A stretch of 64,000 nucleotides of DNA, from NCBI GenBank assembly GCA_051530055.1, contig CM121342.1:13717480-13781479 (forward strand). The letters run 5' to 3'. The stretch is from Neoechinorhynchus agilis. Taxonomy: Eukaryota; Animalia; Acanthocephala. A program made the position numbers and the translations under genes. The notes below the pieces were generated by a model. It saw only the letters and a list, made by a program, of their open reading frames with translations. It was not told where the DNA came from and did no database searches. Within the stretch, counting starts at the first letter, position 1. Each line of letters begins with the position of its first letter. Positions 1-64,000 of the stretch are shown here, one piece after another.

Positions 1-509
1 TTTTGGCATTCCTTTTGCAATTGAGGACCAGGGTACATCTAAAAACCCAAACTATTGCATTCAATACGTCGAAAAGACAAACCTTCAACATACATTCTGA
101 CCGAATATGGCATCGTAGCTTAGATTGAATCGAAAACGGAACGTGAAAAGTTTGCCATGGTAACCAAATTAGGAATATTCATGATAAGTAGAAGAGTTTA
201 GGCCGAGGTAGTATTGATTGCAAAATTCAGCAGATATTTATTTTACCTATTTTAATTACAATGTTAAACATATGAATAATATATTTGGCATGAACTATGT
301 CTTCACAGCTGATTGATTGGGTGATCACTAAGCTACCAAGCTGTATGTTCATCGTTCTTATGCTTTCTTAAAGGTTTCCTTGAGTTGTAACTTTGTTACA
401 TTATTGATTCACTCCTTTGGTTTATAATGTTTTTCTCCTGTTCTTTGGATTCATGCCTTTGAAGAGATTGATAGTTGATTCCTTCATAAAATTATCAGTT
501 TTAATCACA

Positions 510-1008
510 TTATCGATAAGTATAAGATGACTATTTTTTTATCATACACGGCTGGATTATGGACATACAGTCCATCGATTTCTGTCTGGGAAACGCTGAT
601 CGGCGCTCAATGCCCTTGACAGTACAGTTATAAGTTTGTAAGAATCACCCCGGATCCTCAAATATCTCCCGAAAAGGCGCGACTCATCAGTGGGTTTCCC
701 CTTCCCTTCAACGAGGTATTTCGTCCCCTTCGGTTGTGGGTCATCGGCGATAATGGTTTTTGAACTCTTTGACCCTGAAATCAACGATCGCCGATGATCA
801 TCAACCGAAGGGGATGAAATACCGCTGAAGGGAGGAAACTCACTGATGAGTACCAACTCTTCGGGAGATATTTGAGGATCCTGAGGGATGTACAAACTTA
901 TAACTGTACGGTGATGAGCATTGAGCGCAGATCAGCGTCTCCGGGCCGAAATCGATCCATAATTCAGCCGTGTATGGTAAAAAATAGTCATTTTATACTT
1001 ATCGATAA
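510..1008. mobile_element. ~500-bp imperfect palindrome (foldback/MITE-like non-autonomous element)
   Basis: The left arm starts TTATCGATAAGTATAAGATGACTATTTTT (510). The right arm ends in its reverse complement at 1008. The arms pair over ~240 bp around a ~35-nt loop near 752-786. Confidence 0.8.
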
Positions 1009-2093
1009 AAGGCAATCGGCTGAGCCACGCATAAATATGTTTTAATTGCACTATTTGAAATGTATGTTGAGTTGAAATTTGAGTTAGCGGAGAAGGAAAG
1101 GCGAAATGAATCGGAATCAATTATAGCATATTTAGCTAAAGGAAGTTTTGGTGTATAAAATAAAACTTTTGAAAAAAGATGTGATGAACCGTTGATGTGA
1201 ACCTCTCGTGATTTAGCTCCACTCAAAACATTAATAAGCATGATATTTAATGTGTTAGCATTAATACTAAGGCGGGTGGCACGTTATATAATACGTTTAA
1301 ATTGTCAACGTTCTCTCTCGTCAATCGTCAACGTACAACGCTCTCTCTCGTCGTCTTCGCACATCATCGAATATTTTCTTTGTCACGCGATCAACGCCGT
1401 CACAAGATCTAACGTCGTAAACAATCGCAAACAAATCTGTGAGCGTCAACGCCGTCGCACGATCTAACGTCGTAAACACTTGCAAACAATGCCGAAACCA
1501 AAGCGCCCAACTACCAAGCTCGCCCCCTGTGACATGGACGATTGTCCTGTTGCAACTCAAATATTCGTCTCAGCTACTTGGGCAGCAGGCCGGAAATTTA
1601 TTTGCGGTTTCGGTGCAGCCGCCTTGCTCAAACCTTGTTCTCCGGTTTCCCCTCTTCCCAATAAGTACTAAAACCCTAACCGCCCCCAAACCCTAAACCC
1701 CAACCCCTTCCATCTTCAGTTTCCCCACCTTAAACCTCCTCTTCTCGCTCGCTTCACTCTTTAAATACTGTCCACCCACCCTTTGCTGTCGGCGCCCTCC
1801 ATGACTCCTCTCCACATCTTCTCCCCTCCTTAATTCTGTTCCTATCATCTCTCATACTTCTTTTCCTTCGTCCATGCACTCTAAGTCTCACTCTGCTCCA
1901 CTATTAAAACCGAACCCCCCTTTCTCCTCGACCTCATTTAAATCCTCCACCTCCTCTCTAGCACCCCGTACTGCTAGAAAAAACCATAAACCCCTACCAT
2001 CCTTCTACGATTACGTTTCAACATTAGCCCCATCAAAACCTACCAGCTTATCTTATGTACCTCGATTTTCCAGTAAAAAGCACACACTCTACC

Positions 2094-3795
2094 GTATTGT
2101 ATTGTATTGTATTGTATGCAACGGTACTTTCCTACGTTGCACCGTAGGTATAAGCCCGTCAGATAGAATTAGACTCCGCAAGGGATCTAAAATACACGAC
2201 AGCAGTCCTGTTATGCGGGCAATTCCCGTCTCTAAAAATCAGGTCATCGTATGTACGACAGTTCCCTTTGCCTTTACGATACAATGTCGTTGGCTTCCAG
2301 AAAAGAAACTGTTCACGACCTGTGGGCAAGATGCCTCGGACCGAATTATATTGCCCGTGAACTGCATTGTTGATCGCTTTATCTGACCATCTGACCTTGA
2401 ATGCCGCACGTAAGAGAGATGAATGATTTTGGTCCAACTGCCTCGTCGCCGTTGGTGATAGTGTCCAGGTCTCTGCATTGTAGTAGAGAATGCTCTCAAT
2501 TAGAGTCCTGAACAGCTGCGAACGGAGAGCATCTGGCGAAGACTCTCTGTCAAACAGTGGTTTAAGTTGCCCCATTGCTCTTCAAGCTATAGCTCTCCGT
2601 CGGCTGACATCCGCACTCACCGCAGGAACGTCAGCTCCCAGATAGACATATCGTTCTATCTGTTTTAATTGCTCAACGCCATTCGGCCCTTCGCCAGAGA
2701 CTATGCGCGACATGCGGAATCGTCAAGAATTCCGTCTTTTTCGAGTTGATGGTCAGACCAATCATACTCGCCCTCTCGCACGGTCTATTTAGCATGCGTT
2801 GATCTCCTTCGACTGTTGAGGACATTAATACGATGTCGTCGGCATATGCCATGTAGGAGGCGCGTATCTCAGGATACCTGCGACCTCTTTTCCTCAACAG
2901 AATAAATCCATCATCATTCGGTAGTGCTCATCTCATTGCCCAATCAAGCACCAAGATGAAGAGGAAAGATGCCAATGTGTCACCCTGCAGAACACTTGAA
3001 GTGGTGGAAAAGTATTCTGTCAAACCGTCAGCTGTCTTAACGGCGGACCTTGTGTTTTTATATAATGCCATAACGGATGTGACAATAATCGGCGGCACTC
3101 CATACTCCTTTAAGATACCGCCAATCATCGTTCGATTTACCGAATCGAAAGCTCGACGGAAATCAACAAATACTAGCGTCACATTCGTTTGATGAATTCG
3201 TGCCTCCTCGAGGATCCTCCTCAAAGCCAATATGTGCTCTGTGGTGCCTCGACCTTTCCTGAAGCCGTCCTGTTCAATTCTTAGAAACGGTTCGAGGATT
3301 GGATGAATTCGGCATCTCCAAATGCTGCTGAAAAGTTTTGCCGTGTTGGACATCAAGGATATACCTCTGTAGTCCTCCACCTTTGTCGAGCAGCATTTCT
3401 TGGGGATCATTGTTAAATGTGCCGTTCGCCAGATTTGATGTACTGAGCTACCATTCATTATACCATTCATTATCGGTATGATTTTTTTGGCAATAGATTC
3501 AAACCTCAGAACCTCTGCCATTATCCCACCTGGGCCTGCTGCACGTCCCGCACGCATCATTTTCGCCGCAGTGATCGCTTCCTTCACGAAAATCGGTCCA
3601 GTGAAGTATTATCTCAGTGCTTGGGACGATTGTGCCTTTTGGAAGTGCAGGACTCACTTCCAAAGACGATAATGGCGAATTGAGAATTTCCGCAAAATAA
3701 TTTGCGATTCTCTTTTTTCTGATTTCCGGGGAGGGACCTTCAATCAAAGTTGGCTGTCTTTGGGATCTTCCTGTGAGAGTGTTTATCGCTCTCCA
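2094..3795 (-). mobile_element. 5'-truncated RTE-like non-LTR retrotransposon, nested in the LINE in opposite orientation
   Basis: RT motifs YRGISL, QDGFRKGR, FVDFRRAFDSV, GVLQGDTLA-like SVLQGDTLA, YADDIVL and LYYNAETWTL in ORFs 2928-3587, 2673-2897 and 2159-2575. (TACAA)n 3' tail at 2094-2117. Confidence 0.85.
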
Positions 3796-6220
3796 TGCTA
3801 AATCCCTTTCCAATAATCTTTTATTCTAACATCCGCAGCCTCCTCCCCAAACTGGATGAGCTCCATATAGTGGCCTCTTCTTGCAACGCCGGCATCCTTG
3901 TAATTACGGAAACATGGCTCTCGCTCCATATCAAATTATCTGCCTTCCTTCCAAACTTTCAAGCTTTTCACCTCACAAGGGACTTCCGAAACGGGGGTGG
4001 CATATCGACCTTCATCCGTGCCTCTCTCCCTTACCATTGCTCTTCACCCTACCTTTTCATCTCCGACGATCTTGAATGGCTTCACATCCAACTTCATCTC
4101 CCTCTCCGCAATGGCCAACGTGATCTCTATCGCTGGCCTTTATCGCCCTCCTTCCTCAAACATCCCCAACACACTTCAACAAATAGACCACCTATTTACT
4201 TACCTAACTTCCTCTTCCTCAGATCACTTCGTCATATTGGGCGATTTTAACAAACTACCGATCCCGCCCTCGCTCTCTCATCTTTCCCAACTCCCTCCCG
4301 CCTTGATAAAATTTTCTCAAACATCAGGCAATATTCGTGCACTACCAAACTTCCCTCGATCGCCTCGTCTGACCATTGTTCCATCCTTCTCTCCCCCACA
4401 TCACCTTAAAAACGTTCCTTTTCCGAACCCTACGTTGTCTGGGATAAGTGTGATCATCATACCCACTCCTTTGCTCCATGTGTCAATTCTCTTATCACGC
4501 AAAACCGCTCTACCATCTTTGGCACCGATCCCTCGATTACAATGGGCTCCTTCTTAAATCTAATAGAATCTGCGATGAAGGCCTCCTCTCCTCGCAAAAC
4601 AATACGAATCTCGAACCGCGGCCCTCCATGGTTCTCGCCTTTTCTAAAACGCCTTCAAATCCAGGTCACCAAAGCTTTCCGGTCAGGTAATCTTGCTTAC
4701 CCCTCCCTCCACTCCACACTGACAAAACGCATCCGTATAGCCCGCAAATTGTTCCTCTCATCTCGTCTCTCGTCCGCCCCCAATCGAAACTGGTAGCGTG
4801 AAATAAAAAATGTCACTGGTCTTGGTAGATCCACCCCTTCGCATCTCTCCCCGAATCCGATCTCCTGTCAATCCTTAACTCCATGAATAAAAACCTCTGT
4901 CCTCCCCAAACCTCCCATCGATTGTCCCAACCTCCCATCTCACGTTCTGACCCGCCCATTCATACATGCCCTTCCTTAGTTTCCCCTCTCGAAATCCTAG
5001 AGATCCTTAAACGCCTGCATCGCCATTCTTCCCCTAATTCGACTATCTTAAACCGGGCCATTCGTTTCATCATCCCGGAACTTATCGATCCTCTAACGTA
5101 CATAACGAACCTTAGCTTTCTACTGGGCTCTTTCCCATCGTGTCTTAAGGAAGCCCGTGTCGTCCCCCTACCCAAAAACGATTAGCCGATTTCCTCCACA
5201 TCCTTTTGTCCCATCTCTATCCTCTCTAGAAAAATGTTTTAAAACCTGCCTACTTTTCTTCTTCCTCAAAAGCATCTCCCCTTCTCAATTCGCTTTCCGT
5301 CCCAATTGCTCTTGTTCTGATGCCCTCCTCTGCATCTACGAAACGCTTGTGCGCAGCTTAGATTCCAGTCCAGCATCAACCGTCCGTCTCGTGCAACTGG
5401 ATATTTCCAGGGCGCTCGAGTCGGTCGATCATTCCCTGCTCCTCCAATCATGTGTTTCCTTTGACCTCCCAACTTGGCAACTCGCTTGGATTTTCTCTTT
5501 CCTCTCCAACCGCGAACAACATATAAAATGGTGAGCTTCATGTTCTTCCTTTCTGCCCATATTTAAAGGGGTCCCCCAAGGCGCCGTACTTTCCCCTCTC
5601 CTCTTTGATATTTTTCTAAATGATCTCCATCCCCTCGCTCCCTCTATCAAATATTTTCTTTATGCAGATGACCTCACAGTCATTACCATCGCATCTCCCT
5701 CTCTCTCCCTCTCCACAACCATGGACGAGATCAACCATCTCATTTCCTCGCTCTCCACCCTAGGCCTCTCCCTAAATTTATCCAAATCTTTTGAGCTTCT
5801 TCTCCACATTTCCAAAAAACGCAATCTTATCCCCGCGCCTCTCCCTATCCTCAAACAACGCTCCTCTTCTCTCCGAATACTGGGTCTGATTTTACAAGAA
5901 AACCTTAAATGCGATTCCCACATTTCATTTACACTCTCCAAAGCAAACCCTCGTCTTTACCTTCTCAAACTCCTCCGGCGTCTCGGCGTATCCCCTAAAC
6001 ACCTTGCCCACTTTTATCTCTCGGCCACCCTCCCTATCCTTACATACGCCTACCCACTTTCCTCGCCCTTTCCGCCAATGCTCTCCATTCCCTCGAAACC
6101 TTCCAGAAGAGAGCAGCGAGAATATGCGGGACTTCACTCCCTCCCCTCGAAGCCCACCTCCACTCCATTTTCTCCAAGAACGCCCTCCGTCTTCTTCAAC
6201 CCCCTCCACAATTTTCTTCC

Positions 6221-6416
6221 CTAATCTCTAAATACTCGTCCCTAGTAAAAACCCGGAACCGCAACCTTTTTCATCCCCCCCCTCGCTCGTACCAAGCTCT
6301 ACCAAAAATCTTTCCTCCCTAATCTCTAAATACTCGTCCCTAGTAAAAACCCGGAACCCCAACCTTTTTCATCCCCCCCTCGCTCGTACCACCCTCTACC
6401 AAAAATCTTTCCTCCC
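6221..6416. repeat. Tandem duplication, 2 x 98 bp, at the LINE 3' end
   Basis: The unit CTAATCTCTAAATACTCGTCCC...AATCTTTCCTCCC starts at 6221 and again at 6319. Confidence 0.9.
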
Positions 6417-6944
6417 TCCAAGCCCAATCTTTCCTTAATAATCGGAGAACAAGGAAAGGCTCCCAATCGGTCATCTCCTGTACAAAGCCTCCGATCGCAC
6501 ATTAACACTCCTTCAAAGACAAGTCCCACCTCCCTTGCCTACAACATCCGTCATCCAGACAACTTCAGCAAAGATAGATGCTGGCAAGTGTGTGGATCGT
6601 GCTTTTCTTGCATTAATAAAACGTGTTTATATGTAGTAATGAGGTGTTGATAAAATTCCTTGATTTTTTAGGAGCGAAGTCGAGTTTCTTTTTATTAGAA
6701 AATAGGAAAACAAACTGTGTGCATTCAGATCGTTTTTTAAAAGATTGGGTGAAGCATATTATTTGATGAGAGATAAAATGACCGGTTTTTGCGAATTAAT
6801 AATCGAATTCGCCGGTCTTATTTTGTTTTGGGTAATTATTAAATAATTAATAACATTTTTATCTTTTGAAGTCTGGCTAGCCGATTTCGTTTTTTCTAAG
6901 TGTTGAAGGGAACATCCCTTACGCGGCTGATTATTTTCCTTGGG

Positions 6945-7090
6945 CACACGGTATACTTATATGGTCCACGAAAGCGCACATAATCACTTAGTACGGTGAA
7001 CCATACGGTAATGAGTTCTGTACATCTCTACGGGTCCTCAAATACCTCCGTAGGAGGCAGGATTCATCAGTGAGTTTCCTACCTTCTGTT
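6945..7090 (+). repeat. Partial copy of the repeat core found in the 510-1008 palindrome arms and at 25623-25737
   Basis: Shared core GGTCCTCAAATACCTCC...GATTCATCAGTGAGTTTCCTACCTTC. Confidence 0.7.
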
Positions 7091-7953
7091 TTCCTTTGCA
7101 CTTCCTATTGTGTTGTCCTGGGGTTTGGGTATCCGAATAGCAGTAGATGTTTCCCTGCCAGCTTATTTTAGATCGTACGAATGAAGCCGCAAAATAGTTC
7201 AGTTTTTCTTGGCGAGGATTACAGATTGGATGAAGATTTCGATGAGGCTGTAATCTTTCATTTGAAGATTCCGCTAGCGCGCAAGTGCCCGTCAATTGTT
7301 GCAAATAATCAATTTGGCATTCACTCATGGTAGCGAGAATTCATAACTTTGTAATTTCAGATTCTCGTGACCTGGTGGACCGAGCTCGATTGGTAGCAGT
7401 CTCGACTTCCGCTCTTTGGACCATATGATACAGGACAGCAGTTAAGTGATCCACAGCGGTGGTATGGATGCTTATAAACTCTTTTTGTTTGGGGCGTTTC
7501 ACGAAACTGGCTGATCGATCTTTTGGGAGAAGGGTTGAACAATCCGAAATCTGTGATCACGCACTCAATTGTTCACAAACATTCGGATGTGGGGGCAAAA
7601 CAAACCTTCTCAGATCCAATCATCTGCCGCTCCCCTATATTTTGCTCTCGTTTGAGGGATTTGGAAGCCAACTATTCTTTGATATTGCAGCGATAATTTT
7701 ATCTGCAAATAACGCCTGCAAAACATCTTTTGGACAGAAAAACAAGTACAGTAGAAGAAAGTCACACGACGAAATTATAAAAGTGCCAGTTGGTATTAAA
7801 AGGACAATTTTTCAGAAACTATTTTACGTTATAAAAACAATTGTCCTAAGTTTTCGATGAACTTCGCCACCATTTGTCATCGTAACTAAGGAAACAACAT
7901 TTTTTGATGCATGTAAAATCCGTATTAATTTAGAATTCGAATCTGAAGTGTTG

Positions 7954-10344
7954 ATGCAACAGTTCAACGATCCGTACATACAAAGATTGGGGTTTTATTT
8001 GCTAAGACCGACCGTGCAAAATAATGATACGGATAGAATGATTCTGGAAAAAATAAGAGCTTCAGAAAAATATCATCATGGATCTTTGTTCAACGATGTG
8101 ACTTATCCGATTAAGAGGATAAGATTCGGCAAACTGAATGAACGAATAAATGTTAATTCGATCGTATGGAAGCGCCCAGGTGAAATATGCTCTATACCTA
8201 AGCTAATTAGCCATGCCGGAAAGGTTAGAATTGGAGATATTGATGATATTGGTGTTGTAGGCGTAATGAACGCTTGTAGAAAGCGGGGAGTGCAATTCTT
8301 GGAAAATAGAGTTTTAAATAAAAACTCGTTTGATAGAGAGTATTACGGTATGTTTGCTTTCAACCTTTATTTCAACGGATCCTGGCGAATATGCTTCATC
8401 GATGATAAACTGCCTTGGTTGAAGGACAGTCAACGTAAGAGCGGATATAGGCCGCTTGGGGTTCGCAGTGAATTTGAAAATGAGTTTTGGCCCGCTCTCT
8501 TGGAAAAAGCAATGTCCAAGTTACTGGGTGGATATTCGGAATTAAGTAAAATCACTATTTCAGAAGTCTTTTCACTTTTAGTCGGCGGTCATTCGATTGA
8601 AATTTTTGGTGCTATAGAAGACGCGATTTCCATTATTAAGGAAACAGAGGAATTAAGTTTGATTGGCATCACGGGAAACGAGCGTGATGATGCAGTCGTT
8701 TATGAATTTACAGATTATTGCGGATTAAAGTTCTGTGAAAGGATATATGCATGTAGCTGTTGGGAGATTAGCGGCAAAGCATCGGCTAAAGAAAGTTGGT
8801 TTGTTTCGTTTTTACGACTTTGGTTCTCGACTATAGGAGCAAAAAGCGACTCTTTGCAAATTCTTAAATATAATGCGATGGAGCAAAAGAATATATTTCT
8901 TTTGAGGGAATTACGAAAAGTCTTCAAAAAACTCATTTTGCTTTGCTGGACTCCAAATGCCACGCTCCGAATTATAACAAAGTCCTTGTGTGAACCGGTG
9001 AAATTTACTGAAGTCATGTTAAAGGGATCGTTTGACGGACTCTATAGGCCTATGGCGATTTTCTCTATTATAAAGCGTGGAATAACTTCACTTGATGATT
9101 CCAATAAGGTTAAGATAATAGTGTCACTTTCACAGCAGAGGAAGAGGTATTGTCTAAGATCGACCGAAAAGATGTACATTTCGCTAGGTCCGCGATTTAC
9201 ATGTACTAGCCTTGATTTCTACGATTTCGTTAGACTCGCAAGTTCAAAACTTTGTATAGAAAAATGAAAGGGCGATTTTATTATTGTTTGTCGTTTCGTG
9301 ACTTCTGTCACACTGCTTCATTCAGGGTAGTTGATATTACTAACACTTCAGCAATCGTATTTGAATGAAAGGCTTTCCTCCACCTCAGTTTTAAACTTAT
9401 AGAACTTCGCATTGAAGGGATTGAATTTAGGTCAACTTCAGCAATCGTATTTGAATGAAAGGCTTTTCACCTCAGTTTTAAACTTACGGAACTTCGCTTA
9501 AAAGGGATTGAATTTAGGTCGGCCCTTGAAATTCCGTGGTTTTTAAAAATCAGACGAGATATTTAACGCCAGGGTCCATCTAAGGTTGACTTTATATTAG
9601 ATATTAATTTAATGGCTCATCTGCATGTAAATCATTGGCATTGGTCTTCGATTGTTCCAAATCAATGTATCGCCATGTCGAAATTATCCACATCGCATTA
9701 TTTATTCGTTTATAAAGGACGACGCAGGCGTTGAATTAGTTCGTACGTTCAATTTAACACACGGGACTTATATGATAGAACCTTGGACGCAGGATTACAA
9801 ACATAGTAGAGATTTTTACCTTAGGGTTTTCCATGAGAGCAATGACGAATATGAAATTGTTTTTGGAATCGATAAAGGGACTGGAAATGTATTTTCGGAC
9901 ATAATGTTATCGGTGACACCTTATGCAGCGGGATTGCGGCGTTCAATTTTAGGAGAAGAAGGTGCTGATCGCATTAGGGAAATATTTTTGTCGCGCAGCA
10001 AGGATGTAATTGGACATAATGAACAGGATGTCAATTGGGGTTTATTCTGCACCACTGGACCAAAGCGTTCATTGGACGAACACTTTGGGCAAATAAGGTT
10101 TTACAGCTCACGGAAACGTGATGGAGAAAGCAAGAACGAAACGGTGAACCAAATGTGCGTGCAGCTACCAAGAGATGGTGACAGTGGGCATTCCTCGCAA
10201 TCGATATCTAGAAATATTGACGCTTTTCGAAGAGAATTGGAAATAATGGAGCGAACGGAAGCCCTTTCGAAACTATATGAATCACGTGTACTGAGAAGTT
10301 CGTTGTCGGCTCCAACACTAGATTATTGTTCTTCGCATTCCTAA
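7954..10344 (+). CDS. Calpain-like protein (CysPc + domain III), probably catalytically inactive; spliced, boundaries approximate
   Basis: Motifs WKRPGEI, GSWRICFIDDKLP and EFWPALLEKAMSKLLGGY in the long first ORF. The domain III end GTYMIEPWTQ...DFYLRVF lies in the 9652-10344 ORF. The intron junction near 9200-9650 and the start codon are unresolved. Confidence 0.75.
9345..9520. repeat. Tandem duplication, 2 x ~90 bp, in the calpain intron
   Basis: ACTTCAGCAATCGTATTTGAATGAAAGGC... starts at 9345 and at 9435. Confidence 0.9.
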
Positions 10345-11505
10345 TGAACGTTAGAGTTACACCGTTTTACAGTTACCTTCCGAATCACATAATTTGTATC
10401 TTAATATGTAAGTTTAAAAAGAATTAAGCAGCCCTTAAGTGCTGTGTCTTCTTTATCCAGCGAAATCGAAATAAAAGATCTGGGCAGTAATCTAGGCTTA
10501 CAATGGAGTGAAAAAATAAGCGTTTAATACATGAGTATCAACTTATCATTCACACCACTGTGACTTTTTCGAGCTCAATGGGCACTAAATGCGTTTTTTT
10601 TATAAAATGCAATATAAAACGACTAACTTCAGCTCTTAATTGAGTGGATGTAAATATTTTTTGTTAATCGCAAATAATTACTTAAACGGTCAATATAATT
10701 TTATAACATTTCTAATTTCTTCAAGGTGACATTTTGCTAGAAGGACGTTGCCACAATGTTCGTAAGGCGCTGAATTGCTTGAAAATTTTGAACAAAATCA
10801 AATACAGTGGTTTTTCACATTTTAGTTTCATTGGGACGAAAAGATGTTTCCAACAAGATTATTCCGGCAGCACATGGGTTCCTCTGAAAGCTGAATAAGC
10901 AAAAATCTTATGCAAGTCGTGTTATACGATTCCTGAATAATAATACTCTTACCCTACGGAACTTTCCCAGCATGTCCGCGTCGCTTACGTCTAGAAAGCA
11001 TAATTCCTCATTTGAAAAGGCCTTGCTGTCATGAAAGGCAATACATTTTTATAACGTTGAATATTTAAATCGCGCTTTCATTCAAGTTTAAAGTTCAAAA
11101 ATTCTACATTAAAAATGTCATATGGGAACTCAAGCAGGTGCACCTTTGGGATGCATCTAAACGACCACATCTTGAGTCAATATGAATAGTTCTAATTCCC
11201 AATACTGGAAGCTCAATCCATCGCAATTTTCGTTGGTATTACTGTGTCTAGGCGAAAAAATTATGCATGAGGGATATGCGCCGAACGCACTAATTCACAT
11301 TAAAAGCTACTGGAATTGTTCACGAGTATGGTCTAAAAATACTATCTAGCATTTTTAAGAACCACTTTGGAGAACAAAATGCAACACATGAGTGGTGTGA
11401 TATTACATATTTTAACCCGGGGCAATAAGCTCTTAAATGACATCGTTTAGGGAACTATAAATTGGGTTCCGGTAAGGAATCCGAACTTTCCAAAAGCGCT
11501 TCAAA

Positions 11506-14500
11506 ATGTTTCTCAATGACTCGCTTAACTCCGCTCTAAATACAACAGAGATAAACAAGGCGTTGGCGTCTTTGAGGGTAATGAACTTTTTAAATAAAAT
11601 ATAAACAAAAAGTGAACTTATGGTCGTTTCAGGTTCCAGTGGGAACCACAAAAAAATCAACAAAGAATTTTGATGCTTCGAAGATGAGATGGTGTCCGGA
11701 TAAGCAGGAATTTTATCTCCCATGTGAAATTGTGTCCATTAAAGGGAATGAAGCTACGGTTAAACTAATTACCAAAAACGAGGTAACTCTTTTATACATA
11801 ATAAATTGGTATCAGCCTCTTCATTTAGAAAAGAACGGTCCAAGCAAATCTGTTGGAGGAAATGAATCCGCCCCGGTATGAAAATAGCGAAGATATGGCA
11901 GACTTAACCCATCTGAATGATGCATCTGTCTTACATAATCTCAGATCCAGATATTCTCTAAATCTCATTTACGTTGGTTTTCATCTTCTTAATACTAAAA
12001 ATAATCCATATTCCATAGACATATTCGGGATTGTTTTGTGTAACCGTCAATCCATACCAAAATCTTCCAATTTACGGCTTCGACGTAATGACGGCTTATC
12101 GAGAAGCTGCTAGAAGCTCCAGGCCTCCCCATATCTATGCCGTAACCGATAATACTTATACAAGCATGTTGAGAGGTACCTCCAATTATTTATTAACGAT
12201 ACGCGATCAGAAGTTAAAATATTTTAGAAAAGGAAAATCAATCAATATTAATCACGTGAGTTATAGCATTCTATTAAGAAACCAGCATGATCTTCAAAAT
12301 TTTATCCTTATTCATTCTTAGCAGATTTGACCCAGATTTATCGATTTAAATAAACGAAATATTAGGAAATATGAGAAGTTATCCAGTAATGTTCCTATAT
12401 CGGGGACATAGCACATCAATCACTTTTAGCTATCATCAGCTCGCTCCAAATTGATGACTTTGCGAAAAATAATTGGGCAAGGGCCCATGTTATTTTAAAT
12501 TGTTCAAATAACATTTCGCAGTGGTATATCCGAATTATATTATAGTTGTCGAAAAACAGTTTCACTTGTTAATATATTATTTTTTAAAACTTGGCAATAA
12601 AAGCTGGCTAGGATTTTTTAAATAATCTAACATAAATGAAAAATGTTGTCGTTACAAAGTATCTATTTATTCAATCTTTGTAAACAAACGAAAAATCCTA
12701 AAGTAACTGGAAAATGTTTTTTTGCACGCATTGAAGGACTTGTACAATTTAGGTTTCTCCATTTTCCCCTTCCATAATTGATTTAATTTTTCAGGGGTGA
12801 ATCTGGATCAGGAAAAACAGAGAACACAAAAAAAGTCATTCAATATTTTGCATTTGTTGGATCTGTAGCAGATTCTGCTCAAAATCCGAAAACCGTAAAC
12901 AAGATATACTGCTAAAATTTAGCATGGTTAATTTTCTGAATTTTAGTTGGAAAATAATTTGGAAAATCAGATTATATCAGCTAATCCACTTCTAGAGTCT
13001 TATGGTAACGCAAAAACGATAAGAAACGACAATTCGTCAAGATTTGTTAGTATTAATATTGCTGATTTCTATCTTACTGTTGATTTGTTAAACAGGGGAA
13101 ATTTATACAGATCCACTTCAACAGCTCCGGGAAGATTGCCGGGGCTAACATAAGCACATATTTATTGGAAAAATCAAGAGTGACTTACCAGAATCCAAGG
13201 GAACGTAACTATCATATTTTCTATCAATTGTTGTCCGGTGCGATTCCTGAACTGCAAGGTAAAATATGTGTATGATGTTTCGAAATTGTATATATACATG
13301 ACCGATATGGCTTCGTTGGAAGAAAAAATCGAGTGTTCTATAACGATCGAACTTATCAGATGAGCTAATGAATTATATAGACCTGATACTACTTTAAAAT
13401 GGAATTTTAGTTTAATAGACGAAGCTTAGACAGGGTCCGTAATTTGTAGAGAACGATCAAATGTTTTGCATATGGATAGAGTCAGCCTGCCCAAGAACGA
13501 ATATTTATCACGAACTAAACCATTTAGAACAAATTTTGATTGGTCGTGATGTTTCCTCATATGTTTACGTAAATCGAGGATCGGGGAAAGCGGATACCAT
13601 CAACGACAGCCAAGATATGATCAATACAGATAAAGCCATTGATGTCCTCGGATTCTCGGCTGTAAGTTCTTTATTACTGTCGACCGATAGAAATTGATTA
13701 TAGGGAGAAAAAGCAAGCATATATCGAATAACGGCAGCAGTACTCATCTTTGGAAACGCAAAGTGGAAACAACGGAATCGAGAAGAGCAGGCTGAATGCG
13801 ATGGAACTGCTGAATGTGAAAAAGTGGCTTATTTACTTGAAATTGATGTACACGAGCTCATGAAGTGCTTGTTGAGACCAAGGATAAAGGTATGTGGCTT
13901 AAATGAATAGGAGGTTTCGTTATGTCGCCATGCACGGATTAAACTGCCCTTTCCAGAAATGAGCAGTACTTCGAAGGCACTATCTGCTAATTACAGAATT
14001 TTGCACGAATTTGACTGTTACTATATTAAACCAAGAGCCGATCACCTAATGATTGCTATTCACAGATAATTTGAAATAGTCAATAAGAATTGTTACCCAA
14101 CCCAAAATATTTAGGTCGGCAGCGAATATGTGAATAGAGGACAAAGTAAGGTTCAAGTGACCAATACAGTTGCAGCCCTATCCAAATCGATTTATGAGAG
14201 ACTATTCAATTGGATTGTAACTAAGGTTAATGATAAATTGGCTGCATCGTCCAAAAGAAAGCATTTTATCGGCGTTCTCGACATCGCTGGGTTTGAGATA
14301 TTCGAAGTAAGTATTGTTGCCATCCACCTTTGCAACGATTTCTTCCTTAAAAAGCAAAACAGTTTTGAACAATTATGTATAAATTATACCAATGAGAAAC
14401 TTCAGCAATTCTTCAATCACTATATGTTCGTTCTTGAGCAAGAGGAATACGAAGCCGAGAAGATACCATGGGATTTTATTGATTTTGGCCTCGATCTTCA

Positions 14501-17500
14501 GCCATGTATTGATTTAATTGAAAAGGCATGTATATATAGCACACGAGTTTACAATTTCGAGACAAAACACTTTTTAGCCCATGGGAATATTTTCGATTCT
14601 TGAAGAGGAGTGCATAATACCAAAAGGAAATGATGCGGGATTTGTCACCAAGCTCCTAGAAAAATATGCTGGGAAACATCCGAATTTGAGTAAACACAAA
14701 AGTGGAAAAAGCGAAATAAAAGCCGACTTCGACATACATCATTATGCTGGTATCGTAAGTAAGCTTTAGTCGAAAAGCTACACAAAAGTAAATTATTCTA
14801 GGTAGCATATACGGTTTTCGAATGGCTTGATAAGAATAAAGACCCGGCGAATGTCTCGGTGGCGGGATTGTTTAAGAATTCAAAAAACCAACTTATGGCT
14901 ACACTTTTCGAGGATATGGGGGATGAAGAGATAGGGAGAACTGGTCGAGTTAAAAAGACAGGGAGCATGAGGACAATCAGTGCTATTCATAAAGAACAAC
15001 TCAATTGTCTTATAAAGACTTTAACGGCAACTCATCCGCATTTCGTAAGATGCATCCTTCCGAATGAAGAAAAGAAAGCAGGTTGGTGCTCATCTTTGAA
15101 GTAGGTAGAGTTTCTTAAATTTATCAAAACGAAATCGAAACACTTTTGTCCTATTTAAAAGCGTACAGCCAGTTTTTTCTGCGAGTACACTTGAAGACGT
15201 ACTCTACATTTTCATCGCTTTTTCCAAAAATTTTCCACCGCCAACTAAATTATATTCTTCTAAGCGTAACACCCGAATTTCACAAGGCATTCCAAAGATT
15301 TCCTTTACGCTCCCTATCACTAGGTTTATTCAATGTGCGTTTGGTTATCCAGCAACTTCATTGTAATGGAGTCCTTGAAGGAATCAGAATTTGCCGAAAA
15401 GGATATCCAAATAGAATGCCGTTTTCTGAATTCAAGAGGTGCTACAGCATTTTGGCAGGAAACGATATACCGAAAGGATATGTGGATAGCCGAAAAGTCG
15501 CTGAAATTGTATTGCAAGCTCGTGCCATATCTCAGGATTCCTATAAACTAGGTCAAACAAAGGTACGAGCCAAATAGCGAAACGATCAATCATTATCTAA
15601 AATGCCGTTGAGCAATAACGTTACTCAATTTATGCTTTTTTAGGTCTTCTTTAAAGTGGGTGTTCTTGCAACGTTAGAATCGCTAAGAGAACGTGCTCTT
15701 TCTATAATAATAACCAACCTACAAGCTCGTATAAGATCATATTTATCACTGGCTACCTACCATCACATGCGCAGCCGAAGAAAAGCAATTGAAATTCTTC
15801 AAAAAAATGGACGAACGTATCTTGGGTTTCGAAATTGGAAATGGTGGAGTCTTTATACAAAACTAAAGCCTTTATTGACAGTTGCACGACAAGAGGTAAG
15901 AATAACTCTTAGGTGCTATAATCGTTCAAGCATAATATAGGAAGAAATGTGCCGGCTTAAGCAAGAATTCGATAAAGCGCAAGTAACGATCGAAGCTGAA
16001 ACTGCGAAAAGAGCAGTGCTAGAATGCCAGTCAGCTAGTCTTATGAAGGAAAATGATGATTTAAAGTCTCACCTCGACTTAAATAAGGTAAGAAACTTCT
16101 CGATATGTATTAGAACATACAACAAGTAGTATTTGTACGAGATTGTGGAATAGTGATTTAAAACATTTAATTTTTAGGCTTTGCTTGATGCAGCTGAACA
16201 CAAAGCGGAGACGATGATAGAGAAGCAAAAAGAGCTGGAGAGTGAACTGGACGACCTTTCAGAGACTATCTCAAGTCAAGAAGATACAATCAACATGCTT
16301 CGTGGTCGACTTCGCTCAACTGATGAGGATACCCGGAAACAGCAAAATGAAATTCTTAAGCTGAATTCAAGTATTGCCAGCTATGAAACGCAATTAAATG
16401 CCTCTAAGAGTGAAAGAGATGATCTTGAGGTAAGCGTTGCTAATCAGTGGCAGCTTATTCTAACATACGAAATAGGAAAAAGTGAAGAAATTGATGGCAC
16501 AGGTGCAGAAACAGGCAAAAGAACTTGAGAAAAAGCAGAAAGATTTAGCTGTTCTTGGAGATCAAAATGGTGAATTGAATGATAAGAACAAAAAACTTAC
16601 GAAATTGAAGGCAAAATTGGAAAGTTCGGTGAACACTGTGCGTCCATTCGTAATAATGATTTGAAATGATAAACCGTTTTTCTTCGCAGCTTGAATCAAG
16701 TGTCCAAGATTTGACAAAAAGCTTAAACGATCTTAGACGACAAAACACCTCAGATGCAGCTGAAATTGCTAGGCTAAAAGGTCTTTTAAATACTTTGGAG
16801 GGTGAATCGAAGAAGCTGAGAAACGAAATTGACGAGAAGGTGGATCTTATGGCATGTCTAAACAACCAACTTAATGAGGAGATGATAAAGGGTGAAAAGT
16901 TCCATGATATCAACAAGAAGCTCAAGGTAGGTACATGTTCAAATCGCGATAATTTTGAGATTAAATTTAAAAAGGGGGAGAACAATGAGTTACGTAACGA
17001 ACTGGAGAACCTACAAAGTTCTAAATATCAGGTATTTGTGGCCATAGATGTAATTGTATGTCTTTAGCGATTTAAGAACAGGTCGAAGTAGAAAGCGTTG
17101 CGAAGGATGATCAAATTGCTATATTGGAAGAAGAATTAGCAAATAAAACTCATATTGCGAAGCATGATGCCGAGACGAGCAGAATGCGAGAAAAGGAATT
17201 AGATAAATTAAAAATTGAATTGGAACAAGTGAAGGCGAAGAATGAGAAAAATGAAGTAGAGTTTAAAAGAAGATATGAAGCTCTAAAGATCATTTTCTTA
17301 CTGGAACTATTGACTGAAATTAATGCGTGAAATTTTTGAATTCAGCAACTAAATGAAAAATGCCATAGGCCAGGGAAATGCTTGATCGTTTTGTTGAACT
17401 ACACGCTTAAAATAATTTTAACAGCTTCTGTTTATCTTAAATGGTTTTCAATGCAAATCCGTACAGATATTTTCGAATTTATGTTTTATAAAAGTGAAAA

Positions 17501-20385
17501 AATCATTTGATGAGATCGAGCGCGTTTATTGTGAGGAAATGAGCTACAAAAGCAGAACAGCGAATGTGTGAAGATGAACTGGAGAAGAGCAGCAGAAAAT
17601 GGGATAGTAACAGAAAGTCATTACTGCGGCAATTGGACGAGCTGCGAAGTCAAATACGCGAGCTGACTTTACAAAAGGTAAAATGTATGTTCTTTAAAAA
17701 TGGTGAAAAGTAATTGAAATCGCAGGATTCCATGGAAAATTTATATAAACAAGCAACATTGGACATAACGTCCAAACAGTCTCAGCTTACAAAACAAGAA
17801 AATGAGATTAAAGAACTTAAGAGAGAGTGGACCATAATGAGCGACGAGATAAAAGATATGAAGGAAAATTGCGATGTACATTTAGAAGAGATTTTAGTGC
17901 TTAAAAAGGTACGTCAGTTTGTGCAAGTCTTAAATATGTAGTAGCACGATAATTTGAACTTCCGATTAACAAGAATAAATGAATTGTCGCGCTTCCGAAA
18001 TTCTTTAAGACAAACCAGAAACTCAAATCGGAAAATGACGAATACAGCAACGAAATCAGCAGACTCAACAAAGAATTGTGCCAATCAGAGAAATCGAAGC
18101 GTCAATTGGAGCAAAAGAACTCTGACTTGGAAAGAGATTACAGCTCACTAACTCATGATCTATCGGCCCTCCAGACGGCTTTGAAAGCTCTTCAAAATGA
18201 CGTAATATTTTCTCCAATCGAAGAAATTTTAATATTGTGAAAATTTTAGAAAGGTTCGCTAAATTCAGCAGCGCAAATTGAGCTCCAAGCCAAACTAAAG
18301 GAGTTAGAGGAACAAAGGCATGAACTTAATGTAGCTTTAGGAGAAGTAAAAACTCAATTATCGGATACGGCGGTTAAGTTGACAAAGATGACAAACGAAA
18401 GTTCCGAGTCAAAGGTTCACAAACATAAATTTAAATCGTAAATTACGTTCAGTTCTTAAACAGCGGCAATTGAAAAAGTTACAACTTGCGTTAGACCGAG
18501 CAAATGCTGATGTTTCGAAATTCGAGAAAAAAGAAGCTCATTGGGAGAGGAAGTCGGAAGATGATAAGACTGCAATGGGTAAATTGTCCACTCAAATTGA
18601 AACTTTGCACAAAGAATTGTCCGAGAAAAATTCCCTTATTCTGAAATTGGAGCATGAAGTGGAGAGCAAAACAAAAAATACTGAAAACGCCCAGAGGGAA
18701 TGCGCAGGTCTGAGAGGTATGGTAAATGTATTTGTTAGAGAACTTATTCACTTGTTTCTAAAGCGAAAATACAGCAAATAGAACAAGATCGATACAACGA
18801 AAAAGATGATGAAGAAGAGATTAGGATGCTTGAGATGCGTATTCATGATAAGGATGAAGAAATTGATGCACTTAGGGAGAATGAGGCGGAGCATAAATTG
18901 ATTATCGAGAAGCTAGAAGTTGAACTGACCATGACCAAACAGCGATTGACAGGGGAGATAAGGCTCCACCTGGAGCAAATGAATGAAATGAAAAAAGAAT
19001 TGGAAGATAAGATTGAGGTGGCAAAGAATGAAAGCGATTCACTGAAGAAGACAAACGATGGACTAAAAACCGAAAAATTTAATTTGGAGAAGACCATGCA
19101 AAGGTGGAGTAAAAATTTGGAGGATAAAAACGAAGAGATTCGAATTTTGAAAAAGAAACTATCGACGGAATCAGATAGCGCAAAGGTTTGTATGAGTATT
19201 CGTCCAGTTAGCGCTGGTTAGCAAGATAGGGGGATGTTGAGACAATATTCATAAGTCCAGTTGATTTTATTGCAATTTTGAATCAAAGATGAGCCAGGAC
19301 ACCACTCGGGTAATCATAATTTTTAATGAAAGTGTGGGCACCAAATTTGAGTCAAATGATTTTTCATTTTCGAGATCTCACATTCAAAGCCGATTTCTAT
19401 GTGCTAGACTTTTAAGTCCCTTAAATACCCAGATTCTTGACTTTTATTTGGAAGAAAATAAGAAATATTGCATATTTTCGCACGAAAGCCATCATATTTC
19501 AATGATAATTCTGCATAGAGCGCCCATGAAGGATTCATACAATGCAAAAAGGAAAAGAATGAAGTAACTTTGCAGTTAGATTCTGAAGTTCGGCAAACCA
19601 TCAAACTGAGAACTGAAATCGACCAACTAAAAGATTCACTTGCCCATCTAGAGCGTATTAATAGCAACAGTGAGAAGAACTGTGATGAATTAAAGGACCA
19701 AATTCGAGTGCTTGAAAAAGCGAATATTGCACTCCAAGAAGAGCGTATTTTGTCCGATCGGAAATCAATGGAGTTATCATCTGAATTGGAAGATGGTAAG
19801 TTGTCACTTGATTTGTTGAACCAGCAAGTCTCGGAGCTGAAGGAGAGTGTAAACAAAATACGAACGAGTTTGACTAAAAAGGATGAAGAACTCGTTTCAG
19901 CAATAGTGGCGCGTGAGTCTGCTGAGAAGAGGTATCAATCACTGAAGAATGAAATGGCAGATGAACTGGCGCAACGCGAACGTGAGTACAACCGCGCGCT
20001 TGAGGAGTTTCAAGAGAAACATCATGCTGCTCTGATCGAAATTGAAACCTGCACCACGCGGCACAACGAAGCTTCTCGGAATTTTAAGGCAGCTAATCGG
20101 AAAATCAAAGAAATGAATGTGAACCTACTGGAAGCTGAGAAGACTATCAGTGTTCTTAATGAGACCATATCCCAACTTCAACGAAGGAATGCGCTTTATA
20201 AACAGCAAGCCGAAGAGTCCGATAAAAATGCCGAGATTAATTTAGCCAAATTTAAACAAGCATCGAATGAAGCCACATTGGCTGCGCAGCGTGCTGATTA
20301 TATGCAAAGTCGGATGTCAAAAATGAAAGCGAGACAAAGAAGTGGATTCACGGATCACTCAGCTGCCTCGACAACCGATTCTTAA
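11506..20385 (+). CDS. Mhc: Striated-muscle-type myosin II heavy chain, multi-exon
   Basis: [27 protein letters not shown]-loop [69 protein letters not shown], an IQ region and [14 protein letters not shown]. The heptad rod ends YKQQAEE...NLAKFKQ...[13 protein letters not shown]. The start codon is approximate and one junction near 17.3-17.55 kb is unresolved. Confidence 0.95.
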
Positions 20386-23258
20386 ACAGATTTTTCAGTT
20401 TTTCCCGCAAATATAGCAGATTCCTCACGAACAAGTCTTTTGAATAGCCATAAAACGCGTCTTTTTCTTATTTCAGGATAGAAATTCGATGCCACCGTGA
20501 CACACGATCTTCTCATGAACACGTTTGCTAAGCTGGCGAAGAATTGGCATAACACGAGAAAACATAGACCGGGTGTAACATAAGAACTTAGACGGTCCGA
20601 TTTGGGGACACATTGAGATGTTTGGTATAAGTTGTCAAAACGAACATCAGTATCGATACGGTTGAAAAACATTTGAAGGGACTGAGCTATAAATCCATTG
20701 CCACCGATGTATACCATTAAGCGATGTCGTCCTGTGTGGCTCACCGTTATATTACCATGTTGCTTTGCTGTTTCGAAGATAAGATTTATGCTATCATGAA
20801 TGTATAGAATAAGAAACACTCCAAGAGCACTTAGGGCAGAAAGGTTCTTCGACTTTGGGTAGGCTCCTTTAAAACATTGCGAAATTTATATTTAGGATCC
20901 ACGTTTTACAGAAGGAGAGCCATTACGTAAATATCTCTCTCAAAATTTTCCCAATTAGCAAACAGAATGGCAACGTACCAACAAGCAATTCGGTCTGCAT
21001 TGACAACTCGTCTATTGCTTCAAGTTATTTTGAGTACTGACATTATTAATGTTTACATTGAATACCTGAATAAGAATCGATTGACAAATGGTGGAATTTT
21101 GTTTCCAGCGATAAGCGATTGCGTTAAAAAAAGATCTACTGCTGTTATTATTTATAAAAAAATCAGAAAATGCTCGAAGAACTCTTGTGCTTCTATAGAA
21201 TCGTAGATCCAAGAAATCATCAATTGGTTCCACTCAGAAGGCGTCATTCCGTAACTCCGCCTTAGTTTGTTCCTTTTACATGCCTCTTCTAAATCCACAT
21301 GAGATTCACCCATCTTTAGTCTAGTTTCGTTTAGCTTTATCAGCCATGGATCGATTTTATCATTAAAAAAACTTGGATCAAAGTAGAAATTGTTAACGAA
21401 TTTAAATGCTTGCAAAAGGAGTAACACTCCTAGATATCCAGCGAATATACGCACTGAGGCCAGTGCGATCGAAACCATGGAACCGGTTCTTCTGATTTCA
21501 TCCAAGAAACGAGCAAGGAGATTCTTAGGGTGCCTATATGCAACCGACGATGGCGGAATGACCCTAACGCGCAATGAAACATTATAGATGGATTCCATAG
21601 CTTCCTCAGCCTTTCGAACATTTTTAATCATCTCTCCGGTATTTGGCAGCATAAAATCAAGAAGACTAACGCAATTAGATGCGATTTTAATCTTCTGAAA
21701 CGGGTATTCTACTGCGAAATCGCAAAACTCTTTGATCGATGTGGATCGGACCTGGTTTGGTTCACAGTTAAAGATATTTAAAATGAGATTTGAGATACAT
21801 GAAGATCGTAACCGTAATTTTCATCCGATGATGTACGTATTCTTGGGAACACTATTTTCTTTGAAACGAAAGAGAGTTGGATAGGATCCACAGATATATG
21901 ATTCCTCTACTTTGAACAATAAAATGTGTTATTATAATAATTGTTTGAAGATCGAATTGTTCATGTTTGTATCTAACGTAAAAATTTAAAGAATTTATTG
22001 ATTCCAGTATTACGGCACAATATTGTGCCTTTATCAATGTTTCTTGTAAATTATCTACTATTTAAACTAGGATAAATAAAGAAACCTTGATAAAGACACA
22101 AGATTATGCCGTAATACTGGAATCAATAAATTCTTTAAATTTTTACGCCAAATGCAAACACATTATAATAATTATTGAAGAGAATTTAAAACGAATAGTT
22201 TGGCGAAGTAACTATCGAAGCGTTGATAAAAAGGCGATATTTCTTGTACGGTTCGCTTAGACATTTTTGACTTTCAGAAAATTTACGAACGTGAGAAACC
22301 TTGACTCGTTGTTGCGATAATCTCAAAAACATTACTTACCTCTAAATGATTACTCGTTTTGTACGGGCTCGTGGAGCATATTTCCAGCTTTGAAGGTTAT
22401 CATTCTCCCACCAACCAGTCTATGTTCCAAACCAAAGATCGAATCCACTTGAACGTGCAAAAGATCACAAGTATAGTTAAATAGATGGTCTTGATAAAGG
22501 CCGAAAGGTGCATGAACAACACCTAGCGCTCGAATTATCCAAGCAGACGTAGAATCATCCAGCGTTTTATAGATACATTGCCGTTTCAACCGCTCTCCGG
22601 CTTGCAGACAATTTTGCCTGGCTACGGTAACCATGTGATTGCAGCGGACGATCGCATCCCGTTTAAATTTCACGTATTCCTTCCATCCTTCTTCACCAAT
22701 CGCCGAACTTTTTGACCGATGATAGACGTAATCATCATCTTCTGCGTCGTCTTTCTCTTGGTCTTGGTTCATTATATGTTCCAGTCTAGTGATCACTTCT
22801 CTGGTATTGTTAGCTAAACTCTTATCTAAATCTTTGAGTTCATTAAACAACTCGTTGATGTTAAACAAGGGTCCATAAATTAAGGAAGCGATTTTAGATG
22901 TCACGTTTAAGGTCACACCCATGTAACAACTTGCTGAAAAAGCCAAATATTTCGCTTGAAGTGGAAAACTTCTAAATGGTCCGCTGATCAAAAGATCCAT
23001 CTCAAATGTAAAAATCAGTCCTTTACCAAGATGTCCCGACATCATTATGAACATCACAACACTAACACAGCGAAAATGCTTGCTCGCAGCCATTGAAAGC
23101 GTAGTAACCGAGACGAAGAAAATAATCGGAGAGATTTGCAAGATTGTCAGATTGAGCAATACATCACGGCTGTAAAGACGAAATAGCCACAATGAGAATA
23201 TTATTGATATAACAAGCCCAAATATTGTATGAATCAGATGAATAATTGCCTTTAACAT
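20382..23258 (-). CDS. DC-STAMP domain multi-pass membrane protein (DCST1/2, sneaky, SPE-42 family), spliced
   Basis: N-terminal TM segments with FRCVSVV...LLISGPF...ASC, a Cys-rich ectodomain, a middle block FYFDPSFFNDKI...MTPSEW and the C-terminal DC_STAMP block ...MRRSCVTVASNFYPEIRKRRVLWLFKRLV. Intron positions are only partly resolved. Confidence 0.85.
21964..22160. mobile_element. Hairpin MITE-like element in the DCST intron
   Basis: ~82-bp inverted arms (21964-22045 and 22079-22160). A second family member lies at 36140-36330. Confidence 0.8.
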
Positions 23259-23727
23259 TACTCACTGACTTCATTATATGCTGTGCACGATAATCTCCAT
23301 AGAAACTGCCGGTCTTTTATAATGCAGTGCTCTGTTATCTACTGGAGCGAATTTGCTATAACCTGGACCTCTATTTCATTATATGACGATGAGAAGTGCC
23401 AAAGTATTCAATGGGAATGTCAAATTTACCGTGTTTACAACGACAGTTTAAAATTCTCAATGTATTCTAATTTAGATTTTTATAACCATATCAATCGAAT
23501 ATGATTTCGTGAGCGACTGCTAATCGCGTTTCTAGAAACATTGGAACGCAACGCTTAGAAGAATTATTGCAAAAATTCTCATTACTTGAAATTGTTAAGA
23601 AAATGCAGTCAACACAAGCATTAATTCATTCGAAATTTACGATTTATCGTAAAAATTATTGCAATTTTGTAAAATATTAGACGATTTAAAAATTTCCCAA
23701 AGTGCATGCTACTTAATTTTGTTTAAC

Positions 23728-24297
23728 ATGTATGTATGTATGCAACGGTACTTTCCTACGTTGCACCGTAGGTATAAGCCCGTCAGATAGAATTAGACTC
23801 CGCAAGGGATCTAAAATACACGACAGCAGTCCTGTTATGCGGGCAATTCCCGTCTCTAAAAATCAGGTCATCGTATGTACGACAGTTCCCTTTGCCTTTA
23901 CGATACAATGTCGTTGGCTTCCAGAAAAGAAACTGTTCACGACCTGTGGGCAAGATGCCTCGGACCGAATTATATTGCCCGTGAACTGCATTGTTGATCG
24001 CTTTATCTGACCATCTGACCTTGAACGCCGCACGTAAGAGAGATGAATGATTTTGGTCCAACTGCCTCGTCGCCGTTGGTGACAGTGTCCAGGTCTCTGC
24101 ATTGTAGTAGAGAATGCTCTCAATTAGAGTCCTGAACAGCTGCGAACGGAGTTCATCTGGCAAAGACTCACTGTCAAACAGTGGTTTAAGTTGCCCCATT
24201 GCTCTCCAAGCTATAGCTCTCCGTCGGCTGACATCCGCACTCATCTCAGGAACGACAGCTCCCAGATAGACATATCGCTCTATCTGTTTTAATTACT
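23728..24297 (-). mobile_element. Short 5'-truncated copy of the RTE-like element at 2094-3795
   Basis: Near-identical to 2114-2672 over ~560 bp. (TACA)n tail at 23728-23742. Confidence 0.9.
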
Positions 24298-25194
24298 CCC
24301 CGTCTCATTAAAATTGATTTATCGAAAGCGTTCGACTCCGTGGACCATTCATTCCTTCTCCGGGCCTGCTCCGATTTTTTTCTCAACCCCCATCAGAAAT
24401 TCTCACTCGAACGGACATACCAAAAAACAGAATATCTGCGCGTTAATGAGGAGGACCCAAATGTACATCGGTCTAATTTCTTAAACACGAAAATCAATAA
24501 AACGTGCTATAAATATTAGAAATTTATCCAAAAAGGCACTAATTCAATTTAGGATACGAAACAGCGTAGCTATTAAAACGCATTGTTGTTTAACGTCCCT
24601 CAACATTTTTTCCAAATATCTCAAAATATCTTTTAACTTACAAATAACTCGGAATGAACATTTTAGAACCGGAAACAAAAGTTATGCATCGCTCCATATA
24701 TTTCGATCTTTCGTGCATAAATTGGCATTTTAAAAATTCAAATTGAGATTTTTAAACAACATTGGAAGACAGCGAAGTGAAAATACATTTGCGACAGTCT
24801 GGATTTACTAAAACCATTCAATGTTCAATGAATGTACGATTGGAATATTTTCACAAAGAATTTCGAGCGAAGATCCCGAATTGTTTACTTTTTTGGCTGC
24901 AAGTTCGTTACTTTACTTAAAATTTTATGTCGGCAAAGAAGCCGATTATTTCCTCTCACGACTGGGAGGGATGCTAAAACATGCCACCGGCGATATGTGA
25001 TCCAGCAGCTTCCTGTTGCAGCGAATCAGCGCGGTGATCCAACGCGACAATGCCGCGGCCATCAAGGAAGCTGCCGAACAAACATAACATTTGAAGAAAA
25101 CGAAACTATGTTCATTCACAGAATTTATCACACACTAAAAAAAGCAACTTAGATGTTTTTTGATTTTAATCCTTAATTTAATGCTCACGTGTAA

Positions 25195-25266
25195 TCGGTG
25201 TTAGTATAGTGGTTAGTATCCCCGCCTGTCACGCGGGAGACCGGGGTTCGATTCCCCGACACCGAG
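25195..25266 (+). tRNA. tRNA-Asp(GTC): tRNA-Asp (GTC)
   Basis: Full cloverleaf: acceptor TCGGTGT/ACACCGA, anticodon arm CCCGC-CTGTCAC-GCGGG, T-loop TTCGATT, discriminator G. Confidence 0.95.
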
Positions 25267-25552
25267 CACACGACAGGGCGGTTACCGGGTCCCCTTCACC
25301 GAGCCCCACTAAGCGCAGCTCATTTCCACTTTTCGTTCAACAACTTGAATTTCATTACCCTGCAGCCTTACATGATTGAGCCAAATTTCAAAATTTTAAG
25401 AATCGCATTGTCAAATGCAGGAACCTGCATTCACATTACCCAGTATTAACACAGCTTGCGACTATGAATCGGGTTTACGATCGCAAATAACAAATCGAGA
25501 TAAAGTTTTTCATTAACTAAAGAATTTAATCAGAAACGCGAGTGCTGATCAT

Positions 25553-25800
25553 TTCCTTTAGACATGCATCCGACTAATATCTTGCATCAGGGAAGCGCAT
25601 GAAATAATTTAATACCCTGAACGATACGGTTATGAGTTTTTACATTCCTCCGGATAATCAGATACCTCACGAGGAGGCGGGACTCATCAGTGAGTTTCCT
25701 CCCTTCAACGGCATTTCGTCCCCTTTTGTTGTGATCAGGGTCTAAGTGATTCAATCACTTCCCTGATGCAAGATATTTGTTGGCTGAGTGCCTGAAGGAA
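25553..25800. mobile_element. ~250-bp MITE-like element with ~43-bp imperfect TIRs
   Basis: 25553-25595 is inverted relative to 25758-25800 (core AATATCTTGCATCAGGGAAG). The interior carries the GACTCATCAGTGAGTTTCCTCCCTTC core. Confidence 0.7.
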
Positions 25801-26030
25801 AAAGCCGAGTAAGGAATCTTCTAAACAATTGATTGATATAACCGGCTTGTCAATGGACATTAGAAAAAAGATTTCCATTAATTTTGAGTAAAATCATTTC
25901 CTAAAGTCAGCGGAACAAATGCGTCAACGACAATATAAAATTAAATCATGTCGCTCGCAAAATAACAAGGAGCATATATTCGTAAATTTATGATTCAATT
26001 TCTGAGCGTCATGAAGAAACGCCAGGTTTA

Positions 26031-26679
26031 ATAATAACACGTTTTATTTGTTAATGCACAAAGAATAAGACTCATGTACCTTTGGTTCCTCATGAACACT
26101 CGAGTTCTGTTAGGAAAAGATGAATGTGGTTATTATTTTTTCAGTAGATTGATAGTTCGTGGTTATTGTTTGTAATAGAGTTTGTGAGGTTGGGCCTTTA
26201 ATCAGGTTCATTTCGGGTAATGACCTCCTAGAAGATTGGGTAGTGTGGAAACTAGAGTGCAAGTTGAGGCGGATGAAAGGAATTGAGATTAGAGAATCAA
26301 ACCCAGTTCTAAAAAATCTACAGGCGAAACCAATATATTTCATTTGTTAAATGTTTGAAATAAAATTTAAATTGCGTACAGTATAACACTTGCAGTTAAG
26401 AATTTATGAAAAGTTCATTCACATCAGTGATATTGGTATTATCTTTGCTAAATGTTTAATATGATCAATTGGTAGAACTTCTTACGAAAAATTGGTTGAA
26501 GAAAAGTAGAACATTCGCTAAAGAGATTTTGCATATTAATTGCACATGAAAAATGAGTGTCCGCTTTCACACCGGATCCGTCATGCACTCCGGATCCATC
26601 ATCCACTCCAAAACCATCAAATGAGGACCCAAAGGTACATGGGTCCTCTTTGTGAATCACAAATAAAACGTGTTATTAT
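26031..26679. mobile_element. ~650-bp non-autonomous DNA element with ~60-bp TIRs
   Basis: ATAATAACACGTTTTATTTG...CATGTACCTTTGGTTCCTCAT (26031-26093) is inverted relative to 26621-26679. Confidence 0.75.
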
Positions 26680-27197
26680 AAGTAGCTAAATTGAAAGAAA
26701 TGTATCGAAGACGTTGAAAATCATTTAGACGTAAAATATATGATATTTAAACTTTAGTTGTCATTCAAAAAGATTAGATTAGTGCAAATGTTGTTAGTGG
26801 GTTTACGATGGATCGTAAACCTGAACGTGTCATGAACATAACAAACACAGAAAATCTGTTCAACTGGCAAAAAATGAGTAAAACAATATATATCGGCAAT
26901 TGTAGGAAACAGGGAGCACACGTTAAAAGTTCAGCACTAGGATTTGTATATAATCAATACTAGTGTATAATATAGACGATTGCACTGAGATTACAACCCT
27001 TTTTTCTGACCGAGAAGGAAAATTTTTGCACTTACTTTGCATTAAATTCTAAAATAGAATATATTTAAACGTATAACGTTCAATTCTTGGGATCATAGTA
27101 CTAATAAAAGAAAATATGATCTATTCATTGATCAATAAGAGTGCTAAATGTAACGCGTCGATTTATTAAGCGGATACTAAACACAATGCCGTAGATA

Positions 27198-27869
27198 TCA
27201 CGGTTGAGAATTCGCAGGTAGATTTGATTTCAGTTCTCCTGCGGGAAGTAAAAATCGAAGAGATTCATTTGTCCAATAGGTCGTGTGAATTGCGAACTCT
27301 ATAAAATCCCGTATTATTCGAGACGAGCGATCATTCACGACTCGAGAATTTATATGTGGCGCTGAAGCTGGGTTGAAATTCGTGTTCACCAGCTCACTAT
27401 CATCCATTGTTTTTGTATCTTCTTTCTTAGGTCTTTTGATCGTACTTTTCGATTTATTTGTGTTTGTTCGCTTTCTAACACTTTTTTTATCGACTTCAAA
27501 TGCTGATTTAACTTGCTCCGGTGCCATCTTTATGAGAGCCGCATACGATGGACATCCAAGTTTCGGACGTCCCCTAGTCCTTCGCTCCGAGCACCTGCCT
27601 TCTACTTCCAATTCCACAGAACGGATCAAACTTTCCATTATGTCAACTGCATGTTTTGCGGCATTCGATTCGACATTAATGATTGGTCTACCCATTTTCT
27701 TCGTTTTCTTGTGCTCAACATCTCTGTTCTGGCACTGTATATTCTTGGTGTCGTCTGCTAGCGGAATCACTGGTGCCATCGGAACGGGAATAGCAGTATC
27801 TTCATTTTTCTCGACTATTTGCTCAACTTTAACGGAATGTGCGATTTTATTAGTCGGTAACTTCTCCAT
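27198..27869 (-). CDS. Orphan Lys/Arg-rich protein with GRP (AT-hook-like) motifs, paralog A, 223 aa
   Basis: Intact ORF with AATAAA 30 nt after the stop, and a conserved paralog on the other palindrome arm. Confidence 0.7.
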   Translation of the reverse strand: MEKLPTNKIAHSVKVEQIVEKNEDTAIPVPMAPVIPLADDTKNIQCQNRDVEHKKTKKMGRPIINVESNAAKHAVDIMESLIRSVELEVEGRCSERRTRGRPKLGCPSYAALIKMAPEQVKSAFEVDKKSVRKRTNTNKSKSTIKRPKKEDTKTMDDSELVNTNFNPASAPHINSRVVNDRSSRIIRDFIEFAIHTTYWTNESLRFLLPAGELKSNLPANSQP

Positions 27870-29881
27870 TCCTGCTATTATTTGTCCTAAATGAGAAATT
27901 AAAGAATTATAAATTTCGAATCAAGCAAAAAGTTAAATCTAGTTTCACAGCGCACTACGATTCGTTGCTTCTTGTACCGCCAAACCTTAGCTTTTCCTTA
28001 GCGAATAAAAATCGCCTTTAAGAAAAAGGCAGCATTTCCAAAATAATAATTACACGTATTATGAATGCTGCAAATCACTAATAATTTCAGGCGAACGACC
28101 AAAAATTGTATCTCCAACTTCAAAAATGAAGATCTAACGAAAACATACGAGGTATTGTGAGCTAGTGAGGAAATTGGCTTGATCATATTGTGAAGTTCAA
28201 GCCTCGTTTATACTCAAGGTGTGAATGAAAAACATTGATGTCACGAAATCAGCTCTTTGTGAAAAATCGAATTCGTTTACTTGTTTTCTCCCTCTATTAG
28301 ATTTAAATTCTTCATTCCAAGAGTACAATTTTTTAAACCTCGAGTTATAATCACGAATTATAATCACAAGCGATAGCGTGTTATTTATTGCCATTCATAT
28401 CTTACTTTAAATTCAAGCTTAGGAAGTAGCCACGGGCAATGTTAAGTCCTCTTTTATACTCACGATATCTATGCGGGACATAAATGTCACGAAAAATCAG
28501 TTTCCAAAAAATCCGTTTTATTTCCTTGCTTTCAACATTCTTTGCAGGCCTTTAGCTCACTTTAGCGATATTTGAACAGAATCTCTCATGTGCTCATTCT
28601 AAACTAAAGCTAAATTTTTGAAAATGTGTTAAGGCAATAAATCAGGATTTTGAAATCTTTTAAGACGCGACAAGTATTGAAATTGCAGCCGATTTAAGGA
28701 AATAAAGTACCCAACTTCGTTCAAATATTTAAGCAAGCAAAAATATAACTTGTGTGCTCCAAGTGGAAGGATATAATTTCAATGGTTTTTGTCAAAGCTC
28801 GCGTTTTAAATGTAGTACAAAGAGTTCGATAGTATAAAAGGAAGTACAACAATGTAATATATTTTCCGTCGAATTTAAAGTAAGGTATGAATGATAATAA
28901 ATAGCACGTTATCGCTTGTGATTATAACTCGAGGTTTAAAAAATTGTACTCTTGGAATGAAGAATTTAAATCTAATAGAGGGAGAAAACAAGTAAACGAA
29001 TTCGATTTTTCACAAAGAGCTGATTTCGTGACATCAATGTTTTTCATTCACACCTTGAGTATAAACGAGGCTTGAACTTCACAATATGATCAAGCCAATT
29101 TCCTCACTAGCTCACAATACCTCGTATGTTTTCGTTAGATCTTCATTTTTGAAGTTGGAGATACAATTTTTGGTCGTTCGCCTGAAATTATTAGTGATTT
29201 GCAGCATTCATAATACGTGTAATTATTATTTTGGAAATGCTGCCTTTTTCTTAAAGGCGATTTTTATTCGCTAAGGAAAAGCTAAGGTTTGGCGGTACAA
29301 GAAGCAACGAATCGTAGTGCGCTGTGAAACTAGATTTAACTTTTTGCTCGATTCGAAATTTATAATTCTTTAATTTCTCATTTAGGACAAATAATAGCAG
29401 GAATGGAGAAGTTACCGACTAATAAAATCGCACATTCCGTTAAAGTTGAGCAAATAGTCGAGAAAAATGAAGATACTGCTATTCCCGTTCCGATGGCACC
29501 AGTGATTCCGCTAGCAGACGACACCAAGAATATACAGTGCCAGAACAGAGATGTTGAGCACAAGAAAACGAAGAAAATGGGTAGACCAATCATTAATGTC
29601 GAATCGAATGCCGCAAAACATGCAGTTGACATAATGGAAAGTTTGATCCGTTCTGTGGAATTGGAAGTAGAAGGCAGGTGCTCGGAGCGAAGGACTAGGG
29701 GACGTCCGAAACTTGGATGTCCATCGTATGCGGCTCTCATAAAGATGGCACCGGAGCAAGTAAAATCAGCATTTGAAGTCGATAAACAAAGTGTTAGAAA
29801 GCGAGCAAACACAAATAAACCGAAAAGTACGATCAAAAGACCCAAGAAAGAAGATACAAAAACAATGGATGGTCGCGAGCT
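27391..29881. repeat. Large inverted repeat: arms 27391-28414 and 28871-29881, 456-bp spacer
   Basis: Mirror coordinates sum to 57272 over most of the arms (27869/29403, 28186/29086). There are few substitutions and one 13-bp indel near the inner edge. Confidence 0.95.
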
Positions 29882-30053
29882 TGCGGTATCTTCAACACAT
29901 TCAGGCAGCGGCGATCATCGGTCACCTCCGGTTGGTCCAACATGGAAAGAGTGCACAATTGGCACAATACTTTGGACGAATAAATTACTTCAGCTTTTCG
30001 GCGAATTAATTGATATTCATTATTCGAATATGGAAAAAAATTCGCAGGGCTGA
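29403..30053 (+). CDS. Orphan Lys/Arg-rich protein with GRP (AT-hook-like) motifs, paralog B, 216 aa
   Basis: Intact ORF, identical to paralog A for the first 128 residues, with AATAAA 30 nt after the stop. Confidence 0.7.
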   Translation: MEKLPTNKIAHSVKVEQIVEKNEDTAIPVPMAPVIPLADDTKNIQCQNRDVEHKKTKKMGRPIINVESNAAKHAVDIMESLIRSVELEVEGRCSERRTRGRPKLGCPSYAALIKMAPEQVKSAFEVDKQSVRKRANTNKPKSTIKRPKKEDTKTMDGRELAVSSTHSGSGDHRSPPVGPTWKECTIGTILWTNKLLQLFGELIDIHYSNMEKNSQG

Positions 30054-30191
30054 ATGTTCTGCTAGCTGATTGTCTGAACTGATAATAAATGTTCTTCGGA
30101 CGTTTTTTGAAGGCGTGCGCATTTTGAGCGGCTGTCGTCAACCGATTTCAGTGGCGCATGAGTGGATTCGAGCGCTTTTGGAAACTTCGTG

Positions 30192-30263
30192 CTCGGTGTC
30201 GGGGAATCGAACCCCGGTCTCCCGCGTGACAGGCGGGGATACTCACCACTATACTAACACCGA
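30192..30263 (-). tRNA. tRNA-Asp(GTC): tRNA-Asp (GTC), second copy
   Basis: The reverse complement matches 25195-25266 except for one D-loop base (GGTGAG vs GGTTAG). Confidence 0.95.
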
Positions 30264-30479
30264 CTGTCGTTAGGGTTACCCAAGTCGGGCAAATCTTCGG
30301 TAAGGTTCCTGACAAAGGGCGGTTCTGCAACAATCATTTCCCTCCACCGTCGGATTTCTCCTTATCCGCCGTGGACAATGGGGAAAGTTGTGCCAAGCAA
30401 GTGGAAGATGAGGTGGCTCTCTCATTCTACTTTAAGCATTCACGCCAAAGACCTCATTCATTTGGGAACTACTCCCTTC

Positions 30480-32725
30480 TAAAGTCTGCTGGCGAGGAGG
30501 CATGCGCGCTGAGTTCGAGCTTGTGATCACCAATACTCTCTTTCGACTAAAGAACTGTGACAAGACGACCGGGAAACATCCAAGATCGGGACATTGGCAT
30601 CTCATCGACTACGCCATAACCCGACAAAACATGGATCGGATTTCCTTGTCACAGTCTCTGCGCGGAGCCGACGATTGTTGGACCGATCATCGCCCGGTTT
30701 ACTCCTCTTTGCGTTTACTCCTTAAAACGAAGCGACCAAGGCATTCGAACCCTAGAAAAAGTAGATTCAAGATAAATGCTCTCAAAAAAGATGAGATCTC
30801 AAGATCATACTCGTCAAGGGTCGAAGAATTACTACAGCAATTGCCACATACATCGGATGATACAACAACCTCCTGGCAGAATATCAAATCAGCCATTATA
30901 ACTGCTGCCAACGACGTACTGGGGATTTCGTATGCATAAACATCAAGACTGGTTCGATGGGAACGATGACGTGATATCCGAGCTCATAAATCAGAAGCAA
31001 TTTTTCCTAGCTGTACGAGCAATCTATGGACCGAGAAACAATTCCTTTGCGGTGATCCAAACTTTTGACAATCAAACTACCTTGACGGATGAGGCAGACA
31101 TTCTAGCGAGATGGACGGAGCACTTTGATTCACCCCTCAATGAGCCCACAGATATAGCGCCAGAATTTCTTGATTGCATCCCCCAGCATCCGGTCCAATT
31201 ATGGATGAATGATCCACCTGATCTAAAGGAACTCGAAGATGCCGTTAAGATGGCTAAAATGGTAAATCGCCAGGCCTCGATAACATTCAGGCTGAGCTGA
31301 TAAAATGTGGAGGAACAGTCCTCCTACACCGCCTTCATTCTTTACTTCAGTCAATATGGGAAAGTGGAATCGTACCTCAAGCCTTTCGCAATGCTTTGAT
31401 CGTCCCGATATTCAAAAAAGGTGATCGCTGTTAATGCGGGAACTAAAGAGGAATCTCGCTCCTATCTGTCGTTGGGAAAATATTTACTTAAGTACTCGCT
31501 CGAAGACTTCAGAACTTCAGCGAACAAATTCTCCCTGAATCTCAATACGAATTCCGACTAGGCCAAGGAACTTCTTAGATGATTCTGTGAGCACGCCAAT
31601 TATTCGAAAAAGCAAGAGAACAACAAATACCTATGATGATGACGTTCTTCGACCTGAGAAAGGCTTTCGATTCGGTGCGAAACTTTTATGGAATACAAAT
31701 CAGATACAAATGTGATGGCGATCTTTTTAATCTTCGGCGACTAAAATCGATTTCGGAGACTGCGTCCACAAATGCGTCGGAGCTGCAATACGCTGACGAT
31801 AATGGAACTCCAGCAACTACCTTAGAAGCTCTTCAAACGAACGCAGACGCTTTCACTTACGCATATAATCTTGGCGGTTTATCAATCAATGTTGATAGAA
31901 CTAAATACATGGTTCAGGCAACTGCTTCCAGTTACGATCCTAACACATAACTTCGTATTTGTAATCAAACAGTGGAAAGAGTTCAAAGATTTTGATACTT
32001 TGGAAGCATTATCACCGAGAACAGCGATCTGACTTCTGACATCCAAAACAGAATTCGAGCCTCTCATCTTGCTTACGGTCGCCTAAACAAGCGAGTGTTC
32101 AAACAACGGAACCTAAAAATCTCGACCAAACTAAATGTGTATTCAGCTGATGTTCTCACCACCCTTCTCTACGGCTGCAAAAGCTGGACTCTTTACAGAA
32201 AAATTATAAACGAGCTGGAACGTTTCCATCAACAAAAGCTGAGGAACATTCTTGGGGTGAGATAGCAAGAGAGAACATCAAATCTGCAGATTCTGGAGAA
32301 AACACAAATGACGAACATCGAAGGCCTCATAATGAAACATCAACTGCGATTTCTTGGACATCGTAGTCGCCGGTCCATCTCCAGCCTTCCGAAGCAGATT
32401 CTCTTCGGTTAAATCGAAAATGGCCGTCGTCGAAGAGGTGCTCCCAAAAAGCGTTTAAAGGACCAACTGAAAAAATTTCTAACCCTAGCCGATCTTAGTA
32501 TCGAAACATGGAACGGTGTGGCTAAAGACCGTGTAAAATGGAGAGAAGATCATTTCAGGAGTAAAGACATTCGACCGAAAACGGGCAGCAAACATCGAGG
32601 AAAAGAAAAAAAGAAAAATTATCGCGAACTCATTGCCTAAACCTTCACCGGATATTCCTTGCGCCCATTGCGATCGTAAATTCCGAAGTCATCTCGAACT
32701 TTACTCGCACAACAAACATTGACAT
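30480..32725 (+). mobile_element. Degenerate RTE (BovB-like) LINE
   Basis: KHPRSGHWHLIDY, WTDHR, HQDWFD, FDLRKAFDSV, LQYADD, LLYGCKSW, QLRFLGH, RRRRGAPKKR and a terminal C2H2 CAHCDRKFRSHLELYSH. Many stops and frameshifts. Ends approximate. Confidence 0.85.
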
Positions 32726-32923
32726 GGAGGGAAGTATGAGTGAATGAACTGACCCTCGTTCACGAGAAAATATAAGTCAGTCACATATCGATAATGATCA
32801 CTATATGTATCACGCTTGTCTAAAATATTTACATTTGTCATTCCAAACAATGATATCCGATTTTGTAAGATATTGTGATAAATTATTTACTTTTCAAAGA
32901 ATAGGGTTGCGACAAAAATAAAA

Positions 32924-33479
32924 GCACATGAATGTAGATTCAGGGTATAGAATCTACACATATCGGAATATTGATCTTTCATCAGTAGTAACCTTATAGT
33001 ACAGGATCTATTAAAAACTCAGTTATTCTAATTTGATATGACAAACTAAGGGGGTGAAATTATTGTGTTCAAATATAAAACTTCGATCAATAAATAAATC
33101 GATCTAGTCGATTTCATCTAAATCAAATAATAAGGAGTGTTTTAACTTTTGACATGAAATATATTAGACATCTCCCATAGGGCTTCGGCAGTTTTAAAAC
33201 AATTTTTAACTCCTTATAAAATCAAAACGGTAATGAATTTCGCACATGAATGTAGATTCAGGGTATAGAATCTACGCATATCGGAATATTGATCTTTCAT
33301 CAGTAGTAACCTTATAGTACAGGATCTATTAAAGATTCAGTTGTTCTAATTTGATATGACAAACTAAGGGGGTGAAATTATTGTGTTCAAATATAAAACT
33401 TCGATCAATAAATAAATCGATCTTGTCGATTTCATCTAAATCAAATAATAAGGAGTGTTTTAACTTTTGGCATGAAATA
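32924..33479. repeat. Direct repeat, 2 x 238 bp, separated by 80 bp
   Basis: Copies at 32924-33161 and 33242-33479 are near-identical. Confidence 0.9.
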
Positions 33480-34236
33480 CTTTCCAATCGCGAATACTTG
33501 CACCTCTAATTACTTCTAAAATAGATCCAAAAGTAATTATTGTAAAATAAAAACTGCTTGCATATCAAGAACCTATTGAAAAATCAGTCTTGACTTTTAC
33601 ATAAATTAGAGTACGGTGTGTGCCACAGCGTTAAAGGATCATCTGGGCAATATCGTGTTTGAACAAAAGAAAGTTTTTCATCTACTTTGCTACTTTATCG
33701 TGGTTTGGACTCAGCAATATCGGAGAATATATTTGATTAAATGATGAACCCGGCGAGGCTCGAAAAAATTTAATAAAAAATATTATTTACCGGGTACCCC
33801 GGTACCTCACTTTTCGGTATTCCAGCAGGAAAGATTTGTGTATAAAAACAACGATTGTAATGAAACATATACTCAAAAATGTAGATTCTTTTATGAAAAT
33901 ACAATATTTTATAGCACATTTCCACCGAATTAGTGAACCAAATTTATCGAAGTTACTGTGTTTTGAAAAGAAAAGAAGCATATGCCAATGCTAAAATTTT
34001 AAAAGAACGGAAACAAATCGTCGTCTTCCCTGCAATCATTGAGCAGATTGTGGCTGATTTAGATCGAAATCGACCCTCTAAAACTCGATACGAATGTTTG
34101 TGCATCTCCAAACTATTTGTCAGTCTCGGAAATTTCGAGTACAAAGCTCCCTCCTAGCAGTAGATTAATGGTTCCAAATTGAGTGCTGCGCTATATTTAT
34201 TAATATAATGGTCCTCAAAGACACAGACGTACAGTT

Positions 34237-34959
34237 CTAGATATCACCGAGTTCATTACAGCTTTCCTCTCGTTTGCGAAGGATGGATGTTGGTACAATG
34301 TCTTCATCGTACAAATACTTTAAGATTTTATCTTGGTAAAATGCTTTCAATTTCAAAGATGATTGCAAACGCAATTCATCGTTTTCCTTAAGTTTTTTAT
34401 TAATCAATTCCTCAAGATCAAGACCAGTGAGTTGATCGTAAGCATCAATAACTTTCAGATCGTTCTTTATATACGAGAAATAAAGGATATGGTTTTTGAA
34501 TCCCTTGTCGTACTTAAATGTTTGTTTCAAAGTCACATATAAAGCTTTCAAACTGAGGGGATCTTCCCCAGTAATTTTAACCTCAGTTTGCCAAACATCA
34601 ACCTTATTATCATCTGCGCCACAAGCATCGACTGGACGATTATCCACACCGATGATTTGTATGTTCGAAATGTTGAAGTAGGACACATCAGAGGTGTAAA
34701 ACGAGCAATCGTACCTTCCAGGTTTCCCCATTAAATGAAAAATACAAATCACCGACTTAAACGTCTTTCCAAGTCCATCTCTCGTCCACTTCTTACACTT
34801 GGATGCCTCAATCTATCCCGAGCATCGGATATATGAGTTGAACTGGCGATGATAACGACTAACAGTAAAGAAGTTTGGCAATGCATTTCTCGCACTTTGG
34901 GTTTTTTCTAATACTTTTATACGTTTAGCAGGTGTGAAGTTAATCTTGTGAGTCAACAT
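34237..34959 (-). pseudogene. Intronless orphan reading frame of 241 codons with one internal TAG
   Basis: The ATG at 34959 is in frame with the 34237-34752 ORF. The only interruption is TAG at 34813-34815. No family recognised. Confidence 0.4.
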
Positions 34960-36139
34960 TGTATCTTAAAGCAGTCGAACGCAAAAAAGGATATACGTTT
35001 ATGATTTCATCAATCCTAGTACATGCCGAGAATGTTAGAGCTTACAGGCTCAATGACTCTTTTTTGAAAAAATGACTCGTACGGCATCTCTTAAAATTTT
35101 CGTACATAAGAAGGCTATTCATAACAAGTACGAGAAACCGCCACACAACCTAAGTAGCCGCTGAAAAATCTTTACTAAAAAATGGAGGTGTTTTGGCATC
35201 AAGGCAAAGTGCATTGTAACATTGGTTCACCTACATATTTTCTTCACTTTGTACTTAGAAATGACGACTAAGGAACTGCGACAGGTTCCAATGTTTCACA
35301 AGAATAAAGATAGTTGAAGCGTGAGGGTAATAGCAATTTTGCTCAGCTTTGTAATTCTTACAACAGCTGCCATAGAGCTGCTTCGTAGATTTTCTAAAGT
35401 TTAAAAGGCTACATATCCTAGAAGCTCGATCAGTTTGCGAATCTGTAAAAGGAACGTGATTTATATTAGATATTGGAAATCACACAAATTAAGCCGTTTG
35501 AGAATTGAAACGAGGTGTATTAGTTTGAATCGATCATTAAGCAGAATCGGAATAATTCTACAAAGTTTTGCAGGCTCCACGAGAGCATTTCACCCTCCAT
35601 CATAATATTCAAAGAATAGCTTTAGAAAAGCCATTTTGCTAAAGAATTAATTGGTCAAATTGCACTCCTCTGTGATGAGAAACTTCAGAAAAGGCATGGT
35701 CGCCCTCAGAAAGAGCGCTTGAGACGTGCTTTGCAGTACCATGCATATTTGTCATTTTACAGCCAGTAGTAGTCGAAACGTAGCAGAAAATACGGTAAGA
35801 GTTGGGAATCGGCAGCCGAAACGGAACTTAGTGTTCCATTCCGGTGATCATAGGGTAGGGAATTTAAATCGTAGCCTAAAGTGCTCGCAAAATGATGTAC
35901 ATAAATGGAACTGAGAGGAGCGCTTGGATATTTAAAAAATCTAATGTGAAAAAATTAAAAATAACATTTAATCCGATTAAACATGGTATCATTGAATTTT
36001 TCTGAAATTCACTGTGAGACATTCCCTTATTCTAAAATTAGATCAATAAGCGATGTGATAATTTGGCACTTTCACTAAGATTAAAAAAATTTCCCTTTAA
36101 GAGCACTTTATTAGTCCTACTACAAATAAAAAAATTATA

Positions 36140-36330
36140 TTTGTATCTGGCGTGAAAATTAAAAGAATTTATTGATTCCAATATTTCGTCACAATCTTGT
36201 GCCTTGCATTTGAATGTCGCAAATAAAACACTTTAGCAACCTTGATAAAGGCACAATATTGTGCCGTAATACTGGAATCAATAAATTCTTTTAATTTTAC
36301 GCCAGATACAAACATGAACAATTCGATCCT
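36140..36330. mobile_element. Hairpin MITE-like element, same family as 21964-22160
   Basis: Arms 36140-36205 and 36248-36312. Shared sequence GCCGTAATACTGGAATCAATAAATTC. Confidence 0.8.
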
Positions 36331-37280
36331 CAAACAAAAATTTTAATTATTGGTTCAAAGCGTTTTAGTGTTCCAGTAAACAGATAACAATAGTATGTAT
36401 CTTTATTAACAAAGAAGGTCCTTGCGACCATTAGATATTCTCAACTAATTCATACAGGTGAAAATTATTAAAATTACAAAAGTCGTCTAATTCCTTTCAA
36501 CAAAAATTTTGAAATTAATTTCATTAATCGAAAGTCATTGGACGTGAAATTGAATCTCACGCAATTCTTGAATGAAAGGATGCTGTTTTCAAGAAGTCTA
36601 GTAATTTATTGTATAAACTTACTGTGGAATGTTTACGCTTGTTTGTTGTGTTTAGACATTGGCCCTTAAAGTAAATGACTCGGCACCATTTGAAAGATAC
36701 CATTATTCTAACGACCTTTACAGGCGTTCTATTTTGTAAAAGCATATTTGCTTCTCCTATCTTACATGCATGCTGAAACCTTAATATTATGAAATTCTCA
36801 TTACAGTAACGTCAAGATTATCCAAAGCCCTGATCGATGTTTGAGTAGCAGGCTGGTGCAAATATTATAGTTTGCAAACTTCAATAGAAAATCATGTTTG
36901 AATTTTCGGGACGCAGTGATATTATATAAAGTGATATTATCTTGTTATTCTTATCGATCATCAACACTTTAACTGATTGTATCTGTCATTTTATCAATTC
37001 AAATCTAAAAAATAAGCACGTAAGGTCACAAACGCATGACATGAGTGTTTGTTTCACTCGGGACCCCGGGATCATCAACACGGTAGGCGTTACAATACTA
37101 ATGTAATTGTTTCGCCTACAGGACGATCTTACTTCAATTTTAAATATAAATTTTATTTTTTCTAAAATCAAACGGCGTCACCATCCGCCTGTGTGTGCAA
37201 TCGTTCAAAAACTTGTACTCGTTTCTAAGACGACGACATTTTCTTTATTCTAAAACCAAAGATTCTGTTCGAAGCGAGCT

Positions 37281-37980
37281 ATGTGTTGCTGCAAATTGTC
37301 TAGACTGATTTCGTTGGTCTTAAATTTAACTCTGTTTATCAGTTCGATGGTTATGCTCACCGCGGCTTTCGCAATTATCTACAAGTCCGAGCCGGATCAA
37401 GCCGCGGAAGGAATAAAGGAAATTGGTATTGCATCAAGTCAACAACTCATAATCCCACTCTTGTTCGTTGGTGGATTATACGCTACAATTTCACTTATTG
37501 GGGTAATCGGTGTTATCGTCAACAGTGGATGTGTCCTGAGATTTCATTCAACAATACTCGTTGTGTTAATAGCATTTCAAAGTACAGGTATCATTGTCGG
37601 TCTTACACAACGAGACCGTCTAGCGCGGAGTTGTAGTGCTTACATTGAAGAGGTAAGTACCGTAATTCAACATTTCGTTTTTCTTATTCTTATATAAAAA
37701 ATAGATCGAAAAATCACTTATAAACCCTTTCAAAAAGAAAAACAATTGGACAAAGGCAATCGAGAGTTCATTTAATTGTTGTATTGGATCATTGGGTCTT
37801 AACATTTGCTTACCTCCAAAAGTTGAGAGCTGTAGAATAGTCGTTCCTCGATTCGTTCAAGAGCAAATGCCAGTGATGGTGATCGCTGGCGTTGTTTTGG
37901 TAGCCGCCGAGGCTATAATGATTTGCTTGTCTTTGAGAATCGCCAGGAAAAATAATTACAATAGAATTGCTGAACCTTAA
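37281..37980 (+). CDS. Tetraspanin, 2 exons
   Basis: Three N-terminal TM segments, then an intron (GTAAGT at ~37653 to AAATAG at ~37704), an EC2 loop FNCCIG...C...C, a fourth TM and a short tail. Confidence 0.8.
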
Positions 37981-38678
37981 AAAGTAAACTTTTGTTCGCG
38001 ATTATTCGGTATCTTGAAAAGCTCTGAATTTTGCGCGTATTTATGGCTAAAATTTTACTTGTAATATTTTCGCTTGATATCAGGAATAGTATCATTATAC
38101 CGATCCGTAATGTCATCTAAGCGCGAGTTTTAGATTGTACATGAAACCCACACATGTCGAAATTGGAGCTTCTTCTACCAGTTTATTGTAGTTATTCTAA
38201 ATGTTTTCTTCTCGTATTGATCGAAACTTGAAGCAAATGAGGGTGAAAATCTTAAGTAGTTCTCAAACAGCCCATCACTCTTCTCAAGTGGTCCTAGCAA
38301 TTTTTAAATCGGAACATAGCCAAGCTTGTGTTGTTGCTCTTTTCCATTGCGGTTTTGACTGCATATTCATGAAACCAAACTCAATCACGTTTCAATTGGA
38401 AAATTTATCTTAATTTCTAAGTACAACGATTTGTACGTTCACCATTATCACGTTCTCACATCACGGAATATGCTTGTCTGAGCAACAGATTGGTGGTTTA
38501 ATGACTTTTTTATGGAGATCCCTCCCTTCCACCTAGCAGTAATTTACGCAAATATCTCAGTGCAGATGGGCCATATGAGCATTCTGCTGGAAAGCGTAAT
38601 CACAACTGCTTTGAAAACCCATATCCTGTTCGCTACATCCACTTATATATTCCTTTTACTAAACTATTATTTGCAGCA

Positions 38679-40592
38679 ATGGATGCATCAACACAAACGG
38701 ATCCAGTTGTGCAGTCCAAATCAATACGAAGTCAGCTCAGTAAATGGCTAATGGTCGCCTGTGCCGTCACAACAGCTTCGTCTTCATTTCATCACGGATA
38801 TGGTATTGGTGTCCATAATCAATTATCCCCTTATATCGACCAAACATTTCATATTACACAAAATCGACTAAAAAATATATCCGGCGAATTCTTTAACGGT
38901 ATTCCTCAATTCGTTCTTACTCTCGGCAACCTTTGGGGAGCACTCACCGGAATGTGGTGGTATCGATTGTTTTGTTTCAATAGTCGCCGTAAATTGTTCT
39001 ACGCTAATCTAACGATTGGACTGATTAGTGTTCTAATCGTCTGGGTGTCGTTTTATACCGAAACATATAGTGTATATATCGTATCTCGGCTCCTTCATGG
39101 ATACCAAGGCGGAATGGCATGCTCTATTGTACCGCCCTATTTAGTTGAAATATCACCAAGACCGGTAAGAGGAGCAGTTGGAACTATCCATCAACTTTTG
39201 ATCACTGTTGGGATTCTCGCTTCTCAACTAATAGGAATCCCTCAGTTGTTCGGACGTACCAATTCGTGGCCTACGGCGTTTCTGTTGGGAGGTGTGACGA
39301 GCATTCTTGGATTGATTTTGACACGATTTCTACCTGACAGTCCCACAGAAGCAATCTATGAATTTAAAGATGAAGGGTTGGCTTTGATTAATTTGAAAAA
39401 ACTAAGAAAGGATGATCATGTCGCGAGTGAAATGAGTGCAATACATGTTGAGAATATATCAGCATCAAAGCCAAGGAAAATGTCAACTATTATGTTATTT
39501 CAATCCCGATTCCACAAGTGGCCCTTCTTCATTTCACTTACTTTGCTCGGAGGACAAGCATTATGTGGTATCAACGCTATATTCTATTATTCGGATTATA
39601 TATTTCGTACACCAGCGGCTTGGAAGGCGGCTGATTTGGGCTGATAAATCCATCAGGAAAATTGCAAGGTTTCGCGGTTCTTATTGAAGCCACTTAGAAA
39701 ATGAAAACTTAAGAGTTCAAAATTCTAGAAATGTTCAAGGCGATTAGACTCGAATCCTATTGATGCTGTAAATAATCAATCTGATTTTCGTGGGGAACAC
39801 CCACAAGAGCATTTATTTAGCGCATATTCAGATTGTCTCGATTATTGTCTGCCATAGATTAGAATGTATACAATTATCGATTTTACGTTTCTTTATAATT
39901 TTCCATCTATTTTACACTGGTTTTTGGCCTAGAATTGGGCCCAGTTAAATTTTACAGCGAGAACTGAATATCTAACCCCACTTCCTTTTGTGATACCTTG
40001 AAAATAACCTTCTCAGCCGTTGCATAAATCCGGTATCCGTGCTAGTAAGAGGCCGGCGTGCATATTTTTTACAGGTCTTACGAACCTGATATCTACCGTA
40101 ATCGCTATCGAACTCATGGAACTTCTCGGACGTCGAACACTGATTGTATATTCATGCGGTTGCATGACTATCATCTCTGGCCTGATGCCACTGCTAATTG
40201 CGCTTAATGCTTCTTTTCACATTCGCTACTTGGCGTGGATCACAGTATCCCTCATAATGGCGTACGTTGCCTGTTTTGCAATCGGAATGGGCCCGATTCC
40301 TTACATCTATGCCAGCGAAGTGTTCAGACATGATATTCGCAACAAAGCCCTGGTTTCAGGACTTCTATTGAACTACAGCTTCAATCTCATTGTTTCTCTT
40401 GTTTTTCCTCTTCTCAACAACCTGATGGGAGGTTATGTTTTTCTCGTATTTATGGTTATAATGGCAGCGCAGACGACGCTTTATTTTTTCAAAATGGCTG
40501 AGACCAAAAATAAATCCATTGAAGAAATCGAAGAATTTTGGACAAAAGGAAAGACCGATAACGATATCAGGGAAGAGGAGGACGTACAGTGA
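38679..40592 (+). CDS. GLUT/SLC2A-family facilitated sugar transporter, split by a ~410-bp insertion
   Basis: SFHHGYGIGVHN, SRLLHG, PPYLVEISP..VRG, HQLLITVGIL, PDSP, GINAIFYYS, ELLGRRTL, GMGPIPY..ASEVF, AETKNKSIEEI. Confidence 0.9.
39606..40022. mobile_element. Insertion in the GLUT coding sequence with imperfect 15-bp TIRs
   Basis: CAGCGGCTTGGAAGG (39613-39627) vs CCTTCTCAGCCGTTG (40008-40022), 12/15 complementary. It separates the codons for ..DYIF and HKSGI.. Confidence 0.55.
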
Positions 40593-41367
40593 GATTGTTT
40601 TAGAGTCAATTTGGCATCTCACAAAAGGCGCAAACTGAACGGGCGACGTGGTTTCAGGCGGGGTTAACGTTCGATCCCAATTGATCTCTGAGTACAAGTG
40701 AAAATGGTCATAAAATACCTGCAACTTTAGAATTCGCATTTTTCTGAGCTTCGGTCTCACCTATGCATGTTAATGCATAAAAAATCCTCCATGCTTCTCC
40801 TATCGCTCAAAAGCCTCGTCAAAGAAACGTTATGGTTTGGAACACTTAAAGAATAGACGTATTTAGTTAATAGTTTACTATTATTGCTAAGCACTATTTT
40901 TCGGGTTTCTTTAACTAGAGATTGCGTAAAGGTAAAAGATAGCAAACTCCTTTACATTGTTCTAAATGTTTCCTCTGTGCCAATGCTCGTTTTAGATTCA
41001 AATTTAATATTTGATAGCAACCTAAATAAATTGAGATAATGAAGGACCGTAATATAGCAATACTGAATCGGCTAATAGAATTTAATTTTTACATACCATG
41101 CAGAGTTCGGCAATAAAGAAAATTTTGGGAAAATACCTGCTTCTCAAACATGTGAAGCCTCATCCAGGAAATATGCACACAATGCAAACCACAAAGCCTG
41201 TAATGCTTCCAGTTTCTTAATATTCACCTCAAAAACGTCATTATTTTTAAGCTTTGTTTTTGCAATTGAATGTACCTATAAATACGAGTGTTTAGTGTCT
41301 TAGACAAGATCTCTATTCGCTCATCAAACGTTTACTTTTCCTTCGGTTAAAACGGCAATCTTTCGCA

Positions 41368-44300
41368 ATGAACTTATTATCAGGGCGAGCATCATTAGCG
41401 GTACAGACACTGCGTAGAAGTGGTATTCTATCATCGGCGAACTATATCAATGATTTGTACCTTAGATGGATGGAAGATCCCAAGAAAGTCCATCCGGTAA
41501 GTCTTTACTCTCGTTTTCTATATTGATTTTCCCCCTAGTCGTGGAACAAATATTTCAACAAAGAAGCGCCTCGGTTAACCATCAATGAAACTTCCTCTAC
41601 TGAAATCGAACGCTATATGGCACTCAATGACCTAATCGCATCCTATAGAGTAAGCGTTCCTCTTTTCTCAAATCCGAATATTTTTTAAAGAGTTTCGGAC
41701 ATCGCGCTGCTTCAATAGACCCACTTGGGTTGTCAAGAGCAGACAATCTGCCAGCTCCTCCATACGGACTCGATCCATCCAGTTTCCAAATTCCACCTGA
41801 AATGAAAGTCTTCGGTTTCGACAATAGATTTAAAACTGTGGACGAGCTCGTCAAATTTTTAAAGAGAGTATATTGTGAAACAGTGGGAGTTCAATATATG
41901 CATTTAAGCAATAATGAGATGCGTGATTGGATTCGGCAGAGAATCGAGGCTGATTACAGAGTGCTTGATGAGGAATCACGTTTGGTCGGTTTAAAAGATC
42001 TTATGCGGGCATCATTGTAAGTGCAATTTTGGCTTAAATAATCCTAAGTGATGAAAACTTCTGGGTAGATTTGAAGACTTTGCAGCTCAAAAATTAAGAT
42101 TTCAGACAGCATTCTATGCAAAGGGATGTGAATCGTACATCCCTGCTTTAAGTCATGTGATCAACCAATCAAATCGACTTGGAGTAGAAGACTTTGTGAT
42201 AGGAATGGCCCATAGGTACCTTCTCCAGTGTTTGTATCTTTTTTATATCCCTATAACAGAGGTCGTCATGCAATATTATGCAACATTCTCAATTGTGAAC
42301 TGTCTGATTTTTTTAAGCTTTTCAAGCAAGACCTTAAATTGCCAGACGAGGTGAGTTTTTATTTTCCTTACACTATTTCGGCATTTTTCGCTAGAACATT
42401 GGTGACTCCAAATACCACCTCGGGGGGTACTATGAAGGAGTAAACAAGGAAACAGGAAAGCCTATTCGGATATCGCTTCTATCGAACGCGTCCCACCTAG
42501 AATGTATGTATTTACAGACACTTAAACCGAAGCCATTTTCTGTTGATTAGCGGTGTCTTCGGTAGCTCAAGGACGTGTGACCGCTTTACAACACGAATCC
42601 GGCGACCTGAAAGGCGACAAAAGTCTTTGCATCCTTGTTCATGGAGATGCAGCTCTTGCTGGTCAAGGAGTTGTCTACGAATACACACAAGCAACACACG
42701 TTCCTCAATTCACAACGAATGGAATCGTTCACATTGTGTGCAACAATCAACTGGGATTTACGACCGAGCGTTCAATCTACAGTTCTACTGCTTACAGTAC
42801 AGACGTGCTGCGCGCTGTGGATACTCCTGTGTTTCATTTGAACGCCGAGGACGTTGATTCTGTTCTGTTTGCAAGTAACCTGGTAGCAGAGTTTAGGAAC
42901 GTATTTAGAAAAGATGCGGTAGTCGATGTTGTAAGACAAGAATCTCATCTCTAAGCTGCAATAAACATAACCATGGAACCTTCAACAATTGTGCCAAGAA
43001 ATCATTCCCTGGGCGAAATTAAGGTGTATTCAGTTTTTAGAAGATGCCCAATATTATCGTTGATTACGACTTAAATGTAACAGCTTCGAGTGATTCGTAA
43101 TGTCTTAGCACGGTTAAGGATTTTAGATCACATTCGTTGATAGTCGAGTAGCGTATCACATTGTTGATTAACAAATGTTGCAATTTATGATTAACTGTAA
43201 AAATACATATCATTATAAAAGAATGAGATTCTTGTCCGAGGTTACCGGAAATTCGGTCATAATGAAGTCGACGATCCAACGGCTACACAACCAATAATGT
43301 ATAAAAAAATACAAAATCAAGAACCAGTACTGAGCTTATATAGCGAAAAGTGCATCTCCGATGGTCTGATATGTCGCTCCGAATATGAGGTTAGCTTGAA
43401 AACTCAATTTTTAATCTATAGCAATTTTAAAAAGAAATGGGTTCGTGACTTTCAACAAAAGCTGTCCATGGCATACGAAGCTGCAGAAAAGGAAAAGTCA
43501 CCAAAGGACAAGATTTGGCTTGATGTTCCTCCATGTGATGGTAAAACTTTGTATCGTCGAACATTTTAACTTAGTCCTTGAGCAGCTTCTTCAAAACGAT
43601 CGATGGAACAAACCGGAGTTGAAAAAGAAGTACTGGATAGTATCACCAAGACTGTGTGGGGTTCACATGATGATACGTCGTTTCATATGCAAAAATGTAA
43701 GGTTTCATTTAGTGATTGATCATTAACGCTTTTGTTGTAGCTGTTTCTCGGCTATTTTCTAATCGATTCGATACATACACAAAGAGCGGCGAGATTGACT
43801 TTGCGATGGGTGAGACGCTCTCGTTTGGATCAATCTTATTGGAAGGGATAAACATCCGTATAACCGGCCAGGACAGTGAAAGAGGTGCTTTTGCGTAAGT
43901 TTGGAGAGTGTTAGAATTGTCAAAATGAGCACATCCTGATTTAGGCACAGACACTTTGTGCTTCACGACTTTGAAGATTTTAACAAAAAACGTGTACCAT
44001 TAAAAGAACTTCCCGGAAAGTGTGGGACCTTCGATGCAATTAATTCTCCTTTATGCGAGAATGCAATCCTAGGTAAGTTTTCCTTAGGCGCCTGTATCGA
44101 GAAATTCGTTTCCTCGTCAGCGGCGAATATTACCATAAAAAGCCTCGCTTTTGAAAGTAAATTTGTAGAACGATTGAACATTCACTTTGGCAAGAATTAT
44201 CAGTTTGTTTATCACCCTTAGTCGGATTTGAATTTTTAGTAACTTCCCTTTTTAACATTAGGCCACCAATATGGATATTCTCTTCACCGCCCGGGAACAC

Positions 44301-45253
44301 TATGCATTTGGGAAGCTCAATATGGTGATTTTGCCAACAATGCCCAATGTCTAATCGATCAGTACGTTGTGAGTGGTGCAGCAAAATGGCACCACGAATC
44401 TGGTTTGATTATGTTGCTACCGCATGGCTTAGATGGTGGAGGACCTGAACACAGCTCAAGTCGAGAAGAGCGGTATTTACAAGTAAGTTTGTTTTAAGTG
44501 TCTAAAAATTTTAATGGCATTCTTCGATAAAGATGACAAACGAGCCTAACGATCGGACTTATTCACGAATAGAAGACATCAACTTCTTTTTGGTGAACTG
44601 CACTACAGCAGCAAACTACTTTCATATGTTCCGAAGACATGCCTACATGGGCTTACTAAGGCCACTCATTGTAATGTCACCGAAAACCCTTATAAGATTT
44701 CAAAAAGCGAATTCTCCCATCATTGATATCATGCCAGGTTTGTGCCGTTTTTGTTATGTAAAATCACAATTTTTCATTTGACAGGGACGAGATTTCAAAA
44801 AGTGATTGACGAGGAGTATGACGGATCATCGAAAAAGGTCATATTTTGTAGTGGGAAAGTTTTCTATGATTTAAAGAAAATGATGGTCTTCGTCGGTCTA
44901 AAGTTCGATCATCATTAATACAGGAGAAAAGAAATTCACTTTCGCTTACACCTACCGACGTCCGAATCGTCCGAATAGAACAAATTACCCCTTTTCCGTC
45001 GAATGAAGTAAAAAAGATCTTGAGCAAAAATATGGAAGCACGCAAAATTGTCTGGGTGCAAGAGGAATCCTTGAATATGGGTGCTTTCTTTTACGTTCAA
45101 CCAAAAATTAATCGACTGATTGAAACAGTTGGTGGTAAACGAAGTATTGGATGTGTGTCAAGGGATGTGTCATGTGTACCTGCCACAGCCAATAGCATCA
45201 GATTCAATGAACAAAAAGAGCAACTCCTTCGAGAAGCATTGGGAGATTCATAA
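41368..45253 (+). CDS. OGDH: 2-oxoglutarate dehydrogenase E1 component, mitochondrial, multi-exon
   Basis: [124 protein letters not shown]. Exons can be joined by short GT-AG introns. Confidence 0.95.
42935..43236. mobile_element. ~300-bp element with perfect 14-bp TIRs forming an OGDH intron
   Basis: GACAAGAATCTCAT (42935-42948) and ATGAGATTCTTGTC (43223-43236). Confidence 0.75.
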
Positions 45254-45571
45254 GGCTCATGAAGACACGAAATAAATTAATTTTTGCAAAAGATTGTGTT
45301 CATCGGTGTATTGCTATTGAGATGCGAATGATTGAGAAGGGATGCGGTTGTGCATTGTTTAATATTATACTAAGAAAATTTGGATTTTTAACAATCATAT
45401 AAAGAAAATCCTTCGGGATGATCGTGTTAAAATTGTAGTGAAGATACTCATGGTTAAAACGTCGCATCATCAGTCATTGTTTAAGCGTTGTATTCGCATG
45501 CCTCCTTACGAAATGTTTCGCAAAAATCAAATACGTTTTAACCGGGCTATAATCATCAATACTACAGTCAG

Positions 45572-48500
45572 CCGGGGGGGAACGAGTCCGTTCCTCCACG
45601 TGGTGTCCATGGAAATTACGCTCGGGAATCCAGCTGGGTGCTAAGCTAAACGCGGACCACCTCTGGTGACAGACCCCTTCGACAGGTCGACCAACGGGTC
45701 TATTTAAAACATCGTCGCTATTTCATGAACTAATGCTTTCCAACAAATCGCGAACCGGAACTAAGGAATTCACTGCATTCGACGCGATGGGGCGGGGCCC
45801 GGCCCTATCGAAAAGTGATATAGGGTTCCAGTGGCAAGGACGGCCCTCTGACGTAATCAAACTAGTCCGAAGAAAAACAAAAAGAACGATAATTTAAGCA
45901 TCGGATCGCTGAACGCAGGCACTTCAACGGGCAATACCGAAGAGCTGGGTAAGATGTTAAGAAAAAGGCGAGTGGATATATGCGCTATGCAAAAGACACG
46001 ATGAAGTGGCGCAAAGGCACACGATATGGAACAAGAACGAGATGAGAACGGATACAAACTATTTTACGGTGGTACAAGGGGCACACATAATCGAGTTGGG
46101 ATCGCAATCTCCGAACGATTTCGGGAGGATTCAGTACAAGAAGTACATCGCTTCGATGACCGCATGATGAAATTGACCCTAATCTTGCCTCAGAGGAAAT
46201 TTCACTTCTATTCTGCATATGCGCCGCATACCGGGCTTGGAGATCACGAAATAGAGAAACGTTTTGGGAATGCTGGATCATCGCATACGTGAAATTCCTT
46301 CTGAAGATTAAAGAAGCGGACAAAAATCGTTCCCACGGTGGAAAAGGATTTGGTAAGAGAAACATTGATGGAGAACGAATCCATAAGTTTGCTGACTCAC
46401 ATGACCTCATCATCGCAAAGACCGACCCAACTCCCAAAGTACTATAATGGCAATACAGTCTCGCAAATAGATTTTATTCTCTTTCGACGACGCTACATGT
46501 CTACGATTACAGATGCGAAGGCTGTTCCGCTTGAGACGATTACTGCTCAACACCGACCGATAATAGCGAACAACCGTATAAAACCCCCAATAAAATGATC
46601 GAGTGGCTTCGGTGGCGATTCAAAGAAAAGGAAACGATCCTTACAGGGAAAACAAAAAATTGCCGATTGCGACCACAGTGGACGAAACTTGGAACCGAGC
46701 AAAAGATATCATTCAGGTCGAGGCTCCAAAACACGTGGGTGTCACTAAAGCCGGAAAGCAGAACATTGATCGCGACCCTTGGCTCTGAAGTCAAAAAGAA
46801 GGTTCATGAGAAGAGAATGTATCATGTATTCCTCAAAAGTAAAACGCCTGCAGCCTATGAGAACTATCAAACTGCGAAAAAACAGACAAAAGCAGTCGCG
46901 TCCGCTCGAGCTGCCCACCAAGCACGTGTAAGTAATAAGCCAAATATTCGTGAAAATGACCGTGAGTTATATCGACTCGTAAAACGGCATCAACGGCAGA
47001 TGCAAGATATTGAAAAGTTTCCGTGTATAAATGATAAGCCGGGCGTGCTGATTGTCAATAAAGGTGATGTATCCGAGATAGGTGGCGTCAATACTACGAA
47101 CAGATTTCAAACGAGGAATTTGAGCATCAATCCATTTCGGAGATCGTAAGGATTCCCGGCCCCGTTAGTTCTATCAATACGAAGGAAGTTCAAGATGCAA
47201 TAAATCGAATGAAACCAGGGAAAGCAACCGGCCCTGATGATATAGGATCGGAACCCAGGAAGGCAAAGAACTTCCAGCCGTCATCGTGGTTGACCCGATT
47301 TTTCAACAAAATCATCGAGGAGAAAACAATGCCGATTGACTGGGAGCTCAGTCACACGGTGCCGATATGGAAAAAGAAAGGCAATCCAGCAGAGTGCTGA
47401 AACTACCGCCCGATCAGACCCCTGTCACATACAATGAAAATATTTAAGCGTGTCATCGACAAGCGGATTCGCACTATCGTCGATTTATCCGTTAATCAAG
47501 CTGGATTTGTCAAAGGATGTGGCACCACAGATTCGATTCATGTAGCACGACTGCTTATCGAAAAGTATCGCCGATTCATTTGACATTTATTGACCTAGAA
47601 AAAGCTTTCGATCGAGTACCACACGAGTTGATTTGGTATGCAGTCCGTCAACACAAAATCCCTGAACAGTTGATCGAATGGGTCACATTGCTCTACCGAA
47701 ATCCAAAGAGCCGTGTCAGGAATGTGGCAGGAATCTCAAAATCATAGCCGATAAGCGTTGGAGTTCATCAGGGAAGTGCACTGCCGCCTTTACTGTTTAT
47801 CCTAGTAATGGATGCGATAACTTCAGATATCCAACGCCCAGCGCCGTTCACGATACTGTATGCCGATGACGTTCTCCTAGTATCTGAAGACAAAGAGGAG
47901 CTTCAAAGAGTGGTCCAAGTATGGAGAGACAGATTGGCGAGATTCGGTTTAAAGATGAACCTGACGAAAATACAATATCTAACAACCGATCAACAAACGA
48001 AAAGACACATTTAACACAGACAAAATCAATTTGCCGCGCGCGTTGACCACTTCAAATACCTAGGGTCGACAATATCAAATGACCGCGATCTATAGTGGGA
48101 AATAACAAATAGAATCAGCGCAACTTGGATGAAATAACGGTCAGCAACTGGCGTCCTGTGTGATCGGTGAATCAAGACGCGCCTCAAGTCGAGGATTTAT
48201 TGCTCAGTAGTTCGCCCGTGGCACTATATGGAGCCGAATGCTGGCCAATCATCAAGAACGACGAACATCGCCCAAGCGTCATGGAGACAAAGATGCTAAG
48301 ATGGATAAGCGGCATCACATTGTCCGACCATGTCAATCAGGCGACGACATTCGAAATCGCTTCGGTGTTATGCAGATCAAGGATAAAATGCGCGAGGCCC
48401 GACTGAGATGGTACAGTTATTCGCTGCGTGCAAATGGGACCTCTCTCGCGAGGAAAGGATTGACCGTCGAAATTGACGGAAGGCGCCCAAGAGGCAGACC

Positions 48501-48649
48501 AAAGCAACGCTGGTTAGACACCCTACACGTGGATCTTAGAGAATCGAAGCTGCGCCCAGACCAGGCTCTCGATCGGGACAAGTCGAAGCAAAAGTCCCTA
48601 ACAGTCGACCCCGCCTCCAAACGGAAAAAAGGCTAAGAAAAAGAGGAAG
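45572..48649 (+). mobile_element. Full-length RTE-clade LINE with an 11-bp target-site duplication; ORF disrupted
   Basis: TSD ACTACAGTCAG at 45561-45571 and 48650-48660. APE motifs (GSLNAGT, SAYAPH), RT motifs (DLEKAFDRV, LYADDVLL), RGRPKQRW and an AAG-rich tail. Confidence 0.9.
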
Positions 48650-48905
48650 ACTACAGTCAGATGGGATTCATTGTGCACCAAAAAGTGGTCATCATTTAAT
48701 TGAATTTAATAATATCATCGATACCAGTATTGGTGGATTTGAATTAAAATACTCACAAGTTTAGCAAAGCTTGTAATGACTAAGCACCTATTCCAATCTT
48801 GTAATGACCACTACAATATTCGGTGCCTAAAGAAACATCACTGCAAAGAAAAATATATCTTATTTTCATGAACGATAAAAAATATACACGTTATCAGGCT
48901 CAAAT

Positions 48906-51900
48906 TTAGCTGAAAAAGTATCTAGAGTTCAGAACGGCGTTGAGATCAAACGCGTTGGAACCTACTGCTTGCTTTGGATAATTTCTGATAAGGTTATCAA
49001 CAACATAAAATACGCGATTTGTCGAGGCATCGTTTCGCTCGATTCTGTTTGAGTTGTAAATAGTCCTTAAAAATTGATGACTCAGATCATCGAGAATGTT
49101 TTGAGAGTGCAATTTCACAAATTGTTTTCTGCAGATCTCATTGAGCACTTTAACGTCTGCTGCGTGAGTCCAATAGCTATCATGAACCGACACAAACGTT
49201 ATTCCAGCCCGATGACACTCGATTGCCGTCATCATCATGTGAGTAGAATCAAGAGAATGAACAAAATTGGGTGGCATAGCACTAGCTTGTTTCCTCGGAT
49301 CACTTTCAATTATGTTTCCAGAACTTTTTTTATTCTACGAATTCGTTTGTCAAGCACGGCGAATTCGTGGATTAGTGTAGGGCTGAACAACCGTAAATCC
49401 AAGAGGAGTTATCCATTCTGTCAACCTCCCTCCTATCTGACTAGTTACCCTTGCACACAAACTTAGCCAATCTTGAATGAGCTTTGCACTGGAAAACATT
49501 TCTCCCAAAACCACAAAGGTTTTATCAGCCACGTAATCAGTTGCATCACTCAAATACTCGGACGGAAATCCGGATTCGAGTAATCGTCTACTGATTTGGC
49601 GGTGCGCTCCATATAGAGTAACCCCATAAACAGCCGTCATTACAGTTTGCTTTACTAATTTCCTAGACACAAAGCCATTTAATCGTCGAGCAATGTCAAT
49701 ACCCGCTTGATCAGCATCTACTTTTCTATGCTTTTCCAAAAACTCGGCTACTCGAGAATACACATCTTGAGGATGATCACTTGGAAGAAGATTCACAGCA
49801 GCTGCTCCTTCCAGGTCGCGACCCATCGCGGCATAATGTTGAAGAACGTTACAAGATCCATCTTGATGAACAGGGAAGTGAGACATAAACGACTCTGGAT
49901 TCCGAGATTCAATTGCACGCGATATTTCCATACAACATGCTAATGTTTGCCAGGGATTTTCGGATCGCTGCCACCATCCGCGACCGTCAAGGGGATGTTT
50001 AGCAGAATCCAATATTTCTCCAATCATCTCATCAGCGAAAACCTCGCGCTCATCCAATGAACAATGTTTTTTGAGTTCTGTCAAATTTACCAAATGAATT
50101 TTTAACCAACGAAGACCGTTTTTTCCGAGTGGTTTTGGTTCGGCGAATTTGATCAGAGCTCTACTCACATCACATCCGAGGTGATTGAAATGCGGAGGAG
50201 TCGCATAAACACGCCCTCGAAAATCCATGTTATGAGCGAAAAAAAACGGTTGATAATGGTGTAGGAAATGCTTTGCTACTGACAATCTATAAAATTCATT
50301 ACACCATAGACTATAACTCTCCGCTCGGATTTTTCTGATTTCTTCTCTTGACCTCAGGACGCGTCGTTTTTCATTGAGGGATAAATCTTTTCGTATCGGA
50401 GGTAATGGTGGAAGGTGGTCGTTCTTCGAAGGGATTTTAAGATTTGCCGGTCCTCCATGCTGAAACACATGTAAGGCGATGTCTAAAATGTGTTCATTGA
50501 TATTCCATGGAACACTGCTCACTATATTAAGCGCTTCTAAAACTCGGTCATCGCATTTGTTATCTTTATTGAAATCGAACTGCGATCTTACCATTGATAT
50601 CTGATATATAAGAAGCCCACCGCGATTTGGGGCAGTCCACGGCACTGGTCTACATGTCATTGGGAGTTGTGAGCAATGCATACGAAGTGATTGATTACGT
50701 TGATCGCTCTTGGAAATTACTTTATTTCAGGAATAAGGATTTCAAAGTTGACTATCCAAGCCCCTGAACTAGGATGGACTTTTATCTGCGTCTCGGTGAA
50801 TTCACCAGGAATTCGATTAATTCGATAAAGTACAGGTACATTTTTTACACTCTCACCGCTATTCATATCGACTTTCAAAGATTTTATCATCAAGTCAAGA
50901 AGCTGAAGTCCCAATTTAACCTTAAGAGAATATGGGAAGCAAAATTCGCTTATTGCGAGATTTGTATTGTTTACTAAACAAGCATTCTGCCATTTTTGAT
51001 AAAAGGACGAGTTTTGAGACAAACTTGATTCATAGGTCCGGAAAACGTTCTCCAAATCCTTTATATAGTTTACAGACTTTTGCTTAAACAAAAGCATATG
51101 TTTGCACTCAAGTTGATCACCCAACTCAACCGCAAGTTGCCGCATTGGAAGAGAATAGTAGGGAGATTGGTTCAGGAGGTTCATATTGAGAAGATTCATC
51201 ATCAGATCCACGTATTCGATCGGTGAAAATGTCTCGAAGAACGGTAGTAGGGGCAGTTGTTCCGATCTCAGAGATTTCTCTTCAGCTTTTCGAATTTGCT
51301 TCATCAACAAAAATCCTGCTAGGAGCTGTGAGCGAAAGGCGCCCTCAAACTCACTTCCATTAGATGTGGTACCTTCACTCGTTTGAAATAATGGATCGAT
51401 ATCTTCGAATCCACGGATTTCAAGATCAAGTTGACGCTTACATTGACGATTTTTGTCTGCCTTTTTAAGTATTACAATCAAATATCCTAAGTAGAGGCTC
51501 ACGATTTTTTTAAATAAAGAAATTCGACTAAGCACTTTCATGGTAAATTCAATAGATTGTGCAAATCTTTGCGATCCAAAAGGTTTGCATCACAAAATAG
51601 CAAATGCGCTGACTAATTTAGAATTTAATATGAACCAAATATTTTCTATTTCCGAAATCGATAATAAGAAGCGAAATATAGACTAAGTTCATTAGTTCCG
51701 CCACCCCAGTGTCGATTTTCCGGTGCGAAAAATTTGGCGGAACAAAAACCAATCACATAAATTGTTTTGTGGATTGGCTATGAAATGAATCGTCGTCGAC
51801 TGGTTCGTTTGATCCATTAGTAAGATAGATGCTATTATCATCTGAGCCAACGACCATGAACATGTTTCTGATCCCGTGTATTTGTTCAACGGTCAATATA

Positions 51901-52577
51901 TTTGTAAGAGAATAAATATCCTTTTGGAGATTAAATCCTTTTGATTTTAGTTCGGCCAGCAGTAGTTTCATCATTCCTGACAAATCGCCCGTATTCTTCG
52001 CAGCGGCCATGCATCTAGACAACGAACATAAGGCCGCTGCGTACGAAACCCGATCGGGATCGATATTTTGCTTTTTCATAAATCGAAACAAGGAGACGAT
52101 TCTGTGGAGATTTTCCTGTCCATCACATGGATCATTTGAATAAAACAGCAGGAGCTCATTAAGCGCATTTAATGCGCCTTGATCGATTGCGAATCTTCTC
52201 AAATGTCGATTGGCTTGTCGAGCTTTTGATTTGAGAAGGCAAACCTGAACAAGTGTTTTGAGTTCATCACCCATCGATTTTTTTTCAGGAATCACTGATA
52301 CATCACCAATCGTATGTCGCCTGAACGCTAATATCTCTCGCTTGTTTAAGGTTCGAAGAAGATCTGTGGAGTTTTCGCCCAGTATTTTTTTCCGCGAATT
52401 ATCAGTTTTTCTACCGGTCCGTATCTTTTTTAGACTTTCCACCAAATCAACGTAATCAAAATCAATCGAGTCAAATGTTGGGACACTCTCAGGACGGGTG
52501 CAAATACATCGACAAGTTATCCTTCCTGAGAATTGAATTGAACATAAGTTACGAGCAAAACGAAATGGTGCTTTCAT
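48906..52577 (-). CDS. POLRMT: Mitochondrial (T7-like) DNA-directed RNA polymerase, with two in-frame stops in the specificity loop
   Basis: Targeting-like N-terminus, DFRGRVY, GLRWLKIHLVNL, HQDGSCNVLQHY, RKLVKQTVMTAVYG, PPNFVHSLDSTHM, FVSVHDSYWTHA and C-terminal YFFS*. TGA at 49350-52 and TAG at 49335-37 are in frame. Confidence 0.9.
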
Positions 52578-53199
52578 ATTACATTTAATGGATGTCCAAG
52601 AGTTTTCGACTCTTTAAAAGACAATAAAGCATTCTTTCGTTCGAAGATTGCGGAAACTGTTTGGAAACTTTTAAAACGTGATTTGGATGTCATGTATGTC
52701 AAACCGTTTTGATTTATTCAACTTCAATAGAAACCTGCAAATCAATATTTTTTGTAAGTTGTCGATAATGTCGTTGCATGCTGTTGTTGCGGTTCTTCAC
52801 GTACATCCGCCAACGCGATAATGACTGTCTCATACAAATTATTCGCCTGCCTTCTTCGAATATATCAGTTTGTTTGTACATCCGCCTAATCAACTACATC
52901 CAGTCCGAAGGACACTCCTTATCTGGATTTCCCAATGAAACGATGGTCATATATTATAACTCTCAGATCGAATCCCATGATGCCTAGAGACAGTTTACAT
53001 CAACGTTTTCTCTCTCCGTGGCTAAAAACGATTATAGACAACAAGGAACGTATTAAATCCATATCCTTATTTTGTTGGTAACTTAAAAATATTCTTCAAC
53101 AACAAATCGTTCGGACAACAGTTTGTGGATTTCATATCTTCCCATTGTTTTTAAATAAAGTGGATATCCTCATTTATTGTATCCGGAGTTTCACGTTTT

Positions 53200-54080
53200 T
53201 AAAGCTATAGTCATCGCCCCGGTGGCATGTTATAAACCGCCGTAAATTCCGACATTGGCAACTTGCCGCAGGTCCACGGATTAAGAATTCTGTAATTAAT
53301 ACGGTTTTGGACTCGCTCATTTCATATCCACAATTACATTCTTCACAGACGCTTCAACCTGAAGGCGGCTGACTTTGCCACCCATTGGACATCTAAGAAT
53401 CTTTCCTGTCACAACGGTTCGTCTTTACCTTTCAAAACTACAAATGCCCTCAACAAATCTATTATTCTAGAACTATCCCAACGAATGGTTTCTGCTTAAT
53501 TAGAAGATTAAGCTGAAATAAATGTGACTAAGAGAATCTTTCTAGTGAAAGGCAAACGTAGAGTAGTTTCTTCAGCAAACCAAGTCAGGCCTATTTCTAA
53601 ACAAAATTCTTTGGTTAGTATCTACGAGAGAGCACTTGACATATTTATTTAAGGCTTTGCGTTAAAGCATAATTTCATCGACCGACGCTGTCATGGCTTC
53701 ATTCATAAGAAATATGTGCATACCGCGATAAGAGAGATTATCCACAATTTTACCTAAGAAATATGATCGATGACCATTTTAATTACCTTTGACATATCAC
53801 TAAAGCATTTGATAACGTCGATCTTGACTTCATAGTAAATATTTTAAGATTTTTTAATTTCCCAGCAAACATCATCGCCCATGTCAATAACACTTCAATG
53901 TCCTGGCATCGCAATTCATTGTACAAAACTGTTGAATTTGTCACTCGTTAACCATCTATGCCGATGATCTAACCGTAGTGTTCAAGGAAGCCAATTACAT
54001 TGCTGCTATCTCTACACTATCCTCGCTTTTTACCTTTCTAAACCAAACTGAGTCAAATGAGCCTTGCCATCAATCCCAAA
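53200..54080 (+). mobile_element. Highly decayed non-LTR RT remnant
   Basis: Fragments resembling RPIS, KAFDNVDLDFIVNILRFFNFP and YADDLTVVF in broken frames. Ends uncertain. Confidence 0.55.
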
Positions 54081-54695
54081 CAAGACCAAGTTTATTCTTA
54101 AATCTCCTATTGCGACAAGATGATTTCATCTTTCCACGATTATCCACACGGGACATTATTCACAGAAAGAGGGACAATGCGCGTTTGTGAAATCGTGCAG
54201 CACTTTCAAGAAGTATTTTATTTAGGCAGACGAGATGGTAGCAACGTAAAGTACAGCCTCTCGTAGCAGAGTCGAACAAGGTAAGGAACTACCACGAACA
54301 TGGCCAAACGTCCATTCGGACGAAGATAACTCTCATCCAGAGCCGTTAAATAGGATAAGTTGGAAGATTTCATAACAAACATCCTCACGGTGGTGGATCA
54401 GGGGGACGGAGATCGAAATAATCAAATATTGCGTGGCCCAGATCATTGAGGAGCAATCCAAGGTTTGTGCCTCTGGGTTTCATGAGCTCACCATAAGGCG
54501 AGAATTGCAATGAGACTGTTAAAGTGGAACATCGGGCCGGTTAGGGATATCTCGCTTATTTTCCGATATAGCCAACGCGGATGATATCGCTTTGCTACAA
54601 GAGACAAAACCTATACTCCCCCGACGGTTCCCATGACGGTCTCCGTCGTAGCTTACAGACTCTACCCGAAAAGTAAACAATGTTCATTATCGTGT

Positions 54696-57030
54696 ACGTC
54701 CTCTTCGTCAACGTCCTCTCTCTGGTCAACGTCCTCTCTCAGATCAACGTCCTCTCTCGTCAACGTCCCCCCTCTCGTGAACGTCCAGTTTTTCACTCTT
54801 ATTGATGTTGCACTAAAGAAAATACTTGAACGAGTTACTGAAACTCTAAAGGACTCATTAATTTAAGTGATGAGCACACTTAAGGATATATTAGCGGATG
54901 CTATTCAGTGCGAAATGGGAGCTCTCAAAAATGAAGAGTTGATCGAAGTCAAAGGCGCAAAGGGAACAAAGCTAACGGTTCAAAAAGGCAGGCAAAAGTT
55001 TCAAAGGTGAATACTAAGAAACCGACTAAAGATTTACTGAAATCGGATAGTGAAGCGACCACAAAGGAGAATAAGATTCTGGTAGATTCCATCAGTATGC
55101 TAAAGTCGAATGATGATTTGTTGGAAACGAATGGTGTTCAAAAGATTGCGAATATTTCGACAATTACTAGGGACTTGGTACCATGCTTAGAGGATATTCA
55201 GCCAGTAGTACCTTAGGATTCTAATCTTACTGTTGAAAAGATAATTCATTGTTATTTGTCGATAGGAGAAAATAAATGAAATTTAGATTTTATTGGATAT
55301 TTCGATCCACTATCTCGGATCTTCTTCAGTGATGTGAACACCTTGTGTAAAACTTACCAACAATCGCTGAAGAAGATCTGAGATAGTGGATCGAAATATC
55401 CAATAAAATCTTAATTTCATCTAATCTTACTGCGGAGGAGTATGGTATTTGTGACTGGGATAAAAGGTAACGATAGGAAAAACGGAAGTGATTCAGCTGA
55501 AGTAATTACTATGAAAGCTACGGTCGAACAAAAAGTCAAAGTAATACCTGAACGATTAGAAACAAGAGCAAAAGGTGGAACTCCATCAAAATCAATCAAC
55601 CCTTCGATTTATTTCGGTAATGATACGCCTTCTCCACCCAGGTCATCATCCCTAGTTGCTCTGAATTCGACCCATCGCATCATGCACTTCTCCATCAAGG
55701 ATAGAAATCGCACCATATTTATTTCTGGTATGTCAGAAGCCCCTGTTACAGATCCTGTCGTCGCTTATGCACACAACCGCCACCAAATCCTTCGAATCGG
55801 TCAACTCCTTTTCCCCGGCATTCACTCTACTATTCCTCCCCCACCAACAGTTATGCGCATTCCACCCAAAAATTCGTTTAACCCGAGACAACGTTTCCTC
55901 AAGGTAACTTTTATTTCACCATTCGTAGCCTCCCTCTTTCCTACCAGGAGATACAAACTCCTTACTTCTCATTTTTCTTTTCGCATCTATCCACATAAGA
56001 ACGCATCACAAAATCTTTCCACATGCCCTCCAAACTCAACCCAGAAGTCATCTTCACAATGTAACCCGTCACTTTTAGCAAAAACCCACGAACATCTCCC
56101 CCATCCCAAAAAATGGTAGAATAAGCGACTTACCAGTTTTTTTGATTACGTGCAGCTTAACCGGCACCCGAATAACCACAAAGGTCAATCTCCCAGCCGT
56201 TCTACATTAAATACTCTCCTTTCCCCGAATCAAGTAAATAATTATCTTTTTACCCCTACTCAAAATCACCATAAATCGGCCCATCCAACCGTAGCTGATC
56301 CATGCAAAGTCCCAACCCTAAACTCATTGTTTCAGAAAAGGGCATCCTATTTCGGCCGAATCATTCCGTCCAATTTCCATTCTACCCGCTCTTTTAAAAA
56401 TCACCAAAAAGTGTTTTAAATCTCGCGTTCTTTCACTTCGGCACGAAAAGTTATCGCCTTTCAATTTAGCTTTCGACTCAGATTTTCTGCAACCTATGTC
56501 CTACTTTGCATTTATGACACGCTTCTACGTAACCTCGACAATAATCCCTCCCACTTCACCCGTATCATTCAACTTGATTTATCGAAAGCTTTCGACTCAG
56601 TGGACCATTCACTTCTTCTCCGGGCCTGCACCGATTTTGGTCTCAACTTGCGGCAGATCCACTGGCTCGAATCTTATCTTCACAATCGCAAACAATACAT
56701 TCACTGCCGTTCTACCTCTTCTATCAGCCTATCCCTCTCCAAAGGCGTACCTCAAGGTGCTGTGCTGTCACCACTACTCTAAACTCTTCTTATACGCCTA
56801 CGATATCACCCTCATCACCCATTCACCACCCTACCTCTCCCTTTCTTTAACTTCTAAAGAAATCACACACATAAAAGATTTCTGCACCGATCACAAACTC
56901 CATCTCAATTTCTCTAAATGCTTCGAAATGATCCCCTCTCTCCCGCAACCCCACATCACCCCCTGAGCTTTTAAATGACATCCTACGAATAACCTCCCTA
57001 AGAATTCTGGGTCTATAATTCAAGTGCACG
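54696..57030 (+). mobile_element. Internally deleted CR1/L2-like LINE related to the 1300-6540 element
   Basis: 5' TCAACGTCCTCTCTC repeats (54696-54786). ORF1-like RNRTIFISGMSE...RFLKVTF. LTSFFDYV matches LPSFYDYV near 2000. RT motifs LDLSKAFDSVDHSLLL and GVPQGAVLSPLL. Confidence 0.8.
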
Positions 57031-57356
57031 TGTAAATAATACAATTAGATCAAAGTATTTCCATGTTCACGATGATAACACAAGAACTTTTTACTGTCCA
57101 TTCAATGGAGTGCCGCAATGATATCCGCTATCACCAACGATGAGCGGGCATTTCGTATGCTGCTGTAGCTTCGAAAACATCTTTTCTTAAATATCTTACA
57201 TTGCAATATTATAACACAGAGTAAACAAGGAAAAATGAATATCTTATTTTGGTGACAATAAATCAAAAATGCTCGATTATGAGATGGATAGATTTTTGTT
57301 GACGAAAAAGATTCCTAAGTTTTTGAATTTGCATGCGAATTCAAAGTATACCAAAT

Positions 57357-58238
57357 TTATTTAAAATAATTGAACACAATTCGTGTCAAAATGGCGAAAA
57401 TGGTCGCAGTTAAAACACACACCACACTCGTTAAGGTAATCCATCCGAGTGGAACATTATGCTCAATGTCATCCGGACTACCCAGCCTTTTATTTTCCTG
57501 AAACTGGTGAATAATTTGATGCTAGCACATATCGTGAAACTAGATTCTAACCGATTTGGGGAGATTGAAAGCTTCAAATTTCTTTGCTTCTTTGGCAGTA
57601 TTGATTATTTTCCCCTCGTTCTGTGCTTCCTAAACTCCTTGAGTGTACAAGTGAATTGAACAATAATCGAACGTTTACGATGGCTTTTGGGTAAACGGCA
57701 TCCATTGTAAGGTGTTCGAATCCTTTAAAAACACAAGTAAGACGGTGCTCATCAGTATTTTCATTGTTTGACCACTAAGAAGCCATTCCACGTTACTTTT
57801 GAAAACTAGAGTATTCGCACTTACTAGTATCGCTGGATTGTATAGGCCAGTAAACTCCTTTGCTAAAATGGAAACTTTATGCTTTTGAGCATTTCTTTTG
57901 TCAAGAGTGAGATTGGTCAAAGAAACTGAACGATAAACACAGTTAGAATTATTTCTTAGTGTTAATAGTCCTTACGTTGAACAATCGTGGATTCTTGTGG
58001 GGGAATGTATCCTTTGGTTGGATTGCTTAAATAACATTCCGGTTTTGTAAATCTGATTTTGAATGCAACATTTGAATTGGTGAGGTTAAATAACTTGACA
58101 GTCGCTTTTGGTGCTTTTTCAAAAACGTGAACATCTATTGTTTTTCTTAATATGAAAGTTGAAGATAATCAATAACATACCGTTGAATATCAATGACGTG
58201 TTTGGTTCGATCCTTAAAATGGATTCAGAAGATTGCAT
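57357..58238 (-). CDS. VAP-like MSP-domain tail-anchored membrane protein, 6 exons, ~210 aa
   Basis: Manual splicing over five GT-AG introns gives MQSSESILRIEPNTSLIFN...VKLFNLTNSNVAFKIRFTKPECYLSNPTKGYIPP...QKHK...HRLTCVF...WITLTSVVCVLTATIFAILTRIVFNYFK*. This matches the VAP MSP-fold pattern plus a C-terminal TM. Confidence 0.8.
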
Positions 58239-59243
58239 CGAAGATGTATGACTGAGATAGTAGGATTTAAAGTTATGTTTTATCGCTATAGCAACAACAA
58301 AAATTAGCGGTTTGGAAAAATTATAAAAGAAAATGCAGGACGAAAAAATGCGTCGTTATAAATAAATCACCCAGTTCACACTGAATTCAACATATCTAGC
58401 CAATTAAGTACAAGAAAGCTCCCGGTGTAAGTTTTCTAACTATCAAACATCCGGTCGTATATTCGAATAAGCAATAAATGCCCACAAAAATTATTCTGCT
58501 CAGTCATTTCTCGGGGTGTCTATATATGTACTATAAACCGATAATTTAGGATAAAAACGTTTAGAAGTCAACATGAAATTGCTTTGATCATCCTAAAAAA
58601 TCAAGCCAAATAGTTTACGCGCTGCAAAATTCATTCTTTACGCTAAAGTAGAAATATACTGGGCGATCTTATGAGCACTCGCTTCTTTAAAGTATTTTAT
58701 GTGAGTACCTGTCGTGATTTGATACCTAGAGCATTTCTTTTTACCCGATCGAACATCAATCATCACTTAATTTTATTGACAGATATTTTAAGTAGCATGC
58801 AAAGTTAGACGTTCATTAAACAAGTCCATTTACTGATAGGGACCTTTAGTAGTATTGTTCATGGGTTCAATGTATTCTCTATTCTCGTTTGACACGTCGA
58901 TTAATTTCTCTAGCGATAATGCTGTCAAATGCCGTACGTCTTTCAGTCTTACTCGACACATCAGCTATTCTGGTAGCCGGTTACATTCATTGTAGGCTCA
59001 ATTGTCCATCGCAATAAAAACACAAAGTATTGAGTAGTCAACTTTTCAATAGCTAACCAAGAGTGCGCTTCATGCGATGCCTATACAAAGGTGGAAGTAA
59101 CAAATTTGATGCGAAATGGAAAAGGGCATTGTGGTATTCATGCAGTACATGCAATTCTTATGACAGACACTAATTTGATTAGGTTTTAGAACAAGGGGAC
59201 AAGCATATTCATCATCGTTCTACATTTACGGTCGAAACTGGAA

Positions 59244-62156
59244 ATGTTACTGTTTGAAAAGAGGATTTTTAGTGCCATTTGTATTTTGCTTTTTTCAGGT
59301 TTGAAGCTTAAGGCAGCGTTGTGTCATTTGAGAGAGAGAAACATTTAGTCAGAATGTCTAATGCCAATCGAGAATGCACTCGAAAATCGGATCCAAGTAG
59401 AGCTTGCAACAAGGAATGTAGATCGGATTCGCATTGCAGTCACAGCCAACGGTGCCTCTGCGACTTTAGTTGTGGAATGTCTTGTATTGCAGCAGGTTTG
59501 CTCGACTCCTGTTTCAGGCTAATCCACTTGTGATGAGACGACTGTTATCTATGAAGCCTTATCTTTTGGAATCTGGGAATTAATCGAAGGCACACTTTAT
59601 ATTTGCGAATGACATACAAGGAATATTACCGGTTTCTTAGAACATCACGACAATTTCAAATTATAATCTCGAAATAATTCGAAAAATGAAAGATAAAACG
59701 ATCTTTTTTGTAACGTAAAGTAGCCAATAGAAATTGGGAAATGATCCTATTGGCTAAATGTTTCTTGTCACTTTTTAATTGTACATTTTCTGTTCAAAAG
59801 GAGGTAGCTCGTGTGCACCTTTTACAATCTGGGAATTAATCGAAGGCACACTTTGTATTTGCGAATGACATCCAAGAGAATTACTGGTTTCTTGGAACAT
59901 CAAGACAATTTCAATTTATAATGTCGAAATAATTCGAAAAATGAAAGATAAAACGATCTTTTTAGTAACGTAAAGTAGCCAATAGAAATTGGGAAATGAT
60001 CTTATTGGCTAACTTTTTCTTTGCACCTTTTGATTGTGCCTTTTCGTTTTAAAAAAGGTAGCTCGTGAGCACTAATGGCAGTCATCACATTGCAACCGGG
60101 TTTATACTTCTAATTCGTTCATAATTCAAATGTTAGCAGATATGTTTGATCTTTGCCAGATACCGACCTCACCAATCTCTGGCTTTGTAAATTTCACAAA
60201 CCTGGGATACTTCAAGTCGCTAGCCACGTTCTACTGCGACGAAGGTTATTCGCTATACGGTCCAAGCACAAAAATTTGCCAAGGAGATGGATGGTTCTGG
60301 CCAATTGATGATTCCGTTTGTATACCCGACGGTATTTCCTTTCCTCGCTCTCATTTCCAATCGTACAAAATGTTTTCGGGCCAGTCTTATGTGATCCTCC
60401 ACCGCGAATAAGTGACTCCAGTATACAATCGGCAAATTCGCCCTTTATACCCGGATCAACTGTAATTTATGTATGCAATGAGGGATTCGAAGTCAATCGG
60501 TAAGTCGCGATAGAAGTAGTTCTAGAATTATTTTTTATGTCGATGTTCTTGCCTAAAGCGAAGTCAAAAATTTGTAACGATTCCAGAATTTAAATAAAAA
60601 TTAGAGGTGACAGTGGGTTGCTTATATCACGGAGGACAATAAAGTGTTTAATTTTTGGTCAGTTTTATTTAGACTACTTAATAATTTAAAGAATAGGTTG
60701 CTTGAAGCAGTTATTGATTTCTCAAAAATACGTACTTTAGAAAAGGTGAAACGAGATTCTCGATATACTGCACATCCAAAGGACAATGGATCGGACTTCG
60801 ACAGTTTTGCATAAGTAATGGATTAAATCTGCCTGCTTGTATATAACGCCATCTAATAGGAGCTGGTTGCAAGGTGCCGTCGGATGATAAGATGTATATT
60901 CACCCAGATTATGAAAGCAACGTTCAACAAGGGACTCGACTACAAGTGCAATGCAAATCCGGCTATAAATCAGCAGACCCAACTCCAGTAAAAGTCATCA
61001 CCTGCACTCCTACTGGATGGGATAATGACTTTCTCAGGTGTGAAGGTTCCTGTATTCTTCTACTTTACGCAAAAACCAATACCGACTGTTTCAACTAGAA
61101 ATCAACGACTGCATCGCACCTGACATCCCAGAAAACTCGGCATATTTGTCTGAGATATATCCCGGTGATAGAATAAAGCACGGATCCATTGAAGAAATCA
61201 GGTGTATTTTTGACGGAACTTGGGACAATAATTCCGCTTTTTTTGTCGGTTGCAATGACGGTCGAATTTATCACAACATCACCCAGTGTGTAAAAAAAGG
61301 TTTGCTTTAAAGCCCTCTGGAAATTTTCATCTAAGTCCAAATGTACAGAACCCGCGTGTATTGTACAGTTATATGATGGAGTCATCTATCAGTCTCACGA
61401 TATTGGGGATATTCTTAGAATAGGAGAATCTTTCTCTTACACCTGTGAACAGGCAAATCCCCAGTCTATGAGTTTTTGTGTCAAATCGGGTGATTTGTCT
61501 CCCTTGCCTACATGTAATAAAGGTGAATTTGTGCATGATTTCTTGCGATCGAAACATAGATTTTGCTACGCAGGATGTAAATCAGCTCCTCCAATGAGTC
61601 ATTGGGCATGGCCAATCTATTTGTCTACTCAACACGGTGCCACTGCCCACTACGAATGCTTCGCTGGTTACAGATTACAAAATGAATCAATTAAATCAAT
61701 TACATGTAACAACGGGAAGTGGACACGACCAGTTCCCAAATGCGTCCCAGGTTTGATGTTCAGCTTTTTCCTTTAAGTCTTTAGTTTATCCCGAAGCTCG
61801 CTGTCAAATGATCGAAACCGTCCACGATCCTCATCTTTTGGTGTGGCTGAGTGATACCCTTGTAAAAAGGAGCGATTATGACAATCGAACGTTTGGTCCT
61901 GGCATTAAACTGAAATTTGAATGCGAATTAGGTAAGCACTACGAGGACCCTTTCTGTATTTATATTGTACTACGAGCAGGATATCGCTTGATAGGCCCCA
62001 TTGAAGTAGAGTGTACAAATGGACAATGGTATCCATTGGCACAAACAAGTTGCGCTAAAAGTAGGAGTGATATGATTGGTTTTCTTTTAAAAATCAACTA
62101 ATCTAGGTGAATACCCGTTTGGGGATGACCGATTTATTGTTTTGATACCACAATAA
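59244..62156 (+). CDS. Secreted WAP + ~7 CCP/sushi domain protein (LEV-9/Hasp-like)
   Basis: Signal peptide MLLFEKRIFSAICILLFS, WAP-like CTRK...CNKECRSDSHCSHSQRCLCDFSCGMSC, then repeated C-P...C..G(Y/F)...C...W...C modules in successive exons. No TM segment. Confidence 0.8.
59570..60073. repeat. Tandem duplication, 2 x ~256 bp, in an intron of the LEV-9-like gene
   Basis: The unit AATCTGGGAATTAATCGAAGGCAC... starts at 59570 and 59826. Confidence 0.9.
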
Positions 62157-62441
62157 ACTGCTAATTTTGTTTTTGGGTGCTGCCAGCAGATACAAAAACT
62201 CTATTTCTAAACTGTATATTTCTCAAATCAATAAAGTACACATAACTAGCTTGGCATTTAATGGGCTATTTATTTACTCGAAAACCAGTTATCTTTTATT
62301 TGGTAAACCTCTCCTAAAAATTTCAAAATTTAAGCCGAAACTTAAATTTCGCGGCACAAGCAAAGACTATAATCTTAAAGGTGTTAAACTCAAGAAAGTG
62401 TGCAAAAGGAAAAATAATAACGATTTGCATAGATCGTTTTT

Positions 62442-62831
62442 TTACAAATCGAGCTCAATCTGTTTCGTGATACTTTCAAGACCATGCTTAACGCTTCCCA
62501 TTTTTCCAATCAATTTATGAACTTGACTCGTTGTGTTGATTGATTGGGTACTAAAACACCGTCTCAGTATTAATTCACTTCTTAGCTCCCTCTTTTGTCT
62601 ATTCAGTATGCTCAATTTTCTTTGAAGCAACGTCATTCTTTCTTTTAGTCTCAAATCTATGAGACTACCACAATTATTGTTATCTTGGATTTCAGAAGAG
62701 TGAGATCGTCGATGTCTTGTTTCATTGCCAAGTTCGATAATCTTTCTTAAACGAGCATTTTCCTCTTCTGTTTTTGTGAGACTATCTCGAAGTTCGATCA
62801 GTTGCTGGTGAATTTCTGTTAAATTGTTCAT
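62442..62831 (-). CDS. Uncharacterised coiled-coil protein, probably the last exon of a gene with upstream exons toward ~63700
   Basis: Leu heptads (LIELRDSLTKTEEENARLRKII; LLQRKLSILNRQKRELRSEL). A pyrimidine-rich acceptor TTCCCAG lies just upstream in frame. Confidence 0.5.
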   Translation of the reverse strand: MNNLTEIHQQLIELRDSLTKTEEENARLRKIIELGNETRHRRSHSSEIQDNNNCGSLIDLRLKERMTLLQRKLSILNRQKRELRSELILRRCFSTQSINTTSQVHKLIGKMGSVKHGLESITKQIELDL

Positions 62832-63866
62832 GGCTCGATTTGTCTCATTCGATTTGCCGTTGACTGGGAAGAAGGAAAACTTTGTGAGCGATTACATATA
62901 CAAAATGCAACGCAGAGAAAGTTCAACTATGTTGTTTGCGCAAACGTTTGTACTGAAACTTTTCAATCAAAGGGGATGATAACAATGATGGAAACGATAA
63001 CCTTTAAAAGTGTATTTTCGTTAGACAAATTACAAAGATATTATCAGATAGTGGTATGAAGCTAGCACTATTGCTAACATTACATCTTTGTGTACTATCT
63101 TTAAGATTACAGCATTATCTACAAATTGACTGGTTTAGAATCGAATACTAATAATTGCTTAAGATTGTGAAAATTTCAAGTTCAAAGACTCGCGTGCGAT
63201 AATAGAAGTAAGCGATTGCTCCAATGAACTATGCGTTTTACGTTTCGTGCTACACATCCGAAGGATCTGTCTCAACTTGTTGATTGAGTCACTGAGAAAT
63301 AGGCGTGTCTTGAGTTTCTAACTGACAAACGTGTAGATTCTTCAAAAATTGTTTAATTCTCTTTTATAAAAAGCAGTTTCGTTTTGAAGGTTATTATTTC
63401 CAAGAGAAAGATTATCTCAAAATATTAGGATCCTAACGCGAACGCACTAAATTTTAATAAACGGAATGATTTTCCTAATTAAATGATGGAACCACTTGGT
63501 AGGACCGTTTTCGTGCATCAATGATCGTTCGGAAAGTACTTACTTTTATCCACTCGACCTGTAACTTTAGCTTGCTTTGTGCAGAATATCTGTCTAAACA
63601 CACGAGTTGGCATTCATCTCGGAATCGCCTGGCATACCCCATTTGCAATCTTTGCATCCACGTTCTGCAACCGCGGAGAAAGTTTTCGTGCATCAATCAC
63701 TGTTGCCATGGCAATGTAGCTTGTTGTGATCCGGGCGTGGGATAGGTTTCGTGCGTAAAACGGATGCCTCATACTCTAGGAACTCATGTTAGACGAACAA
63801 TGCAGCGGGGTTAAGTTTACCGCGAGCATTCGTCTAAGCCCTACATAAACGCACCTTGAACGTAGG

Positions 63867-64000
63867 ATGAACAAGCTCATCTCGACGATCGTAAAACAAA
63901 AGACTGCTGCATTGTCCATCTTTCAATCAGGAATCGATGCTGTCAATCCGTATCGTGTTGTGAGCGATGCTTTAGCGAAAAATTCCAAATTCACGAACCA
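63867..64000 (+). CDS. Probable glycerate kinase (GLYCTK/MOFRL family) N-terminus, runs off the window
   Basis: MNKLISTIVKQKTAALSIFQSGIDAVNPYRVVSDAL resembles the family's first helix (A..IF..(A/G)V.AV.P). Only 44 codons are visible. Confidence 0.5.
   Translation, partial: MNKLISTIVKQKTAALSIFQSGIDAVNPYRVVSDALAKNSKFTN

Follow-up and report, generated by a model that had tools for sequence, protein, structure and literature searches.

A one-kilobase palindrome in the acanthocephalan Neoechinorhynchus agilis holds head-to-head paralogs with probably gene-converted 5' parts and diverged 3' tails

Introduction

Gene conversion between inverted duplicates is a well known process, and the locus described below leaves the current understanding of it unchallenged. 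In primates, a 5' block of approximately 3 kb shared by SIGLEC11 and SIGLEC16 is kept near-identical by gene conversion, as has been documented across species; the block codes for the N-terminal binding part, while the 3' parts, which specify the effector tails, remain distinct (PMC5701461). In Caenorhabditis elegans, the hsp16-1/hsp16-48 locus is described, in the account of Russnak and Candido (1985) given by PMC3966223, as comprising 1.9-kb modules that are 100% identical and a unique spacer of 416 bp, and gene conversion is preferred to recent duplication in what that source says of the locus (PMC3966223). Finally, the palindromes of primate and mouse sex chromosomes have arms longer than approximately 8-10 kb and reaching megabases, contain whole genes, and show testis-biased expression (PMC8327919; PMC8600007; bioRxiv 10.1101/800185).

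The present analysis concerns a palindrome of Neoechinorhynchus agilis (Acanthocephala), located in a 64-kb window of chromosome CM121342.1; the window is the whole stretch of DNA that was analysed, and all positions given below refer to it. As in SIGLEC11 and SIGLEC16, the locus consists of adjacent paralogs in head-to-head orientation whose N-terminal part appears to be converted, whose 3' parts are homologous but different, and whose boundary between the two lies inside the gene. Unlike the SIGLEC pair, which encodes vertebrate immune receptors and has approximately 9 kb between its genes, the pair considered here is separated by 1.5 kb from ATG to ATG, encodes an unrelated type of protein, and is seen in one genome. 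The geometry of the hsp16 palindrome, as outlined in the source named above, is nearly matched by the 1.0-kb arms and 456-bp spacer of this locus; whereas whole gene pairs are there placed within fully homogenised arms, the boundary here cuts the coding region and leaves mosaic paralogs. With the X and Y palindromes the locus has in common an arm identity above 99% and a unique spacer, while its arms, at 1.01-1.02 kb, fall below the size criterion of approximately 8-10 kb (PMC8327919; bioRxiv 10.1101/800185) and its genes straddle the arm boundary. An earlier note on this DNA had likened it to a Y-chromosome palindrome; the analogy holds for the proposed mechanism and fails for scale, the arms being 10 to 1000 times shorter, and SIGLEC11/16 and hsp16 are the closer parallels.

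The reading that we regard as likely is that the two genes are old head-to-head paralogs whose 5' portion of approximately 1 kb has been repeatedly homogenised by arm-to-arm gene conversion. The value of the locus is that of a small, clean and readable case of what would be partial concerted evolution, in which three tiers of divergence fall within 1.5 kb and tract limits are legible to the base. It comes, moreover, from a newly sequenced and very compact genome (46 Mb) in a phylum for which almost no molecular-evolution data exist.

Architecture of the palindrome

A repeat search recovered an inverted repeat pairing 27391-28363 with 28909-29881 (973 nt, 99% identity), which continues inward to 28414 and 28871 for 66 nt more at 88% identity, bearing out the earlier description of near-identical arms of about 1 kb. 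The right arm is 13 bp shorter than the left, which contains a small tandem duplication at 28355-28367 that accounts for the difference. The features of the locus are collected in Table 1.

Table 1. Features of the palindrome, its two genes and the flanking tRNA genes (positions in the window)
Feature	Position	Strand	Remarks
tRNA-Asp(GTC), left mirror copy	25195..25267	+	Transcribed towards the palindrome
AATAAA, left gene	27162..27167	-	30 nt after left TGA
Left paralog ORF, 223 aa	27198..27869	-	Body of NCBI model ACOME3_007944 (P0001)
Left gene, diverged 3' coding tail	27198..27390	-	~64 codons + stop; DNA unalignable, protein homology z=6.4
Left palindrome arm	27391..28414	.	Holds promoter region, 5'UTR and left-gene codons 1 to ~160; inverted relative to 28871-29881
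Left 5' stretch	27887..28138	-	Cut by BRAKER at an 8-nt micro-exon into introns 28138-27986 and 27977-27887
TATAAA, left arm	28207..28212	-	Candidate core promoter; 338 bp upstream of ATG
Unique spacer, 456 bp	28415..28870	.	33.8% GC, without self-complementarity
Putative spacer relic of TATA-containing arm segment 28202-28288	28448..28533	left-arm orientation	~70% identical, E=6.5e-5
Right palindrome arm	28871..29881	.	Inverted repeat with left arm
TATAAA, right arm, mirror copy	29060..29065	+	Candidate core promoter
Right paralog ORF, 216 aa	29403..30053	+	Single-exon gene model (P0002)
Right gene, diverged 3' coding tail	29882..30053	+	~57 codons + stop; DNA unalignable, protein homology z=6.4
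AATAAA, right gene	30084..30089	+	30 nt after right TGA
tRNA-Asp(GTC), right mirror copy	30191..30263	-	138 nt past right stop codon

The spacer was also considered as a decayed palindrome in its own right, which was ruled out: its left half scored 22 against its reverse-complemented right half, a value matched by 7 of 100 shuffles. With its long inverted arms and short loop the structure recalls foldback elements and hairpin RNA genes, and MITE-like repeats occur nearby, as does a possible fragment of a retroelement; a mobile element of the foldback or long-TIR type, or a source of hairpin RNA (endo-siRNA), might accordingly be proposed in place of a gene pair. Such an identification appears hardly tenable. 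No further copy of the arms or of the protein was found elsewhere in the 64-kb window, no close protein copy beyond the pair itself was found in the annotated proteome by word-indexed protein search, and no sub-repeats were found within the arms. The arm ends, furthermore, fall within conserved ORFs that run on into homologous tails, the core of the ORF is conserved in unlinked paralogs, and transcription would be directed outward from each arm, as judged from the positions of the TATA, ATG and poly(A) signals, such that no transcript covering both arms is expected.

The two genes and their tails

The genes are oriented head-to-head with no gene between them, and BRAKER gene models, from an annotation that used RNA-seq evidence (PMC12690905), cover both ORFs. 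Over their whole length the two proteins are 77% identical. Beyond the arms the proteins can be aligned where the DNA cannot, as the earlier note had observed: the tails, of 60-67 codons, have in common the motifs T..WTN..L..GEL..SN..NSQx-stop, and their stops coincide. The local BLOSUM62 score of the two tails is 45, whereas shuffled sequences average 20.8 (sd 3.9). Two shuffles in a set of 5000 equalled it and none in a set of 1000, so that the similarity is above chance (z=6.4). Both tails are open in a common frame, while antisense ORFs stop at or within the arm boundary. The AATAAA signal follows the TGA at exactly 30 nt in each gene, again as first noted. Structure prediction with AlphaFold2 from a two-sequence alignment gave a mean pLDDT of 42.5 and a pTM of 0.17, values too low to base a fold comparison on, and placed a C-terminal helix at residues 182-207 with low confidence (pLDDT ~52).

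Divergence along the arms and tails

Divergence between the two sides falls into three well separated tiers of 0.1%, 7-10% and saturation. The lowest is found in the 844-bp core of the arms, where 843 positions are identical and a single one is substituted. The intermediate tier is seen at both arm edges, which carry 14 substitutions in 169 aligned positions against 1 in 844 in the core (Fisher p = 1e-10), in agreement with the earlier statement that mismatches cluster at both edges. The outer edge spans approximately 120 bp; the inner edge, of approximately 50 bp, is about 10% diverged and has a 13-bp indel besides its substitutions. Saturation is reached in the tails.

The same tiers are visible in the coding sequence. 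Codons 1-119 are identical between the paralogs, synonymous sites included, and pS over codons 1-120 is 0.013. Codons 121-160 show a dS of 0.14 and a dN of 0.054, with five non-synonymous and three synonymous substitutions, and the homogenised coding part, previously put at about 155 codons, extends to about codon 157-160. In the tails, pS rises to 0.73 (saturated) and pN to 0.44; identity there is 56% at codon positions 1 and 2 and 37% at position 3. By these measures the tails are evolving like coding sequence, under protein-level constraint.

Could the pair instead be a young inverted duplication of the whole gene, free of conversion, whose tails have diverged rapidly under positive or relaxed selection? 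In favor of such a history are the mostly non-synonymous character (5 vs 3) of the few substitutions in codons 121-160 and the fact that the tail is the least conserved portion of the protein family to which the pair belongs. Neutral sites, however, agree with the amino acids. In addition to the pS of 0.73 in the tails, the 30-nt 3'UTRs of the two genes are only 27% identical and the DNA downstream is unalignable, while approximately 500 bp of non-coding DNA upstream of the ATG are identical between the arms; selection on protein cannot make neutral divergence jump roughly 100-fold within some 30 bp. A young duplication is thus effectively refuted by neutral-site divergence, and we judge it exceedingly improbable. 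Within this one genome, the comparison of tail pS (0.73) with that of the first 120 codons, together with the homology of the tails, indicates that the duplication is older than arm identity implies. A caution on dating follows, as both the protein identity of 77% and the arm identity of 99% mislead on the age of the pair.

The nature of the assembly must also be weighed, as it is a single hybrid consensus, made with MaSuRCA by combining Illumina super-reads with R9.4 ONT reads from a pool of approximately 50 worms and with very little HiFi data, and near-identical repeats of about 1 kb are of the length at which a consensus derived from short reads may be assigned to the wrong copy. Arm identity could consequently be inflated by consensus building, and the edge differences could be polymorphisms. 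That the palindrome as such is an artefact, whether a fold-back chimeric long read or the homogenisation by assembler or polishing of arms that truly differ more, is very unlikely. A fold-back yields a perfect palindrome with a spacer that is absent or tiny, whereas the locus has a 456-bp unique spacer, graded edges and a 13-bp indel. Its flanks, moreover, are coding tails that differ and yet are homologous, and each side has a stop, a poly(A) signal and a tRNA to itself, none of which an artefact would make. Consensus homogenisation could add at most about a percent of identity and could not have created the arms.

Probable gene conversion between the arms

Identical neutral sites inside the arms lie beside saturated ones just outside them, in line with the old inverted duplication with homogenised 5' and diverged 3' parts that had been proposed from the letters alone; of the processes considered, non-reciprocal copying from one old inverted duplicate to the other is the only one that would fit. 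Under this gene-conversion reading, an ancestral inverted duplication probably included at least the gene and a tRNA-Asp on each side. Intrachromosomal, non-allelic conversion would then have repeatedly copied a tract of approximately 1.0 kb from one arm to the other. This tract takes in the promoter with its TATAAA, the 5'UTR and the intron or introns in it, and the first ~157-160 codons. The latest event would correspond to the 844-bp core, in which one difference is now found, and an earlier, slightly longer event would have fixed the limits of the arms, the edges of which are now 7-10% diverged. Conversion may have been halted by indel-rich heterology: the arms differ by an indel of 13 bp at the inner edge, and one of 24 bp falls in the unconserved linker past codon 160. 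The tails and 3'UTRs, together with the DNA downstream of them, would thereby have been left to diverge to saturation. The two-tier divergence of core and edges suggests at least two conversion episodes, and the intermediate values at the edges fit repeated conversion with differing end points.

A one-off origin of the arms is unlikely but deserves consideration. They would then stem from a single recent conversion or break repair from a template, or else from a partial inverted re-duplication in which the 5' part of an older paralog was overwritten. Such a history would read the edge differences as patchy mismatch repair or as later mutation. A near-perfect core, with 1 difference in 844, is what would be expected shortly after one event, and the loci of P0003 and P0005, two of the three other family members, are singletons without a palindrome and so reveal no family-wide palindrome tendency. 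Weighing against a single event are the three tiers themselves, with intermediate divergence at both edges, which two nested events explain more simply.

Promoters and gene models

In the earlier note, the two genes were thought to be co-regulated from the shared 456-bp spacer. This part of the proposal is not supported, for a separate TATAAA, some 340 bp upstream of the ATG, and a candidate intron in the 5'UTR are present in each arm; similar regulation would therefore stem from duplicated, identical promoters rather than from a single bidirectional one within the spacer.

In the left gene, the first exon modelled by BRAKER begins at 28146, 60 nt downstream of the TATAAA. Model ACOME3_007944 extends 11 residues beyond the ORF by means of two 8-nt micro-exons. 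The stretch that is cut up in this model is probably one or two 5'-UTR introns that end at tttag|GACAAATA, a candidate acceptor preceding the ATG by 17 nt. Identical 5' sequence has thus been annotated in unlike ways in the two arms, with micro-exons on the left and none on the right, and users of the annotation should be aware that the identical 5' regions of the pair are currently modelled differently.

A lineage-restricted protein family

An exhaustive HMMER search found three distant paralogs of the pair, giving a family of five members in N. agilis only. The core of the pair (residues 42-155) is conserved in these three other N. agilis proteins with E values from 6e-23 to 8e-6. A profile search with the five family sequences brought no new members and was dominated by low-complexity words from P0005. 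All five members have an invariant GRP at both of two positions with basic residues ahead of each, and in both paralogs of the pair the motifs read KKMGRPIIN and RTRGRPKLG. The layout of the family, in which a GRP, a helix of approximately 25 residues and a second GRP are followed by 'SY..L.KM.P.QVK..F', was found only in N. agilis and matches no described domain. This double-GRP-motif family is previously undescribed and apparently lineage-restricted. The tail motif was considered as a family-wide C-terminal domain and rejected as such: only the comparison of the right paralog with P0003 was marginal (36 of 1000 shuffles), the other tail comparisons with P0003-P0005 being at chance.

The AT-hook, reportedly set out by Aravind and Landsman (1998), is an R-G-R-P minor-groove binding motif of HMGA type. 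The pair and its three relatives resemble AT-hook proteins in having a G-R-P core flanked by basic residues; unlike AT-hook proteins, the pair lacks a match to the curated AT-hook profile, since neither paralog hit any Pfam family, AT_hook included, at E<=1, a negative that is weak given how short the AT_hook model is. The two are small proteins with two AT-hook-like motifs that may bind DNA, and are presumably nuclear. The coding part of the putative conversion tract would hold both GRP motifs and the conserved family core, and the outcome of conversion would be identical promoters and identical N-terminal modules of DNA-binding type joined to different C-terminal helices, the helix itself being predicted with low confidence.

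Building on gene conversion, one may speculate that the position of its boundary is fixed by selection, and that the locus encodes paired chromatin-binding proteins with the same promoter and double AT-hook and different tail partners, from a family born within the acanthocephalans. We consider this a rather improbable extension. Were it true, the two proteins would share both expression and DNA targets while their C-terminal helices, both old and under constraint, recruit different partners, and they would represent a nuclear counterpart of the activating and inhibitory paired receptors. In a less likely variant, read-through over both arms would yield a hairpin RNA of 1 kb, by which the family would be regulated.

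Flanking region

The palindrome and its genes lie between two mirror-image copies of tRNA-Asp(GTC), the sole tRNAs found in the 64-kb window and in 42 kb of other loci. Neither between the stop codons and the tRNAs nor beyond the tRNAs was any residual DNA similarity above noise found. The tRNAs were probably within the original duplication; symmetry alone is the basis for their inclusion, because the stop-to-tRNA DNA retains no such similarity. Elsewhere in the window, two ORFs of equal length at 50717-52577 were considered as tandem paralogs and rejected, as both are exons of a gene for a mitochondrial-type RNA polymerase and are unrelated to each other. Around the palindrome, MITE-like insertions explain part of the 1.8 kb excess on the left side.

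Geometry of the inverted gene pair

The left (P0001) and right (P0002) genes are transcribed away from each other, and both open reading frames (ORFs) are present verbatim on a single 16.4-Mb record, CM121342.1 of GCA_051530055.1 (record coordinate = window coordinate + 13,717,479). In the public protein collection, the left ORF makes up the body of the entry 'hypothetical protein ACOME3_007944 [Neoechinorhynchus agilis]'. The species is a fish-parasitic eoacanthocephalan. MaSuRCA was used to assemble its 46.2-Mb genome from Illumina and ONT reads of a pool of ~50 worms, with a very small share of HiFi data, followed by Hi-C scaffolding and BRAKER annotation using RNA-seq evidence (PMC12690905).

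Features of the palindrome and its surroundings
Feature	Coordinates	Strand	Description
Left ORF (P0001)	27198-27869	-	223 aa
Right ORF (P0002)	29403-30053	+	216 aa
Inverted arms	27391-28363 / 28909-29881		973 nt, 99% identity
Inward arm extension	to 28414 / 28871		66 nt, 88% identity
TATAAA, left arm	28212-28207	-	338 bp upstream of ATG, ~200 bp inside arm
TATAAA, right arm	29060-29065	+	338 bp upstream of ATG, ~200 bp inside arm
Antisense ORF	27373-27894	+	173 aa, hydrophobic, Phe/Ser/Leu-rich
Antisense ORF	29378-29845	-	155 aa, hydrophobic, Phe/Ser/Leu-rich
tRNA-Asp(GTC)	25195-25267	+	left of pair
tRNA-Asp(GTC)	30191-30263	-	right of pair
MITE-like unit	25552-25801		250 bp, 52-nt inverted arms; related copies 623-738, 795-908, 6972-7086
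MITE-like unit	26031-26679		649 bp, 63-nt terminal inverted repeats
P0003 gene (ACOME3_007902)	P0003 locus (L003) 10001-10636, CM121342.1		single-exon, single-copy; 152 kb from pair
ORF past right tRNA	30502-30939	+	145 aa
Direct repeat	32924-33161 / 33242-33479		238 nt, 97.5% identity, 318 bp apart
Repeated segment	24000-24298 / 2376-2674		299 nt, 96% identity, 21.6 kb apart

A repeat search of the window delimited the arms, which with their inward extension leave a spacer of 456 bp. When the pairwise alignment was parsed base by base, the 844-bp arm core contained a sole substitution (27923 / 29349), the inner edge six substitutions among 49 aligned bases together with a 13-bp indel stemming from a short tandem duplication on the left, and the outer edge eight substitutions in 120 bases. 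The earlier description of near-identical arms of ~1 kb with mismatches gathered at both edges is thereby borne out (1/844 in the core vs. 14/169 at the edges; Fisher p = 1e-10), as are its other descriptive points. Past ~27391 / 29881, DNA alignment breaks down, beginning with a 24-nt indel. At seven of the eight outer-edge differences (27396-27510 / 29762-29876) the right copy has G/C and the left A/T, an imbalance that could be a trace of either biased conversion or mutation direction.

At 33.8% GC the spacer is AT-rich, and it lacks self-complementarity. Within it, at 28448-28533, lies a relic of ~90 nt that is 70% identical (E 6.5e-5) to the TATA-bearing arm segment 28202-28288, has the orientation of the left gene, is offset 246 bp upstream from its counterpart in the left arm and carries its own GAGTATAAAAGAGG; the right half of the spacer has no mirror counterpart. 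The palindrome is unlikely to be a transposon or foldback element, given that neither arm nor protein recurs elsewhere in the 64-kb window, that sub-repeats are absent, and that the arms end within conserved ORFs.

Homologous tails and tiers of divergence

As the earlier note had stated, AATAAA follows TGA by exactly 30 nt in both genes, and beyond the arms the proteins remain alike where the DNA is unalignable. Specifically, the two proteins align past residue 156 over the pattern T..WTN..L...GEL...SN...NSQx-stop, and a local BLOSUM62 comparison of the tails scores 45 (shuffles 20.8 +/- 3.9), a value matched by 2/5000 shuffles in one run and 0/1000 in another. In a protein-guided alignment of 52 tail codons, identity is 56% at position 1, likewise 56% at position 2, and only 37% at position 3 (27% expected from composition), while pN is 0.44 and pS 0.73, with synonymous sites saturated. 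Together the shuffle test, codon-position identities and pN/pS indicate that the tails are old homologs that evolve as coding sequence, rather than alike by chance with one copy a recent chimera.

Inside the arms, codons 1-119 are identical, the ~490 bp of non-coding DNA from each ATG to the inner edge zone contain one difference, and codons 121-160 carry three synonymous and five non-synonymous changes (dS 0.14, dN 0.054). Outside them, the 30-nt 3'UTRs agree at 8/30 positions, and no similarity was found between left and right in the DNA from stop codon to tRNA. This pattern at neutral sites, identical in the arms and saturated outside, excludes a young whole-gene duplication with fast-evolving tails. 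Since protein-level selection is unable to take neutral sites from ~0.1% divergence to saturation within ~150 bp, the step leaves recent non-reciprocal copying, from one of two old copies onto the other, as its sole explanation. An old inverted duplication with homogenised 5' parts, as first proposed, is thus supported by both the divergence tiers and the homologous tails; ongoing conversion and co-regulated isoforms, also proposed earlier, go beyond that support. Nor can a fold-back assembly artefact produce the structure. The 456 bp between the arms are unique, divergence is graded at the arm edges, and the saturated yet homologous tails come with separate stops, poly(A) signals and tRNAs, none of which a fold-back would yield; consensus building may have slightly inflated arm identity.

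Intermediate divergence at both edges would be most simply accounted for if conversion occurred at least twice, in nested tracts that ended at different points; a single recent event in place of recurrent conversion is the less favored reading, given the three-tier pattern. Both tract limits fall at indels, a form of heterology, and the outer limit sits in a basic, unconserved linker between the conserved core of the family and the C-terminal helix. Judging from symmetry only, the ancestral inverted duplication may have comprised gene and tRNA.

Over the homogenised coding part of each gene lies an antisense ORF that terminates at or inside the arm boundary, while the sense frame is open across both diverged tails; the outward-reading strand is therefore the coding one, and the antisense ORFs are probably a by-product of Lys/Glu-rich sense codons.

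Promoter and gene structure

Annotation of the identical arms is unequal (27886-28146 (-) vs. 29126-29403 (+)). The NCBI/BRAKER left model starts at 28146, 60 nt downstream of TATAAA, and reaches the main ORF via two introns flanking an 8-nt micro-exon, the last acceptor (tttag/GACAAATA) lying 17 nt upstream of the ATG, whereas the same sequence on the right is modelled as one uninterrupted exon beginning at ATG 29403. Consequently the left model carries an 11-residue N-terminal extension derived from two 8-nt micro-exons, which probably reflect frame-keeping by the gene finder across probable 5'-UTR introns, and the right model begins at the main ATG. Because the N-terminus MEKLPTN... is alignable to that of the unlinked paralog P0004, translation more likely starts at ATG 27869 / 29403.

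The nearest paralog, P0003, has TATAAA ~230 bp upstream and a GT..AG intron ending ~40 nt before its ATG, a layout (TATAAA, apparent 5'-UTR intron) matching that inferred for the palindrome genes. With a TATAAA in each arm and the same layout at P0003, the promoter was most likely duplicated inside each arm, rather than shared in the 456-bp spacer as had been suggested.

An apparently lineage-restricted protein family

Neither paralog matched a Pfam family, and an AlphaFold model of the pair was discarded as unusable (pLDDT 42.5). With a two-sequence profile, an exhaustive HMMER search covering 1.84 billion representative proteins returned only three more proteins, P0003 (E 5.8e-23), P0004 (ACOME3_001072; E 2e-11) and P0005 (ACOME3_001409; E 7.6e-6), all annotated as 'hypothetical proteins' of N. 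agilis, the latter two encoded on another chromosome. The family appears to be N. agilis-restricted. No inverted repeats were found near P0003 and P0005, both singletons.

The family core (pair residues 42-155) consists of a basic-GRP motif, a helix of ~25 residues (A.KHA...M..L...VE.E.EG), a basic-RGRP motif and SY..L.KM.P.QVK..F, with GRP invariant at both sites. AT-hooks are defined by a G-R-P core with basic residues on either side; by this definition the motifs are AT-hook-like, suggesting that the pair encodes small, nuclear proteins binding AT-rich DNA. The pair tails show no significant similarity to those of P0003-P0005 (the best, right gene vs. P0003, was matched by 36/1000 shuffles); the left/right split is therefore younger than the split from P0003. 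A family-wide C-terminal domain is not claimed.

Relation to known systems

There are well-documented cases of adjacent inverted paralogs evolving partly in concert, SIGLEC11 and SIGLEC16 among them. These two lie head-to-head with ~9 kb between them; gene conversion keeps their ~3-kb 5' regions, encoding the N-terminal binding part, near-identical, whereas the tails are different (PMC5701461). The mechanism is shared by large X and Y palindromes (PMC8327919, PMC8600007, bioRxiv 10.1101/800185), and the earlier likeness to Y palindromes holds in mechanism and, within this one genome, in geometry and divergence, but not in arm size, the X/Y scale being 10 to 1000 times larger. What is new is confined to the host phylum and to the protein family, which is undescribed and apparently restricted to N. 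agilis.

Flanking tRNA genes and other features

The two tRNA-Asp(GTC) genes, the only tRNA genes in the window, are one base apart in sequence and mirror-oriented, transcribed toward the gene pair; two further N. agilis loci, 42 kb in all, contain no tRNA genes. A T-run immediately follows neither tRNA. The stop codon lies 138 nt from the tRNA on the right and 1.9 kb on the left; at least half of this asymmetry is due to the MITE-like units, both of which lie in the left interval.

The ORF just past the right tRNA includes a '...HLIDY...DHRPV...' stretch that, as an unconfirmed impression of ours, recalls the end of a non-LTR retrotransposon endonuclease domain; Pfam gave no match at E<=0.001. 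The 238-nt and 299-nt repeats are probably dispersed repeats. Region 4001-6000 has strongly negative GC skew (-0.48) and raised GC (0.48), with no tandem repeat at TRF score >= 80. Ordinary neighbouring genes occupy 49350-52577 (-), 7948-9267 (+) and 37281-39644 (+), and neighbours include exons of a single-subunit (mitochondrial-type) RNA polymerase, a calpain-family protease, a tetraspanin and an MFS sugar transporter.

What the first reader, a model, noticed from the sequence alone, without database searches (positions are those of the whole stretch)
49275..49385. Two in-frame stops in the POLRMT specificity loop, inside a hairpin
Seen: VVQPYTNPRIRRA[TGA 49350-52]QTNS[TAG 49335-37]NKKSSGNIIESDPRKQASAMPPNFVHSLD is one continuous frame in an otherwise well-conserved polymerase. 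The only GT before the TGA gives no in-frame AG that keeps RKQ. On the mRNA strand ACGAATTCG…CGAATTCGT forms a 9-bp stem with UGA in the 14-nt loop and UAG at its base. From recalled sequences, the TAG falls at the conserved loop Gln (yeast ETNLQ, plant RTSLQ, human GGGIQ, 14 residues after PY as here). The essential motif C (HDS) lies downstream. Inference: possible recoding (double readthrough, A-to-I editing of both stops to Trp, or a 21-nt GC-AG micro-intron); otherwise a young pseudogene or an assembly error.
Basis: partly seen in the sequence, partly recalled or inferred. Interest (0 to 1): 0.75.

Follow-up and report, generated by a model that had tools for sequence, protein, structure and literature searches.

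The report
Two stops in worm POLRMT loop
The only mitochondrial RNA polymerase gene of the parasitic worm Neoechinorhynchus agilis carries two in-frame stop codons in its promoter-reading loop in the deposited assembly; this is most likely a local sequence error that the public annotation hides behind an invented intron, and only the raw reads can settle it.

Summary
On the minus strand the reading frame runs VVQPYTNPRIRRA-TGA(49352-49350)-QTNS-TAG(49337-49335)-NKKSSGNIIESDPRKQ. A perfect 9-bp hairpin puts TGA in its loop and TAG at its base.

The window is Neoechinorhynchus agilis (Acanthocephala), GCA_051530055.1. This is a MaSuRCA Illumina + Nanopore R9.4 hybrid assembly of pooled worms. 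The paper describes short-read polishing only for the rejected Flye assembly.

The gene is the only POLRMT found in the annotated proteome. Apart from these 18 bases its reading frames are open and its catalytic motifs are present. Both stops map into the specificity loop (human residues 1085-1108).

The public model (ACOME3_007953) removes them with a 57-nt GT..AG "intron". That stretch encodes the near-invariant VVQPY, has exon-like composition, and has weaker splice sites than 21 real introns in the window. I read it as a gene-finder patch.

The +1 frame is open across both stops, and an A7 run follows the TAG. Two 1-nt indels would therefore restore an intact loop.

Best explanation: a local consensus error (about 0.5). 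Rivals: a real null allele or hairpin-templated mutation (0.2), recent intronization (0.1), recoding (0.05). No reads were available, so nothing is proven.

The parts
48906..52577 (-). POLRMT gene of Neoechinorhynchus agilis, from start ATG 52577 to stop TAA 48906-48908. It is annotated publicly as two genes, ACOME3_007954 and ACOME3_007953.
   Evidence: Window 45906-54541 is identical to CM121342.1:13763385-13772020.
51757..52577 (-). Exon 1: presequence-like N-terminus and PPR-like region. The 3' end is the most distal in-frame donor (intron starting at 51756) and is not confirmed.
   Evidence: (PPR_3 only E = 0.0087).
51528..51756 (-). Intron 1, inferred. Canonical in-frame GT..AG solutions of 190, 229 or 259 nt share the donor GTGATT at 51756. 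The acceptor is uncertain.
   Evidence: The annotation splits the gene here instead.
50753..51527 (-). Exon 2 (RPOL_N domain). The 5' end is uncertain.
50709..50752 (-). Intron 2: a real 44-nt intron, GTCAAC...CCAAG.
   Evidence: It is the only in-frame canonical join. It gives exactly the 13-residue spacing between KVHP and LRM that all homologues have. Its composition is intron-like (LLR +0.043, above 97.5% of exon decoys).
48906..50708 (-). Exon 3: the polymerase domain with the two in-frame stops.
49377..49391 (-). Codons for VVQPY. Q, P and Y are at least 90% conserved in POLRMTs. They match human V1078-Y1082.
49350..49352 (-). In-frame TGA, followed by C. It sits in the hairpin loop (CM121342.1:13766829-13766831).
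49335..49337 (-). In-frame TAG, followed by A. Its T is the last stem base (CM121342.1:13766814-13766816).
49337..49368 (-). Hairpin: arms 49368-49360 and 49345-49337, loop 49359-49346. The same 9-mer ACGAATTCG is also a direct repeat at 49368-49360 and 49346-49338.
49325..49331 (-). A7 homopolymer on the mRNA strand, 3 nt after TAG. It is the candidate site of a 1-nt length error. Read in the +1 frame it forms the heptamer A AAA AAA.
49335..49391 (-). The 57-nt 'intron' of the public gene model (GTTGTT...TCGTAG), judged spurious.
49287..49295 (-). Codons for RKQ (human R1113-Q1115), in frame 0 with VVQPY.
49176..49184 (-). Motif C (HDS), downstream of both stops.

Best explanation
The stops are real in the deposited sequence but are most likely not real in the animal. 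A short stretch of the POLRMT specificity-loop coding sequence, roughly 49372-49325, appears mis-called in a hybrid consensus with no reported short-read polishing.

The simplest version is two single-base length errors. One extra base lies before or within TGA, for example TT for T at 49353/49352. One A is missing from the A7 run at 49331-49325. About 9-15 codons, depending on where the extra base lies, would then be read one base out of register. The true protein would read roughly VVQPYTNPRIRRADKRIRRIKKSSGNIIESDPRKQ.

The gene finder (BRAKER2) could not keep an ORF with stops. It spliced out 57 nt (49391-49335), deleting VVQPY and half the loop.

Shown:
- the position of the stops;
- the integrity and single-copy status of the gene in the annotated proteome;
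- the exon-like nature of the 57-nt stretch;
- the open +1 frame and the adjacent homopolymer;
- the assembly method.

Inferred: that the bases are wrong. No reads could be examined.
For: 1. Assembly method. MaSuRCA hybrid of Illumina and ONT R9.4 from a pool of about 50 worms, with Flye as the assembler. The paper's supplement describes short-read polishing (NextPolish) only for the rejected Flye assembly and names indels and homopolymers as the expected errors.

2. The gene is otherwise intact. Open segments of 274, 290 and 458 codons. One well-supported 44-nt intron. Canonical joins exist for the first intron. RNA_pol scores 335 + 147 bits. Motifs A and C are present.

3. It is the only POLRMT among annotated N. 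agilis proteins. It is expected to be essential, because acanthocephalans keep mitochondrial genomes (established knowledge).

4. Both defects lie within 18 nt of a roughly 3.4-kb coding sequence with no other lesion. This points to one local event, not decay.

5. Frame +1 is open across both stops (...HEFAVLDKRIRRIKKV...). The frame-restoring site coincides with an A7 run. In real exons of this window, 32% of 16-codon off-frame windows hold two or more stops. A shifted stretch therefore predicts what is seen.

6. With a 21-nt instead of 22-nt repeat spacing, the loop reads RIRRADK-RIRRIKK. This is a 7-residue tandem repeat whose fourth Arg is coded CGT versus AGA.

7. The annotated 57-nt intron is not intron-like:
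- GC 0.47, against 0.305 +/- 0.05 (maximum 0.39) for 21 introns;
- composition LLR -0.028, matched or exceeded by 33% of 517 exon-internal GT..AG decoys;
- donor -1.4 bits, against at least 3.0;
- acceptor 2.1 bits, against at least 3.2;
- it encodes the conserved VVQPY in frame.
Against: - No read-level data were reachable, so the error is not demonstrated.
- MaSuRCA consensus is mostly Illumina-derived and usually accurate.
- Four other homopolymers of at least 7 nt in the same gene are read in frame, so homopolymer errors are not pervasive.
- The 5' error would fall in a 2-nt run, which is not a typical Nanopore error site.
- Two errors that happen to compensate is itself a coincidence.
- Codon-usage log-odds do not separate frame +1 (2.05) from frame 0 without its stops (1.65).
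- MAFFT places the frame-0 Gln under the vertebrate loop Gln. This mildly favours frame 0 being ancestral, in which case substitutions rather than indels would be the cause.
- The perfect hairpin is not explained by random errors.
Confidence: 0.5

Rival explanations
1. The sequence is correct and is a real loss-of-function lesion. It would be either a null allele carried heterozygously by the sequenced worms or a very young pseudogene. It could have arisen in one step: a hairpin-templated (template-switch) or end-joining event that copied ACGAATTCG, perfected the stem and rewrote the spacer.
For: - The perfect 9-bp inverted repeat, which is also a direct repeat, sits exactly on the stops.
- Inverting the 14-nt loop removes the TGA while keeping length and frame. 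That fits an inverted-repeat-mediated event.
- Clustering of both stops in 18 nt fits one mutational event.
- N. agilis POLRMT differs at 13 of 136 positions invariant in 15 other animals, more than any other species (0-6). This is compatible with relaxed constraint.
- The DNA came from a pool plus single females.
Against: - Motif C lies downstream, so the product would be dead.
- No second POLRMT is annotated, and the enzyme is expected to be essential.
- A recessive lethal allele should be a minority of pooled reads and is unlikely to win the consensus.
- The long intact ORFs exclude anything but very recent inactivation.
- Loop inversion does not remove the TAG.
- The 13 deviating residues are mostly conservative changes (L/I/M, W/F, G/A). 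That looks like fast evolution under selection.
Confidence: 0.2
2. The stops are real and the annotated 57-nt GT..TAG stretch really is spliced out. This would be a recent intronization in a genome whose introns are 42-52 nt and mostly end in TAG. The polymerase would lack VVQPY and the first half of the loop.
For: - The length is a multiple of 3, with GT..AG ends and a TAG acceptor, as in most real introns here.
- 57 nt is within the observed 42-90 nt range.
- Weak donors such as GTTGGT (11973) and GTCAAC (50752) are used in homology-supported introns.
- BRAKER2 was run with RNA-seq hints, so spliced reads may exist.
- In-frame stops in 3n introns are the expected pattern in short-intron genomes (established knowledge from Paramecium).
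Against: - GC 0.47 exceeds that of all 21 real introns.
- Donor and acceptor scores fall below all 21. The composition LLR lies inside the exon-decoy distribution.
- The stretch encodes VVQPY in frame. Q, P and Y are at least 90% conserved, and no other POLRMT in the alignment lacks them. It is, or very recently was, coding.
- Splicing would delete the equivalents of human 1078-1098 from an essential enzyme.
- The same annotation failed to join exons 1 and 2 of this gene. That suggests few splice hints at this locus.
Confidence: 0.1
3. The stops are real and are bypassed during gene expression. Three routes were considered:
(a) readthrough of both stops;
(b) A-to-I editing of both stops to Trp codons;
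(c) a +1 frameshift at GCU-UGA-C followed by a -1 frameshift on A-AAA-AAA, giving ...PRIRRADKRIRRIKKSSG...
For: - UGA is followed by C, the leakiest context known in eukaryotes (established knowledge).
- The hairpin is more stable than shuffles.
- For (c): frame +1 is open between the two sites. In that frame the A7 run forms a correctly phased X XXY YYZ heptamer. P-site codon + UGA + C resembles the antizyme and RF2 +1 sites. The product has a tidy RIRRxxK repeat.
Against: - Two consecutive low-efficiency events multiply to a negligible yield.
- UAG-A is not a leaky context.
- The hairpin encloses UGA instead of following it.
- No structure follows UAG or the A run (z = +0.94).
- A 9-bp stem is too short for ADAR, and both target adenosines are unpaired.
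- The 458-, 290- and 286-codon open frames show the standard code is in use.
- No report of recoding in Acanthocephala was found in the searched literature.
- No relative is close enough to test conservation.
Confidence: 0.05

Closest known systems
Human POLRMT specificity loop (residues 1085-1108; PDB 4BOC, 6ERP, 9MN4) and T7 RNA polymerase specificity loop
   Same: The flanks are homologous: VVQPY matches VIQPY 1078-1082, and PRKQ..PPNFVHSLD matches TRKQ..PPNFIHSLD. The loop length is similar (27 versus 30 residues between PY and RKQ). The region is basic and shaped like a beta-hairpin. E = 6e-40 to human and 1e-9 to T7.
   Different: The worm sequence as deposited has TGA and TAG inside the loop. 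The loop sequence itself is not conserved among animals.
Gene-finder 'rescue introns' over frameshifts or stops in draft assemblies
   Same: A short in-frame GT..AG is placed exactly around the stops. The removed stretch carries conserved coding sequence. The same gene is also split into two models.
   Different: Whether RNA-seq junction reads back this particular intron could not be checked.
Compensated frameshift pair (two opposite 1-nt indels bracketing an out-of-frame stretch)
   Same: The flanks are in one frame. The alternative frame is open between them. There are two stops in a short stretch. One candidate site is a homopolymer.
   Different: The 5' site has no long homopolymer. The evidence for frame +1 is only its openness and a 7-residue repeat pattern.
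Antizyme / RF2-type +1 frameshifting and A-AAA-AAN -1 slippery sites
   Same: Sequence patterns of both kinds are present and correctly phased (GCU UGA C; A AAA AAA).
   Different: There is no downstream stimulatory structure. No precedent exists for a paired +1/-1 event in one loop. No conservation is testable.
Small inversions and template-switch mutations at inverted repeats
   Same: A perfect inverted repeat flanks a short spacer. Inverting the spacer keeps the length and removes TGA.
   Different: TAG is not removed. No ancestral or allelic sequence is available for comparison.

Membership tests
Mitochondrial single-subunit RNA polymerase (POLRMT, T7-like) | Pfam RNA_pol (PF00940) polymerase domain | tested here: met
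   335.1 bits (profile 1-268) plus 146.7 bits (profile 290-447); best non-self hits are animal POLRMTs at 43-51% identity.
Mitochondrial single-subunit RNA polymerase (POLRMT, T7-like) | RPOL_N (PF14700) N-terminal domain | tested here: met
   36.2 bits in exon 2 (cut-off 30.1) and a 26.8-bit continuation in exon 3.
Mitochondrial single-subunit RNA polymerase (POLRMT, T7-like) | N-terminal PPR domain and targeting presequence | tested here: inconclusive
   PPR_3 at E = 0.0087, below the cut-off. Exon 1 (...DPDRVSYAAALCSLSRC) resembles the PPR segment ...SYAAxLECLGR of the homologues, but it is not a row of that alignment. The presequence was judged by eye only.
Mitochondrial single-subunit RNA polymerase (POLRMT, T7-like) | Catalytic motifs A (DGSCN..) and C (HDS/HDC), and the KQ..PPNF.HSLD block | tested here: met
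   All 29 invariant columns of the 130-residue C-terminal segment are kept.
Mitochondrial single-subunit RNA polymerase (POLRMT, T7-like) | Uninterrupted reading frame through the specificity loop | tested here: not met
   TGA 49352-49350 and TAG 49337-49335.
Spliceosomal short intron of this genome (the annotated 57-nt intron 49391-49335) | GT..AG ends, with length in the local range | tested here: met
   GTTGTT..TCGTAG, 57 nt. The 21 reference introns are 42-90 nt, mostly 42-52.
Spliceosomal short intron of this genome (the annotated 57-nt intron 49391-49335) | AT-rich intron composition | tested here: not met
   GC 0.47 against 0.305 +/- 0.05 (maximum 0.39). Markov LLR is -0.028, below 19 of 21 real introns and matched or exceeded by 33% of 517 exon decoys.
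Spliceosomal short intron of this genome (the annotated 57-nt intron 49391-49335) | Splice-site match to the local consensus (GTAAGT...TAG) | tested here: not met
   Donor -1.4 bits (real introns at least 3.0). Acceptor 2.1 bits (real introns at least 3.2). Caveat: part of the reference set was picked by donor motif, and the real 44-nt intron of this gene also scores -1.9.
Spliceosomal short intron of this genome (the annotated 57-nt intron 49391-49335) | No in-frame homology to the protein family | tested here: not met
   It encodes VVQPY. Q, P and Y are at least 90% conserved in 16 POLRMTs.
Programmed stop-codon readthrough | Leaky stop context and a stimulatory structure just 3' of the stop | tested here: not met
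   UGA-C is leaky but lies inside the hairpin loop. UAG-A has no downstream structure.
Programmed stop-codon readthrough | Conservation of the stop and its context in related species | not testable with these tools
   The nearest other POLRMT is 49% identical. No N-terminal homologue was found outside N. agilis.
ADAR A-to-I recoding site | Target adenosine within an extended duplex (roughly 15-20 bp or more) | tested here: not met
   The stem is 9 bp. The A of UGA is in the loop and the A of UAG is outside the stem.
Programmed ribosomal frameshifting (+1 then -1) | Shift-prone sequences in the right phase | tested here: met
   GCU UGA C, and A AAA AAA phased for frame +1 to frame 0. Frame +1 is open between them.
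Programmed ribosomal frameshifting (+1 then -1) | Downstream stimulatory RNA structure | tested here: not met
   the 96 nt after TAG fold no better than shuffles (z = +0.94).
Translational bypassing (T4 gene 60 type) | Matched take-off and landing codons that restore the frame | tested here: not met
   The repeat copies are 22 nt apart. Landing on the second copy enters frame +1, which ends at TAA 49312-49310.

The most novel reading that the evidence does not exclude
The assembled bases are right and the worm still makes a working POLRMT from this single gene. It would do so in one of two ways:
- paired recoding inside the specificity loop (+1 at GCU-UGA-C, then -1 on A-AAA-AAA, or double readthrough);
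- splicing out a freshly intronized 57-nt piece that removes the near-invariant VVQPY motif.
Probability: 0.1. Interest if true: 0.8.

Novelty: not a real feature. Interest (0 to 1): 0.2.

Why it matters
If the stops are an artefact, the practical lesson is about annotation. The public protein ACOME3_007953 lacks VVQPY and half the specificity loop, and the N-terminal third of the enzyme is filed as a separate gene (ACOME3_007954). Comparative studies of gene loss and protein reduction in parasitic rotifers and acanthocephalans would therefore read a mutilated POLRMT as biology.

If the stops are real, an essential, apparently single-copy animal gene would depend on recoding, or on a newly born intron, in the element that reads mitochondrial promoters. 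That would be remarkable.

The data needed to decide already exist publicly (WGS reads, 74 RNA-seq libraries, a Trinity transcriptome).

Tried and rejected
- Exact look-ups of the 443-aa and 123-aa ORFs in public assemblies found nothing. No independent N. agilis contigs, genomic or transcriptomic, are in the collection.
- A chimeric query of eight ORFs, meant to retrieve the other annotated N. agilis proteins and their introns, failed. Myosin homologues filled the candidate list, and one protein search was wasted.
- An unsupervised ORF-bridging search for introns was too noisy. It was replaced by homology-guided and donor-guided picking.
- Codon-usage log-odds, meant to decide between frame 0 and frame +1, have almost no power. 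Nearly all the signal comes from the stops themselves.
- The 21-nt GC-AG micro-intron was rejected. The shortest real intron seen is 42 nt.
- The 72-nt GT..AG (49357-49286) is in frame but removes the invariant K and Q.
- Gene-60-type hopping between the repeat copies was rejected because it lands out of frame.
- A repeat or transposon origin for the 22-nt unit was rejected. It is unique in the window.
- Inverting the hairpin loop removes only TGA.
- The paper's supplement has no entry for POLRMT or introns.
- No literature on recoding in Acanthocephala was found.
- There are no N runs or assembly joins in the window.
Full report
**What the window is.**
The 844-aa protein ACOME3_007953 of Neoechinorhynchus agilis matches the query at 97% over its full length. 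Its locus, CM121342.1:13763385-13772020 of GCA_051530055.1, is identical to window 45906-54541. N. agilis is an eoacanthocephalan.

The genome paper (PMC12690905) describes a 46.2-Mb assembly:
- It was made with MaSuRCA in hybrid mode (Flye option) from Illumina reads, Nanopore R9.4 reads of a pool of about 50 worms, and very few HiFi reads.
- It was then processed with purge_dups and Hi-C scaffolding.
- It was annotated with BRAKER 2.1.5 using RNA-seq.
- The supplement describes short-read polishing (NextPolish) only for the alternative Flye assembly that was not chosen. It names short indels and homopolymers as the expected long-read errors.

**The observation.**
It holds exactly. Frame 0 of the minus strand reads TPLGFTVVQPYTNPRIRRA-TGA-QTNS-TAG-NKKSSGNIIESDPRKQASAMPPNFVHSLD, with TGA at 49352-49350 and TAG at 49337-49335. 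Motif C (HDS) lies at 49184-49176.

The hairpin has a 9-bp stem (49368-49360 pairing with 49345-49337) and a 14-nt loop that contains TGA. It folds at -11.6 kcal/mol, z = -2.67. About a dozen equally perfect hairpins exist in the 64 kb, but only this one lies in the gene.

The core CGAATTCG is itself palindromic. ACGAATTCG is therefore also a direct repeat, spaced 22 nt apart.

**The gene.**
Pfam finds RNA_pol split exactly at the stops (profile 1-268 upstream, 290-447 downstream). RPOL_N lies in the preceding exon.

The HMMER alignment to human POLRMT (E = 6e-40) maps the region as follows:

| Worm | Human |
|---|---|
| VVQPY | V1078-Y1082 |
| TGA | about G1092 |
| TAG | about I1098 |
| RKQ | R1113-Q1115 |

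The human specificity loop is 1085-1108. T1101 and N1103 contact the -4 and -3 template guanines.

In a 17-row alignment the loop is variable in sequence and length, while Q, P and Y before it are at least 90% conserved.

The rest of the gene is sound:
- Exon 1 is open for 274 codons from ATG 52577.
- A 44-nt intron (50752-50709) is the only canonical in-frame join of exons 2 and 3. It reproduces the 13-residue spacing seen in all homologues.
- Canonical in-frame joins of 190-259 nt exist for exons 1 and 2.

The annotation nevertheless splits the gene into ACOME3_007954 (288 aa) and ACOME3_007953. No other N. agilis POLRMT appears in either protein search, and the next best hit is 49% identical.

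N. agilis deviates at 13 of 136 positions invariant in 15 other animals, more than any other species. The changes are mostly conservative.

**How the annotation hides the stops.**
ACOME3_007953 reads ...TEWITPLGFT|NKKSSGNII.... This corresponds to a 57-nt GT..AG intron, 49391-49335 (GTTGTT...TCGTAG).

I collected 21 introns from the myosin heavy chain, 2-oxoglutarate dehydrogenase, sugar transporter and another gene of the window. They are 42-90 nt (mostly 42-52), 30.5 +/- 5% GC (maximum 39%), mostly GTAAGT...TAG.

| Measure | 57-nt stretch | Reference |
|---|---|---|
| GC content | 47% | Exon 3 windows: 42 +/- 6% |
| Composition LLR | -0.028 | Below 19 of 21 introns; matched or exceeded by 33% of 517 exon-internal decoys |
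| Donor score | -1.4 bits | At least 3.0 in real introns |
| Acceptor score | 2.1 bits | At least 3.2 in real introns |

The stretch also encodes VVQPY in frame. The real 44-nt intron of this gene has a weak donor too, but its composition is clearly intron-like (LLR +0.043).

I conclude that the 57-nt intron is a gene-finder patch or, at most, a very recent intronization. One caveat applies: part of the intron reference set was picked by donor motif, so the donor comparison is partly circular.

**What could have produced the stops.**
Frame +1 is open across both stops (...IHEFAVLDKRIRRIKKV..., ending at TAA 49312-49310). The point where it must rejoin frame 0 falls in an A7 run, 49331-49325.

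Removing one base before or within TGA and adding one A gives an intact loop, for example PRIRRADKRIRRIKKSSGNII. This reads as a 7-residue tandem repeat RIRRxxK, with the fourth Arg coded CGT versus AGA.

Off-frame 16-codon windows of real exons carry two or more stops 32% of the time and are open 33% of the time. The pattern is therefore what a shifted stretch predicts, but the openness of frame +1 is only weak evidence. Codon usage cannot discriminate.

Alternatives remain. Inverting the hairpin loop removes TGA but not TAG. Two C-to-T changes (CGA to TGA, CAG to TAG) are also possible. The loop is too variable, and relatives too distant, to recover the ancestral sequence.

**Weighing.**
Real homozygous stops would kill an enzyme that is expected to be essential and appears single-copy. 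Two independent nonsense mutations within 18 nt of an otherwise clean 3.4-kb coding sequence are very unlikely. One local event is needed, either in the consensus or in the DNA.

A draft hybrid consensus from pooled, polymorphic worms, without reported short-read polishing, should contain many local error clusters. A scan for anomalies will preferentially find them. Recoding or newborn introns in essential motifs should be far rarer.

Two points count against the error reading. Four other long homopolymers in the gene are in frame. The hairpin coincidence is not explained.

I put the explanations at:
- local consensus error: about 0.5;
- real null allele or single-step mutation: 0.2;
- real splicing of the 57 nt: 0.1;
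- recoding of any kind: 0.05;
- unassigned: the remainder.

**Recoding tests.**
- UGA-C is a leaky context, but the stop sits inside the hairpin loop rather than 5' of a structure.
- UAG-A is not leaky.
- The 96 nt after TAG fold no better than shuffles.
- The 9-bp stem with both adenosines unpaired is not an ADAR substrate.
- Hopping between the repeat copies lands out of frame.
- The +1/-1 frameshift pair has correctly phased sequence motifs but no stimulators and no precedent.
- No literature on recoding in Acanthocephala was found.

**Verdict.**
The recoding interpretation is not supported. The existing WGS and RNA-seq data would settle it quickly.

Noticed in passing
window 51541-52620 (minus strand): The N-terminal third of POLRMT (presequence-like start and PPR-like region) is annotated as a separate 288-aa gene, ACOME3_007954. 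That model ends at TGA 51755-51753. The main model starts at an internal ATG (51541). Canonical in-frame GT..AG joins of 190-259 nt exist, so this is probably one gene.
   Followed up: partly
window 14526-14577 (plus strand): A homology-supported GC-AG intron (GCATGT...TTTTTAG, 52 nt) lies in the myosin heavy chain gene, between ...CIDLIEK and [10 protein letters not shown].
   Followed up: partly
window 11400-20450, 37250-40600, 41400-45300 (plus strand): Myosin heavy chain, a sugar transporter and 2-oxoglutarate dehydrogenase E1 show the intron regime of this 46-Mb genome. Introns are 42-52 nt and about 30% GC, with GTAAGT donors and mostly TAG acceptors. A few homology-supported donors are weak (GTTGGT at 11973, GTAACT at 11783).
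   Followed up: partly
window 2900-6200, 46000-48640, 55400-57000: Decayed LINE-type reverse transcriptase / endonuclease fragments (RVT_1, Exo_endo_phos_2). One abuts the 3' end of POLRMT on the opposite strand. The 4001-6000 bin has a GC skew of -0.48.
   Followed up: no
POLRMT protein (exon 3), e.g. codons for DGSCNVLQHY: N. agilis POLRMT differs at 13 of 136 positions invariant in 15 other animals, against 0-6 for every other species. One change is G to V next to the motif A aspartate. The changes are mostly conservative, so this looks like fast evolution rather than decay.
   Followed up: partly
window 59721-59756 and 59976-60011: The same 9-10-bp hairpin (TAGCCAATA...) occurs twice, 255 nt apart. 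This indicates a local repeat.
   Followed up: no
window 7450-10341 (plus strand): A calpain-family protease gene (Peptidase_C2). An upstream ORF in the same frame is separated from it by a single stop at 7858-7860. The upstream ORF does not look coding.
   Followed up: partly
window 21155-23261, 27201-27920, 34240-34812 (minus strand), 29340-30050 (plus strand): Several long ORFs (191-303 codons) have no Pfam match.
   Followed up: no
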